A stretch of 64,000 nucleotides of DNA from a virus, in the IMG/VR virus record IMGVR_UViG_3300018875_000001. One strand, 5' to 3'. Every line of letters starts with the position of its first letter. The stretch's first letter is position 1. A program made the translations under genes and the position numbers. Positions 1-64,000 of the stretch are shown here, piece after piece. The notes under the pieces are model-generated. The model did no database searches. It was not told where the DNA came from and saw only the letters and a list, made by a program, of their open reading frames with translations.

Positions 1-140
1 ATGAACAACCGATCCCCAATGTCATTATCGGAGATACCAATGGGGCACTTGCTACAGAAGTGGAAATGTATAATAATATGCCACCAACTGCTCAACCAAA
101 TGAATTAATCAATCAGTATATTCAAAATCATACTCAATAA
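1..140 (+). CDS. 3' end of an upstream CDS (partial), unknown function
   Basis: Frame-3 ORF open to the window edge, ending TAA 138-140 (...NELINQYIQNHTQ*). No start codon in the window. Confidence 0.35.
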   Translation, partial: EQPIPNVIIGDTNGALATEVEMYNNMPPTAQPNELINQYIQNHTQ

Positions 141-155
141 AGGATGGGATTTTAT

Positions 156-470
156 ATGTACAATACTCAATTTGTGGATATCGGATTTTCTAATTATGTG
201 GAAGTAAGCAAAATTTTGACAGTGAATCGTCCGGATTCTTCTCCAATCAAAAGAGTTATTCAACACGCAAAAGAAACAGGAAACTTTCTTGATTTAACAC
301 AAGGAAAAAAGACAAGAAGTATTATTACACAAAAAGGGGAAAATGGCATTGTCGTCACTGCTTCCGCCGTACAAACAACTACCATTATTGATCGTATTCG
401 TCGCTCGCAGCAAGCTAAAGAAGTAGTCGAAAAAGTATCCGACGAAATCGTAGAAACTACAGTCGAATAA
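156..470 (+). CDS. RemA/DUF370-like small DNA-binding regulator homolog
   Basis: ORF 144-470; ATG 156 follows AAAGGATGGG. The first ~75 aa match the RemA/YlzA pattern (IGFxN...V.RPDSSPIKRVIQHAKETGNFLDLTQGKKTRS...SAVQ). An extra acidic C-terminal tail follows. Confidence 0.7.
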   Translation: MYNTQFVDIGFSNYVEVSKILTVNRPDSSPIKRVIQHAKETGNFLDLTQGKKTRSIITQKGENGIVVTASAVQTTTIIDRIRRSQQAKEVVEKVSDEIVETTVE

Positions 471-490
471 CATAAAGAGGAGGACATACC

Positions 491-1981
491 ATGTGCCAAG
501 GCATACACGTTCATGTACATAGTGAAGAAAGTTTGCTTGACGGATTATCAACTGTCAAACAGCTTGTTGCTAAAGCCAAAGCACTTGGACATATTGCTTT
601 AGGGCTTACCGATCATGGTGTGTGTGGAGCTATACCGGATTTTATTTCTGAGTGTCAGAAACAGGGTATTAAACCTATTCCGGGATGCGAGGTATACATG
701 ACCAAAAATCGTTTAATCAAAGGAAAAGAACTAGAAGAAATGCGTATCAAACTTTGCACCAAATACAAAATTACAGATCATAAAGGCAAGCCTAAGATGA
801 AATTACTCCAAGATTTTCTTCGAAAAGTAGAAAAGAATTATGCTTGCTTTGAAGAAGAGGCTCGCATCCTATTAAAAGACTATCTCATGTCAAGTGACCC
901 TGAACCCAAGGAGGAGTCACTTGATTTATTTTCCATCTATGAAATAGATTTTAATGAACCTCTAGAAGCGAAAAAAGCTCCCGATACTGTTGAAGAAAAA
1001 ATAGAAGCTTTTAAAAAAGAAGTGTTTCACTACCTTGACTATGGTAATTTTCACATGGTGTTACTTGCCATGAATAATCAAGGACTGGAGGATTTATATG
1101 AGATTGTTTCTGATGCTCATATTAATGGCTTCTATTCTGATCCTCGTACCGACCTTGATTTTATTCGAGAAAGAGGTCTGGGCAGGAATCTTATTGCTAC
1201 TTCAGCCTGTCTTGGGAGTTATTTTAGTCAGCTCTGTTTGGCAGGAAGAATTGAAGAAGCGAAACAACATATTTTAGAATGCAAAGAAACCTTTGCACAT
1301 TTTTATTTAGAAAAACAGGCTACCTCTATCCCCGAACAACTTTATATTAACCAAATCATTGATCAATTAGCCGTTGAAACCAATACACCGAAAATTCTCA
1401 CCACAGACGTACACTATGCCAATAAAGAAGACAATCACATTCATGATATCCTTGTTACATCTTCTATTGGTAAGTGTATCTCTGATGAAAACCGTATGAA
1501 ATACGCCCATGAATTCTGGATGAAAAATGACGAAGAAATGATGGAAAAATGTTACGATCCAGAAGCATGGGGGAATACACTAAAAATTGCTGAAATGGTC
1601 AATGTTTCCTTACCGAAGGAGCCATTATTTCCAAAATTCTTGATTGAAGGAAATGAAACGGCTGATGAACTATTGAGAAAGAAAGCATGGAACGGTTTAT
1701 TCGAAATGGCATTAACCGAAGATATTGATATTCAAGAATACTCTCGAAGACTCCAATATGAACTGGATGTTATTTGTACAGAAGGATTTTCAGATTATTT
1801 CTTGATTACCGAAGATAAAATGAGAGCCACAAATGAAGCCGGCTTTTTAACAGGTCCGGGGCGTGGTTCGGGTGCAGGCTCACTCGTATGTCGATGCCTC
1901 AAAATTACTGCACTGGATCCGATTAAAGAAAACCTACTATTTGAGCGTTTCCTAAATCCAGAACGTGCTGGATATCCTGAT
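491..1981 (+). CDS. dnaE: DNA polymerase III alpha subunit (DnaE-type), exon 1 (PHP domain to start of the palm)
   Basis: SD GAGGAGG. PHP motif HVHVHSEESLLDG...LTDHG. Ends ...FERFLNPERAGYPD and then reads into a stop at 2003-2005. The conserved PDxDxDF motif is completed only by exon 2 (LDIDYSY). Confidence 0.85.
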
Positions 1982-2018
1982 TGGCTAACAAAATTTGTAG
2001 CGTAATGCATTTCATTTT

Positions 2019-2061
2019 CCTATCAATAATGATACAATAGATATAGATTATTGATAGGAGG
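2019..2061 (+). promoter_or_regulatory. 12-bp perfect stem (CCTATCAATAAT/ATTATTGATAGG) overlapping the SD of the intron endonuclease gene
   Basis: Arms at 2019-2030 and 2047-2058. The 3' arm runs into AGGAGG (2056-2061), 8 nt before ATG 2070. Confidence 0.4.
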
Positions 2062-2069
2062 AAGCAATA

Positions 2070-3008
2070 ATGGGGAAACTTTATACGTATGATATTATCT
2101 GTGAAACATGTGGAGAAACTGTAACTGTTACACGTTCAAGAAAAAATTCGAGATATTGCTCTAAATCGTGTGCATCCAAAGCGCCTCGAAAATACAAAAA
2201 CATCAACGAACAAGAAATTATTGATATGTATCAAAACGGATTATCCTTACAAAAGATTGAACAACAAACAAGCATCAAGATAGAGAAAATAAGAAAGATC
2301 ATTCATCAAATAGGAATTATGAGAAGCAATAAAGAAAACTCTCGCAAATATCATATTAATCATGATTATTTTGAAACGATTGATACTGAACACAAAGCAT
2401 ATTGGCTTGGATTTATATATGCTGATGGATATATTGCAAAAAGAAAGGGTAATCAAAAATGCATCGGTATTGCATTATCAAGAAAAGATGAAGATCATAT
2501 AAAAAATTTCTTGTTCGACGTTGATTCTAATTATGTAATTAGACAGTATACAGGAACAACTCCAGATGGAAAAGATTTTGAATATTCAAGAGTGATTATT
2601 ACATCTGATAAAATGTTCGATGATTTATTGAATAAAGGAGTTGTCGAACACAAAACATTGGTTCTTCAATTTCCTTCATTCGAAATTGTCCCAAAAACTT
2701 TAATGCATCATTTTATCAGAGGATACTTTGATGGTGATGGATCATTCTCAAAATGCATAGAAGGATATACTCTTCCATATAAAGTGAGAATCTGTGGAAC
2801 AAAAGAGTTTCTTCAAGGCATTGAGAATTTTATTGGAATCAAAGGGAATTACAGTAAACGTCATAAAGATGATAAGAATAATTGGACATTAGAATACTCC
2901 AATAAAGAAGATATCCTTCAATTTGCTAATACCATTTACGAATATTGCACAATCTGCTTAAACAGAAAATATCAACGCTACAAAGAAATGTTGGATCAGT
3001 CGTCCTAA
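2070..3008 (+). CDS. LAGLIDADG-family homing endonuclease (double motif) with N-terminal Cys-rich/HTH region
   Basis: Two LAGLIDADG-type motifs: YWLGFIYADGYI and FIRGYFDGDGSF. N-terminal CxxC...CxxxC. Lies inside the intron. Paralog of the ORF at 32258-33067. Confidence 0.8.
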   Translation: MGKLYTYDIICETCGETVTVTRSRKNSRYCSKSCASKAPRKYKNINEQEIIDMYQNGLSLQKIEQQTSIKIEKIRKIIHQIGIMRSNKENSRKYHINHDYFETIDTEHKAYWLGFIYADGYIAKRKGNQKCIGIALSRKDEDHIKNFLFDVDSNYVIRQYTGTTPDGKDFEYSRVIITSDKMFDDLLNKGVVEHKTLVLQFPSFEIVPKTLMHHFIRGYFDGDGSFSKCIEGYTLPYKVRICGTKEFLQGIENFIGIKGNYSKRHKDDKNNWTLEYSNKEDILQFANTIYEYCTICLNRKYQRYKEMLDQSS

Positions 3009-3294
3009 TAAGAAACTATTAGGATTATCACTCGGTGAATTGCTGGAAACTCCTTAGAGCCTTATACACCACAACGTAGTTGGAAACGACAAGCGTGATG
3101 GTTTGAAAAGTATAAGGATTGGACAATCAGCAGCCAAGCTCCTAAGTCACAAGATATGGAGAAGGTTCAACGACCATCCCGTGGGAGGGAGTAGGGCAAA
3201 TGCCCGAAGTGCCGAGCACCCAAACCGTTAAGGTCGGTGGGTGAAGATATGGTCTATTCCCTATACAAATATGTCGAAAGACAGGGTATCAAAG

Positions 3295-3975
3295 CTCGAT
3301 ATTGATTACTCATATGATGGAGCACGATGGGTACAAATGTACTTAAAAGAAAAATACGGGCATGATAAAGTTGCACAAATTGGAACCAAAGGAACGTTAG
3401 CAGCAAGAGCCGTCATCCGTCGTGTCGGAAAAACATTAGGATTAGAAAACGCCACAGTGGATGCTTTTGCAAAATCGATTCCTTCCCGTCCTGGTATTAC
3501 ATTAAATGAGGCTTATGCTGAAGAACCAATGGTACAGCAATATGCACAAACTTATCCGCAGTGGTGGGAAGCGGCAAAAGCATTAGAAGGTCATATTAGT
3601 CAAGTCGGAGTTCATGCCGGAGGAATTGTCTTATCTCCTGTTCCTCTCACCAAAGTCACTCCACTTCGCTTGGATAGTGAAGGACTTGAAACAACCCAAT
3701 ATGATATGAAGTGGATTGAAAAATTCCTCGTCAAATTTGATATTTTAAAACTCGATACGCTGGACTTGATTAAAAAGACGATGGAGTTTGCAGGTATTTG
3801 GGGAACGATGGATCCGTATCGAGATATTGATGTTAATGATCCAAACATCTATAAAAATGTGTATAATCAACTCAATTTATCTGGTATCTTCCAGTGTGAA
3901 TCCGATCTGTTTCGAAAAATTATTAATGATATGAAACCCAACTCTTTTGCTGATATTTCGGTTATTGTTGCCCTT
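3295..3975 (+). CDS. dnaE: DNA polymerase III alpha subunit, exon 2
   Basis: Begins LDIDYSYDGARWVQMYLKEKYGHDKVAQIGTKGTLAARAVIRRVGKTLG (palm/catalytic Asp region). Ends ...FADISVIVAL(N) just before the conserved RPGP, which is found at 5387. The 3' boundary is uncertain by about 4 nt. Confidence 0.8.
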
Positions 3976-4256
3976 AACTAATCCGGTCAATCGGGGGCAA
4001 CATTAAAAAAGCGGGTTATATGCTGGAACACCCTAAAGCCTACGGTACGCATAGCGTAACAATCCGTATGGATGTAACAATGGGCAACCAGCAGGGAAGG
4101 GTAGCTCGAAACCCACCCTCAGAGACTGGGAGAATATCTCCGCTTATGGAAGGTAACGACCATAAGCAACCCCGCTAGGATTGCTGTGAAGCAAACCGAA
4201 TGATACAGTCCGACCTCTAGTGAAAGCTAGAGAGCTAGGCAGAAATGACCTAGCCA

Positions 4257-5333
4257 TTATGACAAACAGGTTGACAACATATGAATTAATTCAAGGCGCT
4301 TATAAGGAGTCCAATATGGAATAGCAAGGTATTTGTAACCATGTTGCAGCAACAATTCCTTTTTAATCTGATCACGTTGTTGAATTTTTAACAAGTCATC
4401 TTCACCGTTAGGATGATATTTCTCATACAAGTGGTAATGTTGCTCACCATGGTATTCAACACAAAGCTTATATTCTTCATAAAAAGCATCCACATAAAGA
4501 TGTTTACCAGTTGCAGAATTAATCAAGAAATCAAAAGTCTTTTCAGTAACCATTGGTGTATCTAAAATAGATGAAATCATTTTAAAGTAATATTGAGCAG
4601 TTCGATTTTCCTTTGTATAGTTTGCAGGAACACCGGCAAGCTCACACGCTTTGACAAATCCGAATCGGCGTTTATAAGTTTCACTAGAAAACTTCGATTC
4701 AGCATCCACTAATGATTGAGATACAAAACCAAAATCGTTGTAAAGATTTCTTAATTCTTGCAGCAATTCCTCATCTGGTATGTTTTGTGGATTTGCAATT
4801 GAACAACCTGCTTTTTCAAAAGCATTGTTCCATGATTTGAATAAACGATAAATAACATTTTGCGAATATTTACCTTGCTTTAAATAAAGCTCCTTAGTAA
4901 TGCGACCATTAGTTTGAAAGACTGATTGAATATCAGCAATTACTTCATCTTCTGTGTAAATCGTTTTTTTACAAGCACTTGCAGGATTTTGTTGATCACT
5001 AATTGGAACACCGGCTTCACTATAAGCTAAATACACAGAAGCAAATTCTCTTTTAAAAGTATCGTATTTCCATTTTCCATAAGTATTAATAATAGCTTGA
5101 GTGACCTTGCCATGTTCCTTATATAATCGTTGAATTTCAGTAATCAATGATTCACGAGTAGGTTTAATATCTTCTCCTGTAAGAGCTTTAGTAAAATGAG
5201 AAATGCCACCAAACTTTTTAAGTTGATAATACGTGTAACGAGAATGATTCATATAAATCTGTTTGGTGACTTTCCCGTATTCTTTGTAAAGTCTTTCAAA
5301 ATCATTTAATAATTGCTCATATGTTACGTCCAT
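4257..5333 (-). CDS. Homing-endonuclease-like protein: four ~40-aa HE-associated repeats plus a C-terminal Vsr/DUF559-like PD-(D/E)XK nuclease domain
   Basis: Four repeats of the type ...YKEHGKVT....Y.....F.R.F.SW..A...AG. (for example RLFKSWNNAFEKAGC). C-terminus LYVDAFYEEYKLCVEYHGEQHY...QQRDQIKKELL. SD AAGGAGGAA. Encoded antisense to the intron. Confidence 0.65.
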   Translation of the reverse strand: MDVTYEQLLNDFERLYKEYGKVTKQIYMNHSRYTYYQLKKFGGISHFTKALTGEDIKPTRESLITEIQRLYKEHGKVTQAIINTYGKWKYDTFKREFASVYLAYSEAGVPISDQQNPASACKKTIYTEDEVIADIQSVFQTNGRITKELYLKQGKYSQNVIYRLFKSWNNAFEKAGCSIANPQNIPDEELLQELRNLYNDFGFVSQSLVDAESKFSSETYKRRFGFVKACELAGVPANYTKENRTAQYYFKMISSILDTPMVTEKTFDFLINSATGKHLYVDAFYEEYKLCVEYHGEQHYHLYEKYHPNGEDDLLKIQQRDQIKKELLLQHGYKYLAIPYWTPYKRLELIHMLSTCLS

Positions 5334-5367
5334 ATATAATTCCTCCTTAAAAGAACCTGTTTGTTAT

Positions 5368-5376
5368 ATTGTAACA
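5368..5376 (-). promoter_or_regulatory. Extended -10 element (TGTTACAAT) for the antisense endonuclease gene
   Basis: Minus strand reads TTTTATGTTACAATATAAC...AAGGAGGAATTATAT-ATG. Lies in the last ~20 nt of the intron. Confidence 0.35.
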
Positions 5377-5385
5377 TAAAAGCGG

Positions 5386-6742
5386 TAGACCAGGACCTTT
5401 AGATCTAATTCCTACATATGTTGCTCGCAAATGGGGAAGAGAAAAAGTCACTTATCCATTTCTAGAGTTAGCACCAGTACTTGAAGAAACATATGGAGTT
5501 TGGGTATATCAGGAGCAGCTTATGAGAGCTTCACAGATTTTAGGTGGACTGACACTAGGACAAGCTGACATGATTCGTAAGGGAGTTGCTAAGAAAAAAT
5601 TTGATTTAATGAACCGATGGATTGATCTCATGATTTACGGCAGCGAGGAGTATAAACGTCGTCATGCTCAATTAGTCAATCAATATCCGTTAGATGCGGA
5701 AGGAAAATCCACCGTACCACTTAACGAAGAAGGAAAACCTGCCTTATGGGTCGATTATGAGTACGAGCAAGTTCCTGATGTAGAAGGGGCCATTGCTCGT
5801 GGATTTGATGAACCAACCTTGCTCAAAATTAAAGCCGACTGGATTAAGTTCGGTAATTACTGTTTCAATAAAGCCCACTCAGCGGCATATGCCTTTTTAT
5901 CATGCATTACCGCATGGTTAAAATGCTACTATCCTGTTGAATTTATGGCTGCTTTATTAACCATGGCAGAAGGAAAGAAAGATAAAAACGGAAATCCAAA
6001 AACCATTCACTACATGAAAGAATGTGAAGAAATGGGAATCCGTATTTTGTCTCCTGATATTAATCAATCCATGTCTGGCTGGACTCCAATTTCCTATAAT
6101 GAGATCCAATACGATAATCAGAATCGACCATGTATCGGTGAAATTCGCTATGGTCTAGCAAGTATTGGCGGTGTAAGTGAAGAATCTGTTGTAGAAATTA
6201 TTTTGCGTCGTTCGTATTCTTCCTTAGAAGATTTTATTGCCAAAGTCAACAGCACAAAAGTGAATAAAACCAAAGTAATAGCCTTAATTAAAGCGGGTTG
6301 TTTTGATTCCTTCACTCCTAATCGTAATCTTCTTCTTCGTAACTATTATCGATCCCGTGGTGAAGAGTATGAGCATATCCCAACAACTACAAACAAAGCT
6401 ACTATTCTTTCTTACGAGCGAGAAGTTTTCGGGACAGCCATTAGTATTCGTTCTCGATGGGAAAAAATCGAAGAAGGAGCTCAAACTCAACTCACCGGTC
6501 ATATTAATGAAATCGAATCCTGGAGAGCGAAAACAGGAAAAACCCATTTTACATTGGTGGTTGAAACACAGGAAGAACCAATCTTCGTTACGGTATGGGG
6601 TTATTTAATGGAAAAATATAAAAATGAACTTCAAATTGGAAACAAAGTCACCATTAAAGGGGAAAAATCGAAAAACAAGCTGATTGCAAAAACCGTCCAA
6701 CAACACGCCAATATGTATGAAGTAGATTTGCCTTCAGCATAG
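5386..6742 (+). CDS. dnaE: DNA polymerase III alpha subunit, exon 3 (fingers, beta-binding and OB-fold region)
   Basis: In-frame RPGPLDLIPTYVARKWGREK...YQEQLMRASQILGGLTLGQADMIRKGVAKKK...FNKAHSAAYA, the canonical DnaE motifs. The upstream frame is closed at 5372-5374. Confidence 0.85.
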
Positions 6743-6868
6743 GGAATGGATGCCGTCACTAAAAGAGGACGGTATCTGCACCTGTCTCCTTTACCTAAGC
6801 TCGTCTATTACTACTATATGTACCTCCCAAGACAAGTAGTACAAAAAAGAAAAAAACAGGAGGTCAAA

Positions 6869-7201
6869 ATGGAGCTCGTTCAACAATACTTACGGATGCA
6901 CTGGGCCTATTATTTTTGGATAGCCGACCAAGAACATACCATTTGGTATATTGTTCATCAAGGGATTACATTAGAACCTTGTCCTATTTATCTTAATACT
7001 TATAATGCTTCGATTCGAATGTTGAAGGAGCATTATGAAGAAATCACAGAACAAGCATATGGATGGCAAAATCGATACCCTAAAATTGTTCGTATGAATC
7101 AATTAAAAGAAGTGGAGGCCTTTGAAATGATTTGGAAAGGTGTCTCTTATGAAGATGATATCGTTATTATTCACTGTAAGGCGAAATGGATGACGGAGTG
7201 A
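6869..7201 (+). CDS. hypothetical protein
   Basis: ORF 6746-7201. Internal ATG 6869 is preceded by AACAGGAGGTCAAA. No motif recognised. Confidence 0.5.
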   Translation: MELVQQYLRMHWAYYFWIADQEHTIWYIVHQGITLEPCPIYLNTYNASIRMLKEHYEEITEQAYGWQNRYPKIVRMNQLKEVEAFEMIWKGVSYEDDIVIIHCKAKWMTE

Positions 7202-7408
7202 AAAAGTTATATGGATTTAGTAAAAATGTATTTAGAACAAACCGATAAAGAACAAAAATATAACCCATTAGGAAACCAACAAGGAATACTATCTTTTCAG
7301 GATACGCACGTTTTATTCCATTGAAATTCAGATGCACCATATACCAATGAGGAAAGAAGCATAGTAAACGTCATTTTTCGTTTAAAAGATGGATTTTTCA
7401 TCTAACCA

Positions 7409-7432
7409 TGTTATAATATGTAATGCATTACA
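7409..7432 (+). promoter_or_regulatory. Extended -10 promoter (TGTTATAAT) abutting the perfect palindrome TGTAATGCATTACA
   Basis: TG at 7409-7410, TATAAT at 7412-7417, 1 nt, then the palindrome at 7419-7432, about 20 nt upstream of the dUTPase SD. Confidence 0.55.
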
Positions 7433-7454
7433 AGAAACAGAAAGAGGGAATATT

Positions 7455-7970
7455 ATGGAGCTGACAATAGAATATCTAAAATATTATATCAAAGTGAATC
7501 AAGCCTTAAAAAATCAAAATCAATTATTTGTAAAGCTAATGAATACAGATGATCCTATTTTTATTCCATCAAAAAAATATCCAAGCGATGCCGGATATGA
7601 TTGTCGGGCTCGAATTGAAGAATCCATTACTTTGCAACCGGGAGAACGAGTTCGTATTCCACTTGGATTTGCTATAAATATTCCATTACACTATACAGGC
7701 GATTTACGTCCACGAAGCGGATTAACCTGGAATCACGGTATTATGGTAGGATATGGTACAATTGATCCGGGTTATACAGGAGAAGTGATGGCTACGATTT
7801 TTAATTTCAGCCAAGAACCTTTTACCATTCAACCAAAAGACCGTATTGCTCAATTAGTTATTTTGCCAACAATCCATAGCAATGATGAATTCATTACATT
7901 ACAACCAGTCAATGAATTAGTAGAACTAGACCGTGGAGACAAAGGACACGGAAGCACAGGAATCCAATAA
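7455..7970 (+). CDS. dut: dUTP diphosphatase (trimeric dUTPase family)
   Basis: Motifs PSDAGYDCRA, RPRSGL, GTIDPGYTGEV and C-terminal RGDKGHGSTG. SD AGAGGG before ATG 7455. Confidence 0.85.
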   Translation: MELTIEYLKYYIKVNQALKNQNQLFVKLMNTDDPIFIPSKKYPSDAGYDCRARIEESITLQPGERVRIPLGFAINIPLHYTGDLRPRSGLTWNHGIMVGYGTIDPGYTGEVMATIFNFSQEPFTIQPKDRIAQLVILPTIHSNDEFITLQPVNELVELDRGDKGHGSTGIQ

Positions 7971-7986
7971 GAAAGAAGTGAGCATC

Positions 7987-8082
7987 ATGAGTTTTGCGGA
8001 TTGGATCATAACTATTCTATGGTCTATATGTTTCATAAGAATCTGTATATACATTCAAAATCAAAAAACACCAAAGGAGTGA
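7987..8082 (+). CDS. 31-aa single-TM peptide (position suggests a holin-like or lysis accessory protein; speculative)
   Basis: MSFADWIITILWSICFIRICIYIQNQKTPKE*, ending 6 nt before the endolysin ATG. Below the ORF-track size cutoff. Confidence 0.25.
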   Translation: MSFADWIITILWSICFIRICIYIQNQKTPKE

Positions 8083-8088
8083 AAGAAT

Positions 8089-9168
8089 ATGGGTTTTCAA
8101 ATGAAATACCAAATTCAAAAACAATATCTTACTGCACCAAGTAAACGTCGCCCGGGAGTAGCAGTACCAGAAGTTCGATTTATTGTTGCGCACGACACCG
8201 GAAATCCGGGATCAACAGCAAAAGGAAATATTGGCTATTATGAACGCACTCACAACAGCATAAGTGCATCCGCTCATATCTTTGTTGATGACAAAGAAAT
8301 TATCGAATGTATTCCTTTCCTTACGGGGAAACCGGAGAAGGCATGGCATGTGCTCTATAATGTAACAACCGATAATCAAATGTATGGAGAAGATGCCAAT
8401 GATGTAGCACTAGGTGTAGAGCTTTGTTGGGGTCCTGGCATTAACTCTGAGGAAGCTTATAAACGTTACATCTGGGTATTAGCCTATGCTTGTTATAAGT
8501 TTCAATTAGATCCAACAAAAGCCATTGTTGGTCATGACGTACTGGATCCGGGTAGAAAGATTGACCCATCTAATGCACTAAAATATATGGGCAAAACGTA
8601 TCAGCAATTCCTAAAAGATGTAGTAAATGAGTATAACCGTTGTGTTGAGAAAACAGTCATCCAACCAGCTAAACCCCTTCAGGAAGATACGTATACCATT
8701 CAACCCGGGGATACATTCTGGAATATTGCTCAACGCATGAAAGATATTACAGTACAAGATTTAATTCGATGGAATCCAACTATTGATCCGTCTAATTTAC
8801 AAGTAGGACAAGTCATTTCCCTAAAGCCACCAAAAGAAAAAACGACGAAATCTACAACAAAAACGGATTCAAAAACCAATTCCAAGAAAACAGAAACTAA
8901 GAAAAATGAAACAAAAAAGAAAATCACACTCCCAAATAAAACCTTAAAACGAGGAGATCGTGGTAACGATGTACTAGCTGTCCAAAAAGCATTAGCTTCT
9001 CTTTCTTTCTATCCAGATAAAAATGCACCGAACTACGGGTGTGACGGCATATATGGTCCAAAAACAGAAAATGCTGTTTCCCGATTCCAATCTGTATACG
9101 TTGGAGATGTAGACGGCATTTACGGACCAAAAACAAAAGCAGCTTTAGAGAAGTTGCTCAATAAATAA
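8089..9168 (+). CDS. Endolysin: N-acetylmuramoyl-L-alanine amidase (amidase_2/PGRP) + LysM + PG_binding_1 domains
   Basis: Amidase_2-like N-terminus (FIVAHDTGNPGSTA...HDVLDP). LysM YTIQPGDTFWNIAQRM...LQVGQVISL. K/T-rich linker. C-terminal LKRGDRGNDVLAVQKAL...GIYGPKT x2. Confidence 0.85.
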   Translation: MGFQMKYQIQKQYLTAPSKRRPGVAVPEVRFIVAHDTGNPGSTAKGNIGYYERTHNSISASAHIFVDDKEIIECIPFLTGKPEKAWHVLYNVTTDNQMYGEDANDVALGVELCWGPGINSEEAYKRYIWVLAYACYKFQLDPTKAIVGHDVLDPGRKIDPSNALKYMGKTYQQFLKDVVNEYNRCVEKTVIQPAKPLQEDTYTIQPGDTFWNIAQRMKDITVQDLIRWNPTIDPSNLQVGQVISLKPPKEKTTKSTTKTDSKTNSKKTETKKNETKKKITLPNKTLKRGDRGNDVLAVQKALASLSFYPDKNAPNYGCDGIYGPKTENAVSRFQSVYVGDVDGIYGPKTKAALEKLLNK

Positions 9169-9308
9169 TACATTAGAAGGAGAAGTGAATCATGGCACTT
9201 ACTACCCAGGACATTTATATTTCTATCCCCCAAAAACCAAAAGGGGGACGAAAAGGAAAATAGATATGGAGGGGAAACCACCCAAATTTCATATAAGGTG
9301 GATATGAG

Positions 9309-10571
9309 ATGAAAAAAGTCAGAGGAAAAATTAATTGGGAAGCCTATCCTGAAGCTGTTCAGGAAATTTTGCAACTTCGAGAAAAAGGGGAGAGCTATCC
9401 CATTATTGCTAAAATCATCAACAAGAAATTTCAACTCAATGCAAACCATCATATCATTAAACGAGTCTATAACAAGTACATGTTGCAATCCTTAAAATCT
9501 AAGACTCACTCCGCTTCAGAAAGGATTGCCCATGAAAAAGATGAATGGAATGTTTCATACAAAGAAAGTGTAGAAATCAGCGGTGATGGAACGCATAGAA
9601 GTGATAAATTATTACGCATGTCAGCAGAACAATCAAAAGATGTGAATTACTTATTAGAAGCACATGGATATGATAAAGAAGAATGGGAGCTTGTATCTGC
9701 TCGAAATAATATTTGGAACACATACAGTAAACAAGATGGCATTATGGTGTTATATGCAAGTAAAATCACCGTAAAACCAAAGAATACAAAATTCTCGATG
9801 GAAAAACTACTTGATTCAATTAAAGAAGTGCCATCTGTATGGATTCCAACCGAACCAGTAGTTTTAGAAGAAAAACGACTTCTAGAGATTCCTTTCTTTG
9901 ATGCTCACTTTGGTATTTCTGATTACGAATATTACCGTCAAACACAATATGATACACTGCATATTATCCGATCTCGAAAATGGGAAGAAATCTTATTCGT
10001 TATTGGACAAGATATGCTGCATAATGATAATTTCCGAGGTCAAACAGCAAACGGAACTCTCATACAAGAAGTCGATATGATTCAGGCATGGGAAGACTGT
10101 AAAAAATTTTATTATCCTCTTATTGAAGAAGCTATCCGACAGGCTCATTCTGTCAAACTTATTTTCTCTAAAGGAAATCATGATGAATCTATGGGGTGGG
10201 CCTTTGTTCAGTTATTAAAAGAACGATACCCACAAGTAAGTGTAGACGATAGCTTTATAGAGCGAAAAGCCCATGTATTTGGAAAAGTGTTTATTGGAAT
10301 CACTCACGGAGATAAAGCACGAAAAAACTTGCATAATTTGTTTCCTGTTGAGTTTCCGGACTTATGGAGTCAAGCTAAAACACGAGAGATTCATACCGGA
10401 CACATCCATAAAGAAGATGGCCAAGATATATTCGGCATGATGGTTCGCACTTTATCTACTCGAAATAAAACGGATAAATGGCACAAAGATAACGGATTTG
10501 TCGGTGCTCATAAACGGTTTATGTTATTTGAATACAATGAGGAAGAATTAAAAAGCATTCACTACGTCTAA
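9309..10571 (+). CDS. Calcineurin-like metallophosphoesterase with an N-terminal HTH-like region
   Basis: Ordered MPE motifs: FFDAHFG, IGQDMLHND, KGNHDES, ITHGD, TGHIHKED. SD AAGGTGGA. Confidence 0.6.
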   Translation: MKKVRGKINWEAYPEAVQEILQLREKGESYPIIAKIINKKFQLNANHHIIKRVYNKYMLQSLKSKTHSASERIAHEKDEWNVSYKESVEISGDGTHRSDKLLRMSAEQSKDVNYLLEAHGYDKEEWELVSARNNIWNTYSKQDGIMVLYASKITVKPKNTKFSMEKLLDSIKEVPSVWIPTEPVVLEEKRLLEIPFFDAHFGISDYEYYRQTQYDTLHIIRSRKWEEILFVIGQDMLHNDNFRGQTANGTLIQEVDMIQAWEDCKKFYYPLIEEAIRQAHSVKLIFSKGNHDESMGWAFVQLLKERYPQVSVDDSFIERKAHVFGKVFIGITHGDKARKNLHNLFPVEFPDLWSQAKTREIHTGHIHKEDGQDIFGMMVRTLSTRNKTDKWHKDNGFVGAHKRFMLFEYNEEELKSIHYV

Positions 10572-10583
10572 GGAGGAAGCTAT

Positions 10584-10703
10584 ATGCAATGCCCTGACTG
10601 CTATGAATACTTTACTAAATGTCCATGCTGTGATACGTGGTTTTGTCCAAAATGTGAAATGACAGAAGAAGAATTAGAAGAGAGGGAATTAGATGAAATT
10701 TGA
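10584..10703 (+). CDS. 39-aa zinc-ribbon peptide
   Basis: MQCPDCYEYFTKCPCCDTWFCPKCEMTEEELEERELDEI*. SD AAGGAGGAAGC before ATG 10584. Below the ORF-track cutoff. Confidence 0.35.
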   Translation: MQCPDCYEYFTKCPCCDTWFCPKCEMTEEELEERELDEI

Positions 10704-10926
10704 AATCAACATAGGTTGGTCATGGGTTCTTCACAAGGTTCGCCTGGCTTTCCTTGTGGGCATCTTTTATATCCTCTATGTCTATGTCGCACCGGTATGG
10801 GCGTTTATGTGGATTGCTTACTTTATTCTCAATGACTTATGGGAAATTGTACTAGACCTTGAAACATTAAGAGAGGAGAAAACACAAATATGGAAAAATA
10901 TCTCGCACAGACGCAAGGACTTTTAG
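10693..10926 (+). CDS. small membrane protein
   Basis: Two hydrophobic helices (LAFLVGIFYILYVYVAPVWAFMWIAYFIL). Overlaps its neighbours. Confidence 0.45.
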   Translation: MKFEINIGWSWVLHKVRLAFLVGIFYILYVYVAPVWAFMWIAYFILNDLWEIVLDLETLREEKTQIWKNISHRRKDF

Positions 10927-11129
10927 GACTCTTTGAAGCAACCATGAGTGAAAGCGAACATAAACGAGCCAAAGAAGTAGCTGAAGAAATTTGGGATGCA
11001 ATGCGCCCAGTTATTGAGAAGCATAAATTAAACTTGCATGAAACCATGACAGCTGTCCTTACTTGTCATTTAGCCATCATGCAAATAGCGTGGGAACAAA
11101 TCAATGAATACAAAAAGGAGATGGAATAA
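10890..11129 (+). CDS. hypothetical protein
   Basis: SD GAGAGGAG upstream. No motif recognised. Confidence 0.5.
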   Translation: MEKYLAQTQGLLGLFEATMSESEHKRAKEVAEEIWDAMRPVIEKHKLNLHETMTAVLTCHLAIMQIAWEQINEYKKEME

Positions 11130-11134
11130 TCAAA

Positions 11135-11725
11135 ATGACATCAACTTTACTAACCCATTTGAATAAAATCTTTTGTTTAATGGGACCATCTGGAGCCGGA
11201 AAAGATACTATTGTTCACAGTCTTCCTCTTCCAAGAGTCATCTCTTACCGCACTCGCCCCATTCGAAAAGGCGAAATCGATGGTGTGCATGGACATTTTA
11301 TTGATCGTGAAACATTCTTATCCATGGATGAACAACATTTATGGATTGCAAAAACAAAGTATGCCGATCATTTTTATGGCATTACTCAAGGGGAATTATT
11401 AGAGCTAGAAGAAAAGCCAATGATGTATGTCGTTGATTGGGAAGGGGTTGTAACCCTAAAAGAATCCTTTTCCAAAATGGAAGGATATGATCCTTCTCAA
11501 ATTGTAAGCATCTTTATTCATACTCCAAGAGAAGAATTAGAGGCTCGCATGTATAAACAAGGAAGAGGCAAGCAAGAGATTCGTGCCCGACTAGATCGAG
11601 CAGATCGAGATTATGCTGTCAGCAAAAAATGTGATTATGTGGTAGAAAATCTGAATGGAGAACTACATAAAACCCTATATGAAATTATGAAAATCATTTT
11701 AAAAGAAAGCTTTAAAACCACATAA
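11135..11725 (+). CDS. gmk: Guanylate kinase-like nucleoside monophosphate kinase
   Basis: P-loop GPSGAGKDT. ISYRTRPIRKGEIDGVHGHFIDRETF matches the guanylate kinase signature (S.TTR.PR.GE.DG..Y.F). Confidence 0.8.
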   Translation: MTSTLLTHLNKIFCLMGPSGAGKDTIVHSLPLPRVISYRTRPIRKGEIDGVHGHFIDRETFLSMDEQHLWIAKTKYADHFYGITQGELLELEEKPMMYVVDWEGVVTLKESFSKMEGYDPSQIVSIFIHTPREELEARMYKQGRGKQEIRARLDRADRDYAVSKKCDYVVENLNGELHKTLYEIMKIILKESFKTT

Positions 11726-11738
11726 AGAGGAGTTTCTG

Positions 11739-11948
11739 ATGAAAATAATGAAGCATTTTAAACAGCATCGTAAACATTACCTTATAATGGAATTGACCTT
11801 TTTTCTCTTCATGATTATTCTAGAGTGGTATCGGCAACAAGAGTACACACTGGTCGCATGGATATGTAGCGTCATTGGAATATTATGCTTACTGGATTTG
11901 GCCTTACTATATTGGTTATATCCTTGCAAAGAAAATAAGGATAATTAA
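11739..11948 (+). CDS. small membrane protein
   Basis: SD AAAGAGGAG. Two TM segments. Confidence 0.5.
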   Translation: MKIMKHFKQHRKHYLIMELTFFLFMIILEWYRQQEYTLVAWICSVIGILCLLDLALLYWLYPCKENKDN

Positions 11949-11986
11949 GAAACCCCCCACCTTAATTGGTAGGGGGTTTCTTTTTT
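11949..11986 (+). terminator. Rho-independent terminator
   Basis: GAAACCCCC...GGGGGTTTC 9-bp stem followed by TTTTTT (11981-11986). Confidence 0.8.
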
Positions 11987-12008
11987 AGTTTTAGGGTTGT
12001 CATTACTG

Positions 12009-12167
12009 TCACAATATATTATATTTATCTAATTTTTCCAATATGTCAATAACATCTTCTTTTTTTATCCCTATTTCTTCTAATTCTTCAAATAAAAGTG
12101 GGTCACAAGTCTCCAGTTTTTGTTTCCACTCAGGTTCTGGCGTAAACAGCCATGATGAGAAACCCAT
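12009..12167 (-). CDS. hypothetical acidic 52-aa protein (lone minus-strand gene in the plus block)
   Basis: ORF 12009-12227. Internal ATG 12167 is preceded by GGAGGTGAAAC. Confidence 0.4.
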   Translation of the reverse strand: MGFSSWLFTPEPEWKQKLETCDPLLFEELEEIGIKKEDVIDILEKLDKYNIL

Positions 12168-12215
12168 AAAAGTTTCACCTCCATTGTCATAAGACGGGCT
12201 ACACCTCTCTATATA

Positions 12216-12242
12216 TATAATACACAACTGTAATGCATTTCA
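12216..12242 (+). promoter_or_regulatory. TATAAT box followed by a palindrome variant TGTAATGCATTTCA, upstream of the FtsK module
   Basis: TATAAT at 12216-12221. 14-mer at 12229-12242 (13/14 match to the consensus). Confidence 0.4.
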
Positions 12243-12268
12243 TACGACAAAAACGGAGGAATACAAAA

Positions 12269-12418
12269 ATGGAAGGCATCGTTCTCTTGGTAGGTCAGAT
12301 TGGTGTTGTTTTAGCTGGTTTTATAGGCACAGCTTCCGCCATCAGCTGGTATCACAACGTAGGAGGGAAGAAAAATGACAGATCTAGTAGTCCGTTGTCA
12401 AGCAAGAACGTACGATAA
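12269..12418 (+). CDS. 49-aa membrane peptide
   Basis: ATG 12269 after ACGGAGGAA. MEGIVLLVGQIGVVLAGFIGTASAISWY... Overlaps the next CDS. Confidence 0.35.
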   Translation: MEGIVLLVGQIGVVLAGFIGTASAISWYHNVGGKKNDRSSSPLSSKNVR

Positions 12419-12926
12419 TCGACTGATTCAAGTTGTTGTATCAGAATCAAAGAAATCTGCAACCATCGATAAGGATGATTATTATACACCTTTTATTCAA
12501 GCAGCGGCAAAGGAGGTGAAACAGTACCCCCTCATTACGCAAAGAAAAATATTTCAACTATTGACAGCCGCACAAATCGGACTCAGTTCTCTCGTTGTTA
12601 CCACCGAAGCCCACGCCGAGGAGAGAATCCAATTTCCGATTCTCGAGAAGGCATACGAATTAGATATTCTTCCAAGCGAGATTGTGAATCTTCTTATTCA
12701 GATGATTATCGGGTGCGGGATTCTCGCAGTCGCTTTCGCCATGCTATGCTTCATGATCGCAGGAACGTATGCCATGATCGGACAAGTGGACAAAGCACGA
12801 ACATGGTCTGTCAACATCATCAAAGGACTCGGGCAAGTATTAGTGGGTCCAGCCATTATTCTACTGTTAACAACTTTAGCCGGACTCATATTCCGCAATG
12901 TTCCCGGCTTAGACATCTTCTTTTAA
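12375..12926 (+). CDS. membrane protein with signal-like segment and C-terminal double-TM hairpin (VirB2/TrbC-pilin-like topology; tentative)
   Basis: SD AGGAGGG. ...LLTAAQIGLSSLVVTTEAHA/EE, then two long hydrophobic helices. The function is inferred from topology only. Confidence 0.4.
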   Translation: MTDLVVRCQARTYDNRLIQVVVSESKKSATIDKDDYYTPFIQAAAKEVKQYPLITQRKIFQLLTAAQIGLSSLVVTTEAHAEERIQFPILEKAYELDILPSEIVNLLIQMIIGCGILAVAFAMLCFMIAGTYAMIGQVDKARTWSVNIIKGLGQVLVGPAIILLLTTLAGLIFRNVPGLDIFF

Positions 12927-12928
12927 GA

Positions 12929-13963
12929 GTGGGAGTACCGTTTTCTGTCTTATCTCTAAATGCCGTTCCACAAACTGCATCGGCACATACATGGTTCAAT
13001 CCTATTCATTTTATTCCGGGAGCTGAAGAAACACTAAACAAATGGGACATCATCGCCAACCATGTTGTGAATGTCATTGAATGGTTCAAACATTTCCGTG
13101 AAAATATCTTACAAGTTTCAGTGGATTTCATGACATGGAGTTTTGAAGCAATTACAAACGTGGTCTTGTTTACACCTGTTATCTTTTTTAAATCAGAGTG
13201 GTTTTCCAATAACATTCTTATGTTTACTGGACTGTCAGTGGCAATGTCATCTGTTCTTACCATGTTTGAGGGCATAAAACGAATCCTAAACAAAAATCAC
13301 ACCAAAATGGATCGCATCTCATGGCGATTTCCACTTGTAATTTTAGGAGCCGGACTTGCACCTTTAGGATTTCAAACCATCTTTTCGATCTTAAATGAAT
13401 TGACAGAAATGATTATCAGCATCACCAGAGCCCAAATGAATGAGGGTTTAAAATCAATGGAATTTAGTGAAGCTGCCTTTTATGAGTTTCTTGCTTTTAT
13501 TGGTTTTGATATTGCTTTAATTGGTATGATGATTCCTATTTTTCTGCAAAACTTTCGACGGTGGTTTGATATTTTAGCATTAGGGGCTATAACTCCAATT
13601 GCACTATCTTGTTGGATGTTTAAATCTTATGAGCATTATTTTCGCATATGGTGGGAGCATTTAAAAAAATGTTCACTTGTTCAATTAGTGTATGCGGTTT
13701 TTCTTTTACTTATTGGAGGGTTAATGTTTGGAGCTAAGCCGCCCGATGATGAAGGAGAACTTTTGATTAAAATGGGAATTGTCATAGGAGGATTATGGCG
13801 CATGAGCCAACCACCTGCCATTTTACGCCGCTACTTGGATACAGGAACGGACATTAAAGGAATGTGGAAAGGAGCTGGAGATGCTATCACACCACATCCA
13901 CTTCTACGAAAAGGATTCCAATTATTTAAAAAATCATCTACTTCAAGAGGAGGCACAAAATAG
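12929..13963 (+). CDS. polytopic membrane protein (VirB6/TrbL-like by topology; tentative)
   Basis: Frame of ORF 12713-13963. The part before 12929 overlaps the previous CDS. GTG 12929 gives a signal-like start, VPFSVLSLNAVPQTASA/H. At least 6 hydrophobic segments. Confidence 0.45.
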   Translation: MGVPFSVLSLNAVPQTASAHTWFNPIHFIPGAEETLNKWDIIANHVVNVIEWFKHFRENILQVSVDFMTWSFEAITNVVLFTPVIFFKSEWFSNNILMFTGLSVAMSSVLTMFEGIKRILNKNHTKMDRISWRFPLVILGAGLAPLGFQTIFSILNELTEMIISITRAQMNEGLKSMEFSEAAFYEFLAFIGFDIALIGMMIPIFLQNFRRWFDILALGAITPIALSCWMFKSYEHYFRIWWEHLKKCSLVQLVYAVFLLLIGGLMFGAKPPDDEGELLIKMGIVIGGLWRMSQPPAILRRYLDTGTDIKGMWKGAGDAITPHPLLRKGFQLFKKSSTSRGGTK

Positions 13964-13964
13964 A

Positions 13965-14081
13965 ATGGAAGTATTATTAGTGGCTGGAACCATTATGATT
14001 ATGACCAACACTATGGTGCTGTTAATGTTAGCACCTACTATTTTAAAAGAGGTGAAGCATGGTGCCACTCGGAAATTTTAA
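13965..14081 (+). CDS. 38-aa single-TM peptide
   Basis: ATG 13965 after AGAGGAGG. MEVLLVAGTIMIMTNTMVLLMLAPTIL... Confidence 0.3.
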   Translation: MEVLLVAGTIMIMTNTMVLLMLAPTILKEVKHGATRKF

Positions 14082-16365
14082 ACGACTCTTTCAACCTAGT
14101 TTAATTCAAAACGAAAAAGACGTATCTTATCATTTGCCTTCTTTATCACGAGCAGAAGCAAAAGCCCTTCTCTCCGCTCCCTTAGCGGGGGGAGGGGTCT
14201 TTGGCCTAGAAGCCCACCAAACAAAAGACCATGAAAGTCTTATTTTTTTTGCTCCGCCTTACTATAAAGTGGAATGGAACCTCGCAGACCGAGACGCTGT
14301 TTTTGAAAATCTTGAAACCTATAAAAAACAAATCACCATCATGCAACTATATACGAGTAAATCCTCATTGTTTCCTCTCTCCATTGAATATACTCAGTCT
14401 TTTTGGGAACAGGTTCGGCAATTTGCAGCTGATGATATCGGAATTATTTATCAAATTGTACTTGCATACCGACAAGACCGATGGAAAGAACGAATCAAGG
14501 AGCAATATCAACTGTATCTAAGTGGAATCCAATCTCCCGCTGATCAAAAATGGGTACGCAGTATTCAAAATCGAATTAATCACTCCTTAGATCATCTCTT
14601 GCAATGGGAGTTCAAATATGCCCCTATTCCTGAAGTGGAACAGAAACTAAAAGAAAATGGATTTCGATATAGTATTCGGCTCATTCTTTATGGCGGTAAT
14701 CGAGCGAGGCGAAGAAAACTAATACATGAAATACAACAAATTTTACGAACCATGGAGTATATCAATGAATGGAAAGTGAATACCTTTTTTGCGTTTGACG
14801 ATATTATTCAGAATATCCAAAAACGCAAGCTCGATAATGTAGGAAAGCAACAAGTCTTATGTGTATCCGAATTGCTGCCATTTCTGATGTCCGAACATGT
14901 AGTGTACATTGAAAAACCGGCCATAAAAAAGGTAACAAAAACAAAGGTAAAAAATCCATTCGATCTCCTGCCGATAGGCAAGAAAATTCAACAAGTCGAT
15001 GGGAGTCAAATAGCTCAAAAATTTGTTTACGCTCTCCAAGAGTTAAAGGTAATTAAAGAAGAAATTGTTGCTAAACGAGTTCAATGTGGGCCAATCATGA
15101 TGAAAATCACCTTTGATTTACCGAAGGGGATGCGTCTTTCGGATATAACAAAGAAAAATATGATTGAGGATATTCAGACTCATATGGGAGTCAAACATCT
15201 ACAGATCTTACAAGGGGAGGATACGGGAGAATTCGATATTATGTTGCCACAAGAAAAAAGGCAAAAAATCTTTTTACGAGATTATGTGGATACCTCTGAA
15301 TTTATGGAGTTTGCCGGACAACATCCACTTCCATTCTTTGTAGGGGTGGACGAAATAGGACGCTCCATTTTTCGTTGTCTAAGTGAAATTCGTCATATTC
15401 TTGTAGCAGGAACAACCGGATCCGGCAAAAGCGTGTGGATGAATCAACTTATTCTTACCTTGTTATTAATTCGCAAACCCGATGAACTTCAATTTTATAT
15501 GATTGATCTAAAACAAGTGGAACTCACCTGCTTTCAAGATTTCCCTCATGTGCGAGAAGTCATCACAGATGCGAACAAAGCTATTCACCTACTTAGGAAA
15601 ATCCAAAAAGAGATGGACAGACGTTATCAATTATTTAGTGAAACAGGAGTAAAAAACATTGCCTTGTATAATAGAAAACATCCTCATCAAAAGCTCCCTT
15701 ATATTGTGTGCATTATTGATGAATATGCGGAATTAGCATTACGAACGGATAGTATACATGAACTCGTTCAAAGTATGGCACAACTCGCAAGGGCTGCTGG
15801 CATCCACTTGATTATTGCAACCCAAGATCCACGAGTTGAAGTAATCCCAGGAATTATTAAGTCCAACATGCCGGGGAAAATCGGTTTCCGTTGCTCTAAT
15901 GGAAACAGTTATCTAACATTTTTAAATACGAAACCACCTTTTAACCTATTAGGAAACGGGGATGGGGTCATGAGCTTTGAGGGGCAAATAGAGGAGCATA
16001 TTCGCTTTCAGGGATGTCTGATTATCGATGATCCCAAAAACGAAGGGCTTGAAAGTCAGTTGATTGCACAAATCGCAAGTCATATGGACGACTATGAAGG
16101 AGTAGATTTACCAGAATTAGAGGAAACAGAAGAAGTGCATATAGAAGAAACAGAGACAGAAATAGACCGACTTAAACGCATTATTGCTCAAACAGGGGAA
16201 ACAAGGGTATCACAACTAAGGGAAATGATGAAAATTAACATCAATCGATTGAATGATTTGATGAGGGAACTCGCAGAAGAAGGGTGGCTGCAAAAGCCAG
16301 AATCCAAACAGCAAGGATACCAATTAATTGCACCAGAAGAGGAATTGGAAAAGTGGAGACAATAA
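14059..16365 (+). CDS. FtsK/SpoIIIE-family dsDNA translocase ATPase, soluble, with a gamma-like C-terminal wHTH
   Basis: Walker A VAGTTGSGKSV, Walker B CIIDEYAEL, IIATQDPR. C-terminal RVSQLREMMKININRLNDLMRELAEEGWL resembles the FtsK gamma domain. No TM segment seen in the N-terminal ~400 aa. Confidence 0.85.
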   Translation: MVPLGNFKRLFQPSLIQNEKDVSYHLPSLSRAEAKALLSAPLAGGGVFGLEAHQTKDHESLIFFAPPYYKVEWNLADRDAVFENLETYKKQITIMQLYTSKSSLFPLSIEYTQSFWEQVRQFAADDIGIIYQIVLAYRQDRWKERIKEQYQLYLSGIQSPADQKWVRSIQNRINHSLDHLLQWEFKYAPIPEVEQKLKENGFRYSIRLILYGGNRARRRKLIHEIQQILRTMEYINEWKVNTFFAFDDIIQNIQKRKLDNVGKQQVLCVSELLPFLMSEHVVYIEKPAIKKVTKTKVKNPFDLLPIGKKIQQVDGSQIAQKFVYALQELKVIKEEIVAKRVQCGPIMMKITFDLPKGMRLSDITKKNMIEDIQTHMGVKHLQILQGEDTGEFDIMLPQEKRQKIFLRDYVDTSEFMEFAGQHPLPFFVGVDEIGRSIFRCLSEIRHILVAGTTGSGKSVWMNQLILTLLLIRKPDELQFYMIDLKQVELTCFQDFPHVREVITDANKAIHLLRKIQKEMDRRYQLFSETGVKNIALYNRKHPHQKLPYIVCIIDEYAELALRTDSIHELVQSMAQLARAAGIHLIIATQDPRVEVIPGIIKSNMPGKIGFRCSNGNSYLTFLNTKPPFNLLGNGDGVMSFEGQIEEHIRFQGCLIIDDPKNEGLESQLIAQIASHMDDYEGVDLPELEETEEVHIEETETEIDRLKRIIAQTGETRVSQLREMMKININRLNDLMRELAEEGWLQKPESKQQGYQLIAPEEELEKWRQ

Positions 16366-16378
16366 TCTCCACTTTTTT
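16353..16378 (+). terminator. Rho-independent terminator
   Basis: GTGGAGA-caataa-TCTCCAC followed by TTTTTT. The stop codon lies in the loop. Confidence 0.7.
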
Positions 16379-16579
16379 GTGGTATTTTACAGAATAGCAA
16401 AACTATGATACTATGAAAAGAGAGAGAAAAAACAAAATTCTACAAAAATAGACAGGAAAAAACCCTTTACTTAGGGGGTAAAGGGTTCGAAAGGTAATAT
16501 GCGCATATACAATATTCAACTATCTTTATTATAATGCGTATTCCTTTCCCTGTCAAAAAGGAAAGGAGATTTTTTTCGA

Positions 16580-17131
16580 ATGGAACACGAAAAACTGAAT
16601 ATCTTTGATCCGAATGTCATTTACTACGTGCAACTGCCAACAGGAAAGACTCGGAGATTGAGTGAAGAAGAACTAGAAAAAATAACACTCAATTCCCCCA
16701 ACAACATTCCTGAGTTAAACGGTAAAAAGACATGGATCAGTAACTACGTTGCTACGTTCTGGATGCCGTTTATGAAGCCAGGGCCATTTGCGGTTTACGT
16801 TCAATTGCAGAAAATGGCATATGGGGATAAAGATCATGCATTTCCATCTGTTCCGTATTTAGCCATGATTCTGGGTATTAGTGAACGAACTGTACAAAAT
16901 TACATTGATCATTTGGTGGATCTGGGATTCGTAATTGTATTAGAACGGTTTGAAGCACAAAGCAACCGGCAGCTAAGTAATTTATATTTGCTATCAACAA
17001 CGACTCCGTTTCTTCCTAGGGAGAAGTATGAGAAGTTGCCGAAGAAGTTACAAAGAGAACATGACCGATTTATGGATTACATAAAGTTTAAAAAGATTTT
17101 ACACGAAGAACGAATTCCTGACTATGAGTGA
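16580..17131 (+). CDS. wHTH replication-initiator-like protein (RepA_N / DnaD-HTH_36-like)
   Basis: ...AFPSVPYLAMILGISERTVQNYIDHLVDLGFVIVLER...NLYLL follows the pattern of Firmicutes plasmid/ICE initiator N-domains. Lies immediately upstream of DnaA boxes and iterons. Confidence 0.45.
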   Translation: MEHEKLNIFDPNVIYYVQLPTGKTRRLSEEELEKITLNSPNNIPELNGKKTWISNYVATFWMPFMKPGPFAVYVQLQKMAYGDKDHAFPSVPYLAMILGISERTVQNYIDHLVDLGFVIVLERFEAQSNRQLSNLYLLSTTTPFLPREKYEKLPKKLQREHDRFMDYIKFKKILHEERIPDYE

Positions 17132-17159
17132 TTAGCCCGCATTAGCGGGCTATTTTTTT
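17132..17159 (+). terminator. Rho-independent terminator
   Basis: TAGCCCGC-atta-GCGGGCTA followed by TTTTTTT. Confidence 0.8.
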
Positions 17160-17169
17160 ATGCTATTTT

Positions 17170-17193
17170 CTATCCACAAAAATCTGTGGATAT
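17170..17193. promoter_or_regulatory. Pair of inverted DnaA-box-like 9-mers
   Basis: CTATCCACA (17170-17178) and TGTGGATAT (17185-17193; reverse complement ATATCCACA). Each matches TTATCCACA at 8/9 positions. Confidence 0.45.
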
Positions 17194-17202
17194 GTGTATA
17201 AA

Positions 17203-17412
17203 AGGGGATGAAAATTTTACAGGGGGGAAACCGGGTGAAAAAATTGCAGGGGGATATCTAGGGGGTGAAAATTTTACAGGGGGATATTTAGGGGGTGAAA
17301 AATTTGCAGGGGGATTTATACACAAGAGGGGAGGGTGAAAATTTTACGGGGGTGTAATTTTTTCAGGGAAAGGATGAAAAATCTGCGGGGAACGACTGAA
17401 AAATCTGCATCC
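17203..17412. repeat. Iteron array: 6-7 direct repeats of about GGTGAAAA(A/T)TT(T/G)(A/C)(C/A)(A/G)GGGGGAT, spaced ~30 bp (candidate replication origin)
   Basis: Copies start near 17204, 17231, 17261, 17291, 17328 and 17364, with a degenerate copy near 17393. 17261 and 17291 are 30 bp apart and nearly identical. Confidence 0.7.
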
Positions 17413-17618
17413 GAATAAATACTAAGAAGAAGAAAGTCAATTTGAAGAAGTTTTTTAATGAATATCCCTTGTCTACCTTTTCTCTGATAAAAGACATTGC
17501 AGTTAGAACTATGTTCTAAATGCACAGTCGAAATGAGAGTGCAAGGGAAATTCATAAGAAGAAGAAATGGAGACAAAAAAAGCAAATGCGACAATGCATC
17601 TGCTTCGTGATTGGATAC

Positions 17619-17843
17619 TTATTTTTTTAACATGAATCGTGGAATGGCATAGAAAAGAGCTGAAAGGGCTAAACCGACCAAAAAACTACCTAATGTAGCA
17701 TTCGGATCAAAAAATGAACCAATGGCTGAGCACAAAAACATAGTGCCCAGAATATTTGGAATCAAACCTTTCCACCCATGCATCATATGTAACTTCCAAA
17801 AAGCTATGACTAAGATAAAGAATAAAATTGTGCTGAGACTCAT
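17619..17843 (-). CDS. small membrane protein (2-3 TM)
   Basis: SD GGAGGAATAAG. Hydrophobic throughout. Confidence 0.5.
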   Translation of the reverse strand: MSLSTILFFILVIAFWKLHMMHGWKGLIPNILGTMFLCSAIGSFFDPNATLGSFLVGLALSALFYAIPRFMLKK

Positions 17844-18000
17844 CTTATTCCTCCTACTAAATCAAGTAAAAAGAAGACCTATGCCTTAAAAGCAAAGGTC
17901 TCAAAGTTTGGTGAATACAAAGTTATAAAATAACTAGGTTGGAAGATAATAAAAGAGACAGCATCATTATATCCAATCCTAAGCGATTCGTCTAGAAAAA

Positions 18001-19293
18001 TTAGAACAGCGAAAATTCCATTTGCCCTTCAATTACTTTACGACTTTTGAATTCTGCCATTTTGAGTTCCACCTCATACACTGCTGTTTCGCATACATGA
18101 TGAGACGAAATACGATAAGAGGCTAATCGCTGCTGTCGTTCTTCTAAAAATTTTTGATTGCTTTCTACAAGCTGACGAATGATTTCAGCTTCAGAGCGAC
18201 TTAATTTCGCATTAAACGGTGGATTGGTTGTAATACATTCAAACTTGATCTCTCTAGCATGGGCTTTTATAATTTGAATTTTTCGATCATCCGAAAGAGA
18301 ATTCCACGGTTGATGCAAATCCTCCTCATATTGAAAAATCTCACGTTTTCGCAAATCTACTGGATGAACAAAAATATCTATTTGTTTACTTTCTTCTTCG
18401 AAAATCCGGATAGGTGCTCGGTATTCTCCCAATAGTGAATTTCCCCAATAAATACGAGTATCCGTATTAAACTCAAAATATCGGTGAATGGTTTTTGTTT
18501 CTGGGTTAATATGCAATCCCATAATCGGTTTTGGCACATATAAAAGAGAAGGCAAAAATAAAAAGGCTTGAATACAAGCCACTTTTACCATCGTTAAACT
18601 TAAATCAGCACCTACTAAATTTAAGCAATTGGATGGCAGCACCATAGCAGCACCACCAATACAAGGTTCAAACTGACTATCCGTAGGAGAAGAATTTAGC
18701 ATCATATTGATAGCTTCTGTTACTTGAATAGGAGTTGGAAAATAATCCAAATGTCCCTTTTGGCCATGTTCAGCCACAAAAGTAGACAATACATCCGTGG
18801 GCTCTAAAAATAATAAATCCAAACTGAATTCCCGATACAACTCTTCCCAAAGAGAATCTGGAATCGAAGGACGTTTGCAATAGCTAATGCCTAATGCATA
18901 ACCAATCCATTCAATAAAATCCGTAATCCGATATCCCCGATGATATACTCGATCCATGCATTTGGTTAACATTTTATAAGCAGGAGTATTCATGATGGGC
19001 GAAGACCGAACCGGATTTTTCGGCATATCTCCATCTTGGTAAGATCCTTTGGCCAAGATAGAAAGCCACGCATACCAACGACCATACAGCATGGTTTCAA
19101 TCATCAAGCCCATTCCACGCATCCAGCCAAACCGGTACGAATCTTTCACATCTTGGGGTGGTTCTGTCCAAAGAGGAGAGTATTGAAGTTCTAATAATTT
19201 TCGTTGAATCTCCAGCCATTGTTCTGGGGAAAGGGAAGCACAGAACTCTTGGCCACGACGTTCCGATTCCAATCGACCATATGATTTTTTCAT
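18001..19293 (-). CDS. N6-adenine DNA methyltransferase-like protein (gamma-type motif order, atypical motif I)
   Basis: DYFPTPIQVTEAINMML (like xFFTPxxV). FEPCIGGAAMVL at the motif I position. LVGADLS. TTNPPFNA (motif IV NPPF). SD GAGGTG. Confidence 0.55.
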   Translation of the reverse strand: MKKSYGRLESERRGQEFCASLSPEQWLEIQRKLLELQYSPLWTEPPQDVKDSYRFGWMRGMGLMIETMLYGRWYAWLSILAKGSYQDGDMPKNPVRSSPIMNTPAYKMLTKCMDRVYHRGYRITDFIEWIGYALGISYCKRPSIPDSLWEELYREFSLDLLFLEPTDVLSTFVAEHGQKGHLDYFPTPIQVTEAINMMLNSSPTDSQFEPCIGGAAMVLPSNCLNLVGADLSLTMVKVACIQAFLFLPSLLYVPKPIMGLHINPETKTIHRYFEFNTDTRIYWGNSLLGEYRAPIRIFEEESKQIDIFVHPVDLRKREIFQYEEDLHQPWNSLSDDRKIQIIKAHAREIKFECITTNPPFNAKLSRSEAEIIRQLVESNQKFLEERQQRLASYRISSHHVCETAVYEVELKMAEFKSRKVIEGQMEFSLF

Positions 19294-19295
19294 GA

Positions 19296-19547
19296 TTACA
19301 CCTCAGATAGATGTTTGGTAATACAAATCTCTAAATCTGTTTCATTCATATCAGGGGAGGAGAGCCACGATTTTCGAACCCATTTATAGCTTTCCAATTC
19401 TTCCTTACGATAAACAGCTTTCCAATACTGACCATGAACACTATCTAGAAATATCGAACCGTGATGATCTAAATAAAAGACAAGGTGAGCTTTTCGTTTT
19501 GCCACAGTAAATCCTCCTGTATGCCGGATTTCATTGTTAGTTAACAT
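19296..19547 (-). CDS. hypothetical protein
   Basis: ORF abutting the MTase-like gene. No clear SD at ATG 19547, so the start is uncertain. Confidence 0.4.
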   Translation of the reverse strand: MLTNNEIRHTGGFTVAKRKAHLVFYLDHHGSIFLDSVHGQYWKAVYRKEELESYKWVRKSWLSSPDMNETDLEICITKHLSEV

Positions 19548-19625
19548 AAGATAAATTATCGGAAGTTAATGATTAAAAAGATTTATTGTCTCATTTTATT
19601 AAGTATTCTTGTGTTTTTGAGACAG

Positions 19626-19660
19626 AAAAGAAAAAGTGAAAGCCATTAATTAGCTTTCAC
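19626..19660 (-). terminator. Rho-independent terminator (minus strand)
   Basis: GTGAAAGC/GCTTTCAC stem (19636-19643 and 19653-19660), followed on the minus strand by TTTTTCTTTT. Confidence 0.6.
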
Positions 19661-19849
19661 CAATTCATACTCATCTTTATTTAATACTATGTCACCGCCA
19701 AATGATTCTTCATAAACCGTAACCGATTGATCTTCTTTATCATAGTATTTTACTTCATAGATCTTTCCGATTAAATGTTCAATCGACAATTGTGCGACAG
19801 CAATACGTTGTGTGTCAGGTTTACTTGCGATGACTCTAACCTTCATCAT
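19646..19849 (-). CDS. hypothetical 67-aa protein
   Basis: Start overlaps the stop of the Doc-like gene. No motif recognised. Confidence 0.5.
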   Translation of the reverse strand: MMKVRVIASKPDTQRIAVAQLSIEHLIGKIYEVKYYDKEDQSVTVYEESFGGDIVLNKDEYELVKAN

Positions 19850-20436
19850 TTTACTCCTTTATCCTTTTTGTATCCTTTTTGCATATCGTCCAATAATTTT
19901 TGGAGTTCTTTTCGTTCTTCCATTTCTTTTTCTGTTAAAATTTCCTGAATCTCTAATTCATTTAACAAGTCTATGTATTCTTTATACAATGGTATCAAGG
20001 TTTCCTTGCTTGGTTCCATTCCTTCTATATATTGAGATTCAGGAACGCTGTTTCTTTCTAACCAATCAGCCAATTTTTCCAGACTCCACTTTTTATTTGC
20101 AACCAATTTTGAAACAAAGTATAATTCCCAATCTGATATTACGACCACATATCCGTTAAATTCCAAAAAAGTGGCTGCAGTAATATATGCTGTACGTTTG
20201 TTTCCATCCACAAAGTACTGACTTGTGGCTAGAGTATGCATATATACTGCAGCTTTGGTAAATAAACCTGGATATGGTTCATACGTATGCCCACCAAAAT
20301 CATAAGTTTGAAACGGTTTATATGCCAGACTATCAATAAGACCTGGTTCATACTCACCAGGCAACCCACCAAACTCTTGTAGAGCCATGTCATGAAACAT
20401 TCGAATATGTTTGGGCTCTAAAGATTCAATGTTCAA
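19846..20436 (-). CDS. doc: Doc/Fic-family (death-on-curing-like) protein with a Gln at the catalytic His position and a 65-aa C-terminal extension
   Basis: ...FGGLPGEYEPGLIDSLAYKP...LFTKAAVYMHTLATSQYFVDGNKRTAYITAATFLEFNGY. The motif reads SQYFVDGNKRT, against the family consensus HxFxDGNKRT. Confidence 0.7.
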   Translation of the reverse strand: MNIESLEPKHIRMFHDMALQEFGGLPGEYEPGLIDSLAYKPFQTYDFGGHTYEPYPGLFTKAAVYMHTLATSQYFVDGNKRTAYITAATFLEFNGYVVVISDWELYFVSKLVANKKWSLEKLADWLERNSVPESQYIEGMEPSKETLIPLYKEYIDLLNELEIQEILTEKEMEERKELQKLLDDMQKGYKKDKGVK

Positions 20437-20576
20437 TTTTTACTCAACCTCTTTAACCCTTTGTAATTTCTGCGGATGACTTTGGCGGCAATTTTTTGGA
20501 GTTTCGCATCCTTTTCATTGGATTTGCTAGTTCCTTTTTTCATTTCATCCTCCAATATTAAAACTTGTTGGAACAT
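20433..20576 (-). CDS. 47-aa candidate antitoxin/partner of the Doc-like protein
   Basis: ATG 20576 after AAAGGGGGAATATAT. Its stop overlaps the Doc ATG by 4 nt (ATGA). Basic C-terminus. No family recognised. Confidence 0.4.
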   Translation of the reverse strand: MFQQVLILEDEMKKGTSKSNEKDAKLQKIAAKVIRRNYKGLKRLSKN

Positions 20577-20654
20577 ATATATTCCCCCTTTATCCGCATT
20601 ATTACTTATCATATTATATATTTTTTCTAAATTATACAAGCCTTTTCCTGCTTG

Positions 20655-20933
20655 TTAGGTGATATCACCAATGCCACCAAAGTAGCCCTTATTATTGGCT
20701 TCCTCATCATTGTATTCAATCATAATTCGTTCGATTGTCTTTTCTGTTACTCCTTTAGCTCGAAGATCATCAAAGGATATACCTATTAAATTGTAATGCT
20801 CTAGAATACCATCTGGGCCAACAAGCTCATAGTCTCCATCTAAAAGCTTATTGATGGCTTCATCGACCGAATCAGCCTCTACTTCTGCTGAATCATATGA
20901 AATATAATATTTAGTGATGTAATATTTCCCCAT
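20655..20933 (-). CDS. hypothetical protein
   Basis: SD AAGGAGGATTAAC. No motif recognised. Confidence 0.5.
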   Translation of the reverse strand: MGKYYITKYYISYDSAEVEADSVDEAINKLLDGDYELVGPDGILEHYNLIGISFDDLRAKGVTEKTIERIMIEYNDEEANNKGYFGGIGDIT

Positions 20934-20946
20934 AGTTAATCCTCCT

Positions 20947-21216
20947 TTATGGTTTTAAGTAATTAGCAATATATTGACAGGCTTCCTGAAATTCTTTTTC
21001 TGTTTCAAATGCAGCAAATGCATGAATCTCGCCGCTTTCATGATAATACACACAATATGGCTTATCTTTAGGATTCAGCTCTAAAACAATATTGCCATAT
21101 AAATGATAAGCTGATTTCGTTGTTGTACATTCTGTAAGCCACAAGTCCTCTTTCGGACAACCATATTTCAAAAGCGTTTCCACTTTTCTTTCTTCAAACT
21201 CATGAATGGCAAGCAT
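20947..21216 (-). CDS. hypothetical protein
   Basis: Start overlaps the end of the upstream gene. No motif recognised. Confidence 0.5.
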   Translation of the reverse strand: MLAIHEFEERKVETLLKYGCPKEDLWLTECTTTKSAYHLYGNIVLELNPKDKPYCVYYHESGEIHAFAAFETEKEFQEACQYIANYLKP

Positions 21217-22246
21217 CCAAATTCACTCCTTTATGTTCGCTTGTTGTTTTTCTATACTTGTGTTCTAAATCCATCATCCAAGTATCTAGCCATTGTTGAA
21301 ATTCACCTTGATAAACTTGTTGAAGTTGTTCATATTCTTTCTGATACACCTCTTTTAAAGGTCTTCTTGTGTAATGGAAATAAGGAACACTTTTCATAGA
21401 CTTATTGCCGGAACGCTGTGCTTTCCGGAGTTCTTCATCAAAATAGCAAGCTTTTAAAAACGACAAGGGTTCTTGTTCTATGATTTCTGTCCAACTCATT
21501 CCTTCTATATCACAATTAAACGGGCACAAGTAACATCGAGAACGTTTAGATGGCATGTTATGTGCCAATAAAAAATCAATACTTTCTTGTGTAGAAACAT
21601 GTTGCTCCACTAATGGATAGGATAGATACATATATTTATATTGTGGAGATCGGTACGTACTAATCCGATGAATTTCATCATAACTAAATCCAATATCGAT
21701 AATAAAAGCAATATGAGATGGCATTCTTTGATGAGGAGATAATCCGTGTTTTTCCATCACCAATCGTCTTGCTGTTTGTTTTACAGGAATGATTTTAAAA
21801 TCCACCGTACATTGTCTTGGCATTATGCCGGCTTTTTGTTCATGACCATATTCATCAATTCGATTAAAATACAAAGGCATTTGGAAACGCTGATAGTCGG
21901 TATGAATATACCGCATCAGCATTTCCTCTAATCCTTTTTCCATACTTTGATGGTGAGTAATAATAAAAGGAGTCGTGTTTTGATATTGAGTTTGTCGGCG
22001 TTTCCACCATTCAATTTGATCATGAATAAATTGAGGTTCTGCTCCAGTATCTGAGAAAATAATAAAATCATAGTGACGTTTTCCTTGCAAATGTTCTTCT
22101 AATAGATGAGCGGATTGTGTGCCGCCTCCAAAAGAAAGAACATAATAAATATGCTCAATGCCTTTTTGATGTAACTCTTGTTCGATTTCTTGCTTTGTTT
22201 TAAAAACGCCATCTTTGTATTTCTTGTGTGTTCGAAAATCCTTCAC
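21200..22246 (-). CDS. PAPS reductase / PP-loop ATP-pyrophosphatase family protein
   Basis: PP-loop-like YVLSFGGGTQSAHLL, then IIFSDTGAEP. GTG start after AAAGGAGAAGAAGC. Confidence 0.65.
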   Translation of the reverse strand: MKDFRTHKKYKDGVFKTKQEIEQELHQKGIEHIYYVLSFGGGTQSAHLLEEHLQGKRHYDFIIFSDTGAEPQFIHDQIEWWKRRQTQYQNTTPFIITHHQSMEKGLEEMLMRYIHTDYQRFQMPLYFNRIDEYGHEQKAGIMPRQCTVDFKIIPVKQTARRLVMEKHGLSPHQRMPSHIAFIIDIGFSYDEIHRISTYRSPQYKYMYLSYPLVEQHVSTQESIDFLLAHNMPSKRSRCYLCPFNCDIEGMSWTEIIEQEPLSFLKACYFDEELRKAQRSGNKSMKSVPYFHYTRRPLKEVYQKEYEQLQQVYQGEFQQWLDTWMMDLEHKYRKTTSEHKGVNLDACHS

Positions 22247-22548
22247 GCTTCTTCTCCTTTAGTATGGTGTTCTTGAGAATGATGCTCTTGTTTTAGAGCG
22301 TGAATCAATCCGGCCACAATCAATAAAGTCGCTACAACAGCAAATAATGTAGCCAATGTAAAATACGCCGCTGCATAGTTTGCATTGATAATGTAGTTAT
22401 AGGCATCGCCACCTACATACGCATTCACAGGGTCAGCGAAAGTATCTTCTGGGTTTTCATAATTATGAATCTTATCAAATCCAAAGAAGATAAAAATCAC
22501 GGAAACAACATACAACAATGCACTTGATACTTTAAAACGAATATCCAT
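22243..22548 (-). CDS. membrane protein (2 TM)
   Basis: Hydrophobic helices LLYVVSVIFIFFGF and AAYFTLATLFAVVATLLIVAGLI. 4-nt overlap with the downstream gene. Confidence 0.55.
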   Translation of the reverse strand: MDIRFKVSSALLYVVSVIFIFFGFDKIHNYENPEDTFADPVNAYVGGDAYNYIINANYAAAYFTLATLFAVVATLLIVAGLIHALKQEHHSQEHHTKGEEA

Positions 22549-22566
22549 ATCAAAATCCCCTCTCCA

Positions 22567-22845
22567 TTAAGAATAAATAAAAGTTAATTGTCTTTCTTCA
22601 ATTGAAGGTTCATACCCTTCTTGCTTCAAAACATCATATGCTTTTTCTACACGTTCAGTTACTACCGAGCGGCAATAGCCTCGCTGCAATAATTCATAAA
22701 ACAGTTCTTTGACGGATTGACCAAACTGATACTTATTGGACCATTGTTCCACTCGGTTAATACATGAATCCCATAATTGTGTATCTCCATTTAAAAAAGA
22801 AGGAGTTTGAAATTCCCAGCAAACCAGCGTCTTCACTATAATCAC
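22567..22845 (-). CDS. hypothetical protein
   Basis: In-operon ORF. No motif recognised. Confidence 0.45.
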   Translation of the reverse strand: MIIVKTLVCWEFQTPSFLNGDTQLWDSCINRVEQWSNKYQFGQSVKELFYELLQRGYCRSVVTERVEKAYDVLKQEGYEPSIEERQLTFIYS

Positions 22846-22866
22846 CTCATTTATCTCACTTTTTGA

Positions 22867-23199
22867 TTAGAAATCAAACAAAGTCCCTTGATAGTTTTCC
22901 ATAATTATATTATGTTCACTAGTTTCTGCCTCTGCAGCGGATTCTTTAGGCTGAGAAATTTCTTTTAAATTGATTCGAAAGATACAATGATCGTCTTTGA
23001 ATTTTTTGTGTATACAATCTTCCGGCTGAATTTCTACTTGAATCGGATACATATGATGCACATAAAGCAACGGGTAATCAATATAAGTAACCGTGGCATA
23101 TCCGGTATAGTAATCGGAAGAAACATACACCACATCTCCCGTTTGGGGTATATTATAAGAATTCAATACTAACCGCTCCTTTAGAATTTGCAAACTCAA
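22867..23199 (-). CDS. hypothetical protein (start uncertain; a TTG at 23166 after AAAGGAG is possible)
   Basis: In-operon ORF. Overlaps the upstream ORF. Confidence 0.45.
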   Translation of the reverse strand: MSLQILKERLVLNSYNIPQTGDVVYVSSDYYTGYATVTYIDYPLLYVHHMYPIQVEIQPEDCIHKKFKDDHCIFRINLKEISQPKESAAEAETSEHNIIMENYQGTLFDF

Positions 23200-23407
23200 A
23201 AACAGACATCACGTTTTTAATATCGTCTGTTTCATCGGTAACAAATGCTAGGATCCGATGCAATTTCGGATCTTCTGCAAAAACCGGCTCAACAAATACA
23301 AAATAAAACGAATGTTGCACATATACCGATAAATTATATTGTGTCGTATCTATATCCCGAAATAACGATACACTTCGAAACAAGTCATAGCTTTGTATAA
23401 GCTCCAT
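23153..23407 (-). CDS. hypothetical protein
   Basis: In-operon ORF. No motif recognised. Confidence 0.45.
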   Translation of the reverse strand: MELIQSYDLFRSVSLFRDIDTTQYNLSVYVQHSFYFVFVEPVFAEDPKLHRILAFVTDETDDIKNVMSVFEFANSKGAVSIEFL

Positions 23408-23415
23408 AGACTCAC

Positions 23416-23571
23416 CTATTCTTCAATCTCCGCATAATCTTCAATGCTTCGATCATACCAAGTATGTTCAGAAGGATCCATCTCTTGTAATTTGGCTTTT
23501 GCTTCTTCAAGATTAGAAGCTTCAATGACTTGTTCTGATACAGCTGTCAAAGAAAAAACATAAAGCGGCAT
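23416..23571 (-). CDS. 51-aa acidic protein
   Basis: ATG 23571 after GGAGGGAGATTC. MPLYVFSLTAVSEQVIEASNLEEAKAKLQEMDPSEHTWYDRSIEDYAEIEE*. Below the ORF-track cutoff. Confidence 0.35.
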   Translation of the reverse strand: MPLYVFSLTAVSEQVIEASNLEEAKAKLQEMDPSEHTWYDRSIEDYAEIEE

Positions 23572-23628
23572 GAATCTCCCTCCTTTATCGTCTTTTCACA
23601 AAATTCATGCATGATCTTGTGTGTATGA

Positions 23629-23775
23629 TTAATTCACTTCCCGCCATACAGGGGAATATCCATCATCCGCTAATGCTTGCATTTTCGTGTTTCTCTCTGC
23701 TTCGGTTTCTGCATAATCCACTTGTTCTTCTCCCATTTCGTTTAACCAAATGATTTTGTATTGGTATTCAGCCAT
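23629..23775 (-). CDS. 48-aa protein
   Basis: ATG 23775 after GGAGGGCAAACA. MAEYQYKIIWLNEMGEEQVDYAETEAERNTKMQALADDGYSPVWREVN*. Confidence 0.35.
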   Translation of the reverse strand: MAEYQYKIIWLNEMGEEQVDYAETEAERNTKMQALADDGYSPVWREVN

Positions 23776-23825
23776 TGTTTGCCCTCCTAACCATAGATAA
23801 ATTTTTTATTTTTTATGAAAATCGT

Positions 23826-24227
23826 TTATAAAAAATCAGATTGACGCAAGCCATGATACCCCAATGGATTTCGTTCATAAGAGCGTCTGTCTTTGGCATG
23901 TTCGATAATTTCTTGAAACAAGTTTCGCCATTGTGAGGAAAACCAATTGACTCGATCATACAATAAGCTAAACAATGCTTCATGTACATCGGTTCGTGTT
24001 CCATATTCTTGTGCTAAAATATCATAGTATTCAACTTCTTCTTGCGTCATATAGACTGCATATAACGTGTCTACCACTTTTCTCATCGTATCCATATCAT
24101 CAATAGGATTCCATGGCTCTCCATGTTCATCAATATAACGGTCCAATTGATTGGATGCTTCTTCGTAGAACAATTCCTCAAACTGAGTTTGATATGTGTT
24201 TGCCAATTGTTCTAATAGTGAAGTCAT
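23826..24227 (-). CDS. hypothetical protein
   Basis: ATG 24227 after GGAGGATGCAACAGC. ATGA overlap with the upstream gene. Confidence 0.5.
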   Translation of the reverse strand: MTSLLEQLANTYQTQFEELFYEEASNQLDRYIDEHGEPWNPIDDMDTMRKVVDTLYAVYMTQEEVEYYDILAQEYGTRTDVHEALFSLLYDRVNWFSSQWRNLFQEIIEHAKDRRSYERNPLGYHGLRQSDFL

Positions 24228-24469
24228 GCTGTTGCATCCTCCAACCATTTTGAATAAATAACAGCGTCACCTTTCCAATATTGATACCCTCGACCAAAAG
24301 AGCGTTCTTGGATTACATCCAGATCATCTGGATATTCATAAGTTTTAAAATTTTTCTTTTCATGTTGCATATAGTAAGCAATTAAAGCCTGTTTCGGTTC
24401 TAATGTATATCGGGCCAATTCGTGAAATTCTCCATCTTCATCAAGCATCATAACCACAGAGACTGCCAT
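24224..24469 (-). CDS. hypothetical protein
   Basis: SD AAGGAGGAAAAAGA. No motif recognised. Confidence 0.5.
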   Translation of the reverse strand: MAVSVVMMLDEDGEFHELARYTLEPKQALIAYYMQHEKKNFKTYEYPDDLDVIQERSFGRGYQYWKGDAVIYSKWLEDATA

Positions 24470-24554
24470 TCTTTTTCCTCCTTATACTCGGTATAATTTT
24501 GTTTTACTTAGGGAAAAGTAAAACCAATCCTTATATATAAAGGTGGTGAAAGAA

Positions 24555-24740
24555 ATGTCACGCAATACAAATCAAATTCTCGTACCTACAGCTCAACAAG
24601 CATTAGAGCAAATGAAGTATGAAATTGCTCAAGAGTTTGGTGTTCAACTTGGAGCAGATGTCACTTCTCGCATCAATGGTTCTGTCGGCGGCGAAATCAC
24701 TAAGCGTTTGGTGGCTTTAGCGCAAAGTCAATTGCGCTAA
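24555..24740 (+). CDS. ssp: alpha/beta-type small acid-soluble spore protein (SASP)
   Basis: [49 protein letters not shown] closely follows the SspA/B/C pattern (...[26 protein letters not shown]). SD AAAGGTGGTGA before ATG 24555. Confidence 0.9.
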
Positions 24741-24746
24741 CATAGC

Positions 24747-24770
24747 AAAAGCCACTTAGGTGGCTTTTGG
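24747..24770 (+). terminator. Hairpin terminator after the SASP gene
   Basis: AAAGCCAC-ttag-GTGGCTTTT. The 3' arm (AGGTGG) doubles as an SD-like sequence for ATG 24771. Confidence 0.6.
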
Positions 24771-25133
24771 ATGGTGATTCCATTCAACAAGAAAGCACAT
24801 CTTACTATTGGAATTAGTATCGGAATATTGCTTGCATTGGTGTTCGAACATATTTTTCTTCATGATGTGTTTTACATCATCATAGGGTCTTTACTCCCTG
24901 ATATTGATCATCCACGTTCAACATTTGGAAAATACAATCCATTTGTTCGTTTTATGAAACATCGTGGAAAATCACATACCATTGTAGGTAGCCTTCTCCT
25001 GTCTTTGCCTATGGTTATTATAGGGGTAGACCCTTTTGTTTTTACCTTTTTAGGATGTTTGATTCACATTTTGTCTGATAAATGCTACTCATTTCTACCA
25101 GGAAAGCGCAAGTTTTCTATTCGATTTTGGTAG
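24771..25133 (+). CDS. YdjM-family membrane-bound metal-dependent hydrolase (DUF457)
   Basis: LLPDIDHPRSTFGK...KHRGKSHTIVGSLL...HILSDK in a 3-4 TM protein of ~120 aa. Confidence 0.7.
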   Translation: MVIPFNKKAHLTIGISIGILLALVFEHIFLHDVFYIIIGSLLPDIDHPRSTFGKYNPFVRFMKHRGKSHTIVGSLLLSLPMVIIGVDPFVFTFLGCLIHILSDKCYSFLPGKRKFSIRFW

Positions 25134-25136
25134 AAG

Positions 25137-25301
25137 TTACTTATAGCAAATTTCCCGTAAATCTTTTAAAGCTTCAACCAATCCCGGCAGTTTCTTAGCG
25201 TTACTGTCATCAGGATGTTTCGTTAAGTAATTGATTTTAGCTTGCAAAAGAGCGTGCAATTCTTCAATTTGCGAACGCTCTTTGCTTGTGTTTATTTCCA
25301 T
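25137..25301 (-). CDS. 54-aa protein
   Basis: ATG 25301 is coupled to the upstream stop (TGAAAATG). MEINTSKERSQIEELHALLQAKINYLTKHPDDSNAKKLPGLVEALKDLREICYK*. Confidence 0.35.
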   Translation of the reverse strand: MEINTSKERSQIEELHALLQAKINYLTKHPDDSNAKKLPGLVEALKDLREICYK

Positions 25302-25303
25302 TT

Positions 25304-25543
25304 TCAAACACTTTTCTTGATAATATCTTCGCTAAGAAACTTTAAGACTACAGGATTCTTCTGTTTTTTCAGCCATCGAATATAAGCGACATTATCTGCT
25401 CCATAAGTCCCGCTTCGCTGACTAAATGGCACCTCTTGTTCAAATTGCTTCCACAAACGAAGATGTTCTTCCGGATATGCTGCTGCAAAAGTATTAGTAA
25501 TAAAAATGGAACTTGCAATTGTATCAAGACTCATATTACGCAC
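25304..25543 (-). CDS. hypothetical protein
   Basis: Overlaps the upstream ORF. No motif recognised. Confidence 0.5.
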   Translation of the reverse strand: MRNMSLDTIASSIFITNTFAAAYPEEHLRLWKQFEQEVPFSQRSGTYGADNVAYIRWLKKQKNPVVLKFLSEDIIKKSV

Positions 25544-25989
25544 TCCTCAAATAAATTCATTTGGTTTTGATCAGAAATTCCCCAATAGTTCATAACAATC
25601 CCATCTTTTACGGCATATTCTTTCTCATCAACTACATATATACCGTCTGGAAATAAGACAAATTCGTCATCCATATTTCTAAATTGAATCAAATCTCCAA
25701 TTGCGGCACCCTTTAACATAGAGAGGCCTATCTGCCCATCTTCAGTTTGCATAAGCTGACCTAATGGTGTTAATTTTCGAAACGAAGTGACAACTGTTTT
25801 CTCCACAACGATTTCCAATTGAAACTGCATACGACAAGAAGGACATGCATACAGTTCTTCATCCGATAACTCATGGTCATATGATTCCCATAACCGTTCT
25901 GCTAGTCGATCTTCTAATCCTACATAAAACGAATCTCCACAAGAGCAAAAAATATGACCATTAGAATATTGAATGCTCACAATCTTCAT
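25531..25989 (-). CDS. hypothetical Cys-pair (zinc-ribbon-like) protein (start 25989 or GTG 25980)
   Basis: CSCGD...CPSCR. AAAGGAG abuts ATG 25989, so GTG 25980 has better spacing. Confidence 0.5.
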   Translation of the reverse strand: MKIVSIQYSNGHIFCSCGDSFYVGLEDRLAERLWESYDHELSDEELYACPSCRMQFQLEIVVEKTVVTSFRKLTPLGQLMQTEDGQIGLSMLKGAAIGDLIQFRNMDDEFVLFPDGIYVVDEKEYAVKDGIVMNYWGISDQNQMNLFEECVI

Positions 25990-26004
25990 CTCCTTTTTTA
26001 AAGG

Positions 26005-26024
26005 GTGTGTAATGCATTACACAC
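26005..26024. promoter_or_regulatory. Perfect 20-bp palindrome GTGTGTAATGCATTACACAC (contains the 14-bp consensus)
   Basis: Lies between the dnaN stop (26030) and the next gene's SD. No clear -10 upstream. Confidence 0.5.
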
Positions 26025-26029
26025 TTGGT

Positions 26030-27358
26030 TTATTCGACTTCTTGAAAATCGGATTCAAACGGATTAAACTCAAATTCTGGAATGCCTTGGAAATCTTCAA
26101 TTTCCACTGGCGCATTATAATTAATTTGAACGCTTCGTACTGGAACATAAAGCTGCACACAATCTGGGTTTCCATTATTTAGTAAGCCTTTAAATGGTTG
26201 AATACCTGACGGTTTATTTGGCGCAGACGGCAAAAACTCAAAACGAATATAATCGTCATTGTTGTAGCGAGAAAGAGCTTCTTGTAAATAACGAACATTG
26301 ACCGCTACAATCACATCAGCCCCTTTTCCTTCCGTAGTAGAAATATCTTGCTGGAATGAACCAACTTCTTGTTCACGAGTATTGACTCGCATTTGATTAA
26401 GTTCTGGTTTGATACGAATAATAATCGGCTCATCCGTATTATAAACCGTAGAGTTATTGAGCAATTCCTTAAATGAACCAGCATGAATTACTACTGAACT
26501 TGCAGATTGTGATGAGTCAAAAATCAAACGATCTGTATCTGGATAATTTCCTTCTAATAATCGAGCATATAATGTAACATCTTCAAACTCATAAACCACT
26601 TGAGTTGGATAAAAGTGAAGAATGACTTCTACTTCAGTTGCATCTAAGTGTTTTTTCACTTCTTGTAATACCGCTGCTGGCACAGTCATTTCCACATTTG
26701 TATGTTCTTCATCCAATTCGTAAACGTACTGACTTAATCGATGAGAGTCAGTGGCAACACATTTAATAACACTGCCAGAAATCTTATGAAAGACTCCTGT
26801 TAAAATCGGGCGTGTTTCTTTAGTGGATACCGCATAAACCGTATGATCATAAATACGACTTAATACATCTGGATGAATAGAAACAGAAGTAATCTTTTCA
26901 CCTAAATCCGGTGTACGTGGAAATTCATGTCCATCTAATCCGTGTAAATCAAAAGTTGGGCGACCCGATTTGATAACAGCCACTTTATCATGAATACGTA
27001 TCTCAGTATTTTTGTGATTCAGTTTCTTGACAATTTGAATAAATTTATCGCCCGGAAAACAAATGGAACCCGGCTTTCCTTCTGTAATTTTAAAATTCGT
27101 TCCTTCTTTATTTTGAGTTGCTACAGCTTCTGTTAAGTAATCGTTATTAATGCCACGGAAAATCAAACGATCTTCTTGAATTTCCATGTAAATGAATTTA
27201 TAAATTTCCTGTACGGCCTTTTTCGCTACAGAACGTTCTACTTTGCTTACCAGTTTCTTGAGCAAATCTGTTTGAATTGCTAATGCCACATGAGTTTTTA
27301 ATTCCTCTTCAATTTCTTGATCAATTTTTTCTACATCAATACCTTGTAATTCTAACAT
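26030..27358 (-). CDS. dnaN: DNA polymerase III beta sliding clamp (DnaN-like) with a ~45-aa N-terminal extension
   Basis: ...RPILTGVFHKISGSVIKCVATDSHRLSQY... follows the DnaN pattern (P.L.GV......L..VATDSHRLA). Three-domain length. SD AAGGGAGGA. Confidence 0.8.
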   Translation of the reverse strand: MLELQGIDVEKIDQEIEEELKTHVALAIQTDLLKKLVSKVERSVAKKAVQEIYKFIYMEIQEDRLIFRGINNDYLTEAVATQNKEGTNFKITEGKPGSICFPGDKFIQIVKKLNHKNTEIRIHDKVAVIKSGRPTFDLHGLDGHEFPRTPDLGEKITSVSIHPDVLSRIYDHTVYAVSTKETRPILTGVFHKISGSVIKCVATDSHRLSQYVYELDEEHTNVEMTVPAAVLQEVKKHLDATEVEVILHFYPTQVVYEFEDVTLYARLLEGNYPDTDRLIFDSSQSASSVVIHAGSFKELLNNSTVYNTDEPIIIRIKPELNQMRVNTREQEVGSFQQDISTTEGKGADVIVAVNVRYLQEALSRYNNDDYIRFEFLPSAPNKPSGIQPFKGLLNNGNPDCVQLYVPVRSVQINYNAPVEIEDFQGIPEFEFNPFESDFQEVE

Positions 27359-27399
27359 TCTAGTATCCTCCCTTTATATGTTTCTTTTTTTCACCCAAT

Positions 27400-27435
27400 A
27401 ACCCGGAGGGTTTGTAATACATTACAATAATAACA
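27400..27435 (-). promoter_or_regulatory. dnaN promoter/leader: TGTTATTAT (-10), palindrome TGTAATGTATTACA, then AACCCTCCGGGTT hairpin
   Basis: Plus-strand coordinates: -10 at 27427-27435, palindrome variant at 27413-27426, hairpin at 27400-27412. Confidence 0.5.
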
Positions 27436-27464
27436 GAATAAACATGATCTTACAACATCTGATG

Positions 27465-27746
27465 CTATTTGCAAGAGATTTCTTGCTGTTTTCTCTTGCG
27501 TTCTTCTAACCACTCTTTTGCGCTTTGTAATCCTCGGAAATGACATCCTCTTTTTGTCCATTCGTATATATACTCATGGGAAGTAATGTCATAAAGGAGA
27601 ATCAAATTGTAACTGCAGTATAATGCTAAAATGTCATGTCCTTCACAATTCGTAGTAATAATCCCCTTCCATTTTTTACTCGGAAGGGGAAGTTTACCTT
27701 CAAAAGCTCGAGTTAAACATTCATAAATTTGCTTCATAATAGCCAT
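27465..27746 (-). CDS. hypothetical protein
   Basis: In-operon ORF. No motif recognised. Confidence 0.45.
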   Translation of the reverse strand: MAIMKQIYECLTRAFEGKLPLPSKKWKGIITTNCEGHDILALYCSYNLILLYDITSHEYIYEWTKRGCHFRGLQSAKEWLEERKRKQQEISCK

Positions 27747-27792
27747 CTCACACCCTTCATGATTTTCATATTTACGGTTTTAATGTATATTC

Positions 27793-28101
27793 CTATTCCC
27801 ATGAATCTAAATCATCATCATCGTGTTGGATGGAGTGTGGCTTAGTTTGTTGTATGTAGAGATATAAATCGAATAATTCTTCTGCTTCTGGTTCAGGTTT
27901 CTCCAACAACTGTTTTTTATGCTTTAAAAATTCCCGCAAAGGAACAAAAGGATACACTTTTAAATCTGTGTCTACATCACCTTCGGTTCCTTCTGGGGTG
28001 GAATATGTGTAACAACCTGTTTCAAATAAAAGATAGTAAATACCATTGGGGAGTTCTTCGATTTGATCAAGATCATCACAAAGAACTACTTCCCGAAACA
28101 C
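27793..28101 (-). CDS. hypothetical acidic protein
   Basis: In-operon ORF. No motif recognised. Confidence 0.45.
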   Translation of the reverse strand: MFREVVLCDDLDQIEELPNGIYYLLFETGCYTYSTPEGTEGDVDTDLKVYPFVPLREFLKHKKQLLEKPEPEAEELFDLYLYIQQTKPHSIQHDDDDLDSWE

Positions 28102-28115
28102 TTCCTCAGCATAAT

Positions 28116-28685
28116 TTATATCCCTCCCGTAAGCTCTTGAATCCGGCTAGTTGCATAATAATAAAGAGAACGAGCTTCATCAATATCTTTAGCCAACCAC
28201 AATTTTTCTTCCATTTCTTCTTTTAGCTGTTTTAGTTCATTTTTTATCTCATCAATATTTAAAATTCGGGATTTAATGTATTCATCAGCCGGTGAACCTT
28301 CAGATATTCTCTGATATTGAAAAATTCGGGATTTAATGTATTCATCAGCCGGTGAACCTTCAGATATTCTCTGATATTGAAAAGTATCTTCACAGCCTCT
28401 AAAGAGTTTAGAAATAGCGATTTTATGAGGTTCTTTTTGATTTTCAAGATGTCTGATTTGTTTTTCTAATTCCCTGATTTGTTGGTCAATATCTTTAATG
28501 GCATTAAAATGAGGCTGCAAATTATTTTGAACAATAAACTCTTGTTTGAGCTCTTCCTTTCGCTGTGCTAATACATCTCGTCGGTCATAGAGAATATCAT
28601 TGATTTTACCCTCAATCATATCAATCAGTTTCTCAATACGTTTTGCATCTAATCCTCGGTCATGACGAATAATTTGTGTAGTCAT
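28116..28685 (-). CDS. coiled-coil protein containing an exact in-frame 20-aa duplication
   Basis: ATG 28685 after GGGAGGATAATC. FQYQRISEGSPADEYIKSRI occurs twice in tandem. Confidence 0.55.
   Translation of the reverse strand: MTTQIIRHDRGLDAKRIEKLIDMIEGKINDILYDRRDVLAQRKEELKQEFIVQNNLQPHFNAIKDIDQQIRELEKQIRHLENQKEPHKIAISKLFRGCEDTFQYQRISEGSPADEYIKSRIFQYQRISEGSPADEYIKSRILNIDEIKNELKQLKEEMEEKLWLAKDIDEARSLYYYATSRIQELTGGI
28261..28380. repeat. Perfect 60-bp x2 tandem duplication inside a CDS
   Basis: 28261-28320 is identical to 28321-28380. Confidence 0.95.
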
Positions 28686-28687
28686 GA

Positions 28688-28933
28688 TTATCCCTCCCAA
28701 TGTCCATGACGTTTTAATATTTCAATGACTTCATTGATATAAGGCTCATCCATGTTAATTACAATATAGCTATTCAGTTTTTTTCCTTCTTCTATGCGAC
28801 CTTTGTTGATTTCCTCGCATAAATCACGTAAATACATCTTCTGTGTTTCCCAACCGTATTTCTCTACATCTTCTGTTTTTAATACAATGTATTTTGGGTG
28901 TTGTTTGATTTCTTGAATGGTTGAATCAATCAT
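28688..28933 (-). CDS. hypothetical protein
   Basis: SD GAAAGGAAGGAAAGT. No motif recognised. Confidence 0.5.
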   Translation of the reverse strand: MIDSTIQEIKQHPKYIVLKTEDVEKYGWETQKMYLRDLCEEINKGRIEEGKKLNSYIVINMDEPYINEVIEILKRHGHWEG

Positions 28934-28951
28934 ACTTTCCTTCCTTTCGAA

Positions 28952-29536
28952 TCACCAGTTGATGGTACAGCTGCTATCACTCTCAAAATATGGCTGAATA
29001 ACTTCTTCCACTCGATAAAATACATCATTGTAATAAAAAACATTGCGATTTTGGAAATCACGTAGCTCTGGATACCCTTCGATTTTTTCCACTTTTAAAA
29101 TGATGAGGTGTTCATCAATATTTTCTAGATTTTCATAGTCCCAATCACTTGAAATTTCGTCTAACTCTTGTTCCAATTCATGTTTGTCTGCATAAAACTC
29201 TATCTCATCACTATAATTATTGATGACAATATAGTGCATCGCTTCCTCTCGATCCATCTCAGCGTAAAAGGCATCTCGACAGGAACGGCATTCATAATAA
29301 TTCCCTGTTTGAAAAGAACCATAATCATGTTTTTCATGATAACATAATTCCTCGGTAGAACCGCATTTTCTGCATTTTTGTTCAATTTCAAAAGCTTCTA
29401 ACGGCAGTGAATTAATGTAACGATGTGAGTCCAGGTAGGCATATTTATCACTGGCTCCGCAATACAGACATTCTGTTCCTTCAAAGTTTTCTGGTAATAC
29501 ACGACCGCAACGGTATTTTGAACAGTATTTCATCAT
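28952..29536 (-). CDS. multi-CxxC zinc-ribbon protein
   Basis: ATG 29536 after AAGGAGGATT. CLYCG, CRKCG and CRSCR pairs. Confidence 0.5.
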   Translation of the reverse strand: MMKYCSKYRCGRVLPENFEGTECLYCGASDKYAYLDSHRYINSLPLEAFEIEQKCRKCGSTEELCYHEKHDYGSFQTGNYYECRSCRDAFYAEMDREEAMHYIVINNYSDEIEFYADKHELEQELDEISSDWDYENLENIDEHLIILKVEKIEGYPELRDFQNRNVFYYNDVFYRVEEVIQPYFESDSSCTINW

Positions 29537-29602
29537 AATCCTCCTTACCATTTATTCCATTTCTGTTTCCTATTGCCTACTTCAAATAGAAGGAGCGACC
29601 TC

Positions 29603-32044
29603 TTATAAAGCAAAGAGGTCTAGCTCCTGTTGCCCCTCAATAACTTGCTTCCGCTTTGGTACACCCTTATTGTATTCTCTAACGTTTTCTACTTTCTTGA
29701 TGACAGAATCAAACATGGATAAATAATCGTCAATGGCTTTACGAGTCCGACGAACATCTTCTTTTGTTGCACGACCGACCTTTGCTTCTTCTTCTACAAA
29801 GCGAATCAATCCTTGAGCAATCTTACGTACTGTATCAATACCGCCTTCAATTGGATTCATGATATAACCTTCATAATCCTGAAACTCCACAGCTTGCATT
29901 TCCTCAAAGGACTGATTTTTGCGGGCAAAGATATCATGTACCGTTTCAATATCTTCAAAGACATTATCATTAAGGAGCTGTTTGGCTAATGCATTCATGC
30001 CGTCAGAACTATCTGCCATGGCACGCAATCCTTCTTCAGAGAATTTTCCTTGCATAGCCATAGCTGCATCAATTTTGCGAGCAATATGTTTGAGAGCTTT
30101 CTCTTGAATCGTATCACGATACACATAGGTGTATACTTTTACATCTTTCGTTTGTTTGAGTCGCCATGAACGACGAGAGGCCTGCATGTAATCATATGTG
30201 GAATAATCCAATTGGAAAAAGTGGATATTTGGAAAAGCAAGTAAATCTAATCCAACTTTCACCAATCGTGGATTGGTAATAAGAATGTCCCAATCGTGTT
30301 TCTCCATCATTCCATGAAGCCATTGTTCCCGTTGTTGAGAATTCTTTGGCATTCGAATCCCGTCATAGCTTCCACCATTTCGAAGAATTCCTACATTATA
30401 ACCTCGACGTTTGAATTCTTCATACAAGTAAATATCCACTTGATTCCATGCTTCTTTTCCGGTGTATTTGACATAAATCAGATTCTTGCGACCATGCTGA
30501 TAAATTTCATCATCAATAATGCGGATCAATTGTTCTACTTTTCTTGGCACAAAATTTACTGGATCAAAAGTACGAGGAACTCCAAGAATATGACGATGTC
30601 CATCTTTATCATATGTGACAATTTCTTCTACATTAAATGGTGTATCCGCATACTGATACATGGCATTGATAAAGGTAGAAATACTATTCATGCCACCTAA
30701 CCCTTCTGTTGAACGCATGGTTACGGCGACATCATGTGCAATTTGTCGATAAGCATCATGGTGTTCAGAACTCATATCTACCACTACCGGGATTTCTCGA
30801 TATGGCGGTAATGCATATCCCATGTCATTTAGTTCTAAGAAGGCACAATTATTCATCAGATGCATCGGGAATAAATGTGGTGAAATACCTGGTTTTTGTG
30901 AAGTCGTACGACGAATGCGACCATCTCGTGCACGAGTACTTCGCTCATTAATTCCATATCGACGATTAAAGAGTGATTCATCTTGATACGTAATGCCTTC
31001 CCGAAGAAGTCCTTTTGGATTTAAGCGAGCTAGTAAATAAAAAATATCTCGAGCCATTCCACCCATTAATGTCCCCGTTAGCAAAATTTGTTTTTCAGTA
31101 TGGTTCACTAATTGGCCAAATGCAGTACCTGTTGTAGAATCTCCACTTTTGTACTCATGAACTTCATCAGCAATTAGGTATTTAAAGAATCCTCTTGGTA
31201 ATTTCTTATTGATATACCAAGCTGGAGATACTTTTCGATATCCAGAATCCAGTGGAAGTTTTTCTGGCTGCCATAATACATATCCGCATTCTTGTTCCTC
31301 ATCTGCCGGCACCCAACGATTACTATTGTAATCCAACTTCCATTCCTTAATTTCCTCTTTTGGTAAAAGAGAAGTTGGAACTTTGTTTCGGCAGCGATAA
31401 TTTTCTTTGGTCATATTCTTTACCCAGTTCTTTGATGACTTGTTGTAAGTTTCAAAGAAATGTTCTTCTGCATATTCACCGCCACGTTCGAATAATGGAT
31501 TCCCACACTTTGGACAATAAAAACTGGTTTCGCCTACCGAATAAAACACATCAGGTCTTCCGCTCTCATAATTCCAGACTTCGTTTCGAATCATGCGAAC
31601 ACGATACTCAGGATGAACAACTTGATGCATGCCATCTCCTCGTCGAACATGTCGAATTTGTTCAGGTTCTACGTCCTCTACAGAACGGAATGTAATATCA
31701 GATTTATGAACACGCCAATCTTTGATAGGCTCCATCGGATAAGTAAACTTGGACAACTCAGAGCTCATGATGTAATATTCCCATTTCTCCGGTTTCTTGT
31801 ATTTTATTTTTCCTTTTGCATCCATGTATTGGTTTTGTTCCTGGATTCGTTTTACGTCTAACCAATGTTGAATAATATGTGTTTCTACATTCGGTATTCG
31901 TTCTTTAATTTCCCGTGCCCATTTTTCTACCATAATGGAAGGACACAGGACAATAACCCGCTGTGGTTGAGGATTGGTTTCTACGTTTTGCAGCATTGCT
32001 TCTGTGATGTATGGAACTACTTCACCCATTGTGGTTTTACCTGT
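29603..32044 (-). CDS. SNF2/DEAD-like superfamily-2 helicase, exon 2
   Basis: Begins TGKTTMGEVV (second half of motif I). LIADEVHEYKSG (DExH). LTGTLMGG. C-terminal helicase domain. In frame with exon 1. Confidence 0.8.
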   Translation of the reverse strand, partial: TGKTTMGEVVPYITEAMLQNVETNPQPQRVIVLCPSIMVEKWAREIKERIPNVETHIIQHWLDVKRIQEQNQYMDAKGKIKYKKPEKWEYYIMSSELSKFTYPMEPIKDWRVHKSDITFRSVEDVEPEQIRHVRRGDGMHQVVHPEYRVRMIRNEVWNYESGRPDVFYSVGETSFYCPKCGNPLFERGGEYAEEHFFETYNKSSKNWVKNMTKENYRCRNKVPTSLLPKEEIKEWKLDYNSNRWVPADEEQECGYVLWQPEKLPLDSGYRKVSPAWYINKKLPRGFFKYLIADEVHEYKSGDSTTGTAFGQLVNHTEKQILLTGTLMGGMARDIFYLLARLNPKGLLREGITYQDESLFNRRYGINERSTRARDGRIRRTTSQKPGISPHLFPMHLMNNCAFLELNDMGYALPPYREIPVVVDMSSEHHDAYRQIAHDVAVTMRSTEGLGGMNSISTFINAMYQYADTPFNVEEIVTYDKDGHRHILGVPRTFDPVNFVPRKVEQLIRIIDDEIYQHGRKNLIYVKYTGKEAWNQVDIYLYEEFKRRGYNVGILRNGGSYDGIRMPKNSQQREQWLHGMMEKHDWDILITNPRLVKVGLDLLAFPNIHFFQLDYSTYDYMQASRRSWRLKQTKDVKVYTYVYRDTIQEKALKHIARKIDAAMAMQGKFSEEGLRAMADSSDGMNALAKQLLNDNVFEDIETVHDIFARKNQSFEEMQAVEFQDYEGYIMNPIEGGIDTVRKIAQGLIRFVEEEAKVGRATKEDVRRTRKAIDDYLSMFDSVIKKVENVREYNKGVPKRKQVIEGQQELDLFAL

Positions 32045-33140
32045 CGATACCTTCTAGGTCGGGAATTTAACCCAACCACTCCCCTTTCGGAGAGGACGAG
32101 ACTATATCATCACTCAGGCTCGGAGACAGCCTTCATCGTGTCGGGCGCTCGTGTCGGGTTTATTGGTCGGCATCCTCACCCGTTAGTCGTTGAACCTTCC
32201 TAGCTACTCAAGTGCCATTCGCTAGGCTTGGCTGCTGATTGCCATATCCTTTCGGACTTAGGTTTCCAGCAATTCACCCGATTTTACATGGGCTACAGGA
32301 TAATGTTTTCGTTCCAGATAAATCGTTGCATTGTTGTAGAGGAAATTTACAAATTTCGCATACAATCCATTTCCACCGAATCGATAACCAAATGCTCTTC
32401 CATTCTCTTTGTATTTTTCTCTTAGTGGCAATCCGTGTTCATGTAGAACTTTGGAATAAGCATCTAGGAATTCTTTTGTACCAATCACTTCTATATTCAC
32501 TTGAGGTCTGGAATTATCTCTCGGATCATAGAAGTAATGAATGCTTCCATCTCCATCGAAATATCCTCTCATAAAATGATGCAATAAATGATGTGGCACT
32601 TGCTCTTCTGTTGGGAATTGCAAGGTCAATGATTTGGCAGGCGTACAGCCTTTATCAATTAAATCCTGTACAATTTCCATCGATACGAGTTGTAATCGAT
32701 AGCATAGATGACCATTCACGTTTCTTGGTTTGATGTCCATTTCAGGAGAGATAAAATCTCGAAATCGCTCAAGATGATTAACATCTTTTTCAGATAAGCT
32801 TAGTTCCAATGTTCCCCGTGGTTCATAAACTGAGCCATCGGCATATAAGAAGCCTAACCAATATGCTTTTTCCTCGGTATCGATTACTTTAAACGCATCG
32901 GTGTTGTGATTGTATTTACTTCTTCCTGTTGTCATCCCTCTGGATTTTATCTGTATCCCATCTGCTTTTAACATTTGGGATAATTTCTTGCGGTCAAAAC
33001 CTGTGAGCTCTGAAATCTTTCTCAACGATTTACCTTCCAAAAACATTTGCTTTGCCATTTCATACATGTTATCACTCCCATAGGTATATTTCCTATACCC
33101 ATAATAACATGCTATGAAATGCATTACGACCTGTTTGTTA
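32045..33140 (-). mobile_element. Group I intron with a sense LAGLIDADG endonuclease gene, inserted in helicase motif I
   Basis: Splits VGEMG|TGKTT. The 5' exon ends in U (complement of 33141) and the intron ends in G (complement of 32045). The minus-strand core reads GGCAATCAGCAGCCAAGCC...GAAGGTTCAACGAC...GATGATATAGTCTCG. The 5' end (TAACAAA..CGTAATGCATTTCAT) is homologous to intron 1982-3294. Confidence 0.8.
32258..33067 (-). CDS. LAGLIDADG-family homing endonuclease
   Basis: YWLGFLYADGSV and FMRGYFDGDGSI. ATG 33067 after GGGAGTGATAAC. The longer ORF to 33253 runs into exon 1 in another frame. Confidence 0.75.
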   Translation of the reverse strand: MYEMAKQMFLEGKSLRKISELTGFDRKKLSQMLKADGIQIKSRGMTTGRSKYNHNTDAFKVIDTEEKAYWLGFLYADGSVYEPRGTLELSLSEKDVNHLERFRDFISPEMDIKPRNVNGHLCYRLQLVSMEIVQDLIDKGCTPAKSLTLQFPTEEQVPHHLLHHFMRGYFDGDGSIHYFYDPRDNSRPQVNIEVIGTKEFLDAYSKVLHEHGLPLREKYKENGRAFGYRFGGNGLYAKFVNFLYNNATIYLERKHYPVAHVKSGELLET

Positions 33141-34115
33141 ACCCATTTCTCCAACGATAAAACAAAAATCATCTTCCACCAATGTTTTAGAAACACCCAT
33201 AACAGTATTGGCTTGCGGTGGATATAGACCTGTAATTCCTTGCTGATTGGCACATAAATTCACATCACGAAAAGCGGGATGATGTCGTTCTTTCTCCGGA
33301 TCAAAACGAACAGCAATATTCTCTTGGATACGTTTTCCTAGCTCTGGTGCAAAGTGAGTTAAATAATCATCAATCGTCTGACAATGAGGTAATATGGATT
33401 GACTTTCATCTCGGCCATCTTCTTCAATTGCAAAGTTTAACTCATATCCTTGAACTCCTTCTGAGATAATGTTTTCTAGCTGTTCTTCTGTAATCATAAG
33501 AAGTCCTGCTTCTAGAGAATAATTGGAACCAAAACACTTCACGGTAAGAGGTGTATAATAACCTTCCTCTTCTAGTCGTTCGACAATATAATCAGTCCAT
33601 TCCTCTAGCATTGGTGTATTATATCGGTCATTCAGAACATGAAACACTTGTTTTTTGTAATTACCATCCCATGCCAAAATGAGTTCAGCTAAATGGCTTG
33701 GAATAGATTCTGGATCTAGACCTTGATTGATTCGTTCTCTTTGTTCTGCTAACCATTGATTACGTGCTTTTAAATCTGGTTTTGCATTTTTGGCCACCAT
33801 CAAAATATGAGTTAAATCATCAACTTTTAATACCTCTTCATCATACGGCTTTTTAGACGTAGGAATAGCAAAAACACTATGACGAATAAATCCTGTTTCG
33901 TATCGATTTCCTTCAGCACGATAAATTTGTCCCGTTTTTCCATCTTGCATAAGCCATGCGGCTTGCTTTACTTTGGAATCCACACCAATCAAATTGGCTA
34001 AATAGATGACATTATCGCTATCTGTCACAAGTAGATCACAATAGGCTATGCCGCTTGAAGAATGACGGTTATACATTTCTAATGTATATATTTCCGGCAT
34101 ATAAAGGCGTGGCAT
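33141..34115 (-). CDS. SNF2-like helicase, exon 1 (N-terminal domain of unknown function, ending in the first half of motif I)
   Basis: Ends ...FCFIVGEMG and then an immediate stop. ATG 34115 after AGAGGTGAAAGAA (ORF-track start 34154 is also possible). Confidence 0.7.
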
Positions 34116-34141
34116 TTCTTTCACCTCTTTGTTTGTATTTT

Positions 34142-34318
34142 TTAGGCTTCCCATATTTTGATTTCATTTCTTATCCATCGTTTTTCAATATTTCGTTGAT
34201 GTTTATTACGGCGACGCTTATCTTTCCCTTTTACTCGTGGTGTTGGGTATTGCCCATCTTTTGTCCAATCCCAGTTACCATATGTTTTATTGGTTTCAAT
34301 TTTAATTTGACGGTACAT
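34142..34318 (-). CDS. 58-aa highly basic protein
   Basis: ATG 34318 after AGGTGATTAC. MYRQIKIETNKTYGNWDWTKDGQYPTPRVKGKDKRRRNKHQRNIEKRWIRNEIKIWEA*. Confidence 0.35.
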   Translation of the reverse strand: MYRQIKIETNKTYGNWDWTKDGQYPTPRVKGKDKRRRNKHQRNIEKRWIRNEIKIWEA

Positions 34319-34326
34319 GTAATCAC

Positions 34327-35712
34327 CTACATGATTTTTCGGAATTGTCCTTTGGCATCTAAGATTTTTACGCCAATATTGTAAAATTCTCGTTCTACAA
34401 CTTTGGTTAAGCCATCATCATCGGTTTCTGTAAATTCACGAACATCTTTAATGGCACTTCCTTTTACAAGATGCTGATCGGGTCCAGTGCCAATATATCC
34501 ATTCAAAAATCCGGATGTGAGTAATAACATGATATGTCCTTTATGAAGTGGAGATGGTGTCACAGGATTATAGTTATTAAAAACTTGAGAATTCTTCTCT
34601 TGATATACTTGCAATAACTTGGATTTTTGAAGGGATAATAAAGCTTCGCTTCCCGTAACCGGACCTACTCGGAATGATTGAATTTCATCTGGATGACAAG
34701 CCGGAACCTCATAAATAGGCTCCAATTGTGGTTCAATTACTCCATACATAGCATCCACTTTAGCTCGGAAGACTTGCTTTTCATATTGTTCATGTCCTTC
34801 AGGAACTGTAATTTCACGAATCTTTCCAAAAGACTTATAAGGTCGTTCTTTGGTTCGAGCAATGGCCTTTCCTAATTCATAATGTTCTCGAGTCGCTTTC
34901 TTTCGTTTTTTGGCTAAGATAATGCATTTTCGATATTCAAGATATTCATCATCATCCAAACGGAGGATTCTAATATCTTCGTACTGATTCACCAATTTAA
35001 AAGCAATCGTATCGTCAATAAATTCTTTTGGAGTAATCATGATTAAAATACCACCTGGGCGCAGGTATGTAGTTGCTCGTTGCAGCAGAAACGCATCCCA
35101 TCGCATGCTAGACATTTTCTTTTGTTGCTCTTTCATGGCCATGCGCCATGCTTTCACACGTTTTTCTAATTCGGCACGAATTTTTCTTTCAATCCGCTCT
35201 TGACGCTGCTCTTCTGTTTCTTGGTCTTTCCGTTCGGTGTTATCTTCATTTAGTGCGCCAAAATCAATTTGCTTAGAAATTTGAGCTTGCAGTCGCTTCT
35301 TTTCTTCTTCTTGACGCAAGACTTGTTCTCGAATTTCTTTTTCAAAATTTGGCATATTATATGGATCAATCTGCTCAAACACTTCATGAATCAATCGATC
35401 ATCAACATAAGGATGAACCACCATAAGAGAGAAAACATCATTGGTGATCTTAGCTTCAGAGCGATAATCGGATTGGGAAACACGATAATAGGAATAAGTG
35501 TTTCTCATAGAATCACAATCCGCTGGTAATTCATCTACTCCATATAAAAAACGTTGGTCATGTTTTGAAGTTAACTGATGAAGAAAAGACCCATTGAAAG
35601 CTCTCCAGTCCATAGCAGTAATAGGTTGACCTTCCGGAAATTTTAAATACATTTGCAGCAATTTGGTTGTATATTGACTAAGCGGATGATTAATTTTCCA
35701 TGGTTGTGACAT
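34327..35712 (-). CDS. SAM-methyltransferase-fold protein with degenerate catalytic motifs, partner of the SNF2 helicase (DUF6094-like; tentative)
   Basis: Ordered MTase-like blocks: AMDWRAFNGSFLHQL (motif I position), FLYGVDE, FSLMVVHPYVDD (HPYV where NPPY is expected), PGGILIMITP. SD AAGGAGATGAGAAT. Confidence 0.45.
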   Translation of the reverse strand: MSQPWKINHPLSQYTTKLLQMYLKFPEGQPITAMDWRAFNGSFLHQLTSKHDQRFLYGVDELPADCDSMRNTYSYYRVSQSDYRSEAKITNDVFSLMVVHPYVDDRLIHEVFEQIDPYNMPNFEKEIREQVLRQEEEKKRLQAQISKQIDFGALNEDNTERKDQETEEQRQERIERKIRAELEKRVKAWRMAMKEQQKKMSSMRWDAFLLQRATTYLRPGGILIMITPKEFIDDTIAFKLVNQYEDIRILRLDDDEYLEYRKCIILAKKRKKATREHYELGKAIARTKERPYKSFGKIREITVPEGHEQYEKQVFRAKVDAMYGVIEPQLEPIYEVPACHPDEIQSFRVGPVTGSEALLSLQKSKLLQVYQEKNSQVFNNYNPVTPSPLHKGHIMLLLTSGFLNGYIGTGPDQHLVKGSAIKDVREFTETDDDGLTKVVEREFYNIGVKILDAKGQFRKIM

Positions 35713-35727
35713 ATTCTCATCTCCTTT

Positions 35728-36156
35728 TTAATGATGATAATCAACACATGTATACAAGTCTTCATAAACTTGATCAATGACTTCCATTGGTACACCTGCA
35801 TTCAGTAAACCTGTCACATTTTTTAAAGTCGGACCATGATATGTTTTTACATCTTTCCAAGAATCTGTACCATCAAGGGTTTCGATGGCTTCGCATTCAG
35901 TCACTATAAATGGACAGGGCGAACTTAATGTATATACCATAGATTCATCTGCATTTACTCCCTTGTATTCAAATCGAATCAAAGCTCGATACCATTGACC
36001 CTCTACTTGAATACGTTTGTTTAGCATATAGAATTTCTGATTAGAACGACTATCCGTGTACCATCCTTTTCGTTTTAAGAAATGAAAGGTTCGATTGCTA
36101 ATATTATTGGTTTCAATGGAAATACGATTACAGAGGTAAAGACGAATTAATTCCAT
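35728..36156 (-). CDS. hypothetical protein
   Basis: SD AAGGAGAGAAGATC. First gene after the promoter/palindrome at 36173-36193. Confidence 0.5.
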   Translation of the reverse strand: MELIRLYLCNRISIETNNISNRTFHFLKRKGWYTDSRSNQKFYMLNKRIQVEGQWYRALIRFEYKGVNADESMVYTLSSPCPFIVTECEAIETLDGTDSWKDVKTYHGPTLKNVTGLLNAGVPMEVIDQVYEDLYTCVDYHH

Positions 36157-36172
36157 GATCTTCTCTCCTTAT

Positions 36173-36193
36173 TGTAATGCATTACAAATTATA
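36173..36193 (-). promoter_or_regulatory. TATAAT (-10), 1 nt, then the perfect palindrome TGTAATGCATTACA
   Basis: Minus strand reads GATATAATT-TGTAATGCATTACA-ATAAGGAGAG. -10 at 36188-36193, palindrome at 36173-36186. Confidence 0.55.
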
Positions 36194-36212
36194 TCATAAA
36201 AGTTAGGGAAAA

Positions 36213-36240
36213 GCAAAAAAGTTGAGGAAAATCCTCAACT
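36213..36240 (-). terminator. Rho-independent terminator (minus strand)
   Basis: GTTGAGGA-ttt-TCCTCAAC followed by TTTTTT on the minus strand. The upstream gene's stop codon lies in the 5' arm. Confidence 0.7.
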
Positions 36241-36777
36241 TTTCATTCCCTTGATTCGCATTTGAATATCTTCTCGCAATGCTTGCTGTGACTCATATCC
36301 AATCGGGTTAATGCCCAAGTCATAGTATATAACATCTAACACGATTTCAATTAACTGAGACTTGGTAATGGCACAGCCTCCATTAAACTGATTGTTCGAG
36401 GAAAAGGTTCGCAACCACTCGAAGAGTTCCTTGTTGTAGCAATTAAAATTGGTCGCAACAGGTTTCACTCCATATGATGTCACGGACACATCATCACGAG
36501 CGATTTGAAGGACTCCTGTTGGCAAGGAAGAATCCTTTTGAACTGCTACCATTGTATGTCGCACTTCTTTAACGGATTTTGCAACAGGTGTTTTTGGTTT
36601 TTCTGCCGTCATAACAGGTTCCACTGGTACATCTTCTACTATCATTTCCTCTTTTCTTGGCTCCTCTTCGATTTCTGGAATCGAAAATTTGACTTTCGCA
36701 CTTGGTTGCACAAATGGTGCTGAAGATGGACCTGAATTAGCATGAACTTGCTTCATCAACGCTTTAATTTTGTTCAT
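36235..36777 (-). CDS. hypothetical protein
   Basis: ATG 36777 after CAGGGGGTACCATT. No motif recognised. Confidence 0.5.
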   Translation of the reverse strand: MNKIKALMKQVHANSGPSSAPFVQPSAKVKFSIPEIEEEPRKEEMIVEDVPVEPVMTAEKPKTPVAKSVKEVRHTMVAVQKDSSLPTGVLQIARDDVSVTSYGVKPVATNFNCYNKELFEWLRTFSSNNQFNGGCAITKSQLIEIVLDVIYYDLGINPIGYESQQALREDIQMRIKGMKS

Positions 36778-36869
36778 AATGGTACCCCCTGCACATATTT
36801 CCATAGGTTTAGTATATCGCAGGAAATAATGAGGGGGCAATTATTTATTATTTATTTTTTATGTTTTTA

Positions 36870-37616
36870 TTAACGTGGTGCAGGAGCACCAGGAACAGGA
36901 ATGTTCACGGAACCATTTTGTTGCACTTGTTGTTGATACGCACTTTGGCCTCCTACAGCTTGTAATGCATTTAGAAGCTTTTCTAATTCATCTACAGAAA
37001 GCTCATGAAGATGATTGAAATGTTTTACCGTTTGTGAAATCACTTGTGATAAATATTGCGGATTATGGCCTTGAGCCATGAGTTGCCCATACATAGCGTT
37101 AATTTGATTTTCAAGACGAACTCGGTCTTGTTGTACTTGTTGCATATGTTGCACCTTCTTCATTTCTTCCTGAGAAGCCGATCCGGAATGATATCCCATG
37201 TTGTCTAATGCACGACCTACTGCCGATTCTTCTGCATTCTCGACCCAAGCATTTTTATCGGCTCCTTTACCGCCGGCCATCGATAACGAATAACCTGCTC
37301 CATCGGCTTTGGCTAAGACCGCTAAAGAAGCCAACGCAAGACCTGCATTTTGTGGAGTCACTGTATTAGCAATATTCGCAATCTTTTCATGAATACTTGA
37401 GTCTAATTCATCAAATGTCTTTTTGTCTTTCCAAATCAATGCTCCCATTACAATATAATTGGCAGCATAGTTCAAATCAGACATAGGAAACGGTAAAATA
37501 TGTGCATTTGGATGATCATTACGAAGACGCACTTTTCGAGATTTCACTGTTTCGTAGTTGTTTAAATCAAAGTTATTATAGTTTCCGTTATTGTAATTCC
37601 CTTTATTGTAAGACAT
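36870..37616 (-). CDS. candidate Rad52/Sak-like single-strand annealing protein (tentative)
   Basis: N-terminal NGNYNN low-complexity run. YETVKSRKVRLRNDHP... and ...GKGADKNAWVENAEESAVGRALDNMGY resemble the Rad52-type block (K.AETDA.KRAL..FG). Q-rich C-terminal tail. Confidence 0.35.
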   Translation of the reverse strand: MSYNKGNYNNGNYNNFDLNNYETVKSRKVRLRNDHPNAHILPFPMSDLNYAANYIVMGALIWKDKKTFDELDSSIHEKIANIANTVTPQNAGLALASLAVLAKADGAGYSLSMAGGKGADKNAWVENAEESAVGRALDNMGYHSGSASQEEMKKVQHMQQVQQDRVRLENQINAMYGQLMAQGHNPQYLSQVISQTVKHFNHLHELSVDELEKLLNALQAVGGQSAYQQQVQQNGSVNIPVPGAPAPR

Positions 37617-37654
37617 AACTAATCGTTCCTTTCCCATTATATTGAGATTATTTT

Positions 37655-37849
37655 TTAAGTCAAAATCAATTTGTCACCTGAAATCCCTTTTTGGTGGCAA
37701 GATGGACAACAAAACCAATACTCATCCAATTTCTTGATTTCATGAGCTTCTTCAATCGTAATAGAGCTATTACCATACTGGTAAGAAGTTTCCTTATTCC
37801 AGTTTTCAGAATCCGAAGTGTGTAAACATCGTGGACATTGAATGAGCAT
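37655..37849 (-). CDS. 64-aa zinc-ribbon protein
   Basis: CPRCLH...CCPSCH. SD GAGGTGATCAAGA. Confidence 0.5.
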   Translation of the reverse strand: MLIQCPRCLHTSDSENWNKETSYQYGNSSITIEEAHEIKKLDEYWFCCPSCHQKGISGDKLILT

Positions 37850-37862
37850 TCTTGATCACCTC

Positions 37863-38027
37863 TTATATATCTTGGGTATATCGTTCATGAATGTTAATAG
37901 AGATTCCATGGCGTTCTTCTAATTCGTTCAGAATTTCTTCTAAACGATCAATGGCTTCTTGTTCTTGGATTTTAGATGAATCAAACTCCATATACGCATG
38001 AAGATGTAGTACCGCTTCTTTAGACAT
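37863..38027 (-). CDS. 54-aa acidic protein
   Basis: ATG 38027 after AAGGGGGATACTC. Overlaps the primase stop. Confidence 0.4.
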   Translation of the reverse strand: MSKEAVLHLHAYMEFDSSKIQEQEAIDRLEEILNELEERHGISINIHERYTQDI

Positions 38028-39393
38028 GAGTATCCCCCTTTTGTTTGTAATAGGCTACTTTATCTCTTAGAGATTCGTAAGACATTACAAAAAGCTCTGC
38101 ATATTGTCTTGTTAAGATATCCAGTTGAATCGGATCTTGTTCTTCAGCCAATAATTTAACGACTCTTTCTATGCGATCTCCTTGAATTTCTCCAATACGG
38201 GCATAATGATATAGGATTTCATCTTGCTGTTCTCGGTAAACTTTTTCTACTCGCCATTGAGTTAATGTGCGAGTTCTCTTTTGAATGCATTTGGAAAGAG
38301 CATCGTCTAATAAGCCATATGTGCGACAAAGTGTGTCTGGATCATGTCCATCAGGAAGCGGGCATACTTGAACAGATAATCCATGTTTCATTAAAATTAG
38401 GGCATCTTTTTCCATAGCCCGTAATCCAGCATCATCTCCATCTCTCATAAGTAATACATGCATAGCTCCAGCTCGTTTTAAAAGTTGCACATGCTGTTCA
38501 CTTAAATTGATTCCCATGGTAGAAACGGCATTACGAATACCATGTCGATGAAGCTGAATAACATCGGTAAAGCCTTCAACAAGAGTAGCTCTTTTCCATT
38601 GAGAAATGTAGCTTTTGGCTTGGTAGATACCATACAAATAATAATTTCGATCGAACTCGGGATAGGGATGATTTCGAAGATATTCTTTATTGACGTATTT
38701 TTCTGTTAATGGCCATCGATGATCATACTTAGGAGTGATTCGTTTTCCTTCTGCTTTTTGTTTTTCATTTAACTCCGCTAAGGCAGTAGCACCAAACGGC
38801 ACACGTCCCGTAAATGAAATAATATCTCCATAATAGTCATGAATCGGAAACGTGATTTTCCCTTTGGTATTTAAAAATTCTTGGTCTTCTCCATCACCGA
38901 AACCTAATCCCCAAATGTGAATGTCTAAATCTTCAATGCCACGGTTTCGAAGATACTTATAGGCATCCGGGTGTTGAAGCAAATTCTGTTGAAATCGTTG
39001 TTGAGCACGAAGACATTTTTCTACCCACCATTGATGTTGATTTAAACGATATTGCTGCTGTGGGTCAAGAGCGGGAAGGGGTACATTGAGATATTTGGCC
39101 AACCATTCGATAGCTTGACCTAAATTGCAGTTAAAATACCCTTTAATAAAGCCGTACACATCCGAAGATGTAGCACGGCTATGGGTTGCACTTCCCGCAC
39201 CACACCCATTACATGACCACGTATTGGTTTCAGGTTTAATCATCAAACTAGGCCGATCATCATCATGAAATGGACAATGAGCGACATAGTTAATGCCAGA
39301 TGATTTTACCCCACCAATAATGGTATTGATGACTTCATGTACAGGTGCAATCGATTTAAGATACTCCTTAAAGTCATCTGGGTACTTTGGCAC
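38020..39393 (-). CDS. dnaG: DNA primase (DnaG-type: CHC2 zinc finger + TOPRIM)
   Basis: CPFHDDDRPSLMIKPETNTWSCNGCG. TOPRIM LVEGFTDVIQL...LLMRDGDDAGLRA. GTG 39393 after AAGGAGGAGAACACC (the ORF-track start at 39447 lacks an SD). Confidence 0.85.
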   Translation of the reverse strand: MPKYPDDFKEYLKSIAPVHEVINTIIGGVKSSGINYVAHCPFHDDDRPSLMIKPETNTWSCNGCGAGSATHSRATSSDVYGFIKGYFNCNLGQAIEWLAKYLNVPLPALDPQQQYRLNQHQWWVEKCLRAQQRFQQNLLQHPDAYKYLRNRGIEDLDIHIWGLGFGDGEDQEFLNTKGKITFPIHDYYGDIISFTGRVPFGATALAELNEKQKAEGKRITPKYDHRWPLTEKYVNKEYLRNHPYPEFDRNYYLYGIYQAKSYISQWKRATLVEGFTDVIQLHRHGIRNAVSTMGINLSEQHVQLLKRAGAMHVLLMRDGDDAGLRAMEKDALILMKHGLSVQVCPLPDGHDPDTLCRTYGLLDDALSKCIQKRTRTLTQWRVEKVYREQQDEILYHYARIGEIQGDRIERVVKLLAEEQDPIQLDILTRQYAELFVMSYESLRDKVAYYKQKGDTHV

Positions 39394-39428
39394 GGTGTTC
39401 TCCTCCTTATATTCAGTTTTCCCCAAAT

Positions 39429-39441
39429 GCCCCGGAGGGGC
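39429..39441 (-). promoter_or_regulatory. GCCCCTCCGGGGC hairpin element in the primase leader
   Basis: Minus strand reads GGCCCCTCCGGGGCATTTGGGGAAAAC, about 40 nt before GTG 39393. Confidence 0.5.
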
Positions 39442-39475
39442 CATCAAAGCATTCGTGTAATAAAAATCTTTGTGC

Positions 39476-40462
39476 TTACTTTTCTAAATGCAATACATAT
39501 TTCACTAAGTCGCTAATCTCTTTTGAAACCTTTTCACGAAATTCTGTTCGACCCAATGCTAATGCATGGTTAGGACGATTAATATAATCATCAATGGTAT
39601 CAATAATCAATTGATGCATAAACCGAATTCGATTCGGATCCAACTCATATTGTTTGACGGTTTGATTTAGTTGCATACGAGTTTCATCCAATTCTTGCTC
39701 CAAACGCTGAACCTTTTGTTGCATGCGATTTCGATCATCAATTAAATGTTGAATTAATTCTTTATTCTGTACAGTGGATAATTGTTCAGATAAATCTTTA
39801 AGATATACAACTGTTTGATGAATGGTTTCATTCATAACAGATAAAATTTCTCGATCTTCATGTCGCAGCAATTCTTGAGCATCATGAACTTGGTTAGCCT
39901 GTTGCAAGAAACGTTCAATTTTTTCATCTAATGTTAGTTCTTTAACTTGAATTGGTTCTTCAATTTTGTTTTTTGTTAATGAAAATCCTGCATCTATAGA
40001 ATGAATCTCTTTAGAAGAAATATCTTCGTTCTTATTCTCCTCTCTTGTTTCTATTTCTTCTGCCACCGTCTGATTTCCTTTTTCCTCTTTTTTGTCTTTC
40101 TTGATATGTTTTTCCAAAAACTCACGAAATCTTTCTGCACTTTCTGGTGTAAATGTATCATGAAGTTCAATTTTTGGTTTTTCTTTCTTTTCTTTTATGT
40201 TTTCTGTTATATGTTCGTGCGCCTGATGTGGAAGACGATAAATTTTCCGTTTATATCTTCCTCGCTTTGGAGACAGTGAAAGATATCCTTCTTCGACTAA
40301 TTTATTAAGATGATAATCCATTGTTGGTGCTTGTACGCCAAATTGATCTGCTAAATCTGAAGAAGAAATCTCTACTTCTCTTTCTGGGCTTTGTTCAATC
40401 ATTTTGACAATTTCTCTATAAATTTGTTCTCGATTTACCTTTCGAAATGGCATGGCCACCAT
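39476..40462 (-). CDS. winged-helix DNA-binding protein with a long coiled-coil C-terminus
   Basis: ISSSDLADQFGVQAPTMDYHLNKLVEEGYLSL. ATG 40462 after AAAGGAGATGCATATTAC. Confidence 0.55.
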   Translation of the reverse strand: MVAMPFRKVNREQIYREIVKMIEQSPEREVEISSSDLADQFGVQAPTMDYHLNKLVEEGYLSLSPKRGRYKRKIYRLPHQAHEHITENIKEKKEKPKIELHDTFTPESAERFREFLEKHIKKDKKEEKGNQTVAEEIETREENKNEDISSKEIHSIDAGFSLTKNKIEEPIQVKELTLDEKIERFLQQANQVHDAQELLRHEDREILSVMNETIHQTVVYLKDLSEQLSTVQNKELIQHLIDDRNRMQQKVQRLEQELDETRMQLNQTVKQYELDPNRIRFMHQLIIDTIDDYINRPNHALALGRTEFREKVSKEISDLVKYVLHLEK

Positions 40463-40560
40463 GTAATATGCATCTCCTTTTTTCATTAGCTTCTCACATC
40501 TATAATACCATAATATCCAAGAAAAAAATAAAAAATGCAAGAAACTTAATGAATTTTTAT

Positions 40561-41757
40561 TTAAGAAAAAGAAATTACGGTAGATTCTACCACTTCAGAA
40601 GGCAATTCGTCTAAAAATCGAGAAGGTTTATAGATACGAGATTTTCCGTCTTGTTGTGATCTTTGTTCTGCCCATGTGATCAATAATTCTTTTTCTGCAC
40701 GGGTAATACCAACATAAGCCAAACGACGTTCTTCTTCGATATCTTTTTCACTTTGACTTCTCCAAGAAGGAAATATGCCTTCATTCCAACCGATGAGAAA
40801 TACTACTGGGAATTCTAATCCTTTTGAAGCATGCATCGTCATCAAACGAACAGAGTCTGTTTTCTTATTGTTTTCAGAATCTGTCACTAATGAAATGTCT
40901 TGTAAGAAATCTTCTAAGGTTTTATCTGGATTTTCTGTTTCATATTTATCGACAAGAATAAGAAACTCTTTTAGATTGTCAATTTTCTCATCTGCTTTCT
41001 TGTCGTTTTCATAATACGCCCAAAGACCTGATTGTTCTAATACATAACGAACATAAGTGGACATTAGTAAGCCGCTTTCTAATTTCTTTTCAAAGTGATC
41101 GAGCAAATCGATAAATGCTGTAATTTTGCTAAGTGAACGTTTATTGATACTTGGAATGTCACTAGCATTTTTTAAAGCTCGATACACACTGACTTTATGA
41201 ATATGTGCGTATTCTTCAATTTTATCTTGAGAGGTCTTACCAATTCCACGAGATGGCTTATTCAGAATACGCAAAATAGCTGTATCATCTTTTCGATTAA
41301 AAATCGATCTTAGATACGCAATGGCATCTTTAATCTCTTCCCGATCATAAAAACCGTGACCACCAATGACTTGATATGGAATAAATTGATTACGGAAGAA
41401 GTCTTCAATGACTCGAGACTGGGCATTTCCACGATATAAAATGGCAAAATCCTCATATTTGTATCCATCTTGAAGAACCTTCTTTTTAATCATGGCTGCA
41501 ATATAAGCGGCTTCTTGATATTCATTTCCACAACCAATGACTTTAATGGTTTCTCCTGGCTCTCTTGGTGTTCGTAATGTCTTTTCTTTTTGGTGTTTAT
41601 TGTATTTTACTATTTCATTTCCTGCATGAACAATATTGCGAACAGAACGATAATTTTGTTCTAGTTTCACAACAGTAGCTTGTGGAAAATACCGCTCAAA
41701 ATTCAGAATAATATTAATATCAGAACCACGGAAACCATAAATGGCTTGATAATCGTC
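40561..41757 (-). CDS. uvrD: UvrD/PcrA-family SF1 helicase, exon 2
   Basis: Begins DDYQAIYGFRGS (motif III after VVG of exon 1), then ...LEQNYRS..., ...TMHASKGLEFPVVFL..., ...RRLAYVGITRA. Confidence 0.85.
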   Translation of the reverse strand, partial: DDYQAIYGFRGSDINIILNFERYFPQATVVKLEQNYRSVRNIVHAGNEIVKYNKHQKEKTLRTPREPGETIKVIGCGNEYQEAAYIAAMIKKKVLQDGYKYEDFAILYRGNAQSRVIEDFFRNQFIPYQVIGGHGFYDREEIKDAIAYLRSIFNRKDDTAILRILNKPSRGIGKTSQDKIEEYAHIHKVSVYRALKNASDIPSINKRSLSKITAFIDLLDHFEKKLESGLLMSTYVRYVLEQSGLWAYYENDKKADEKIDNLKEFLILVDKYETENPDKTLEDFLQDISLVTDSENNKKTDSVRLMTMHASKGLEFPVVFLIGWNEGIFPSWRSQSEKDIEEERRLAYVGITRAEKELLITWAEQRSQQDGKSRIYKPSRFLDELPSEVVESTVISFS

Positions 41758-42240
41758 CGTAAATCTTGGAATTTCATCGCATATACACTTTGACCATAAT
41801 TACCAACTACATTGTAATAACCATAACAGGCTATTACAGGAAGGAAGTTGATAAATATGGGTTGGTTATCCACCAAACAAGAAGCAATGAAACGCCATTA
41901 CATTGCGGTATGGCGGTAAACAACAGGTAAAGCGCATCTTTGAATACATATACAAGGATGTAACCATTTACCTTCAAAGGAAATACGAGAAATTCTCTCT
42001 GCTATTCTCATAGCAGACGAGACCATATCTTCACTCTCTTTCAAGAGGTCCGGCGCTTCGGTTGTAGGAGTTTCACCTGCACCCTACTCCCTTTCGGGAT
42101 GGTCGTTACACCTTCCTCATATGAGGCTTGGCACGGGATTGTCTCTCGTTACCGAGTCACTTCCCCCGTTAGCAACGTGTCCTTCTCACGTCACACCCTG
42201 CAAGTACAGGTTCACCGGATTTAACGTGAGCTAACAATTA
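41758..42240 (-). mobile_element. Group I intron without an intact ORF, inserted in helicase motif III
   Basis: Splits LFVVG|DDYQAIYGFRG in phase 0. The 5' exon ends in U and the intron ends in G. The minus-strand core reads GAGACAATCCCGTGCCAAGCC...GAAGGTGTAACGACCATCCCG...GGGAGTAGGG...GTGAAGATATGGTCT, nearly as in intron 1982-3294. Confidence 0.8.
41857..42013 (+). pseudogene. Decayed C-terminal remnant of a LAGLIDADG endonuclease gene, antisense to the uvrD intron
   Basis: Plus-strand frames give MGWLSTKQEAMK... and, after a frameshift, ...LRYGGKQQVSASFEYIYKDVTIYLQRKYEKF*. Compare FGYRFGGNGLYAKFVNFLYNNATIYLERKHY (32258-33067) and IYEYCTICLNRKYQRY (2070-3008). Confidence 0.45.
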
Positions 42241-43023
42241 ACCCACGACAAACAAATTGTATTGCGGCGCAGCAAGTAATAATAATAATTGAAATTGTGC
42301 ATAGTTGGCATCTTGATACTCATCACTCATGACATATTGAAATTTTCCTTGCCAATAATCACGAGCTTCCGGATAATCACGAAGCAAAATCACTGTATTC
42401 ATAATGAGATCGCCAAAATCCATTGCGTTCATTTGCTTCATTTGGAATTGATAATGCATATACACTTGTGCCATGACTTGCTCATCAGCTGTTTCAGCTA
42501 CGTGGTATGTACAGTATTCTGGATCCCATAGATTGTTTTTGGCATTATCTATATAGCTGAGTGCATACCCAGGCTTGTATTTGTCTTGAATCCCCATTTG
42601 CTTATAAATACGCTCAATGACTTGCAAAACATCGCCTGTATCATAAATAACAAACTTGCATCGTTTGTTTTTTTCATCTTGCTCATATCCTAATAAATGA
42701 CCGTGTTTGCGTAAAATGCGTACACATAAGCTATGAAATGTACCCATCCAAATGTGCTTCATCGGTTCTTCGCCCACTACTTTTTCTAAACGTTCTTTCA
42801 TTTCCCGAGCAGCTTTATTGGTAAATGTAGCACAAAAGATATTTTTTGCTTGAATTCCTTGCGATAGCATATTAGCAATTCGAACTGTTAAGGTTTTTGT
42901 TTTACCGGACCCGGCTCCCGCTAAAACAAGAACCTGACCATTAATCGTCGTAGCCGCTTCTCGTTGTTCTGGATTAAGTTCATTAAGCATATTTGATACT
43001 TCCCATAAATTTAATGTAGACAT
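42241..43023 (-). CDS. uvrD: UvrD/PcrA-family SF1 helicase, exon 1
   Basis: LNPEQREAA...VLAGAGSGKTKTL (Walker A), FTNKAAREM, MSDEYQDANYAQF (motif II). Ends LFVVG and then a stop. Confidence 0.85.
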
Positions 43024-43043
43024 ATCCGATTTCTCCTCCCTTT

Positions 43044-43277
43044 TTATTGATCTTCTGGTGCTTCTCCATAAGGAATTTCAAGATCTTCAGTAATTTCTGT
43101 AATATTTTCTGGATAAGGGTAATCAGGAGTTTCATACACAGCACTACGAATATTTTCAATGGCTGCTTTAGATACTACATCAAAGGCCTCATCACTATCA
43201 GGCTCTACTCCTTCTGGAAGATCAACCACTACTCGGACCATGGTTTCAAGTGTAACCAACACCGCTTTTTTAGGCAT
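43044..43277 (-). CDS. hypothetical acidic protein
   Basis: ATG 43277 after AAGGGGGGACTCCAA. Confidence 0.45.
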   Translation of the reverse strand: MPKKAVLVTLETMVRVVVDLPEGVEPDSDEAFDVVSKAAIENIRSAVYETPDYPYPENITEITEDLEIPYGEAPEDQ

Positions 43278-43641
43278 TTGGAGTCCCCCCTTTAGATTGA
43301 ATTCCATAATACACAATATCTCTATTGCTCAACTGAACTATCTGCGCTTGATCAATAACCAATAAGATTTGATGAATTTCTTGTATTTCTTCTTCCAAAT
43401 GACGCTTTTTCAAATGATGAAAATCATAATCAGTGAAAAGGCCTTCCCCCGGATGTTGAGGTTTTGATTTAAACAATCTCAATAACCAATTAGTGTTTTG
43501 ATACTGTTTTAATCGGTCTTCATAACGATTTATAATATTTTGGATTTGATTTTCATGATATTCCAATTCTTCTTGTAGCTGACGCATTTTCTTCAATGCA
43601 AAAGGATAGAAATCCTTAGCAGGAATATCCACTTTCATCAT
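43270..43641 (-). CDS. hypothetical protein
   Basis: ATG 43641 after AAAAGGAGGGATT. Confidence 0.45.
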   Translation of the reverse strand: MMKVDIPAKDFYPFALKKMRQLQEELEYHENQIQNIINRYEDRLKQYQNTNWLLRLFKSKPQHPGEGLFTDYDFHHLKKRHLEEEIQEIHQILLVIDQAQIVQLSNRDIVYYGIQSKGGTPNA

Positions 43642-43662
43642 AATCCCTCCTTTTTTGTGCAT

Positions 43663-43695
43663 AAAAAAGCAGACATGAGAAACATGTCTGCTTTT
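43663..43695 (-). terminator. Rho-independent terminator (minus strand)
   Basis: AAGCAGACATG...CATGTCTGCTT stem followed by TTTTTAT on the minus strand. Confidence 0.7.
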
Positions 43696-43707
43696 ATCAG
43701 AGTGATC

Positions 43708-43911
43708 CTATGAATTTACTATTTCATTCATAGCATCTTCAAAACGCTTTTTAAAGCTCTTGATTTCTTGTTCACGAGCTTTCAGGTTTTCTGTTAAATT
43801 GACATGTCGAGCAGCATTGTTCCACTCTCGAACCATAGAAGCAGATTCATATTTCTTTAGAAGCTCATTAAATACTTTTTGCATTTTTGTTATATTAGCC
43901 ATTTTTATCAC
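43708..43911 (-). CDS. hypothetical 67-aa protein
   Basis: SD GGGAGGTGATAAAA. The SD lies in a hairpin (CACCTCC/GGGAGGTG) after the thyX stop. Confidence 0.5.
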   Translation of the reverse strand: MIKMANITKMQKVFNELLKKYESASMVREWNNAARHVNLTENLKAREQEIKSFKKRFEDAMNEIVNS

Positions 43912-43941
43912 CTCCCTTCAAGGAGGTGGTTTATTATCCGA

Positions 43942-45543
43942 TTACGATAAACGACGTTTCGCCTGACTAATTAATAATGGATGTACTTGGGATAATTGAC
44001 GATACAACTCTTCAAACGTTTCCCGAATATCCCATTGTGCTTCTTCGGATGTGCGAAGATTGATCAAATGATAAGCTTCCCATAAATCAAAACTAGCAAA
44101 TATATGACGACGATGTGCATTTAACACCACATATTCGGCTTCATTAGAAAAACCTGCTTCCACTAGTAAATTATACAATTCTTTAGATTGTTCAGCAATG
44201 TCTTTCAAGAGATTCTCTAATCCAGCTTCTTTAATTCTTGGTGGAATGGTAATTCCGAAATGTGGTGTTGGATTGGAAAAGACAAAATCTGTTTTCCGAT
44301 TATGTCTTAATAACTGATGCCAGTTAGCTTCAGATACAAAAAATTCGACCTGATATTGGACATGTTTAAATTCTTCTGGTGCCATATCAAAGTGCTGCAT
44401 TTCAAACAACAAATCTTTGATGATTTGTTCTTGTTTTTCTTTTCCTAAACACTTGGCTTTGTAATAAGCTGCCTTATACGGCAAATCTTCATGTTTCATC
44501 AACAATAAAGCAATAATATGCGCAATGATTTCACTTTCCATTTTGACACTGCTTAAAACCGCTGATTTAGATGAAGCGGTTATTGTGTTTCTTTCTGTAA
44601 AATGAGTTTCCATTCGTTTTTTGGAATTTCGCTGATATTGCGAAGGTGTAGCGTATTTCAATAATACTGGTAACACCTTTGAAATCTCAGTTCGAATATC
44701 TTCAGCTAGTTTTTGAGATTCCTTGTGTTTTGAATTACCTAATACTGCGAGTGCATCTCGCCATGCTCGACCATTGGCCGTCATACCAAGTTGAGTATAC
44801 ATTGAAAGCGGCAAAACATAACGAGCATCTTCAAAAGCCAATTTTTCTAATACTGAATCCTTTTCTTCTGGATATGTTTTCTTGAGATACTCAAATACTC
44901 CCTTAATTAACTGCTCAAATGCATCAAACGCTTTATGAAAAAATTCTTCTACTGTTATACGAATATTTTCACTTTCTTTATCAATAGGATTATGCCATTG
45001 ACCACGTTCAGGTTTTTGGTAACGCTGACTATATTCCGTAATAGATAAGAAAGAATTGGCGAGCTCTAGTTCTGCAGAAGCCAATCGAGAAATGCTTTCA
45101 ATCCCCACATGAGCCACAGCATGTTCAGCAACAGAAGAATGACCATAGCCCACAGTCCACTTTTCGTGAAACTTTCTTGCCTTTTCATCGAGTTCTTTGA
45201 AGGATTCAATGCGTCCTCTAATGTCGTGGTCCTTGAGGGCGATTTGAAGATGTTGTTTAAACGACTTGGGAGAACGTGATACCCAGGCAAATAGGGTTGC
45301 AATGAACTCTTCTGGCAATCCGACAATTGCATAAACAGGTCCATCCACGTTAGTGACATAGGGAGAAATATCAACTTCTTTTATTTGGTGTTCGTTCGGG
45401 GAAACCCCTTCACCACTTTGGCCAGTTTCGGATTCTTTTTCAGACCCTTCAAGGCGGTCTTGCTTCCGATTCCTATTCTTTTTGGAGTTTGTTTGATTTT
45501 CTTCATGGAAATCATCCTTTATTTCTTTTATTAGCTTAGACAT
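43942..45543 (-). CDS. thyX: ThyX-like flavin-dependent thymidylate synthase with tandem Thy1 domains
   Basis: N-terminal half: GYGHSSVAEHAVAHVGIESISRLAS...SITEYSQRY (S..E.SQRY retained, RHR lost). C-terminal half: WHQLLRHNRKTDF (RHxR retained, SxRY lost). At 533 aa it is about twice the length of a single-domain ThyX. Confidence 0.6.
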   Translation of the reverse strand: MSKLIKEIKDDFHEENQTNSKKNRNRKQDRLEGSEKESETGQSGEGVSPNEHQIKEVDISPYVTNVDGPVYAIVGLPEEFIATLFAWVSRSPKSFKQHLQIALKDHDIRGRIESFKELDEKARKFHEKWTVGYGHSSVAEHAVAHVGIESISRLASAELELANSFLSITEYSQRYQKPERGQWHNPIDKESENIRITVEEFFHKAFDAFEQLIKGVFEYLKKTYPEEKDSVLEKLAFEDARYVLPLSMYTQLGMTANGRAWRDALAVLGNSKHKESQKLAEDIRTEISKVLPVLLKYATPSQYQRNSKKRMETHFTERNTITASSKSAVLSSVKMESEIIAHIIALLLMKHEDLPYKAAYYKAKCLGKEKQEQIIKDLLFEMQHFDMAPEEFKHVQYQVEFFVSEANWHQLLRHNRKTDFVFSNPTPHFGITIPPRIKEAGLENLLKDIAEQSKELYNLLVEAGFSNEAEYVVLNAHRRHIFASFDLWEAYHLINLRTSEEAQWDIRETFEELYRQLSQVHPLLISQAKRRLS

Positions 45544-45737
45544 ATTGCTTCCTCCTTGTTCTTAGAATGGCAACGCCATCACCTGAAACCGAGAAAAGGT
45601 GGTCGAGGTGTGTCTACCCTCCTTTTTATAGATTTGTTGTATTACGCATATCAAACCTCGGTTTCACATGATGACGGGCGAGCGACTCCCTCCTGCACTC
45701 GCCAGTGTTTTATGATATGAAAGCGATGAAAACAAAA
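45544..45737 (-). promoter_or_regulatory. Structured intergenic element A (hairpin - 10-bp long-range stem enclosing ~63 nt - hairpin - SD)
   Basis: Long-range arms at 45584-45593 and 45657-45666. Flanking hairpins at 45677-45703 and 45566-45580. Two positions are mismatches on the plus strand but G-U pairs on the minus strand. The enclosed loop holds TTGATA-18-TATAAA. Confidence 0.5.
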
Positions 45738-46286
45738 TTACTGTACGGAAATTGCTTTCCCGTATACAAATTCTTCTACCGGAAGTTGCTCACCAGCTAC
45801 AAACCAGTTTTTAAAACGATCTGGCTGAATACCTTGTGTTCCTGGTGTAGCTTTCTTTACAAGCATGGTAGTTTGACATTCATGGCAATCTACCATTTTT
45901 ACTCCTTCTGGAATGTAATGGTTTCCTGTATTATTGCATTTAGGACAACGATAACGGCATCTGTAATGATTAATGCCATTTTTCACTTTAATGCCCGTGT
46001 TATAATAAGAAGGAATCTCTTGTTCTTTTTTCTCTATCTCCTCCAATGCTTCTTCCATTGAAGAAGGTTCCTTCGTAATAACAACATTGTTGGTTACATG
46101 AGTTACAGTTGGCGTTTTTTCTTCTGATATGGCATGTTCAATTTTCATTTCTTTCGGTGTTACTGAAATTGAAAAGAAATGAAATAGGCCATCAATCATT
46201 CTGTCAATCTGTGGAGAGGTGGCTTGTTCTACTTCTAATAATGCTTGTTGATGCTTATTTTGAACTTGTAATAATACTTTAGGCAT
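45738..46286 (-). CDS. hypothetical protein with a C-terminal zinc ribbon
   Basis: CPKCNNTG...CHECQ. SD AGGGAGGAGAAAAAAGAT. Confidence 0.5.
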   Translation of the reverse strand: MPKVLLQVQNKHQQALLEVEQATSPQIDRMIDGLFHFFSISVTPKEMKIEHAISEEKTPTVTHVTNNVVITKEPSSMEEALEEIEKKEQEIPSYYNTGIKVKNGINHYRCRYRCPKCNNTGNHYIPEGVKMVDCHECQTTMLVKKATPGTQGIQPDRFKNWFVAGEQLPVEEFVYGKAISVQ

Positions 46287-46454
46287 ATCTTTTTTCTCCT
46301 CCCTTTACTTGTATTCTTCACTTGTATCGGGAATGGCTCCCTAGTAAGCGGAGGGAAAATGAGGTATATCTATATAAAAAGGGGCATAGGACATGAACAA
46401 TGGATCCTCCGCTTACTAGGAAGCAGGAGAACATCTCCTACCTCCGACTGTATA
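46287..46454 (-). promoter_or_regulatory. Structured intergenic element B (same architecture as A and C)
   Basis: 15-bp perfect long-range stem, 46340-46354 with 46406-46420, enclosing ~51 nt. Flanking hairpins AGGAG-atgtt-CTCCT and GGGA-gccat-TCCC (minus strand). Confidence 0.5.
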
Positions 46455-46796
46455 TTACCAAGTGGTTTTCGTAGATTGAATCCGGTCTGTGACTTCATCA
46501 ATATCCGTCATCATTTGTTTTAATCGTACTAACCCATCTTGCACTTGGTTTTGGCATGCATCAATTCGATATGCAAATGCACGCAATGTTTCACGAGATG
46601 GTGGATTTGTAGATTGAGAGGCTTCCATAATTTCTTTTTCAATAGAATCAAAGCCTCTTAATGCAGACTCAAGCATTTCAATAGCAAATTTCGCTTTATC
46701 TGCAATATGGTCAATTTTTAATGCGGTTTCTTTCGTTTTTGCATTTCCCCAATCAGAAGACATATAGTTTGGAGATGAATTGGATGTATAAGACAT
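46455..46796 (-). CDS. hypothetical helical protein
   Basis: ATG 46796 after GAGGTGAAAGCA. This start avoids overlap with the upstream gene. Confidence 0.5.
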   Translation of the reverse strand: MSYTSNSSPNYMSSDWGNAKTKETALKIDHIADKAKFAIEMLESALRGFDSIEKEIMEASQSTNPPSRETLRAFAYRIDACQNQVQDGLVRLKQMMTDIDEVTDRIQSTKTTW

Positions 46797-46809
46797 TGCT
46801 TTCACCTCA

Positions 46810-47229
46810 TTACTTTTGATATTTGTCTGTAATTTCATCAATTTTATTAGTTAGTGCATCAATTTCATCCGTTAAGCGGTCAATTTCATCTGTGTATTTG
46901 TCTACATCTTTAATATTTTTTTGCACTTCCTGTAGATTGCTCATGGCTCCTGTCACCTTGGACATAATTTCTGTTGCAATCGAGCTAACCAATACTTGCA
47001 CATGATCCGGCGCATTGGTTCCAATTTGTTGTACCAATCGGTCCACAAGCGGCTTGATCTGACCTAATGTATTTTGAGCATTCGTTAATTCACGGCCACA
47101 AGAGTTCAACTCCGCATCAATTTTGTCAGATGTACGGTCAATCTTGGATTGCGTGATCTGGTCAATTTCACGAATCACTTTATCAATTTCATTACATAAT
47201 TCTCGTACAGCACTTTTACCTACAATCAT
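46810..47229 (-). CDS. hypothetical coiled-coil protein
   Basis: SD AAGGAGGAATCGGAAA. Repeated IDxxTDxID heptad-like pattern. Confidence 0.5.
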   Translation of the reverse strand: MIVGKSAVRELCNEIDKVIREIDQITQSKIDRTSDKIDAELNSCGRELTNAQNTLGQIKPLVDRLVQQIGTNAPDHVQVLVSSIATEIMSKVTGAMSNLQEVQKNIKDVDKYTDEIDRLTDEIDALTNKIDEITDKYQK

Positions 47230-47389
47230 TTTCCGATTCCTCCTTAATGATATATGTAATAAGGGGAGTCACATCTCCCCCATCAACAGAAGAGGGAAAA
47301 ATAAGCGGAAATCTAAGCACATGACATAAAGGGGGAATCCCTCCTCTGCTGATGGGGAAGGGTGACAACATCTCCTTCCCTTTTCTGTG
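47230..47389 (-). promoter_or_regulatory. Structured intergenic element C (same architecture as A and B; sequence-related to B)
   Basis: 16-bp long-range stem, 47281-47296 with 47339-47354; its 2 A-C mismatches on the plus strand become G-U pairs on the minus strand. Flanking hairpins at 47355-47380 and 47263-47280. Shares AGGAGATGTT with B. Confidence 0.5.
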
Positions 47390-47569
47390 CTACAATGTTT
47401 CTAATACATCACAAAACGTTTCTTCAATATATTGTTCTTGTTCTTGATCTGACATGTTATAGACTTCTTCAGAAACTTCCGTTGAAAAATGAACATGTCC
47501 TTGATCGTTATAAATGATTAAACGATAGCTGTCTCCAGCTTCTACTATTTCATACTGGTAGCGAACCAT
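47390..47569 (-). CDS. 59-aa acidic protein
   Basis: ATG 47569. MVRYQYEIVEAGDSYRLIIYNDQGHVHFSTEVSEEVYNMSDQEQEQYIEETFCDVLETL*. Below the ORF-track cutoff. Confidence 0.35.
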   Translation of the reverse strand: MVRYQYEIVEAGDSYRLIIYNDQGHVHFSTEVSEEVYNMSDQEQEQYIEETFCDVLETL

Positions 47570-47573
47570 CAGT

Positions 47574-47789
47574 TTAATAGCCTCCTGTTAAATCACTAAA
47601 GACTGTTGTGTTGCCGCCATCATAATATTCTGGTTTCTTACCTTCATCAGTCTTCTTAGACCCGGCATTGGCTAAAGATACCTCTAATTCTTGAGTAGCT
47701 ACTACACAAGATTCACCCTGGCCATTTAATACATCAAGCTTAATTTCGCCACCTGGTTTAATCGTGAATTTAACCTCTGTCTTTTGCAT
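47574..47789 (-). CDS. DUF2997-family small protein
   Basis: MQKTEVKFTIKPGGEIKLDVLNGQGESCVVATQELEVSL...KPEYY fits the DUF2997 pattern (I.F.I.pdG.v...v.G..G..C...t..lE..lG....t.EYY). ATG 47789 after GGGAGGAATTAT. Confidence 0.7.
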   Translation of the reverse strand: MQKTEVKFTIKPGGEIKLDVLNGQGESCVVATQELEVSLANAGSKKTDEGKKPEYYDGGNTTVFSDLTGGY

Positions 47790-47926
47790 TATAATTCCTC
47801 CCATTTAACATGTTCTCCAATTGGTAAGAAAAACTGAGTATGCGGAAATACTGTCGCATCGTTTCTGTGTTCTACCCAACCAATTTCATTGTTCCAATAG
47901 CCATCATTTGAAGAAATAATCCACAT
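47789..47926 (-). CDS. 45-aa protein
   Basis: ATG 47926 is coupled to the upstream stop (TAAAATG). Its stop overlaps the DUF2997 ATG (TAATG). Confidence 0.3.
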   Translation of the reverse strand: MWIISSNDGYWNNEIGWVEHRNDATVFPHTQFFLPIGEHVKWEEL

Positions 47927-47927
47927 T

Positions 47928-48227
47928 TTATGAACGACGGACTCCATCTTGCGTTAACACTCCTTCATCAATGGCTTGTTGAATCACTTGAAGTATATAT
48001 TCATCTTGTTCCTCATATGAAACATTTAAAAATATTTCATTATTCCATTGAGGTAAGTCTCTAACATCAAATGAATAATCTCCGTTATCAGAACATTTCA
48101 CATGATATCCAAACCAGAAAGTACGATAACCTTCTTCCATGTAATCATTTTTGTAGATATGGTAAATGGTGACATCATTATGAACTAAGGCGATTTCAGG
48201 TTCTACCCATTGATATTGGTATGGCAT
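47928..48227 (-). CDS. hypothetical protein
   Basis: SD AAGGAGGTAGA. No motif recognised. Confidence 0.5.
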   Translation of the reverse strand: MPYQYQWVEPEIALVHNDVTIYHIYKNDYMEEGYRTFWFGYHVKCSDNGDYSFDVRDLPQWNNEIFLNVSYEEQDEYILQVIQQAIDEGVLTQDGVRRS

Positions 48228-48273
48228 TCATTCTACCTCCTTACAAGCGGGAGTTTTACTCCCGCTTTGATTT

Positions 48274-48657
48274 TTACGCAAATGAAGAAGCTAAAATTTC
48301 GATTTCGCCTTTTTCATTAATGCTGATATCATCAATGCTCCAACGATTTTCTTCACATGCATCCATGACTTGATATTTGGAATGCAACTGAGAAATCTTG
48401 TTCGTAAATTCTTTTTCAGACCAAGGAAGCACATACCAATCGGCTTGCAATTGCAATTCATTAGTTTCTGTATCACGAACCCAACCAAGAGGTAGTACTT
48501 TGCCATTTTTGACAACAGCCAGTTCCGCTTTTCTTGTTTGACCATACCAGTCGGTAATCGTTGCATTTTCTTTGTAATCAAGTCCCATTTCTTGGAGTCC
48601 TCGTTTTACATACTCCATATTAGATACATTACATGTGTAGACTGCAAAATGTGACAT
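48274..48657 (-). CDS. DUF1257 (Ycf35-like) protein
   Basis: MSHFAVYTCNVSNMEYVKRGLQEMGLDY...WYGQTRKAELAV...LGW...ELQLQADWYVLPWSEKEFTNKISQLHSKYQV... parallels cyanobacterial Ycf35 (MSHF...AL.DLG...GYQGQ...A..VI...D.GF...EL.ADL.FW...F...+TQ.YA). Confidence 0.75.
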   Translation of the reverse strand: MSHFAVYTCNVSNMEYVKRGLQEMGLDYKENATITDWYGQTRKAELAVVKNGKVLPLGWVRDTETNELQLQADWYVLPWSEKEFTNKISQLHSKYQVMDACEENRWSIDDISINEKGEIEILASSFA

Positions 48658-48712
48658 CTGTACATCGTTCCTTTCTTTCTAAGATTGATTTATTTTAAAG
48701 AGCTTTGGCTCT

Positions 48713-49102
48713 TTAATCCTGTTTAGGGCGTGAAAGATATTTTTGAGCCACCTTTTTTAGCAATTCAATACGTCGCTCTTGAGAAGCTTTCACTTGTCGA
48801 TAAACTTCTTCTGGCATTTTTTCTGTTTCTTCTTTGGTGTAATTTTTTTCAATCAAGTACTTCAGATTTTGAATCTTTTTTTGCATATCTTTCATAAAGG
48901 ATTCTTTGATAAATTGAAAGACTTCTAAATGCTCAATTCGTTGAATAAATTGACGGAACTCATTTTCTAACTCCTGAGTTTCGTCCAATGCCAACATAAC
49001 AGCACGTTCAAAATTTTGTTGTTTATTGTATTGAACTTCATAATGAGAAAACTGTTGTAATATTTCCTGTACTTTTTTCCTTTGTTGATCTTTGTCATGC
49101 AT
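48713..49102 (-). CDS. hypothetical coiled-coil protein
   Basis: SD AAGGGGTGCTATC. No motif recognised. Confidence 0.5.
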   Translation of the reverse strand: MHDKDQQRKKVQEILQQFSHYEVQYNKQQNFERAVMLALDETQELENEFRQFIQRIEHLEVFQFIKESFMKDMQKKIQNLKYLIEKNYTKEETEKMPEEVYRQVKASQERRIELLKKVAQKYLSRPKQD

Positions 49103-49113
49103 GATAGCACCCC

Positions 49114-50745
49114 TTATCCTAAATCAAGGTCCGGAAAATCTACCTCAACCAATTTTGCTTTGGTATCAGCAGCGGCATGCAACAATTTATGTTCTTCACT
49201 AGAAGCACATTTAGCAGAATGTTTTGCCCAATTACGAAGATTAGTTAACAATTCCGGATTTCGCTTAGATAATGGAACAATCTTCGAAATTTGTCCTAGT
49301 AAATCCTCTTGACGAATATAATGAGTAGCTCGATTGCCTTTTCGATAATCGGCATATGCTCGTCTACCTGCCTCCGATACAACTTGTTCGATTTCAGCAC
49401 CAGTAAAATCCTCAGAGTTTTTAGCCAATTCTACAATTTGCGCCTCACTAAAGCAGTTTTCTTCTTGAGAGACATTACAAATTTTATATCCACGTTTTGT
49501 TAAATGAATTTTATAGATTTCTTCCCGTTCAGTCTGAGCAGGAAGTGAGACGAAGAAAATATCATCAAAACGACCTGCACGAGTTAGTTCTGCAGGAAGC
49601 TTTGTAATATCGTTCGCTGTTGCAATAACGAATACTGGAGCCTCTTTATCAGAAAGCCATGTCAATAACGTCTGAATGACACGAGAAGTCGTGCCTCCAT
49701 CCGATTTATCCGAAGAAGACATACCGGCTAATGCCTTTTCAAATTCATCTATCCATAACACGCAAGGCGATACACTTTCCGCTAATTTCAATGCACGGTC
49801 AATATTCTTTTCTGATTGACCTACTTTAGAATCCATAATATCGCTCATGTTCATTTTCAAAAGCGGTAAATTCCACATATGAGCAACTGATTTGGCTGTT
49901 AAAGATTTTCCGACACCCGGAAATCCAGCTACAACAACTCCACGAACCGGATCAATGCCATATTCTTTTGCTTCATGTTCAAATGCATATTGAGCATCAG
50001 CAAACCAGTCTTTTAATATATCCATACCACCAACATGGTCCATGTTTCCTAATTTTGTAACATACTCTAATAGACCAGTCTTTTTAATGACTTGTTCTTT
50101 TTCAGCGACAATTTCGTCTAGTACAATCTTTTTATGTTTAGCAACGGACTTTTTTAGTACATTGATAATTTCTGATTTCGTCATTCCAATTAATGCATTA
50201 ATAATCGCTACACGATCACGGCCTTCTGGAACTGGTAAATCTTTTGAAAGAAGAAAGGTTTCCATGCCACGAAGCTGTTCTTCTACTTGCTCACGAGTTG
50301 GTAATTCATAAGTAACAACTGTAATAAGTTTTTCTAGTTCCATCGGAATATTAATTTGCGGAGATACCAAAAGAATCGGCTTATAGATATTATCCTGTTT
50401 TTCCAAAATATCACGAAGACGACGCTTTGCTTGGAAATTTGTCCAGATGTCATGAAAATCCTTGATAACAAATGCAGCTGGCTTATCGTAATTCTCAATA
50501 AAATCCAACAATTTTACAGGATCATATAGTTTTTGAAATAGATCATTTGTAATTAAATCTTTTAATCCAGATGTAATACTCCATGTATAAGATTCAATAC
50601 CTTTTGCCTCAATAATGGTTTTTAAGTCCTCTTGAAACCGTTCTTCCTCGAATGTATGGACTAAAATAGAACGACGACGGGAATTCATTAATGTTGAAAT
50701 TTCCTCAATACCAGTCATTTTCTTAACAATTGCCTGCGACATCAT
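49114..50745 (-). CDS. AAA+ ATPase (Ycf46-like family)
   Basis: C-terminal AAA module: GVVVAGFPGVGKSLTAKSVA (Walker A), VLWIDEFEKA (Walker B), ...IATANDITKLPAELTRAGRFD. Long N-terminal non-ATPase domain as in Ycf46. SD AAGGAGGAATTA. Confidence 0.75.
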   Translation of the reverse strand: MMSQAIVKKMTGIEEISTLMNSRRRSILVHTFEEERFQEDLKTIIEAKGIESYTWSITSGLKDLITNDLFQKLYDPVKLLDFIENYDKPAAFVIKDFHDIWTNFQAKRRLRDILEKQDNIYKPILLVSPQINIPMELEKLITVVTYELPTREQVEEQLRGMETFLLSKDLPVPEGRDRVAIINALIGMTKSEIINVLKKSVAKHKKIVLDEIVAEKEQVIKKTGLLEYVTKLGNMDHVGGMDILKDWFADAQYAFEHEAKEYGIDPVRGVVVAGFPGVGKSLTAKSVAHMWNLPLLKMNMSDIMDSKVGQSEKNIDRALKLAESVSPCVLWIDEFEKALAGMSSSDKSDGGTTSRVIQTLLTWLSDKEAPVFVIATANDITKLPAELTRAGRFDDIFFVSLPAQTEREEIYKIHLTKRGYKICNVSQEENCFSEAQIVELAKNSEDFTGAEIEQVVSEAGRRAYADYRKGNRATHYIRQEDLLGQISKIVPLSKRNPELLTNLRNWAKHSAKCASSEEHKLLHAAADTKAKLVEVDFPDLDLG

Positions 50746-50780
50746 TAATTCCTCCTTAATAAGTGCTTTTTCCGATAAAT

Positions 50781-50793
50781 GTCCCGGAGGGAC
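50781..50793 (-). promoter_or_regulatory. GTCCCTCCGGGAC hairpin element in the AAA+ gene leader
   Basis: Minus strand reads TAAGGAAAGC-GTCCCTCCGGGAC-ATTTATCGGAAAAAG, about 35 nt before the ATG. Confidence 0.5.
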
Positions 50794-50800
50794 GCTTTCC

Positions 50801-51943
50801 TTACAAATCTAAATCAATATCCGAGAATTGCTGCACCAATTTTTCTTCTTTCTGTTTGTTTTTGCTTTCTTCTAAAATAAGTAAACGACTAGAACGGTAA
50901 CGTTCATTATTCGTTTCGTATAAAGGGCTTGACTTATCAAGGCCTTCTAATAATGATTTTGTTTCCTGAGCAGATACAACCATTGAATAAGAAGGATGTT
51001 GTTCATTAAAAATATCAATGGCTAATTGATACTTTTCGATATCTATTGATGCCTGTTCTGCATTTAACGCCACAGTTGTTTTTTCTCCTGCAACTAATGA
51101 ATAAATAGATTGTTGCTCTAAAGAATAATAACGAAATTCAAAACGATTACTGTCGGCTAAATCCTCAAACATACGACCTACCAAAAGAATACCGTAAATG
51201 TGAACAATAGAACGATTTCTTTCGTAGGTGTACTCCAAAGATTCGAAAGTTCCTACATCTTGATTTGTTTTTGTATCCCGAATGATTCCAATTCCTTGGT
51301 TCCATTGATACGATTTGTTAATATGGGCGTAATACTTTCCTTCATTCCATGAACGATTAATAAATTGTTCAAGAAGCATATAGACGGTATCCCGAAATTC
51401 CGGCACCTCTTCAAGACGTTGGCTTTTAATTTCATGAATCGCTTTAAAGAGCATTTCCTCAAATGATTGCAAAGAAAGAGTCGCTATCTCCTCCATATTT
51501 AATTTGTCATTTCGAGCCTTTACATAAATCTCATTTTTCTCAGCATCCCCATGCAGCGATATATCTATCTTAAATTTTTCAGATCCAATCATATCTTCCA
51601 GGTACTCAGCATCCACTACAATTTTATTAACCAAATTAATATCAACATAATCGTTTTCGCCGGTTTTTGGATTATACACTGGCATTCGCAAACCCTCCCA
51701 TACTTCTTTGATTATATTTTTAGACGATAATGCTGATGCTTTAGAAAGAATTTCATATACCCCTTGTGGTATAGCTGAATCGATGCATATAGCAGAATCA
51801 TGTATTACAGAATTAAAAGGAATTTCTTCAATTTCAAGAGAATCGTTTTCATATTTATCTTGAATATACCTCTGAAAATATTCCTCCAAAGAATGATTTA
51901 AATTTCTTCCTAGTCTACCCCAAGAATCAGAAGAAAAATACAT
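50801..51943 (-). CDS. hypothetical 380-aa protein
   Basis: SD AATAGGAGAAGTCTAAC. No motif recognised. Confidence 0.55.
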   Translation of the reverse strand: MYFSSDSWGRLGRNLNHSLEEYFQRYIQDKYENDSLEIEEIPFNSVIHDSAICIDSAIPQGVYEILSKASALSSKNIIKEVWEGLRMPVYNPKTGENDYVDINLVNKIVVDAEYLEDMIGSEKFKIDISLHGDAEKNEIYVKARNDKLNMEEIATLSLQSFEEMLFKAIHEIKSQRLEEVPEFRDTVYMLLEQFINRSWNEGKYYAHINKSYQWNQGIGIIRDTKTNQDVGTFESLEYTYERNRSIVHIYGILLVGRMFEDLADSNRFEFRYYSLEQQSIYSLVAGEKTTVALNAEQASIDIEKYQLAIDIFNEQHPSYSMVVSAQETKSLLEGLDKSSPLYETNNERYRSSRLLILEESKNKQKEEKLVQQFSDIDLDL

Positions 51944-51944
51944 G

Positions 51945-52778
51945 TTAGACTTCTCCTATTAAAGTCATCTCTTTTTGTCGCTGTTCATAGCGAATGGAGC
52001 AAGTCTTGTTGCAAAACGATAAATCTGAAGTAAGAATATGTCCACAACATTTGCAGGTACGAGCATTCTGCATCTGTTGATTGTATTCATCTGCATATAA
52101 AAATTTAAGTTCTCCCATACGGATACTTGCAGGACCGAAGATGACACGCTGATTGGAAGAACCAATAAACCAACCTTCATGCATATATGCATTGGTTGTT
52201 AAACGCTTATCTTGCTGATAATCACCGTCTACAATCATATCTATATAAAGCATGAGCTCCTTTACATCTTCTGGTGTTAAAATGGTAAATTCTGCTTTCT
52301 TAGCAGTAAGTGTCCAATTTGTTGTTATTGCCCGATCAAAGCACTGATAGGAATGAGAATACCTTAATAAAGCGTCAAACATGGCCTTTCCATGCTTTTC
52401 ACGAATCCATGTGAATTTCAACCCATACTTCATCAGAGTATCTAATTTATAAGCAGTGTACATTACAAAATGAAACGTAGGATCGATGTCTTTTAACCGT
52501 TTCGCTACTTTTGCAATAGCTCTGGCTTGAAGTATCGGTTCACCTCCACAGAATGTGACTTGCCGATTCCAAGCCGTTTTTACACATATATCGACTACTT
52601 CATCAATAGTCATTTCTCGATATAATCCTTCAAAAGTCCATGTACTCTCATTAAAGCAACCTTGACAGGGAGAAATGACTCCACGAATACAGCCTTTCGT
52701 GAAAAACTCTAACCGTTTTCCCGGCCCAGCTGTCGTTGTATCACGATTTACACCAATAAAACGTAAAATATCAGACAT
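51945..52778 (-). CDS. Radical-SAM activase of the NrdG / QueE-like 4Fe-4S family, with a C-terminal zinc ribbon
   Basis: GPGKRLEFFTKGCIRGVISPCQGCFNESTW (GPG.R...F..GC...C.GC.N pattern), VTFCGGEPILQ, C-terminal CKCCGH...CNKTC. Confidence 0.6.
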   Translation of the reverse strand: MSDILRFIGVNRDTTTAGPGKRLEFFTKGCIRGVISPCQGCFNESTWTFEGLYREMTIDEVVDICVKTAWNRQVTFCGGEPILQARAIAKVAKRLKDIDPTFHFVMYTAYKLDTLMKYGLKFTWIREKHGKAMFDALLRYSHSYQCFDRAITTNWTLTAKKAEFTILTPEDVKELMLYIDMIVDGDYQQDKRLTTNAYMHEGWFIGSSNQRVIFGPASIRMGELKFLYADEYNQQMQNARTCKCCGHILTSDLSFCNKTCSIRYEQRQKEMTLIGEV

Positions 52779-52792
52779 ATTTATTCACCTCA

Positions 52793-52806
52793 TGTAAGGC
52801 ATTACA
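52793..52806. promoter_or_regulatory. Palindrome variant TGTAAGGCATTACA upstream of the activase gene
   Basis: 13/14 match. Lies 14 nt upstream of ATG 52778, following terminator 52858-52898 and a TTGACT hexamer (reverse complement of 52834-52839). Confidence 0.45.
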
Positions 52807-52857
52807 ATGTAACGCCTTTCATAATGTTAGTATAGTCAAAAACTTGGGGAAATACAA

Positions 52858-52898
52858 GGGAAAAGCCACGAATTTTTGAGAAAAATTTTATTCGTGGC
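52858..52898 (-). terminator. Rho-independent terminator (U/A runs on both sides, possibly bidirectional)
   Basis: GCCACGAAT...ATTCGTGGC 9-bp stem (52865-52873 with 52890-52898), followed on the minus strand by TTTTCCC. Confidence 0.6.
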
Positions 52899-52917
52899 AA
52901 AAAAACTTAGAGATTTA

Positions 52918-53184
52918 TCATTCTTCTTCAAGTATTTCTTCTATTTGCTCTAAAATAAAATCATACAATTGTGTATCACTCATATGATTAATGTGACGAA
53001 ATTTAGTTTGGTACCCTGTTTTTTGATCAATTAAAATTAGTTCTACATTTTCTCCATATTCTTCAATGTCATCGTATGAGATTCCCTTGTGCGGAGGATG
53101 CTGCAGTAAAGAACAATTCACAGTGGTTTTGGCTACAATTTGAATAGAAAAGCGTTCATTGATGACTTCCCATAATTCATTCAT
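52918..53184 (-). CDS. hypothetical acidic protein
   Basis: In-operon ORF overlapping the upstream stop. Confidence 0.45.
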   Translation of the reverse strand: MNELWEVINERFSIQIVAKTTVNCSLLQHPPHKGISYDDIEEYGENVELILIDQKTGYQTKFRHINHMSDTQLYDFILEQIEEILEEE

Positions 53185-53366
53185 TGTAGCAATGTCACCT
53201 TACCTAAACGAAATGACAATTCTTTTTGAACTTCTTTCGCTTTTTCTATTTGAGATTGAACATAATCCCAATTTCGAAGTTTCACTCCATCTTTCGCTCG
53301 TGTTAAGCAATCATCTAAAAGAGTCAACAAGTGTTCATTATTAAGATTTTGAAATTTTTTATGCAT
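53181..53366 (-). CDS. hypothetical 61-aa protein
   Basis: SD TAGGAGGGAGTTTGT. Confidence 0.45.
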   Translation of the reverse strand: MHKKFQNLNNEHLLTLLDDCLTRAKDGVKLRNWDYVQSQIEKAKEVQKELSFRLGKVTLLQ

Positions 53367-53412
53367 ACAAACTCCCTCCTAGAATCTCTTTATATGACAT
53401 CAATACAATGTA

Positions 53413-53448
53413 TGAAAAGAAAAAGGCTCACATGACTGCGAGCCTTTT
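53413..53448 (-). terminator. Rho-independent terminator (minus strand)
   Basis: AAGGCTC...GAGCCTT stem followed by TTTTTCTTTT on the minus strand. Confidence 0.7.
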
Positions 53449-53450
53449 TA

Positions 53451-53738
53451 TTATATATGATGATAAATCATCTCTTTTTCTTCTTCAGTAATTTCTATGG
53501 ATTGAAACCCAAATTCGGTTGAAAAAGTCAGCGGCTTTGTTGTGACCATTGTGCCAAAATGATTCACAAGTACCCCAGGCTCTACAGTAACTGGTTCACA
53601 CCAATCTTCTTCATCATGACGAATATCATAGTAAAACAACCCTTCTTGTCGTTCATCTGAAGGAATCCGCAACGATGTTACATGCACAACCGGAACACCA
53701 CGAAAATAAAATAATATTGTACGATCGGTGGCAATCAT
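53451..53738 (-). CDS. hypothetical protein
   Basis: In-operon ORF. No motif recognised. Confidence 0.45.
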   Translation of the reverse strand: MIATDRTILFYFRGVPVVHVTSLRIPSDERQEGLFYYDIRHDEEDWCEPVTVEPGVLVNHFGTMVTTKPLTFSTEFGFQSIEITEEEKEMIYHHI

Positions 53739-53752
53739 GTTATACCTGCTGA

Positions 53753-54442
53753 TTATTTCATGGTAATGGACAGCTTTTGTTCTTCCGGGATATATTCGAG
53801 GAAATCCGGAAGTCGATTAAAGTATGAATCCGCTAACTCTCGTTCGACTTCTAATCGAATTTCGCCTTCTCGCTTTTTAGTGATCTTTCCTTTTGGACTT
53901 GCGGCAATTTCTTCTTGAATCCGTTTTTGAGCTTCCTGTTCTACTCGATTATGAAAATCATTGAGATAAGCATTTTGCAACAGTGTCGTATCTAATTCTG
54001 GTGCTTTAAGGAATTTTTCTAATTGACCGTGTTCTTGCAAGAAAGCACGAGCTTTATCTTTATCAATGACTTTTACTCTTGGTGCAGAACGACGTAAAGC
54101 AGCTGTTCCAATATCCAATGACAATTTTTCACCGTTATTGACTTCCTTTAAATACTTTTCAATAAAACGGTTGATATTCTCAATTTCCTTTTCCTTATTT
54201 TTAATTTTTGTATTCCAGTCATCAATGATTGCATCCCGAAGAATGATTAAACGTTCAGCTTCTTTTTCAAGATGTTTCCGGGCTAACATCATTTTTCGGA
54301 TACGAATTTCATCCATTGGTGTTGGTGTATATCCTTTTTCTTGATTAAACGCCTCCATCATCTGTTGCATCAGTTCTGCAACATTAATATCTTTTGCTTC
54401 TTCTGCAAAGGCTTCATATAACTTTGGATTGGCTGCTGTCAT
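53753..54442 (-). CDS. Mu Gam-like / Gp157-like coiled-coil protein (tentative)
   Basis: N-terminal long helix, then KLSLDIGTAALRRSAPRVKVIDKDKARAFLQEHGQLEKFLKAPELDTTLL, which resembles the Gam-like core (K.....G....R.......d.......l...g...f.k....d...l). SD CAAGGGGGAATTTAAA. Confidence 0.35.
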   Translation of the reverse strand: MTAANPKLYEAFAEEAKDINVAELMQQMMEAFNQEKGYTPTPMDEIRIRKMMLARKHLEKEAERLIILRDAIIDDWNTKIKNKEKEIENINRFIEKYLKEVNNGEKLSLDIGTAALRRSAPRVKVIDKDKARAFLQEHGQLEKFLKAPELDTTLLQNAYLNDFHNRVEQEAQKRIQEEIAASPKGKITKKREGEIRLEVERELADSYFNRLPDFLEYIPEEQKLSITMK

Positions 54443-54459
54443 TTTAAATTCCCCCTTGA

Positions 54460-54693
54460 TTAAGATTCAATGATTTCAGTAGAAACAATATAAGTATTGT
54501 CTTCATCAAAGAAAAATTCATCCGTGTGATCATAACCATTCACAATATCCCGGCTAATGACCACACCGTCACAAACTATGTCACCATGAACTGTTAATTT
54601 ATCCACTAAGTCTTCTGGTTGAACTTCTGCATCTTTTAAATTGTAGTACCGTAAAGCGATGTCTAACACGACACGAAGTTTTTTCTCAGCCAT
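54460..54693 (-). CDS. hypothetical 77-aa protein
   Basis: SD GAAGGAGTGGAATCAA. Preceded by a CCCTCCGGG element inside the upstream CDS. Confidence 0.5.
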   Translation of the reverse strand: MAEKKLRVVLDIALRYYNLKDAEVQPEDLVDKLTVHGDIVCDGVVISRDIVNGYDHTDEFFFDEDNTYIVSTEIIES

Positions 54694-55102
54694 TTGATTC
54701 CACTCCTTCTTCTTCGTTTTCCTCTTGATTTTCCGCTAAATCCCCCGGAGGGGTAGAAGAAAAAGCTCCTTCTGATTTTAAAATACCAATAATGTCGTCA
54801 ATGATTTCCCATCCTGTCTGAACAGAACTATCTTTAATCCAATCACTACGTTTTTTGACAGCATCAATATGAGATTCTGTTGGTTCAATTCCATTTTGCT
54901 GTAACATAGAGGCAATATCTTCACGATGCCATCTGATAACAGCCACTGTATCTGGATCATTAGAAATAATTTCATAAGAATGAGATTCTAAGATATTTTC
55001 CACTTTACGTAACATTTCACCCCATAATTCCTGATCATCTATTGGAATCCCATAAGAAGATAGAGCACTTAAAACTTGAATAGCTACTTGTTGACTCATC
55101 AT
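54686..55102 (-). CDS. hypothetical protein
   Basis: ATG 55102 after AAAGGAGGTTTT. Confidence 0.5.
   Translation of the reverse strand: MMSQQVAIQVLSALSSYGIPIDDQELWGEMLRKVENILESHSYEIISNDPDTVAVIRWHREDIASMLQQNGIEPTESHIDAVKKRSDWIKDSSVQTGWEIIDDIIGILKSEGAFSSTPPGDLAENQEENEEEGVESNG
54742..54753 (-). promoter_or_regulatory. CCCCTCCGGGGG hairpin element (within the 3' end of CDS 54686-55102)
   Basis: Minus strand reads CTA-CCCCTCCGGGGG-ATTTAGCGGAAAATC, about 50 nt before ATG 54693. Confidence 0.4.
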
Positions 55103-55112
55103 AAAACCTCCT

Positions 55113-55553
55113 TTAGAATTCACCATTAAAAATAAATTCAATCTGCCCAGAAGACTCATATCTTTCTTCCATAAAGCGCACCATTGTATCAATCATTTCT
55201 AAAAAGTAAAAATCATGAGTTTGTTGAAATTCTCTTTGTGCTTCATCTAATGGTGAACCGAAACTTATGGCTTCGCCAATTACATTTCCTTCACTATCAT
55301 GGTATAAAGTCTGACCTTCATACTGTTGTGGAAGTTCTATAAATTCTTTGAATAACTGATCAAAATTGCGGCTTTTCAAATATTCTTTTAACGCCGGTAC
55401 ATCATCCATAGTTAATGTCAATGAATCACCATAATCATCATAACTATAAGATCCTAATCCTAGCTCTTCATAAATTCGACCCTGTTCACTACTTTGACGT
55501 GCAAATACATACTTCCATACGTATTCACCATCGCAATAAATATAACGACCCAT
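55113..55553 (-). CDS. hypothetical protein
   Basis: SD AAGGAGGAAATCAA. Confidence 0.5.
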   Translation of the reverse strand: MGRYIYCDGEYVWKYVFARQSSEQGRIYEELGLGSYSYDDYGDSLTLTMDDVPALKEYLKSRNFDQLFKEFIELPQQYEGQTLYHDSEGNVIGEAISFGSPLDEAQREFQQTHDFYFLEMIDTMVRFMEERYESSGQIEFIFNGEF

Positions 55554-55572
55554 TTGATTTCCTCCTTAATTA

Positions 55573-55586
55573 AGTAATGCATTACT
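55573..55586. promoter_or_regulatory. Palindrome variant AGTAATGCATTACT (outer pair swapped symmetrically)
   Basis: Overlaps the stop of 55582-55851. Lies 7 nt upstream of the SD of 55113-55553. Confidence 0.45.
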
Positions 55587-55851
55587 TTATTTCTCTTTCG
55601 TGTATTGTAAAATACACATACGTTCCGTAATATATTGATTTATCCTCATGGACTTTCACATGAGGATATTGTTTTTGAAAGTGTTCTACATCTTGAATGC
55701 TCAATATACAAAGAGGTACGCCTGTTACAGACACACGAGTATTTCCAGACCATCCTTCTTTTTGTAGTTTTCGAATATTTTCATGCATTTCTTCCACATC
55801 ATTGTGAAACACTTCAATGACTTCCTTATGACGTTTCTGAACAATCTGCAT
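55582..55851 (-). CDS. hypothetical protein
   Basis: SD CAAGGAGAAGGAAT. Confidence 0.5.
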   Translation of the reverse strand: MQIVQKRHKEVIEVFHNDVEEMHENIRKLQKEGWSGNTRVSVTGVPLCILSIQDVEHFQKQYPHVKVHEDKSIYYGTYVYFTIHEREIK

Positions 55852-55906
55852 ATTCCTTCTCCTTGTTTAACTGAATTATCCATTTTCCACTTCTTTTTGG
55901 GTATAT

Positions 55907-56380
55907 TTATCCTTTTTTCGCTCCCTTAACGACGGGTACAATATGTTTTTTATCTTTATCAATGGTCATTTCAGTGCGTTCACTAGAAAGTTCTGGGAAA
56001 TCTCCTTCTAGAAATTCCCGTACTTCTTCTAATGTCATGTTATCTTTTGGAACAGGAATTTTGTGTCCTGCATAATACACTGTAAATTCTGCGCCAACCG
56101 TTTCTATTGTTTTTGCTTTAGATGTTGTTTTTTTGATTTCTGCTTTTGTTTCTTTTTTCTCTTTTTTACTTGATGATGATTTTTCAGTCTTTTTTGTGGA
56201 AACTGGTTGTATATCCCCAAACAAGTCCAATTGTTGATCTTCTTCAGGAACTTCAATATCATCATCAATGTCATCTAAATCAGGAGCTTTGGTTTCTTGT
56301 GATTCATCCTCCGGCTCTGTTTGATATACCTGGATGTTTTGGTTTTGTTGTTCTTGTTCTTTTTCAAATTCCATGTTCAT
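55907..56380 (-). CDS. Ubiquitin-like (Prok_Ub / PRTRC protein C-like) protein ending in Gly, with a ~95-aa acidic then Lys/Ser-rich N-terminal extension
   Basis: C-terminal ~60 aa: FTVYYAGHKIPVPKDNMTLEEVREFLEGDFPELSSERTEMTIDKDKKHIVPVVKGAKKG*. This fits the prokaryotic Ubl pattern (f.y.G..l.dP...mt.eeV...y...yPeL......v....G.KG-end). SD TAGGAGGTATTACT. Confidence 0.55.
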   Translation of the reverse strand: MNMEFEKEQEQQNQNIQVYQTEPEDESQETKAPDLDDIDDDIEVPEEDQQLDLFGDIQPVSTKKTEKSSSSKKEKKETKAEIKKTTSKAKTIETVGAEFTVYYAGHKIPVPKDNMTLEEVREFLEGDFPELSSERTEMTIDKDKKHIVPVVKGAKKG

Positions 56381-56402
56381 AGTAATACCTCCTAATGATT
56401 TA

Positions 56403-57086
56403 CTAATTTATAATTGACTCTGCCCATTCGTGAAAAGTCAAATTCTGAGGGGCAGGACGTAAAATACTGTAATCAAAAGGTTTTCCTTGTGATTCCTCAA
56501 GCAATTGTCGAAGTGGCTTACTGGTTAAATTTACTTGTCTCGGAAAATACAAGTGATCATTAAATGGCGTATGAAGCCATCGGTGTGGAAAGGTCTGTAG
56601 CTGAACTAAATCTTTAACAGTTTCATCACTGTAATAGCACATACGACCATTTTCGTATACGTTGGAATACGGATAGCGATAAAGCTTAGTATCATCTCGT
56701 AAAAAACGGTCTTTGTAAGCAAACACTTGGCGATTAGAAACTCGCTGATTTTTTACCGCAAAGAAAAACACCAAATTAGGAAACGGAACGTCTTGAAACA
56801 CGCTTTGATGGTATTGAACAGTCGCTGTTGTTTCCGGATACGAAAGAAATACTAAATGGGATTCATCGCTTTTCTTTGCATATTTGACAGTATTTAGAGG
56901 CAATGATGGACTAATTAAAATCGGTTTTGCCGGTTCCTCTTTTGGTTCATTGTAATCCTCTACCAATGAAGATAATAAAAGTTCTGCTAATTGCTGCAAA
57001 GTAAGATGTAACGTTCTTTGTATTCCATTTTCCTCAAGCTCTACTTTAGCTAATTCCAGATTATCAAGTGTAATCACTGCTTTCAT
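56403..57086 (-). CDS. UBC-like E2 (Prok-E2 / PRTRC protein B-like) with a candidate catalytic Cys
   Basis: VPFPNLVFFFAV...TKLYRYPYSNVYENGRMCYYS parallels the eukaryotic E2 HPN(I/V)xxxGxICL block. ...HRWLHTPFNDH follows. ATG 57086 after CAGGAGGGATTATT. ATGA overlap with the upstream gene. Confidence 0.6.
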   Translation of the reverse strand: MKAVITLDNLELAKVELEENGIQRTLHLTLQQLAELLLSSLVEDYNEPKEEPAKPILISPSLPLNTVKYAKKSDESHLVFLSYPETTATVQYHQSVFQDVPFPNLVFFFAVKNQRVSNRQVFAYKDRFLRDDTKLYRYPYSNVYENGRMCYYSDETVKDLVQLQTFPHRWLHTPFNDHLYFPRQVNLTSKPLRQLLEESQGKPFDYSILRPAPQNLTFHEWAESIIN

Positions 57087-57586
57087 AATAATCCCTCCTG
57101 CATAGAGGATGATAATGATTCTTGAGTGTTTTGTGTGGCTTTTTGAATATCCTGTTGAATTTGACTTAAAGCCATCCATAAATTTGACAACAAGCTCGAA
57201 AACATAGGGGTGCTATAATATTCAATCGTAAAATATCCGTCTTCTTGCCAATCCCCTTCAAAATCTTCGTAGTATAAACCTGAAGTTTGAACAGCATTTT
57301 TTATGGTTTCTTTTACTTGGGAAACCAGTATTTCTGGTATCATAGTCCAATCAAATAGAAAAGCAATTTCATAACAATGAGGGGTATCTGGTTCGTTTTT
57401 TGCTCGGAAAAAACGAAAACGATGTTCTAATCGTGTGATCGCCCGAAGAAAAAAGTCTTCACCATTAATGCTTTGGTGTTTATCTGTTATATAATCTTCT
57501 CCAAGGTCATATAGAAATTTCATCATCATGACAACATCAATGGTTTCTGCAATTTCGTATCGTTCTTCTTCATAAAGAAGACTCAA
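57083..57586 (-). CDS. hypothetical protein of the E1-E2 cassette
   Basis: ATGA overlaps at both ends. No JAB (HxH...SxxD) or other motif recognised. Confidence 0.55.
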   Translation of the reverse strand: MSLLYEEERYEIAETIDVVMMMKFLYDLGEDYITDKHQSINGEDFFLRAITRLEHRFRFFRAKNEPDTPHCYEIAFLFDWTMIPEILVSQVKETIKNAVQTSGLYYEDFEGDWQEDGYFTIEYYSTPMFSSLLSNLWMALSQIQQDIQKATQNTQESLSSSMQEGLL

Positions 57587-57924
57587 AAGAATGCAACCTC
57601 CCTTCTTACGGTAGGCATCTGGCCTAAGTATTGAATAATATCTTCAATCTGAAACGATTGAACCCCAATATGATCCCAATCCTCGTCATAAGCTCCTGCT
57701 TCATAGGAAGGCCAATACATCACCATATCTAATATCCATTCCAATTCTTCCTGGGTAACAGATTGAAGAAATTCATCTGTAATGTTTTCCCTCCTCATGA
57801 TTTCTCGGTACAATCGGAGTATGCGATAATTGATTTTACGCTCTTGATCTGAATAACGATTATTAGCCGACTGTAAAGATTCCATAAATCTAGAAAAATC
57901 AAACCGCTTTTGCTTGTTTTTCAT
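57583..57924 (-). CDS. hypothetical protein of the E1-E2 cassette
   Basis: SD GAGGTGGTCTTCAG. Overlaps the E1 gene's 3' end by 26 nt. Confidence 0.55.
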   Translation of the reverse strand: MKNKQKRFDFSRFMESLQSANNRYSDQERKINYRILRLYREIMRRENITDEFLQSVTQEELEWILDMVMYWPSYEAGAYDEDWDHIGVQSFQIEDIIQYLGQMPTVRREVAFF

Positions 57925-58762
57925 CTGAAGACCACCTCATCATTTGTTGCTCCTCAATATACATAGGACGCATTAACATGGTTTGAGCATTGAAATTAAC
58001 ATAGTGTGACATAATCATGGATTCAGACAAAAGCATATTCAAATAACTCATCATTACAAGTGCAGCAGTTTCATTGGTTTGCATGCGCTGCGGATAATAC
58101 AAAACTTGTTCTCCACATGCTTGCGTAGGCAAACGAGAATCGGTGTCTTCTAAAATATCCGGATATACCATTCCTACAGGTTCCAAAATTAATTGAGAAT
58201 ACCATTTGAATCCACATACAACTTGACCGGAGTATCCCATCTTCCGCTGAACCGAAGGAATTTCCTCTGGGTTCACGGAGTCAATTCCACTATCGATATA
58301 AACAATGGTTGACATTTTTTCAAATAGTTGATGCATAATTTGACGGGTAGCATTATTATCCACACACCCCAATAAAACAGGAATGTCCACATAAAAATGG
58401 GAACGATGATAAGAAAATAAATCCTGCAATTCCTTTACCTGTTCGATATAAGAAGCCCGATAATGGATCGGGATTCCATATGCATTACTGTAACGATTGG
58501 CTAACACTTCTACTTTAGGAAGTCCTATATCTTGCTCAATAAAAGGCTGACGGTATACATTTTTCGGTTCTACCTGATCTCCGTCTACAATGACATAGCG
58601 ATATGAAAATAATTCATTTTGCTGTGATAAGCTATACAATAATTTGGAAAGGCGTTGCAATAAGTAACCTCCATTTCCACCTGTGCCAATTTGAATAATC
58701 TCAAAATGAAAATATTTATTTTGAGCAATGCGATCCCGCAATGAAATAACAGGTCGATGCAT
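57899..58762 (-). CDS. ThiF/MoeB/E1-like adenylyltransferase
   Basis: IQIGTGGNGGYLLQRL (GxGGxG nucleotide loop), IVDGDQVEPKNVYRQPF (D.D.V..sN..RQ), LLGCVDNNATR. 287 aa, adenylation domain only. SD GAGGAGGTAAGGGG. Confidence 0.75.
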   Translation of the reverse strand: MHRPVISLRDRIAQNKYFHFEIIQIGTGGNGGYLLQRLSKLLYSLSQQNELFSYRYVIVDGDQVEPKNVYRQPFIEQDIGLPKVEVLANRYSNAYGIPIHYRASYIEQVKELQDLFSYHRSHFYVDIPVLLGCVDNNATRQIMHQLFEKMSTIVYIDSGIDSVNPEEIPSVQRKMGYSGQVVCGFKWYSQLILEPVGMVYPDILEDTDSRLPTQACGEQVLYYPQRMQTNETAALVMMSYLNMLLSESMIMSHYVNFNAQTMLMRPMYIEEQQMMRWSSDEKQAKAV

Positions 58763-58774
58763 CCCCTTACCTCC

Positions 58775-59422
58775 TCAGTTGGTTTTCCGATGTGTCTCCC
58801 CTTTTCTCTTTCGAATAACAGTTAAGCGTCGTTGAGTTCCTTTTTCTGGACGACCTAATCGACGTGCAATCTCACGATAATTCATACCACTTTGCCACCA
58901 AAACCAAGCTGCTTCATCTTCCTCCTGTGTCCAATTCGTAGGACGTTTTACCTGTTTTGCTTTTGTGATTTCTTCATCTAGCCATTTTGGTTCTGGGAGA
59001 ATGATTCCTCGTTTGATATGTGCAAAATTTACTCGTTCTTTATGTAATTCGATCCATTTCCATAAATCATAGGGATCAATGAAATAACGATATCGCTTAT
59101 CTGATTTTGTTACTTTATGTAATTGTTTGGCTTTTAGACCAAAATGGCAAATCCATTGAATCACGGTGCGATGATTGACACCAAGAGCTTCTGCTACTTG
59201 TGGAGGAGATAAAAGACCACCTGCAAGATTCATATCTTGAAATCCCATTAATTCTTTATACTTTTGATGGATGGCCTCTTTACTGCGTTTTAAATGTCTT
59301 ATAAGATAGCTCATACTTTTTATTCCATATGATTCCAATAAAAACTCTTTATCCTTATCGCTCCATATCCTTTTCTGATTGAGATAAGAATGTTTCTTTG
59401 ACTGCTGCAAGAGATTCACCAA
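58775..59422 (-). CDS. DNA-binding protein with two Myb/SANT-like repeats flanking an HTH
   Basis: RIWSDKDKEFLLESYG..., LSPPQVAEALGVNHRTVIQWI, NWTQEEDEAAWFWWQSGMNYREIARRLGR. The start is uncertain because the ORF overlaps the upstream ORF by 68 nt. Confidence 0.5.
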   Translation of the reverse strand: MVNLLQQSKKHSYLNQKRIWSDKDKEFLLESYGIKSMSYLIRHLKRSKEAIHQKYKELMGFQDMNLAGGLLSPPQVAEALGVNHRTVIQWICHFGLKAKQLHKVTKSDKRYRYFIDPYDLWKWIELHKERVNFAHIKRGIILPEPKWLDEEITKAKQVKRPTNWTQEEDEAAWFWWQSGMNYREIARRLGRPEKGTQRRLTVIRKRKGETHRKTN

Positions 59423-59723
59423 TCCTTTTTTCTACATGCTTCATCATTTCCATTTGTTGATATTGTAATAATTTCTCCATGCTATGATAAATCGTCTTTT
59501 CTATATTAAGCATTTCTTGATGCTGCTGAACATGATCTTTTTGAAGTTGGAAAGATTCTAATTGAATATCAATATTTTTCTTTGATAGCTCGATATACTC
59601 CCGCATCAGTTCATTGTTTTCTTCTTGTGCTTTTGCCATACGATGAATCGCTTTAATTAAGTCCGGCAATTGTTGATCAAAAAATCGACGACCATATCCT
59701 GTATTATGAAATGGAATACTCAT
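59355..59723 (-). CDS. hypothetical coiled-coil protein
   Basis: SD AAAAGGAGTGACAATAG. Confidence 0.5.
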   Translation of the reverse strand: MSIPFHNTGYGRRFFDQQLPDLIKAIHRMAKAQEENNELMREYIELSKKNIDIQLESFQLQKDHVQQHQEMLNIEKTIYHSMEKLLQYQQMEMMKHVEKRIGESLAAVKETFLSQSEKDMER

Positions 59724-59740
59724 CTATTGTCACTCCTTTT

Positions 59741-60199
59741 TTAATCTTCTAGTACAACTGCGAAATTAGACATAGATATATTATGTTCGGATGATTTCTC
59801 TAAAAGAGAAGGATCTTGAGGGCAAATAGCCTCCCATAAATAATAACGTATATCTATAGAACATTGATATTGATCGGCTAAACGTTGAGAAAATTGACAG
59901 ATATCAGAATGATGGTTTTTAAAAGTATCTAATTTTGAAAACTGTAATTCCCATATGAGTGTATTTTCCTCAAAATATAAATCAGTTACATGAACACCCG
60001 AGATCGCTTTAATAAATTTATTCAATTGCGGTCGAACTTTTCTTATTAAAGCCTTTCCTTCTAAATTATAGTGAGGAAATAAACCTATTGAAAGTTCTTT
60101 CACGCTTTCCTCCAAAGGTTTTTCACCCGATAAGGATTTAATAAGTATATCCATAACCTCATAATCCTTCAACTTGGCATCATTAAGAGTCAATGGCAT
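59741..60199 (-). CDS. hypothetical protein
   Basis: SD TAGGGAGGAAAATAT. Confidence 0.5.
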   Translation of the reverse strand: MPLTLNDAKLKDYEVMDILIKSLSGEKPLEESVKELSIGLFPHYNLEGKALIRKVRPQLNKFIKAISGVHVTDLYFEENTLIWELQFSKLDTFKNHHSDICQFSQRLADQYQCSIDIRYYLWEAICPQDPSLLEKSSEHNISMSNFAVVLED

Positions 60200-60211
60200 A
60201 TATTTTCCTCC

Positions 60212-60424
60212 CTATCCTCGAAGCTTTCGCTGAAATTCATCACTTTCTAAATAATCATAAAATTGTTCCTCTAAGTCTTCGATGTCTTGTACAAAGAAAG
60301 CAGTTTTGCACACATGCCATCCATCATTCGTGATAACTACCATACAATGTGTTCCTTCATCTGTCTCACAAACATTTACAACTTCTCCTTTAACAAATAA
60401 CTTTCTCATTCGATGACCTAACAT
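60212..60424 (-). CDS. hypothetical 70-aa protein
   Basis: In-operon ORF. The start may be internal. Confidence 0.45.
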   Translation of the reverse strand: MLGHRMRKLFVKGEVVNVCETDEGTHCMVVITNDGWHVCKTAFFVQDIEDLEEQFYDYLESDEFQRKLRG

Positions 60425-60426
60425 TT

Positions 60427-60603
60427 TTATTCATCCCTTTCTTTTCTTTTAATGATCATTTGTTCACGTTCTTTAATAGTCAACAAACAAGCACTATAGG
60501 CAGCCAGATACACAATAAAACCTTCTGTCATAGAAGCATGAAAGGTCAACTGAATAAGTGTAGAAAAAAGAACACCAATTACCGTAGCAAAAACTACATT
60601 CAT
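60427..60603 (-). CDS. 58-aa membrane peptide
   Basis: MNVVFATVIGVLFSTLIQLTFHASMTEGFIVYLAAYSACLLTIKEREQMIIKRKERDE*. Below the ORF-track cutoff. Confidence 0.35.
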   Translation of the reverse strand: MNVVFATVIGVLFSTLIQLTFHASMTEGFIVYLAAYSACLLTIKEREQMIIKRKERDE

Positions 60604-60613
60604 ATCAAATCAC

Positions 60614-61180
60614 CTATTTCTTTCCATATGAATCGGAACGTAATGCTTTGAGTTGTTCAACAAGGAGTCGATTTTGTTCAAGCAAAGATTGAATAGTTTG
60701 GACATAAGACAAAAGGATATTATAATCAAGAGCCACATAATCTTTAGGACAACCTTTAAAGCTAAAAGGAAGAAAATAATAATCTCTGCCCATTTGCCGA
60801 GCTTCTTCCTCCAATTTATCGAGCCATTCCTTCTTGATAGTAATTTGTTTAGAACCTCTTGCATCAACTGCACCACGCTCCTTATATTCGGCTAATGCAG
60901 CCGTTATTTCTTCTTCAGTAATCATATCGCCCAGAGCAAAGTGAAAAGCACCAGATGCCAATTGCCGACGAGCCACATCCTTAGCTTTTCGCACTGCTTG
61001 GTTATAAGAGCGAGTTCCTCTATTTTCAAATTCCATTCCTTCTTTTGCTTCTTTTCGGCTTAACGATCTAGATTGTAAAGTTTTGCGTTCTTTTAAAGGC
61101 CGATACATATTATAATGAAAGCATTTAAAGCACGATTTTCCTGCATTGCCGCATTCTTGTTCATATACACAATCCATCAA
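60614..61180 (-). CDS. PD-(D/E)XK nuclease, Holliday-junction-resolvase-like (Hjc/RecU-like pattern), with an N-terminal Cys knuckle (tentative)
   Basis: GMEFENRG...ASGAFHFALGDMI...ALAEYKERG...ITIKKEWLDKL...YYFLPFSFKG follows G..fE...SG....D.i....E.K......i....l...f.f. N-terminal CVYEQECGNAGKSCFKC. Confidence 0.4.
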   Translation of the reverse strand: MMDCVYEQECGNAGKSCFKCFHYNMYRPLKERKTLQSRSLSRKEAKEGMEFENRGTRSYNQAVRKAKDVARRQLASGAFHFALGDMITEEEITAALAEYKERGAVDARGSKQITIKKEWLDKLEEEARQMGRDYYFLPFSFKGCPKDYVALDYNILLSYVQTIQSLLEQNRLLVEQLKALRSDSYGKK

Positions 61181-61224
61181 TGTTCCTACTCTCTTGTCAA
61201 ATTATTGTTGTTGTAATGCCTTTC

Positions 61225-61258
61225 TAAAAGAAAGAAGGAGACACCAAATTCTCCTTCG
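61225..61258 (-). terminator. Rho-independent terminator (minus strand)
   Basis: GAAGGAGA...TCTCCTTC (61234-61241 with 61250-61257), followed by TTTCTTTT on the minus strand. Confidence 0.7.
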
Positions 61259-61268
61259 TGCCTCCTTC

Positions 61269-61736
61269 TTAATAAGAAACAATACTCTTTTCAATATTTA
61301 GCAACGAATTGCTAGTAATTTTCGCTGATGCTTTTGCTTCCAAAGATTTCACCGTTGCTTCTAATGCATAGTAATATCCTAAAAATCGATCTTCTAAATC
61401 AAATAAGTTAACTGTAGGCGAATGATAAAAATCTGGTGCCGGATAATTTCGGGCATACTGAATACCCGCTGCACGACGAGCTTGTTCATTAGGCCCTTTA
61501 TAGTAATCTTCTAGAACGTTTTTAATCAACCGCTGAATTGCATCTTTGTTTCGTCGTGCCCGACCAAAGTCATACAACGCTTTGGTGTATTCTTCTTCAA
61601 CACGAACATTGAAATGATGCAAAGCTGTCTTATCCACTGACGGCACTTTTAAAGATCGATTCATTTGCTCATACTCATCAATTAAGATATCCCAACGTGT
61701 AAAATCTTCTTGTAGCAAGCGTTCCAAAACATTCAT
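61269..61736 (-). CDS. hypothetical protein
   Basis: ATG 61736 forms an ATGA overlap with the upstream stop. Confidence 0.5.
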   Translation of the reverse strand: MNVLERLLQEDFTRWDILIDEYEQMNRSLKVPSVDKTALHHFNVRVEEEYTKALYDFGRARRNKDAIQRLIKNVLEDYYKGPNEQARRAAGIQYARNYPAPDFYHSPTVNLFDLEDRFLGYYYALEATVKSLEAKASAKITSNSLLNIEKSIVSY

Positions 61737-62008
61737 ACACATTCACGCTCGCAATAAAGAGACAACGAAGTAGTATCATATTCATCACAAAGTCGCTGGA
61801 TTTTGTTAGCATAAACATGCATAATTGAACGAGCTAATACTGGAGCTAGTTCTGGAAAAGCAGTAATGCGAAGAAGAAGCTCATCCCTGACCTCTTTCTT
61901 CGCTTCTTCATTCCAAAACTCTTCATGCTCTACAAATCGAATCAATCTCGCCGCCATATAGTCTGATTGTTTTGCAATGCCCGCATTGTATAGTGACAAG
62001 AATGACAA
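61733..62008 (-). CDS. hypothetical protein
   Basis: In-operon ORF after the HTH gene. Confidence 0.5.
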   Translation of the reverse strand: MSFLSLYNAGIAKQSDYMAARLIRFVEHEEFWNEEAKKEVRDELLLRITAFPELAPVLARSIMHVYANKIQRLCDEYDTTSLSLYCERECV

Positions 62009-62019
62009 CCCCTTTTTTC

Positions 62020-62538
62020 TTATTTTGTTTTCACTATATAAGCAACTGTTCCATCATCGAGAGGTTGTGACACAACAATCTTTCTTGGATCCAAACCTGC
62101 TTGAGCGGCATGAGCTTTTCGAAGTTCTTCTTCTAATTGATCAATTTTTTGATAAAGTAATTCCTTATCCCTCTTGAGTTGCTCAATTTGTGCCTCTTTG
62201 GTTTTTAATATCGTTTCAAAGCGATTTGCACTTGAACTCAATTCATCAATCATCTTAAAAATCTCATGCACTTGCTTGTCCGGATCCGGAATCCCATAAT
62301 ATACGATTTCATTGGATTCCGATTTCTCTACAGATGGAACAATGCCTATGACCCCCTGTTTACGTAATTTTTTCACAGCACGATGAACTGTGGCTTCACT
62401 GAGTCCCAATTTTTCACCGATTTGCTTCATAGGCTCCCGTATTGGGCCCTCTTTCCTTTCGGTTTGTTCTTTAATATACTGGTAAACCTGAATTTCACTT
62501 TGACTCAGAATTTCCAATACCTGTTCTTCTGTCAACAT
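62020..62538 (-). CDS. winged-helix (MarR/GntR-like HTH) + coiled-coil protein; first gene of the leftward early operon and a candidate regulator
   Basis: MKQIGEKLGLSEATVHRAVKKLRKQGVIGIV. Lies directly downstream of the tandem promoters and two palindrome sites. Confidence 0.55.
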   Translation of the reverse strand: MLTEEQVLEILSQSEIQVYQYIKEQTERKEGPIREPMKQIGEKLGLSEATVHRAVKKLRKQGVIGIVPSVEKSESNEIVYYGIPDPDKQVHEIFKMIDELSSSANRFETILKTKEAQIEQLKRDKELLYQKIDQLEEELRKAHAAQAGLDPRKIVVSQPLDDGTVAYIVKTK

Positions 62539-62562
62539 CCTTGATACAACCCCTTTTCTCTT

Positions 62563-62583
62563 TGTAATACATTACACATTATG
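62563..62583 (-). promoter_or_regulatory. CATAAT (-10), 1 nt, then the palindrome variant TGTAATGTATTACA
   Basis: Palindrome at 62563-62576 and -10 at 62578-62583 (plus-strand coordinates), 24 nt upstream of ATG 62538. Confidence 0.45.
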
Positions 62584-62625
62584 AGTGATTATCTAGTAAT
62601 ATACCTCATTTAAAAATAATTTAAA

Positions 62626-62639
62626 CATAATGCATTACA
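62626..62639. promoter_or_regulatory. Palindrome variant (minus strand TGTAATGCATTATG)
   Basis: 12/14 match. Centre-to-centre distance to site 62563-62576 is 63 bp. Confidence 0.45.
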
Positions 62640-62733
62640 GTTTATCAAGGATTTTCGACAATTAGGTATATTTTACTTTAAATTCCTTTAAAATCCTGCG
62701 ATTTATAGGACTTTATTCCTGCCTACTTGTTTA

Positions 62734-62762
62734 AATATACCCTTTTCAGCAATAAGTGTCAA
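62734..62762 (-). promoter_or_regulatory. Strong sigma-A-type promoter P1 (TTGACA-17-TATATT), leftward
   Basis: Minus strand reads TATTGACACTTATTGCTGAAAAGGGTATATTTA. -35 at 62757-62762 and -10 at 62734-62739. Confidence 0.65.
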
Positions 62763-62918
62763 TATTTCAAGGATAAACTATATTTCGCAAATTTCGACGT
62801 TAATCGACAGAACGTATGTTCCCATCAACTGTTCTGGTATTAATATACTCTGTTCGGTAATAAGTGTCAATAGTTTGATAGCCTATCATATTTCGCAAAT
62901 TTCGACATTCACCGACAA
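62740..62918. repeat. Two ~70-bp imperfect direct repeats with a 108-bp period, each containing a promoter plus an upstream ATATTTCGCAAATTTCGAC block
   Basis: AATAAGTGTCAATA at 62751 and 62859. TATTTCGCAAATTTCGAC at 62781 and 62889. Confidence 0.8.
62842..62870 (-). promoter_or_regulatory. Strong sigma-A-type promoter P2 (TTGACA-17-TATATT), leftward
   Basis: Minus strand reads TATTGACACTTATTACCGAACAGAGTATATTAA. -35 at 62865-62870 and -10 at 62842-62847. Confidence 0.65.
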
Positions 62919-62951
62919 AATTTATGATAAATTTGGTATTAGAGGCATATT

Positions 62952-63233
62952 TTAGAAACAGGATAAATCGATTTCTTGTTGTTTCTTGCGACGACGCTCT
63001 GTGCGACGACGTTCTTTTTCACGCTCAACAGCATCTATATCCACTACACCAATGCCACGTATACGAGCAATTTCCATAATCTCATCAATATTATAGACAC
63101 GATAGTTATTTCTCGGATTGCGTCGAGCTGGGGGAATTAGATGATTTTCCTCCCAATACATGATGGTATCTCGGTGAACAGCTAGCATGAGTGCTGCTTG
63201 ATTTAGTGTGTAATCCTGTTTGTATTCCTTCAT
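62952..63233 (-). CDS. MerR/excisionase-family HTH protein
   Basis: YTLNQAALMLAVHRDTIMYWEENHLIPPARR...YRVYNIDEI. Basic C-terminal tail. SD TAAAGGAGTTCGTAACAA. Confidence 0.6.
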   Translation of the reverse strand: MKEYKQDYTLNQAALMLAVHRDTIMYWEENHLIPPARRNPRNNYRVYNIDEIMEIARIRGIGVVDIDAVEREKERRRTERRRKKQQEIDLSCF

Positions 63234-63248
63234 TTGTTACGAACTCCT

Positions 63249-63863
63249 TTACAGTTTACTCTCCACCTTCTGCTTTGCTCGTAACATATGATGACAATAC
63301 TCTTGAAACCATTCTTGACTGCTCATAGTATACAACGTTCGATACGTCGTAATCATTTCATACCGATCGAGAAGGACAGATGTATAACCTGCACAATTGA
63401 TAGAAGGATCAAAGTGTTTACCAACATCATAGCCTAATGCAATAATCATTTGTGGTTGCACACATAAAATTTCCGATAACAAATGATGTTGACAGCGTTC
63501 AGGAGTTGAACTTTCTTCACATTTGATTAAAGATGTAAAATACACATCATCTAATGAAAACTTTGCCCATATCAATGTATCAGCCAGCAGCTTACCTTCT
63601 TTGGTTTGGAAATCGATATCACTGGGTGTTTCTCCAATAATCATGACAGACGCATCAAAGTTGCTTAATTCTAATGGTTTAACATATCGTCTATTATTGC
63701 AAGCAAAGCATTGGTGAATGCTTGTTTTAATATGATGTGGTGTTACAGTTTTGTACATATGTTCTTTATCAAGAATTTGATCATAAAATCCTGGCTCAAG
63801 AGCCGTTTTCCGAAATAGATCGGTTTCCAAATCAAAGGGCAGGTTTTTCTCGATTACTGACAT
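63249..63863 (-). CDS. Uracil-DNA glycosylase superfamily protein (family 4-like)
   Basis: HQCFACNNRRYVKP...ASVMIIGETPSDIDFQTKEGKLLADTL...VYFTSLIKC follows C..C.L....v.p.G.....mivGEaPG..E...G.pF.G.aG.lL....vy.tn.vKC. SD GAGGAGGGGTCAAG. Confidence 0.55.
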   Translation of the reverse strand: MSVIEKNLPFDLETDLFRKTALEPGFYDQILDKEHMYKTVTPHHIKTSIHQCFACNNRRYVKPLELSNFDASVMIIGETPSDIDFQTKEGKLLADTLIWAKFSLDDVYFTSLIKCEESSTPERCQHHLLSEILCVQPQMIIALGYDVGKHFDPSINCAGYTSVLLDRYEMITTYRTLYTMSSQEWFQEYCHHMLRAKQKVESKL

Positions 63864-63901
63864 CTTGACCCCTCCTCACATAAGGGAGCAAAAAGCTCCC
63901 T

Positions 63902-64000
63902 TTAGACTAACGTATTTTCATGATATTCTGAGTCTAGTTCTTCTTGAGAATCATCTTGCTCAACCACGAATTGAGCATCTTTTGGAATACGACCCTGTAC
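63902..64000 (-). CDS. 3' end of a CDS that starts beyond the window (partial)
   Basis: Minus frame is open from the window edge: VQGRIPKDAQFVVEQDDSQEELDSEYHENTLV*. Confidence 0.35.
   Translation of the reverse strand, partial: VQGRIPKDAQFVVEQDDSQEELDSEYHENTLV

Follow-up and report, generated by a model that had tools for sequence, protein, structure and literature searches.

Introduction

Operons encoding an E1, an E2, a JAB protein and a ubiquitin-like modifier (Ubl) were described as type 6d by Iyer, Burroughs and Aravind in 2006 (PMC1779556). This computationally predicted family corresponds to the 'PRTRC system' of NCBIfam/TIGRFAM (ParB-related, ThiF-related cassette) and to the Pfam families Prok-E2_D, Prok_Ub and Prok-JAB. 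The hallmark of its E2 is a conserved Cys with a His further downstream that replaces the HPN His (PMC1779556). In the literature we found no experimental work on PRTRC/type 6d systems, and we found no solved structure of a sequence relative of the cassette proteins studied here. The operon families reported as experimentally shown to conjugate are Bil, Bub and type II CBASS (PMC11601603). Among phages, lambda and T1 encode TAPI, a Ubl with a conserved C-terminal Gly (PMC1779556), together with the JAB+NlpC protein TAPK.

Here we analyze five genes within a 64,000-nt stretch of viral DNA (hereafter the window; Table 1). Sequence comparison places them in a derived branch of the type 6d/PRTRC family, so that the "undescribed system" of the first-pass annotation was an overstatement; JAB-bearing versions are also found in GenBank jumbo Bacillus phages. 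We consider it likely that the five genes form one operon, predicted to be a working Ubl conjugation cassette of this type that is free of a deubiquitinase.

Table 1. Cassette genes, sequence features and the phage clamp gene, with positions in the window.
Feature	Positions	Strand	Basis
Ubl, 157 aa	55907..56380	-	Prok_Ub, PRTRC_C, AF2; Gly157 then stop
Predicted Ubl beta-grasp domain (residues 91-157), C-terminal ...VVKGAKKG	55910..56110	-	AF2 secondary structure
QLDLF, Ubl residues 50-54 in disordered tail	56219..56233	-	Consensus beta-clamp-binding motif QL[S/D]LF
E2-like protein, 227 aa	56403..57086	-	Prok-E2_D, PRTRC_B, invariant Cys150
unkC, 167 aa, TTG start	57083..57586	-	Same-position homologs, profile-profile comparison
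unkB, 113 aa	57583..57924	-	jackhmmer linkage to small gene upstream of E2
E1-like adenylating enzyme, 287 aa	57899..58762	-	Pfam ThiF, PRTRC_ThiF, conserved motifs
Phage beta sliding clamp DnaN, 442 aa	26030..27358	-	TIGR00663, Pfam DNA_pol3_beta domains 1-3

Cassette and carrier element

The five minus-strand ORFs that the first-pass annotation had placed at 55907-58762 are all present, in the order E1-unkB-unkC-E2-Ubl, and public contigs of the same element carry identical gene calls. Their tight coupling stands at two junctions, the 26-nt overlap of E1 and unkB (57899-57924) and the ATGA shared by unkC and E2 (57083-57086), but the unkB/unkC junction, also taken for ATGA, is TTGA, the start codon of unkC being TTG. 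A 22-nt gap lies between E2 and Ubl, and a strong AGGAGG ribosome-binding site precedes the Ubl gene.

The carrier is a ~216-kb Bacillus-group phage-like element, with the cassette in its replication/early region. A phage origin is supported by PHROG matches (a polymerase, an exonuclease, an FtsK-like protein and phrog_8638), by an endolysin-type Amidase_2-LysM gene and by the occurrence of the same cassette on an IMG/VR viral contig. No structural genes were seen in the inspected stretch (~84 kb of the roughly 216-kb element). Many small genes without known function surround the cassette in this early-type region, and a radical-SAM gene (51945-52778) lies 3 kb downstream of it.

Conjugation enzymes and modifier

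The E1 shows the motifs GxGGxGG, DGDxVExxNxxRQ and VDNNxTR, with Cys216 in LPTQACGEQ. Its ThiF/E1 adenylation domain, recognized at first reading, passes the Pfam ThiF cut-off (42 bits against 28.1), and the nearest model is NCBIfam PRTRC_ThiF (77 bits, E 1e-21). Across 23 family members there is no variation at G26, G28, D60, D62, N68, Q72, K83, D135, N136, R140 and D157; conservation is 96% at G31 and R90 and 91% at C216. On another reading E1 and Ubl would be an adenylation-only pair, making a ThiF-ThiS or MoeB-MoaD-like thiocarboxylate for phage nucleotide or cofactor modification, with no conjugation. The E1 does belong to the ThiF superfamily, the Ubl ends in Gly as ThiS and MoaD do, and a radical-SAM gene is close by. 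However, ThiF/MoeB models give the E1 at most 29 bits (ThiF cut-offs 152-275), and nearby there are no thiamine or molybdopterin genes, with no rhodanese, cysteine desulfurase or thiazole/molybdopterin synthase on record. Moreover, every cassette also encodes an E2-like protein whose Cys is invariant, and JAB isopeptidases are fused to the Ubl in relatives. We therefore regard a sulfur-carrier role, the alternative raised in the first-pass annotation, as extremely unlikely.

The protein proposed as E2 passes the threshold of Pfam Prok-E2_D (42.3 bits, cut-off 25) and scores 29 bits on PRTRC_B. Its predicted catalytic residue, Cys150 (nt 56637-56639) within GRMCYY, does not vary among 19 homologs, the most distant of which is 37% identical, and neither do Y92, H93, N176 and D177; H178 (NDH 176-178, TPFNDH block) is nearly invariant. 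This conservation of Cys150 and NDH matches the type 6d E2 hallmark (PMC1779556). The AF2 model (pLDDT 82.9) consists of a helix, a beta-meander, the Cys loop and three helices. Foldseek did not deliver the expected UBC fold: the model has no significant match in the PDB (best E 0.13), with several E2 enzymes among the sub-threshold ones.

In the Ubl, residues 1-90 form a disordered tail, acidic and then Lys/Ser-rich, with an AF2 pLDDT of about 50; at first reading its lysines were suggested as possible acceptors. Residues 91-151 are modelled at pLDDT 81-90 as beta-beta-alpha-beta-beta (E100-103, E106-109, H117-127, E136-141, E146-151). The suggested C-terminal beta-grasp thus holds in the predicted structure, but no ubiquitin match backs it in Foldseek, where the Ubl model found nothing significant in the PDB (best E 0.25) and beta-grasp proteins appeared only below threshold. 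Scores on Prok_Ub (19.4 bits, under the Pfam cut-off of 25) and PRTRC_C (16 bits) are low; 8 of 20 clade members match Prok_Ub and no other family, and one fused relative (L025) reaches 27 bits on Prok_Ub and 31 bits on Prok-JAB.

The terminal Gly is as first described. The gene ends in GAKKG followed by TAA, and a GxKxG end closes all 23 clade Ubls (23/23). In the wider family, 135 of the 137 representatives with an alignable C-terminal end have Gly at the terminal position; this Gly is the last residue in 56, is followed by 1-10 further residues in 29, and precedes a longer or fused continuation in 52. Seven local relatives (L016, L019, L020, L023, L025, L026 and L028) continue into JAB right after ...KKG, and five (L009, L010, L012, L013 and L031) have an extension of 2-4 residues. 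In phage-type loci the Ubl terminates at the Gly, and the end point in the window aligns with the Ubl-JAB junction of the fused relatives.

Loss of JAB and relationship to other cassettes

JAB and ParB partners are indeed missing, as had been reported, from the ~84 kb inspected of the roughly 216-kb element: no Pfam match to either is on record among called genes across the window and ~10 kb on either side. A JAB-N+JAB HMM derived from relatives, which detects the JABs of phages Edson and KLEB27-3 at E 1e-27 to 1e-28, has a best E of 0.43 in the window. The claim that no ORF contains HxH...SxxD needs a small correction, as the regular expression matches a single 42-aa plus-strand ORF, by chance. 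The cassette has lost its JAB in this phage clade.

Like type 6d/PRTRC operons, the cassette has a stand-alone E1 that lacks a rhodanese domain, a small Ubl whose C-terminal Gly is conserved, and an E2 with the Cys and a downstream His in place of the HPN His; PRTRC models are the best library matches of all three proteins. It differs in having no matches to JAB/PRTRC_A, ParB or PRTRC D/E/F, in scoring far under the trusted cut-offs of every NCBIfam PRTRC model it matches, in the 90-residue disordered tail of a Ubl encoded mature, and in its carrier, which is a large phage-like element and not a plasmid or ICE. As noted at first reading, gene order differs too. In Bacillota chromosomal and plasmid relatives it is unkB-unkC-E2-Ubl-JAB-E1, often with Ubl fused to JAB; their JAB (PRTRC_A E 1e-15, Prok-JAB above its cut-off) is retained along with its N-terminal domain bearing a conserved W and R. 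By contrast, the cassettes in a clade of phage-like elements of the Bacillus group (~186-225 kb) have E1 relocated to first position and no JAB, and their Ubl stops at the Gly. The five-gene synteny was found again on a 191-kb IMG/VR viral contig and on Oceanobacillus, B. subtilis and Priestia contigs of ~195-225 kb.

The absence of the defining JAB component and of the ParB partner, with the gene reshuffle, could mean that the cassette is a decaying remnant, no longer functional in the phage. We give this very little credence. The five-gene arrangement, intact ORFs, coupling and catalytic residues persist across 29 E2 clusters (37-69% identity) drawn from several host genera, and the stop codon of the Ubl falls exactly after the mature Gly throughout the clade, an adaptive change and not a degenerative one.

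The jumbo Bacillus phages vB_BauM_KLEB27-3 (OM634661, gp194-199), Edson (PV796108) and vB_BceM_WH1 (LC597490) also bear a cluster with E2 (about 29% identity) and E1 (30-34%) homologs and a small upstream gene ending ...DFI. However, their JAB-N+JAB protein is retained (annotation 'PRTRC_A domain-containing'; E 1e-27 with the relatives' HMM), a ~510-560-aa protein is added, an ORF with multiple Ubl repeats stands in place of a single tailed Ubl, and the genes follow the order Ubl...E2-JAB-E1. These are distant, so far unremarked versions of the system. The lambda/T1 module is different: TAPI and TAPK come with a JAB and without E1 or E2, in a tail gene cluster, whereas the window cassette lies among replication/recombination genes.

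The two middle proteins have no recognizable domain, as first stated, and match nothing in Pfam, NCBIfam, PHROGs or PADLOC, but the idea that they were novel did not survive. In unkB an acidic central part is accompanied by a basic patch, and the protein closes with two hydrophobic residues (...RREVAFF). Local jackhmmer searches link it to the small gene that precedes E2 in 19 loci, JAB-containing bacterial and plasmid cassettes included; near the C-terminus the alignment conserves a [KR]-rich stretch and, after it, F-[FIL]. The fast-evolving unkC has homologs at the same position in four relatives (L001, L006, L029 and L030), and profile-profile comparison matches it to the ~165-aa gene at that position in bacterial cassettes (probability 91.5%, E 8e-7). 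Both are, on this homology, conserved accessory subunits of the Bacillota branch and not phage inventions.

Bil (BilABCD), Bub and CBASS Cap2/Cap3 share E1, E2 and Ubl (or Ubl-like C-terminus) chemistry and the Gly C-terminus, but they are host anti-phage or stress systems with other E2 families and a DUB (JAB/Cap3, BilC, Bub peptidase). Since host Ubl-conjugation systems acting against phage are known (PMC11601603), the cassette could be an anti-defence device against them, or could mask or modify the phage's own proteins to keep host systems from tagging them, and an early-type region rich in small genes of no known function would be a fitting place. This is nevertheless improbable: PADLOC models miss E2, Ubl, unkB and unkC and give the E1 only marginal E1-E2 (Cap2) matches (E 0.0014), the nearest relatives are plasmid- and chromosome-borne, with ParA/Rep-type neighbours and no recognizable defence context, and we found no link between the cassette and Bil or CBASS components.

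The tail motif and the sliding clamp

The pentapeptide in the Ubl tail fits the clamp-binding motif as defined, with B. subtilis examples, in bioRxiv 10.64898/2026.05.27.728225, where positions 1, 4 and 5 matter for binding and the clients are PolC (QLSLF), Pol Y1 (QLDLF), Pol Y2 (QLNLF), Pol I (QLELF) and MutS (QLSFF). In clade tails Q50 and F54 never vary and L53 hardly does, while the rest is variable. Of the 23 clade tails, 22 carry the strict motif, as do 15 of the 21 from relatives retrieved by their E2 (shuffled mean 0.03-0.04); [SDN][LIMF]F is present in 114 of 144 tails across the family, where 13.5 would be expected, all these statistics being inflated by common ancestry within clades. 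The variants (QLDLF, QLNLF, QLELF, QLALF, QFSLF, QMALF) resemble, and partly coincide with, the B. subtilis motifs, which we counted in favor of clamp binding. The 108 ORFs of the window hold only three strict motifs, one of them at the C-terminus of the gene adjoining dnaN. The phage also encodes a Pol III alpha-type polymerase, and its DnaN (200 bits on TIGR00663 dnan, cut-off 137.65) is a candidate docking partner of the tail.

A clamp-binding motif on the Ubl suggests action at the replication fork. Our tentative proposal, held with somewhat less than even confidence, is that QLDLF may dock on the beta sliding clamp, the host's or the phage DnaN, and that conjugation may act at the replisome. 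The likeness to B. subtilis-type clients is an identical pentapeptide in a disordered segment, conserved at positions 1, 4 and 5; the difference is that the motif, with its predicted binding, sits on a modifier and not on a polymerase or repair enzyme. Conceptually this resembles eukaryotic PCNA ubiquitin/SUMO signalling, in which a ubiquitin-like modifier also works at the sliding clamp, but there it is the clamp that becomes modified, and the modifier carries no peptide for binding it.

The universal core of the motif is merely [SD]-L-F, its Gln being present in about a third of family tails (50/144), and this core could equally dock on E1, E2, unkB, unkC or, in relatives, JAB-N. The same conjugation cassette would then use the tail as an internal docking peptide, akin to eukaryotic E1/E2/E3 short-motif recognition, with phage or host targets unconnected with the replisome. 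A docking site internal to the system would be expected to accompany the same enzymes wherever they occur, as the motif does, and the conserved terminal F-[FIL] of unkB hints that hydrophobic peptide docking may recur within the complex. Still, we judge internal docking rather unlikely: the phage clade and many Bacillota relatives match the clamp consensus at all five positions, with variants like those of real B. subtilis clients, and such constancy across very divergent lineages fits a universally conserved partner like DnaN better than fast-evolving cassette proteins of the unkC kind.

Proposed mechanism

For the deubiquitinase-free conjugation cassette that we favor, E1 would adenylate Gly157 and the Ubl would pass as a thioester to Cys216 of E1 and then to Cys150 of E2, before being joined to lysines of target proteins; unkB and unkC may be adaptor or specificity subunits, which is a guess. 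If the clamp is involved, conjugation at the replisome could leave the clamp or its clients covalently occupied or marked; alternatively, it could give the tagged protein a clamp-binding handle. Because the Ubl is encoded mature and JAB is missing from the ~84 kb inspected around the cassette, no processing step would be required and the modification would not be reversed. Such an irreversible, processing-free modification would suit a lytic phage.

Results

Operon layout and conjugation enzymes

The five minus-strand ORFs that the first-pass annotation had proposed for the cassette (E1, unkB, unkC, E2 and Ubl, where unkB and unkC are the proteins of 113 and 167 aa that it could not recognise) are borne out; gene calling on public contigs of this element gives the identical set, and a GGAGG-type ribosome-binding site lies ahead of every start. 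The 26-nt overlap is indeed that of E1 and unkB. The description of the other junctions as ATGA overlaps holds only in part: unkC and E2 share ATGA, but unkB and unkC are joined by TTGA with a TTG start. The last ORF terminates as had been read, in ggagcgaaaaaaggaTAA, that is, in GAKKG followed by the stop. We considered that the cassette might be a decaying remnant and rejected this reading, which has little support. Directly upstream of E1, in the same orientation, lies a 215-aa HTH protein that may be the cassette regulator; similar-sized genes with weak or no HTH matches hold the same position in the related loci L029 and L030, from Bacillus subtilis and Priestia megaterium.

Coordinates of the cassette genes and of other features of the window
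Feature	Coordinates	Strand	Basis or remark
E1	57899-58762	minus	ORF call, ThiF-family
unkB	57583-57924	minus	ORF call, accessory gene
unkC	57083-57586	minus	ORF call, TTG start
E2	56403-57086	minus	ORF call, Prok-E2_D
Ubl	55907-56380	minus	ORF call, GAKKG end
HTH protein	58775-59422	minus	HTH_23 and Sigma70_r4_2-like motifs
Span of the Pol III alpha-type polymerase pieces	491-6742	+/-	
PHP+pol3_alpha piece	491-2005		Pfam
LAGLIDADG ORF	2070-3008		
pol3_alpha+finger piece	around 3241-3981		Pfam
HNH_repeat ORF	4257-5333	minus	
HHH_6 piece	5522-6742		Pfam
FtsK/SpoIIIE-like gene	14059-16365		
ORF with internal clamp-type motif	18001-19293		
Fic-domain protein	19846-20436	minus	
Alpha/beta-type small acid-soluble spore protein	24543-24740	plus	SASP family
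152-aa protein with C-terminal clamp-type motif	25531-25989	minus	no family match
DnaN	26030-27358	minus	TIGR00663
UvrD-like helicase, two ORFs	40561-41670; 42238-43023	minus; minus	N-terminal UvrD-helicase part and UvrD_C part
ThyX-type thymidylate synthase	43942-45543	minus	unusually long (533 aa)
AAA ATPase with DUF1257 and DUF2997 genes	46.4-50.7 kb		phrog_8638
Radical-SAM/Fer4_12 protein, then 380-aa protein	51945-52778	minus	

E1 scores 42 bits against Pfam ThiF (cut-off 28.1), and its best NCBIfam match is PRTRC_ThiF (TIGR03736; 77.1 bits, E 1e-21), whose trusted cut-off of 144.75 it does not reach; it is a homolog of PRTRC_ThiF, not an equivalog. Its nucleotide-binding glycines, together with D60, D62, N68, Q72, K83, R90, D135, N136, R140, D157 and Cys216, are 91-100% conserved across 23 sequences. 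The first-pass annotation had named a sulfur-carrier enzyme working with ThiS or MoaD as the alternative to its own reading. We rejected it, and it has little support: E1 scores 29 bits or less on ThiF/MoeB models, the ThiF equivalogs giving 19-29 bits against cut-offs of 152-275, and the Pfam tables for the ~84 kb around the cassette hold no genes of thiazole or molybdopterin biosynthesis.

Three bacterial Ubl systems, CBASS Cap2, Bil and Bub, have recently been reported to conjugate proteins (PMC11601603), and an action against host defence of this kind had been suggested for the cassette. This anti-defence reading has little support. In PADLOC, E1 finds marginal E1-E2 (Cap2) matches alone (E 0.0014-0.04), and the models of Bil, Bub and CBASS proteins match none of E2, Ubl, unkB and unkC. 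PHROGs has no informative match for any of the five.

E2 passes the gathering threshold of Pfam Prok-E2_D (PF14460) with 42.3 bits against 25 and stays under that of NCBIfam PRTRC_B (29.4 bits, cut-off 131.45); the 29 homolog clusters returned by a wide protein search all carry a precomputed PF14460 assignment. In an alignment of 19 sequences, with 37-69% identity to the window protein, the cysteine proposed as catalytic (Cys150, in GRMCYY) never varies, nor do N176 and D177, and H178 is nearly invariant (at least 90%). The AF2 model made from this alignment (mean pLDDT 82.9) consists of a small N-terminal beta domain, a helix at 30-42, a seven-strand meander, the Cys150 loop and three helices, an order congruent with the predicted UBC fold, though more elaborate. 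Foldseek finds it no significant match in the PDB (best E 0.13), the sub-threshold ones (E 0.5-3, TM at most 0.32) including Ubc2, Rad6, UbcH7, UBE2D and UBE2N; a viral structure library gives one strong match (E 2e-11) and two to uncultured-phage proteins.

The Ubl, its terminal glycine and the absence of JAB

The Ubl falls short of the cut-offs of both Prok_Ub (PF14454; 19.4 bits against 25) and PRTRC_C (16.2 against 45.95). Distant as they are, PRTRC_B for E2 and PRTRC_C for the Ubl are the sole or top-scoring NCBIfam matches. Prok_Ub is nevertheless the sole Pfam family matched in 8 of 20 Ubl clade members, and the fused bacterial relative L025 matches it with 27 bits and Prok-JAB with 31. 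In the AF2 model from a 20-sequence alignment, pLDDT is ~50 over residues 1-90 and 81-90 over residues 91-151, which fold into a beta-beta-alpha-beta-beta unit. This model has no significant Foldseek match (best E 0.25), PB1, UBL and protein G/L beta-grasp domains being prominent below threshold, and PDB sequence searches with the E2 profile, the Ubl profile and E1 return no chain that is a sequence relative. The fold evidence for E2 and Ubl is therefore consistent with their predicted roles and is not independent proof of them. The terminal glycine, which had been expected to persist in homologs, does so: all 23 clade members keep Gly157, and 135 of 137 family representatives with an alignable end have Gly at this position.

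A megablast of the cassette against GenBank phages found no match, and the window phage is not a sequenced isolate. The IMG/VR locus search gave one locus with E1 and none with E2; 23 reference-genome loci were reached through E2 alone and further ones through exact-protein look-ups. E2 relatives lie on several contigs of 186-225 kb in assemblies of B. subtilis, B. velezensis, B. atrophaeus and P. megaterium, and that of Oceanobacillus profundus (L006) on one of 194.7 kb (194,705 bp). L006, L029 (B. subtilis GCA_017601115.1, contig JAGFPW010000005.1, 205,935 bp) and L030 (P. megaterium, 225,526 bp) are separate ~200-kb contigs in cultured Bacillaceae isolates, which points to a jumbo phage maintained as an episome or in a carrier state, or else to a phage-plasmid.

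The search for the same five-gene synteny succeeded: the order E1, unkB, unkC, E2, Ubl recurs in the window, in the IMG/VR contig L001 and in L006, L029 and L030. In these phage-clade loci the Ubl stops exactly at the conserved Gly and JAB, the usual deubiquitinase-type peptidase of the relatives, is absent. The phage-like contig L032 has unkB, a positional unkC, E2, an extra gene and Ubl, with E1 ~3 kb downstream. In Bacillota plasmids and chromosomes (for example L007, L012, L017 and the plasmid-like L031) the order is a small protein, a ~165-aa protein, E2, Ubl, JAB and E1. The JAB of these relatives has an E...HSH...S..D motif and an N-terminal domain with conserved Trp and Arg, and matches PRTRC_A (E 1e-15). 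It is fused to the Ubl straight after ...KKG in seven loci (L016, L019, L020, L023, L025, L026 and L028), and five others (L009, L010, L012, L013 and L031) encode 2-4 residues beyond the Gly. The cassette is thus a branch that arose within the type 6d/PRTRC family, has dispensed with JAB and encodes its modifier already mature.

The first-pass annotation had described the cassette as lacking JAB and ParB, and both are likewise missing from the Pfam tables of every called gene from ~10 kb left to ~10 kb right of the window (~84 kb of the roughly 216-kb element, ENA ERZ27286122 k141_488433). An HMM of JAB and its N-terminal domain, built from the cassette relatives, detects the JABs of phages Edson and KLEB27-3 at E 1e-27 to 1e-28, but in the window, L001, L006 and the related locus L003 its best values are 0.26-0.43 (0.43 in the window); L029 and L030 have no Pfam JAB on record. 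On these searches, the phage clade seems to have lost JAB. PRTRC proteins D, E and F have no matches among the cassette proteins.

Accessory proteins

Neither unkB nor unkC matches anything in Pfam, NCBIfam (E up to 1), PHROGs or PADLOC, and they had been taken as novel. This does not stand, as both are conserved components of the family cassettes. In 19 loci, among them some with JAB, a local jackhmmer search finds unkB related to the small gene that precedes E2; the unkB alignment has an acidic centre followed by a conserved C-terminal basic patch. After this patch, all homologs end in F-[FIL] (...RREVAFF, ...KKRFF, ...EDDFI, each followed by the stop; 57583-57600 in the window), which is a second conserved short peptide of the system. 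The fast-evolving unkC has its counterpart in the ~165-aa gene that takes its place in bacterial cassettes, the two profiles matching in hhalign with a probability of 91.5% (E 8e-7). We rejected a hidden JAB or peptidase in unkB or unkC, as no catalytic pattern of His, Cys, Ser or Asp is conserved in either. We infer that the two may be adaptor or specificity subunits.

A clamp-type motif in the Ubl tail

The N-terminal tail of the Ubl is poorly conserved save for LEFEKE and QLDLF (residues 50-54). Q50 and F54 are invariant in the clade and L53 nearly so; all three lie in the tail peptide EEDQQLDLFGDIQ, and the pentapeptide varies among QLDLF, QLNLF, QLELF, QLALF, QMALF, QFSLF, QISLF and QLNMF. 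Proteins that bind the beta clamp do so through the consensus QL[S/D]LF, in which positions 1, 4 and 5 are critical; clients in B. subtilis include PolC (QLSLF), Pol Y1 (QLDLF), Pol Y2 (QLNLF), Pol I (QLELF), DnaE (QMGLF) and MutS (QLSFF); PolC and a core QLDLF peptide bind B. subtilis DnaN with micromolar affinity and DnaE much more weakly (bioRxiv 10.64898/2026.05.27.728225). By sequence, the QLDLF of the Ubl matches this consensus, and it lies in a segment predicted to be disordered (pLDDT about 50-60).

The pattern Q[LFMIS][SDNAE][LIM]F occurs in 22 of 23 phage-clade tails (shuffled mean 0.03) and in 15 of 21 tails of relatives found via E2 (shuffled mean 0.04, maximum 2), and among family representatives at 50% identity the Gln-type motif is present in 50/144 (shuffled mean 0.8) and [SDN][LIMF]F in 114/144 (mean 13.5, maximum 22). 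Kinship within clades inflates these counts, but the surrounding tail cannot be aligned from one clade to another. In the representatives the motif usually sits near the N-terminus and is followed by a charged linker of ~60 residues. Among the 108 window ORFs (19,283 aa in all), the strict motif is found three times: in the Ubl, internally in one ORF and at the C-terminus of another. The last of these, directly downstream of dnaN, encodes a protein whose extreme C-terminus, ...QNQMNLFEECVI followed by the stop, is a clamp-type pentapeptide; the protein is probably a client or a regulator of the clamp. The phage DnaN is well supported (TIGR00663, 200 bits against 137.65), and the phage also encodes a Pol III alpha-type polymerase. 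The main rival to a clamp reading of the Ubl tail is that the same conserved pentapeptide docks on a protein of the cassette instead.

Other features of the window

The polymerase is encoded in three pieces with a LAGLIDADG and an HNH_repeat ORF between them, which suggests introns or inteins with homing endonucleases, and the UvrD-like helicase, split into two ORFs ~570 nt apart, may be another interrupted gene. The small acid-soluble spore protein gene, on the opposite strand to its neighbours, and the FtsK/SpoIIIE-like gene hint at an interplay with host sporulation.

Discussion

Type 6d/PRTRC cassettes occur frequently on plasmids and ICEs and in some phages. The family, an E1/E2/JAB/Ubl operon, was predicted computationally in 2006 (PMC1779556), so the first-pass claim of an undescribed system goes too far: the cassette is a variant within it. 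It shares with type 6d a small Ubl whose C-terminal Gly is highly conserved and an E2 with a conserved Cys and a downstream conserved His in place of the HPN His, the combination of that Cys with an absolutely conserved downstream His being typical of the E2 of the fourth operon type (Iyer 2006, PMC1779556). It differs in that type 6d has a JAB with an N-terminal Arg/Trp domain beside or fused to E1 or Ubl, which bacterial and plasmid relatives keep and the phage clade does not. The likeness to PRTRC (TIGR03734-03742) is one of working and descent; it is not a member in the strict sense, since it lacks JAB, ParB and proteins D, E and F and none of its scores reaches the trusted cut-off. Distant phage versions that bear JAB are present in GenBank (KLEB27-3 gp194-199, Edson and WH1), annotated as hypothetical, "PRTRC_A domain-containing" or "ThiF". 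In Edson (L033 1-681) and KLEB27-3 (gp199; L034 3-419) an ORF upstream of the unkB-like gene contains several weak Ubl-HMM repeats and may encode a poly-Ubl protein, not a single tailed Ubl.

What is new here is the JAB-less, pre-matured, E1-first phage branch, the recognition of the two unknown proteins as conserved subunits and the clamp-binding-type motif on the Ubl tail. Our literature searches found no experimental study on PRTRC function or Prok-E2, no descriptive precedent for KLEB27-3 and no precedent combining a clamp-binding motif with a ubiquitin-like protein.

Following established E1/E2 chemistry, E1 would adenylate Gly157 of the Ubl, which would then be relayed as a thioester from Cys216 of E1 to Cys150 of E2 and finally be joined by isopeptide bonds to target lysines. 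As there is no JAB, the modification would stay on its targets. We tentatively propose, at slightly under even chances, that the Ubl tail docks on the beta clamp, so that conjugation would take place at the replisome. This would fit the position of the cassette among SSB, RecA, UDG, helicase, primase and clamp genes, as well as the tendency of the family to travel on mobile elements that replicate and have ParA, Rep or ParB genes nearby. That the Ubls of type 6d/PRTRC mobile elements are clamp-directed modifiers in general, docking through QLxLF while E1 and E2 (with unkB and unkC) attach them at the replisome, the phage branch having become irreversible by the loss of JAB, is a broader claim that we consider rather unlikely.

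The phage branch is a natural minimal cassette, attractive for reconstitution because its five small genes are tightly coupled and involve neither a processing step nor a deubiquitinase. The tail motif gives the family its first concrete and cheaply testable functional hypothesis, action at the replication fork, be it that of the mobile element or the host's. A clamp-directed Ubl, if true, would be the equivalent, in prokaryotes and phages, of ubiquitin and SUMO signalling on PCNA, possibly serving to deny host polymerases access to host clamps or to bring tagged proteins to phage forks. Bacterial viruses would then use ubiquitin-like tagging on the replication machinery, and clamp regulation in bacteria would resemble that of eukaryotes in one more respect.
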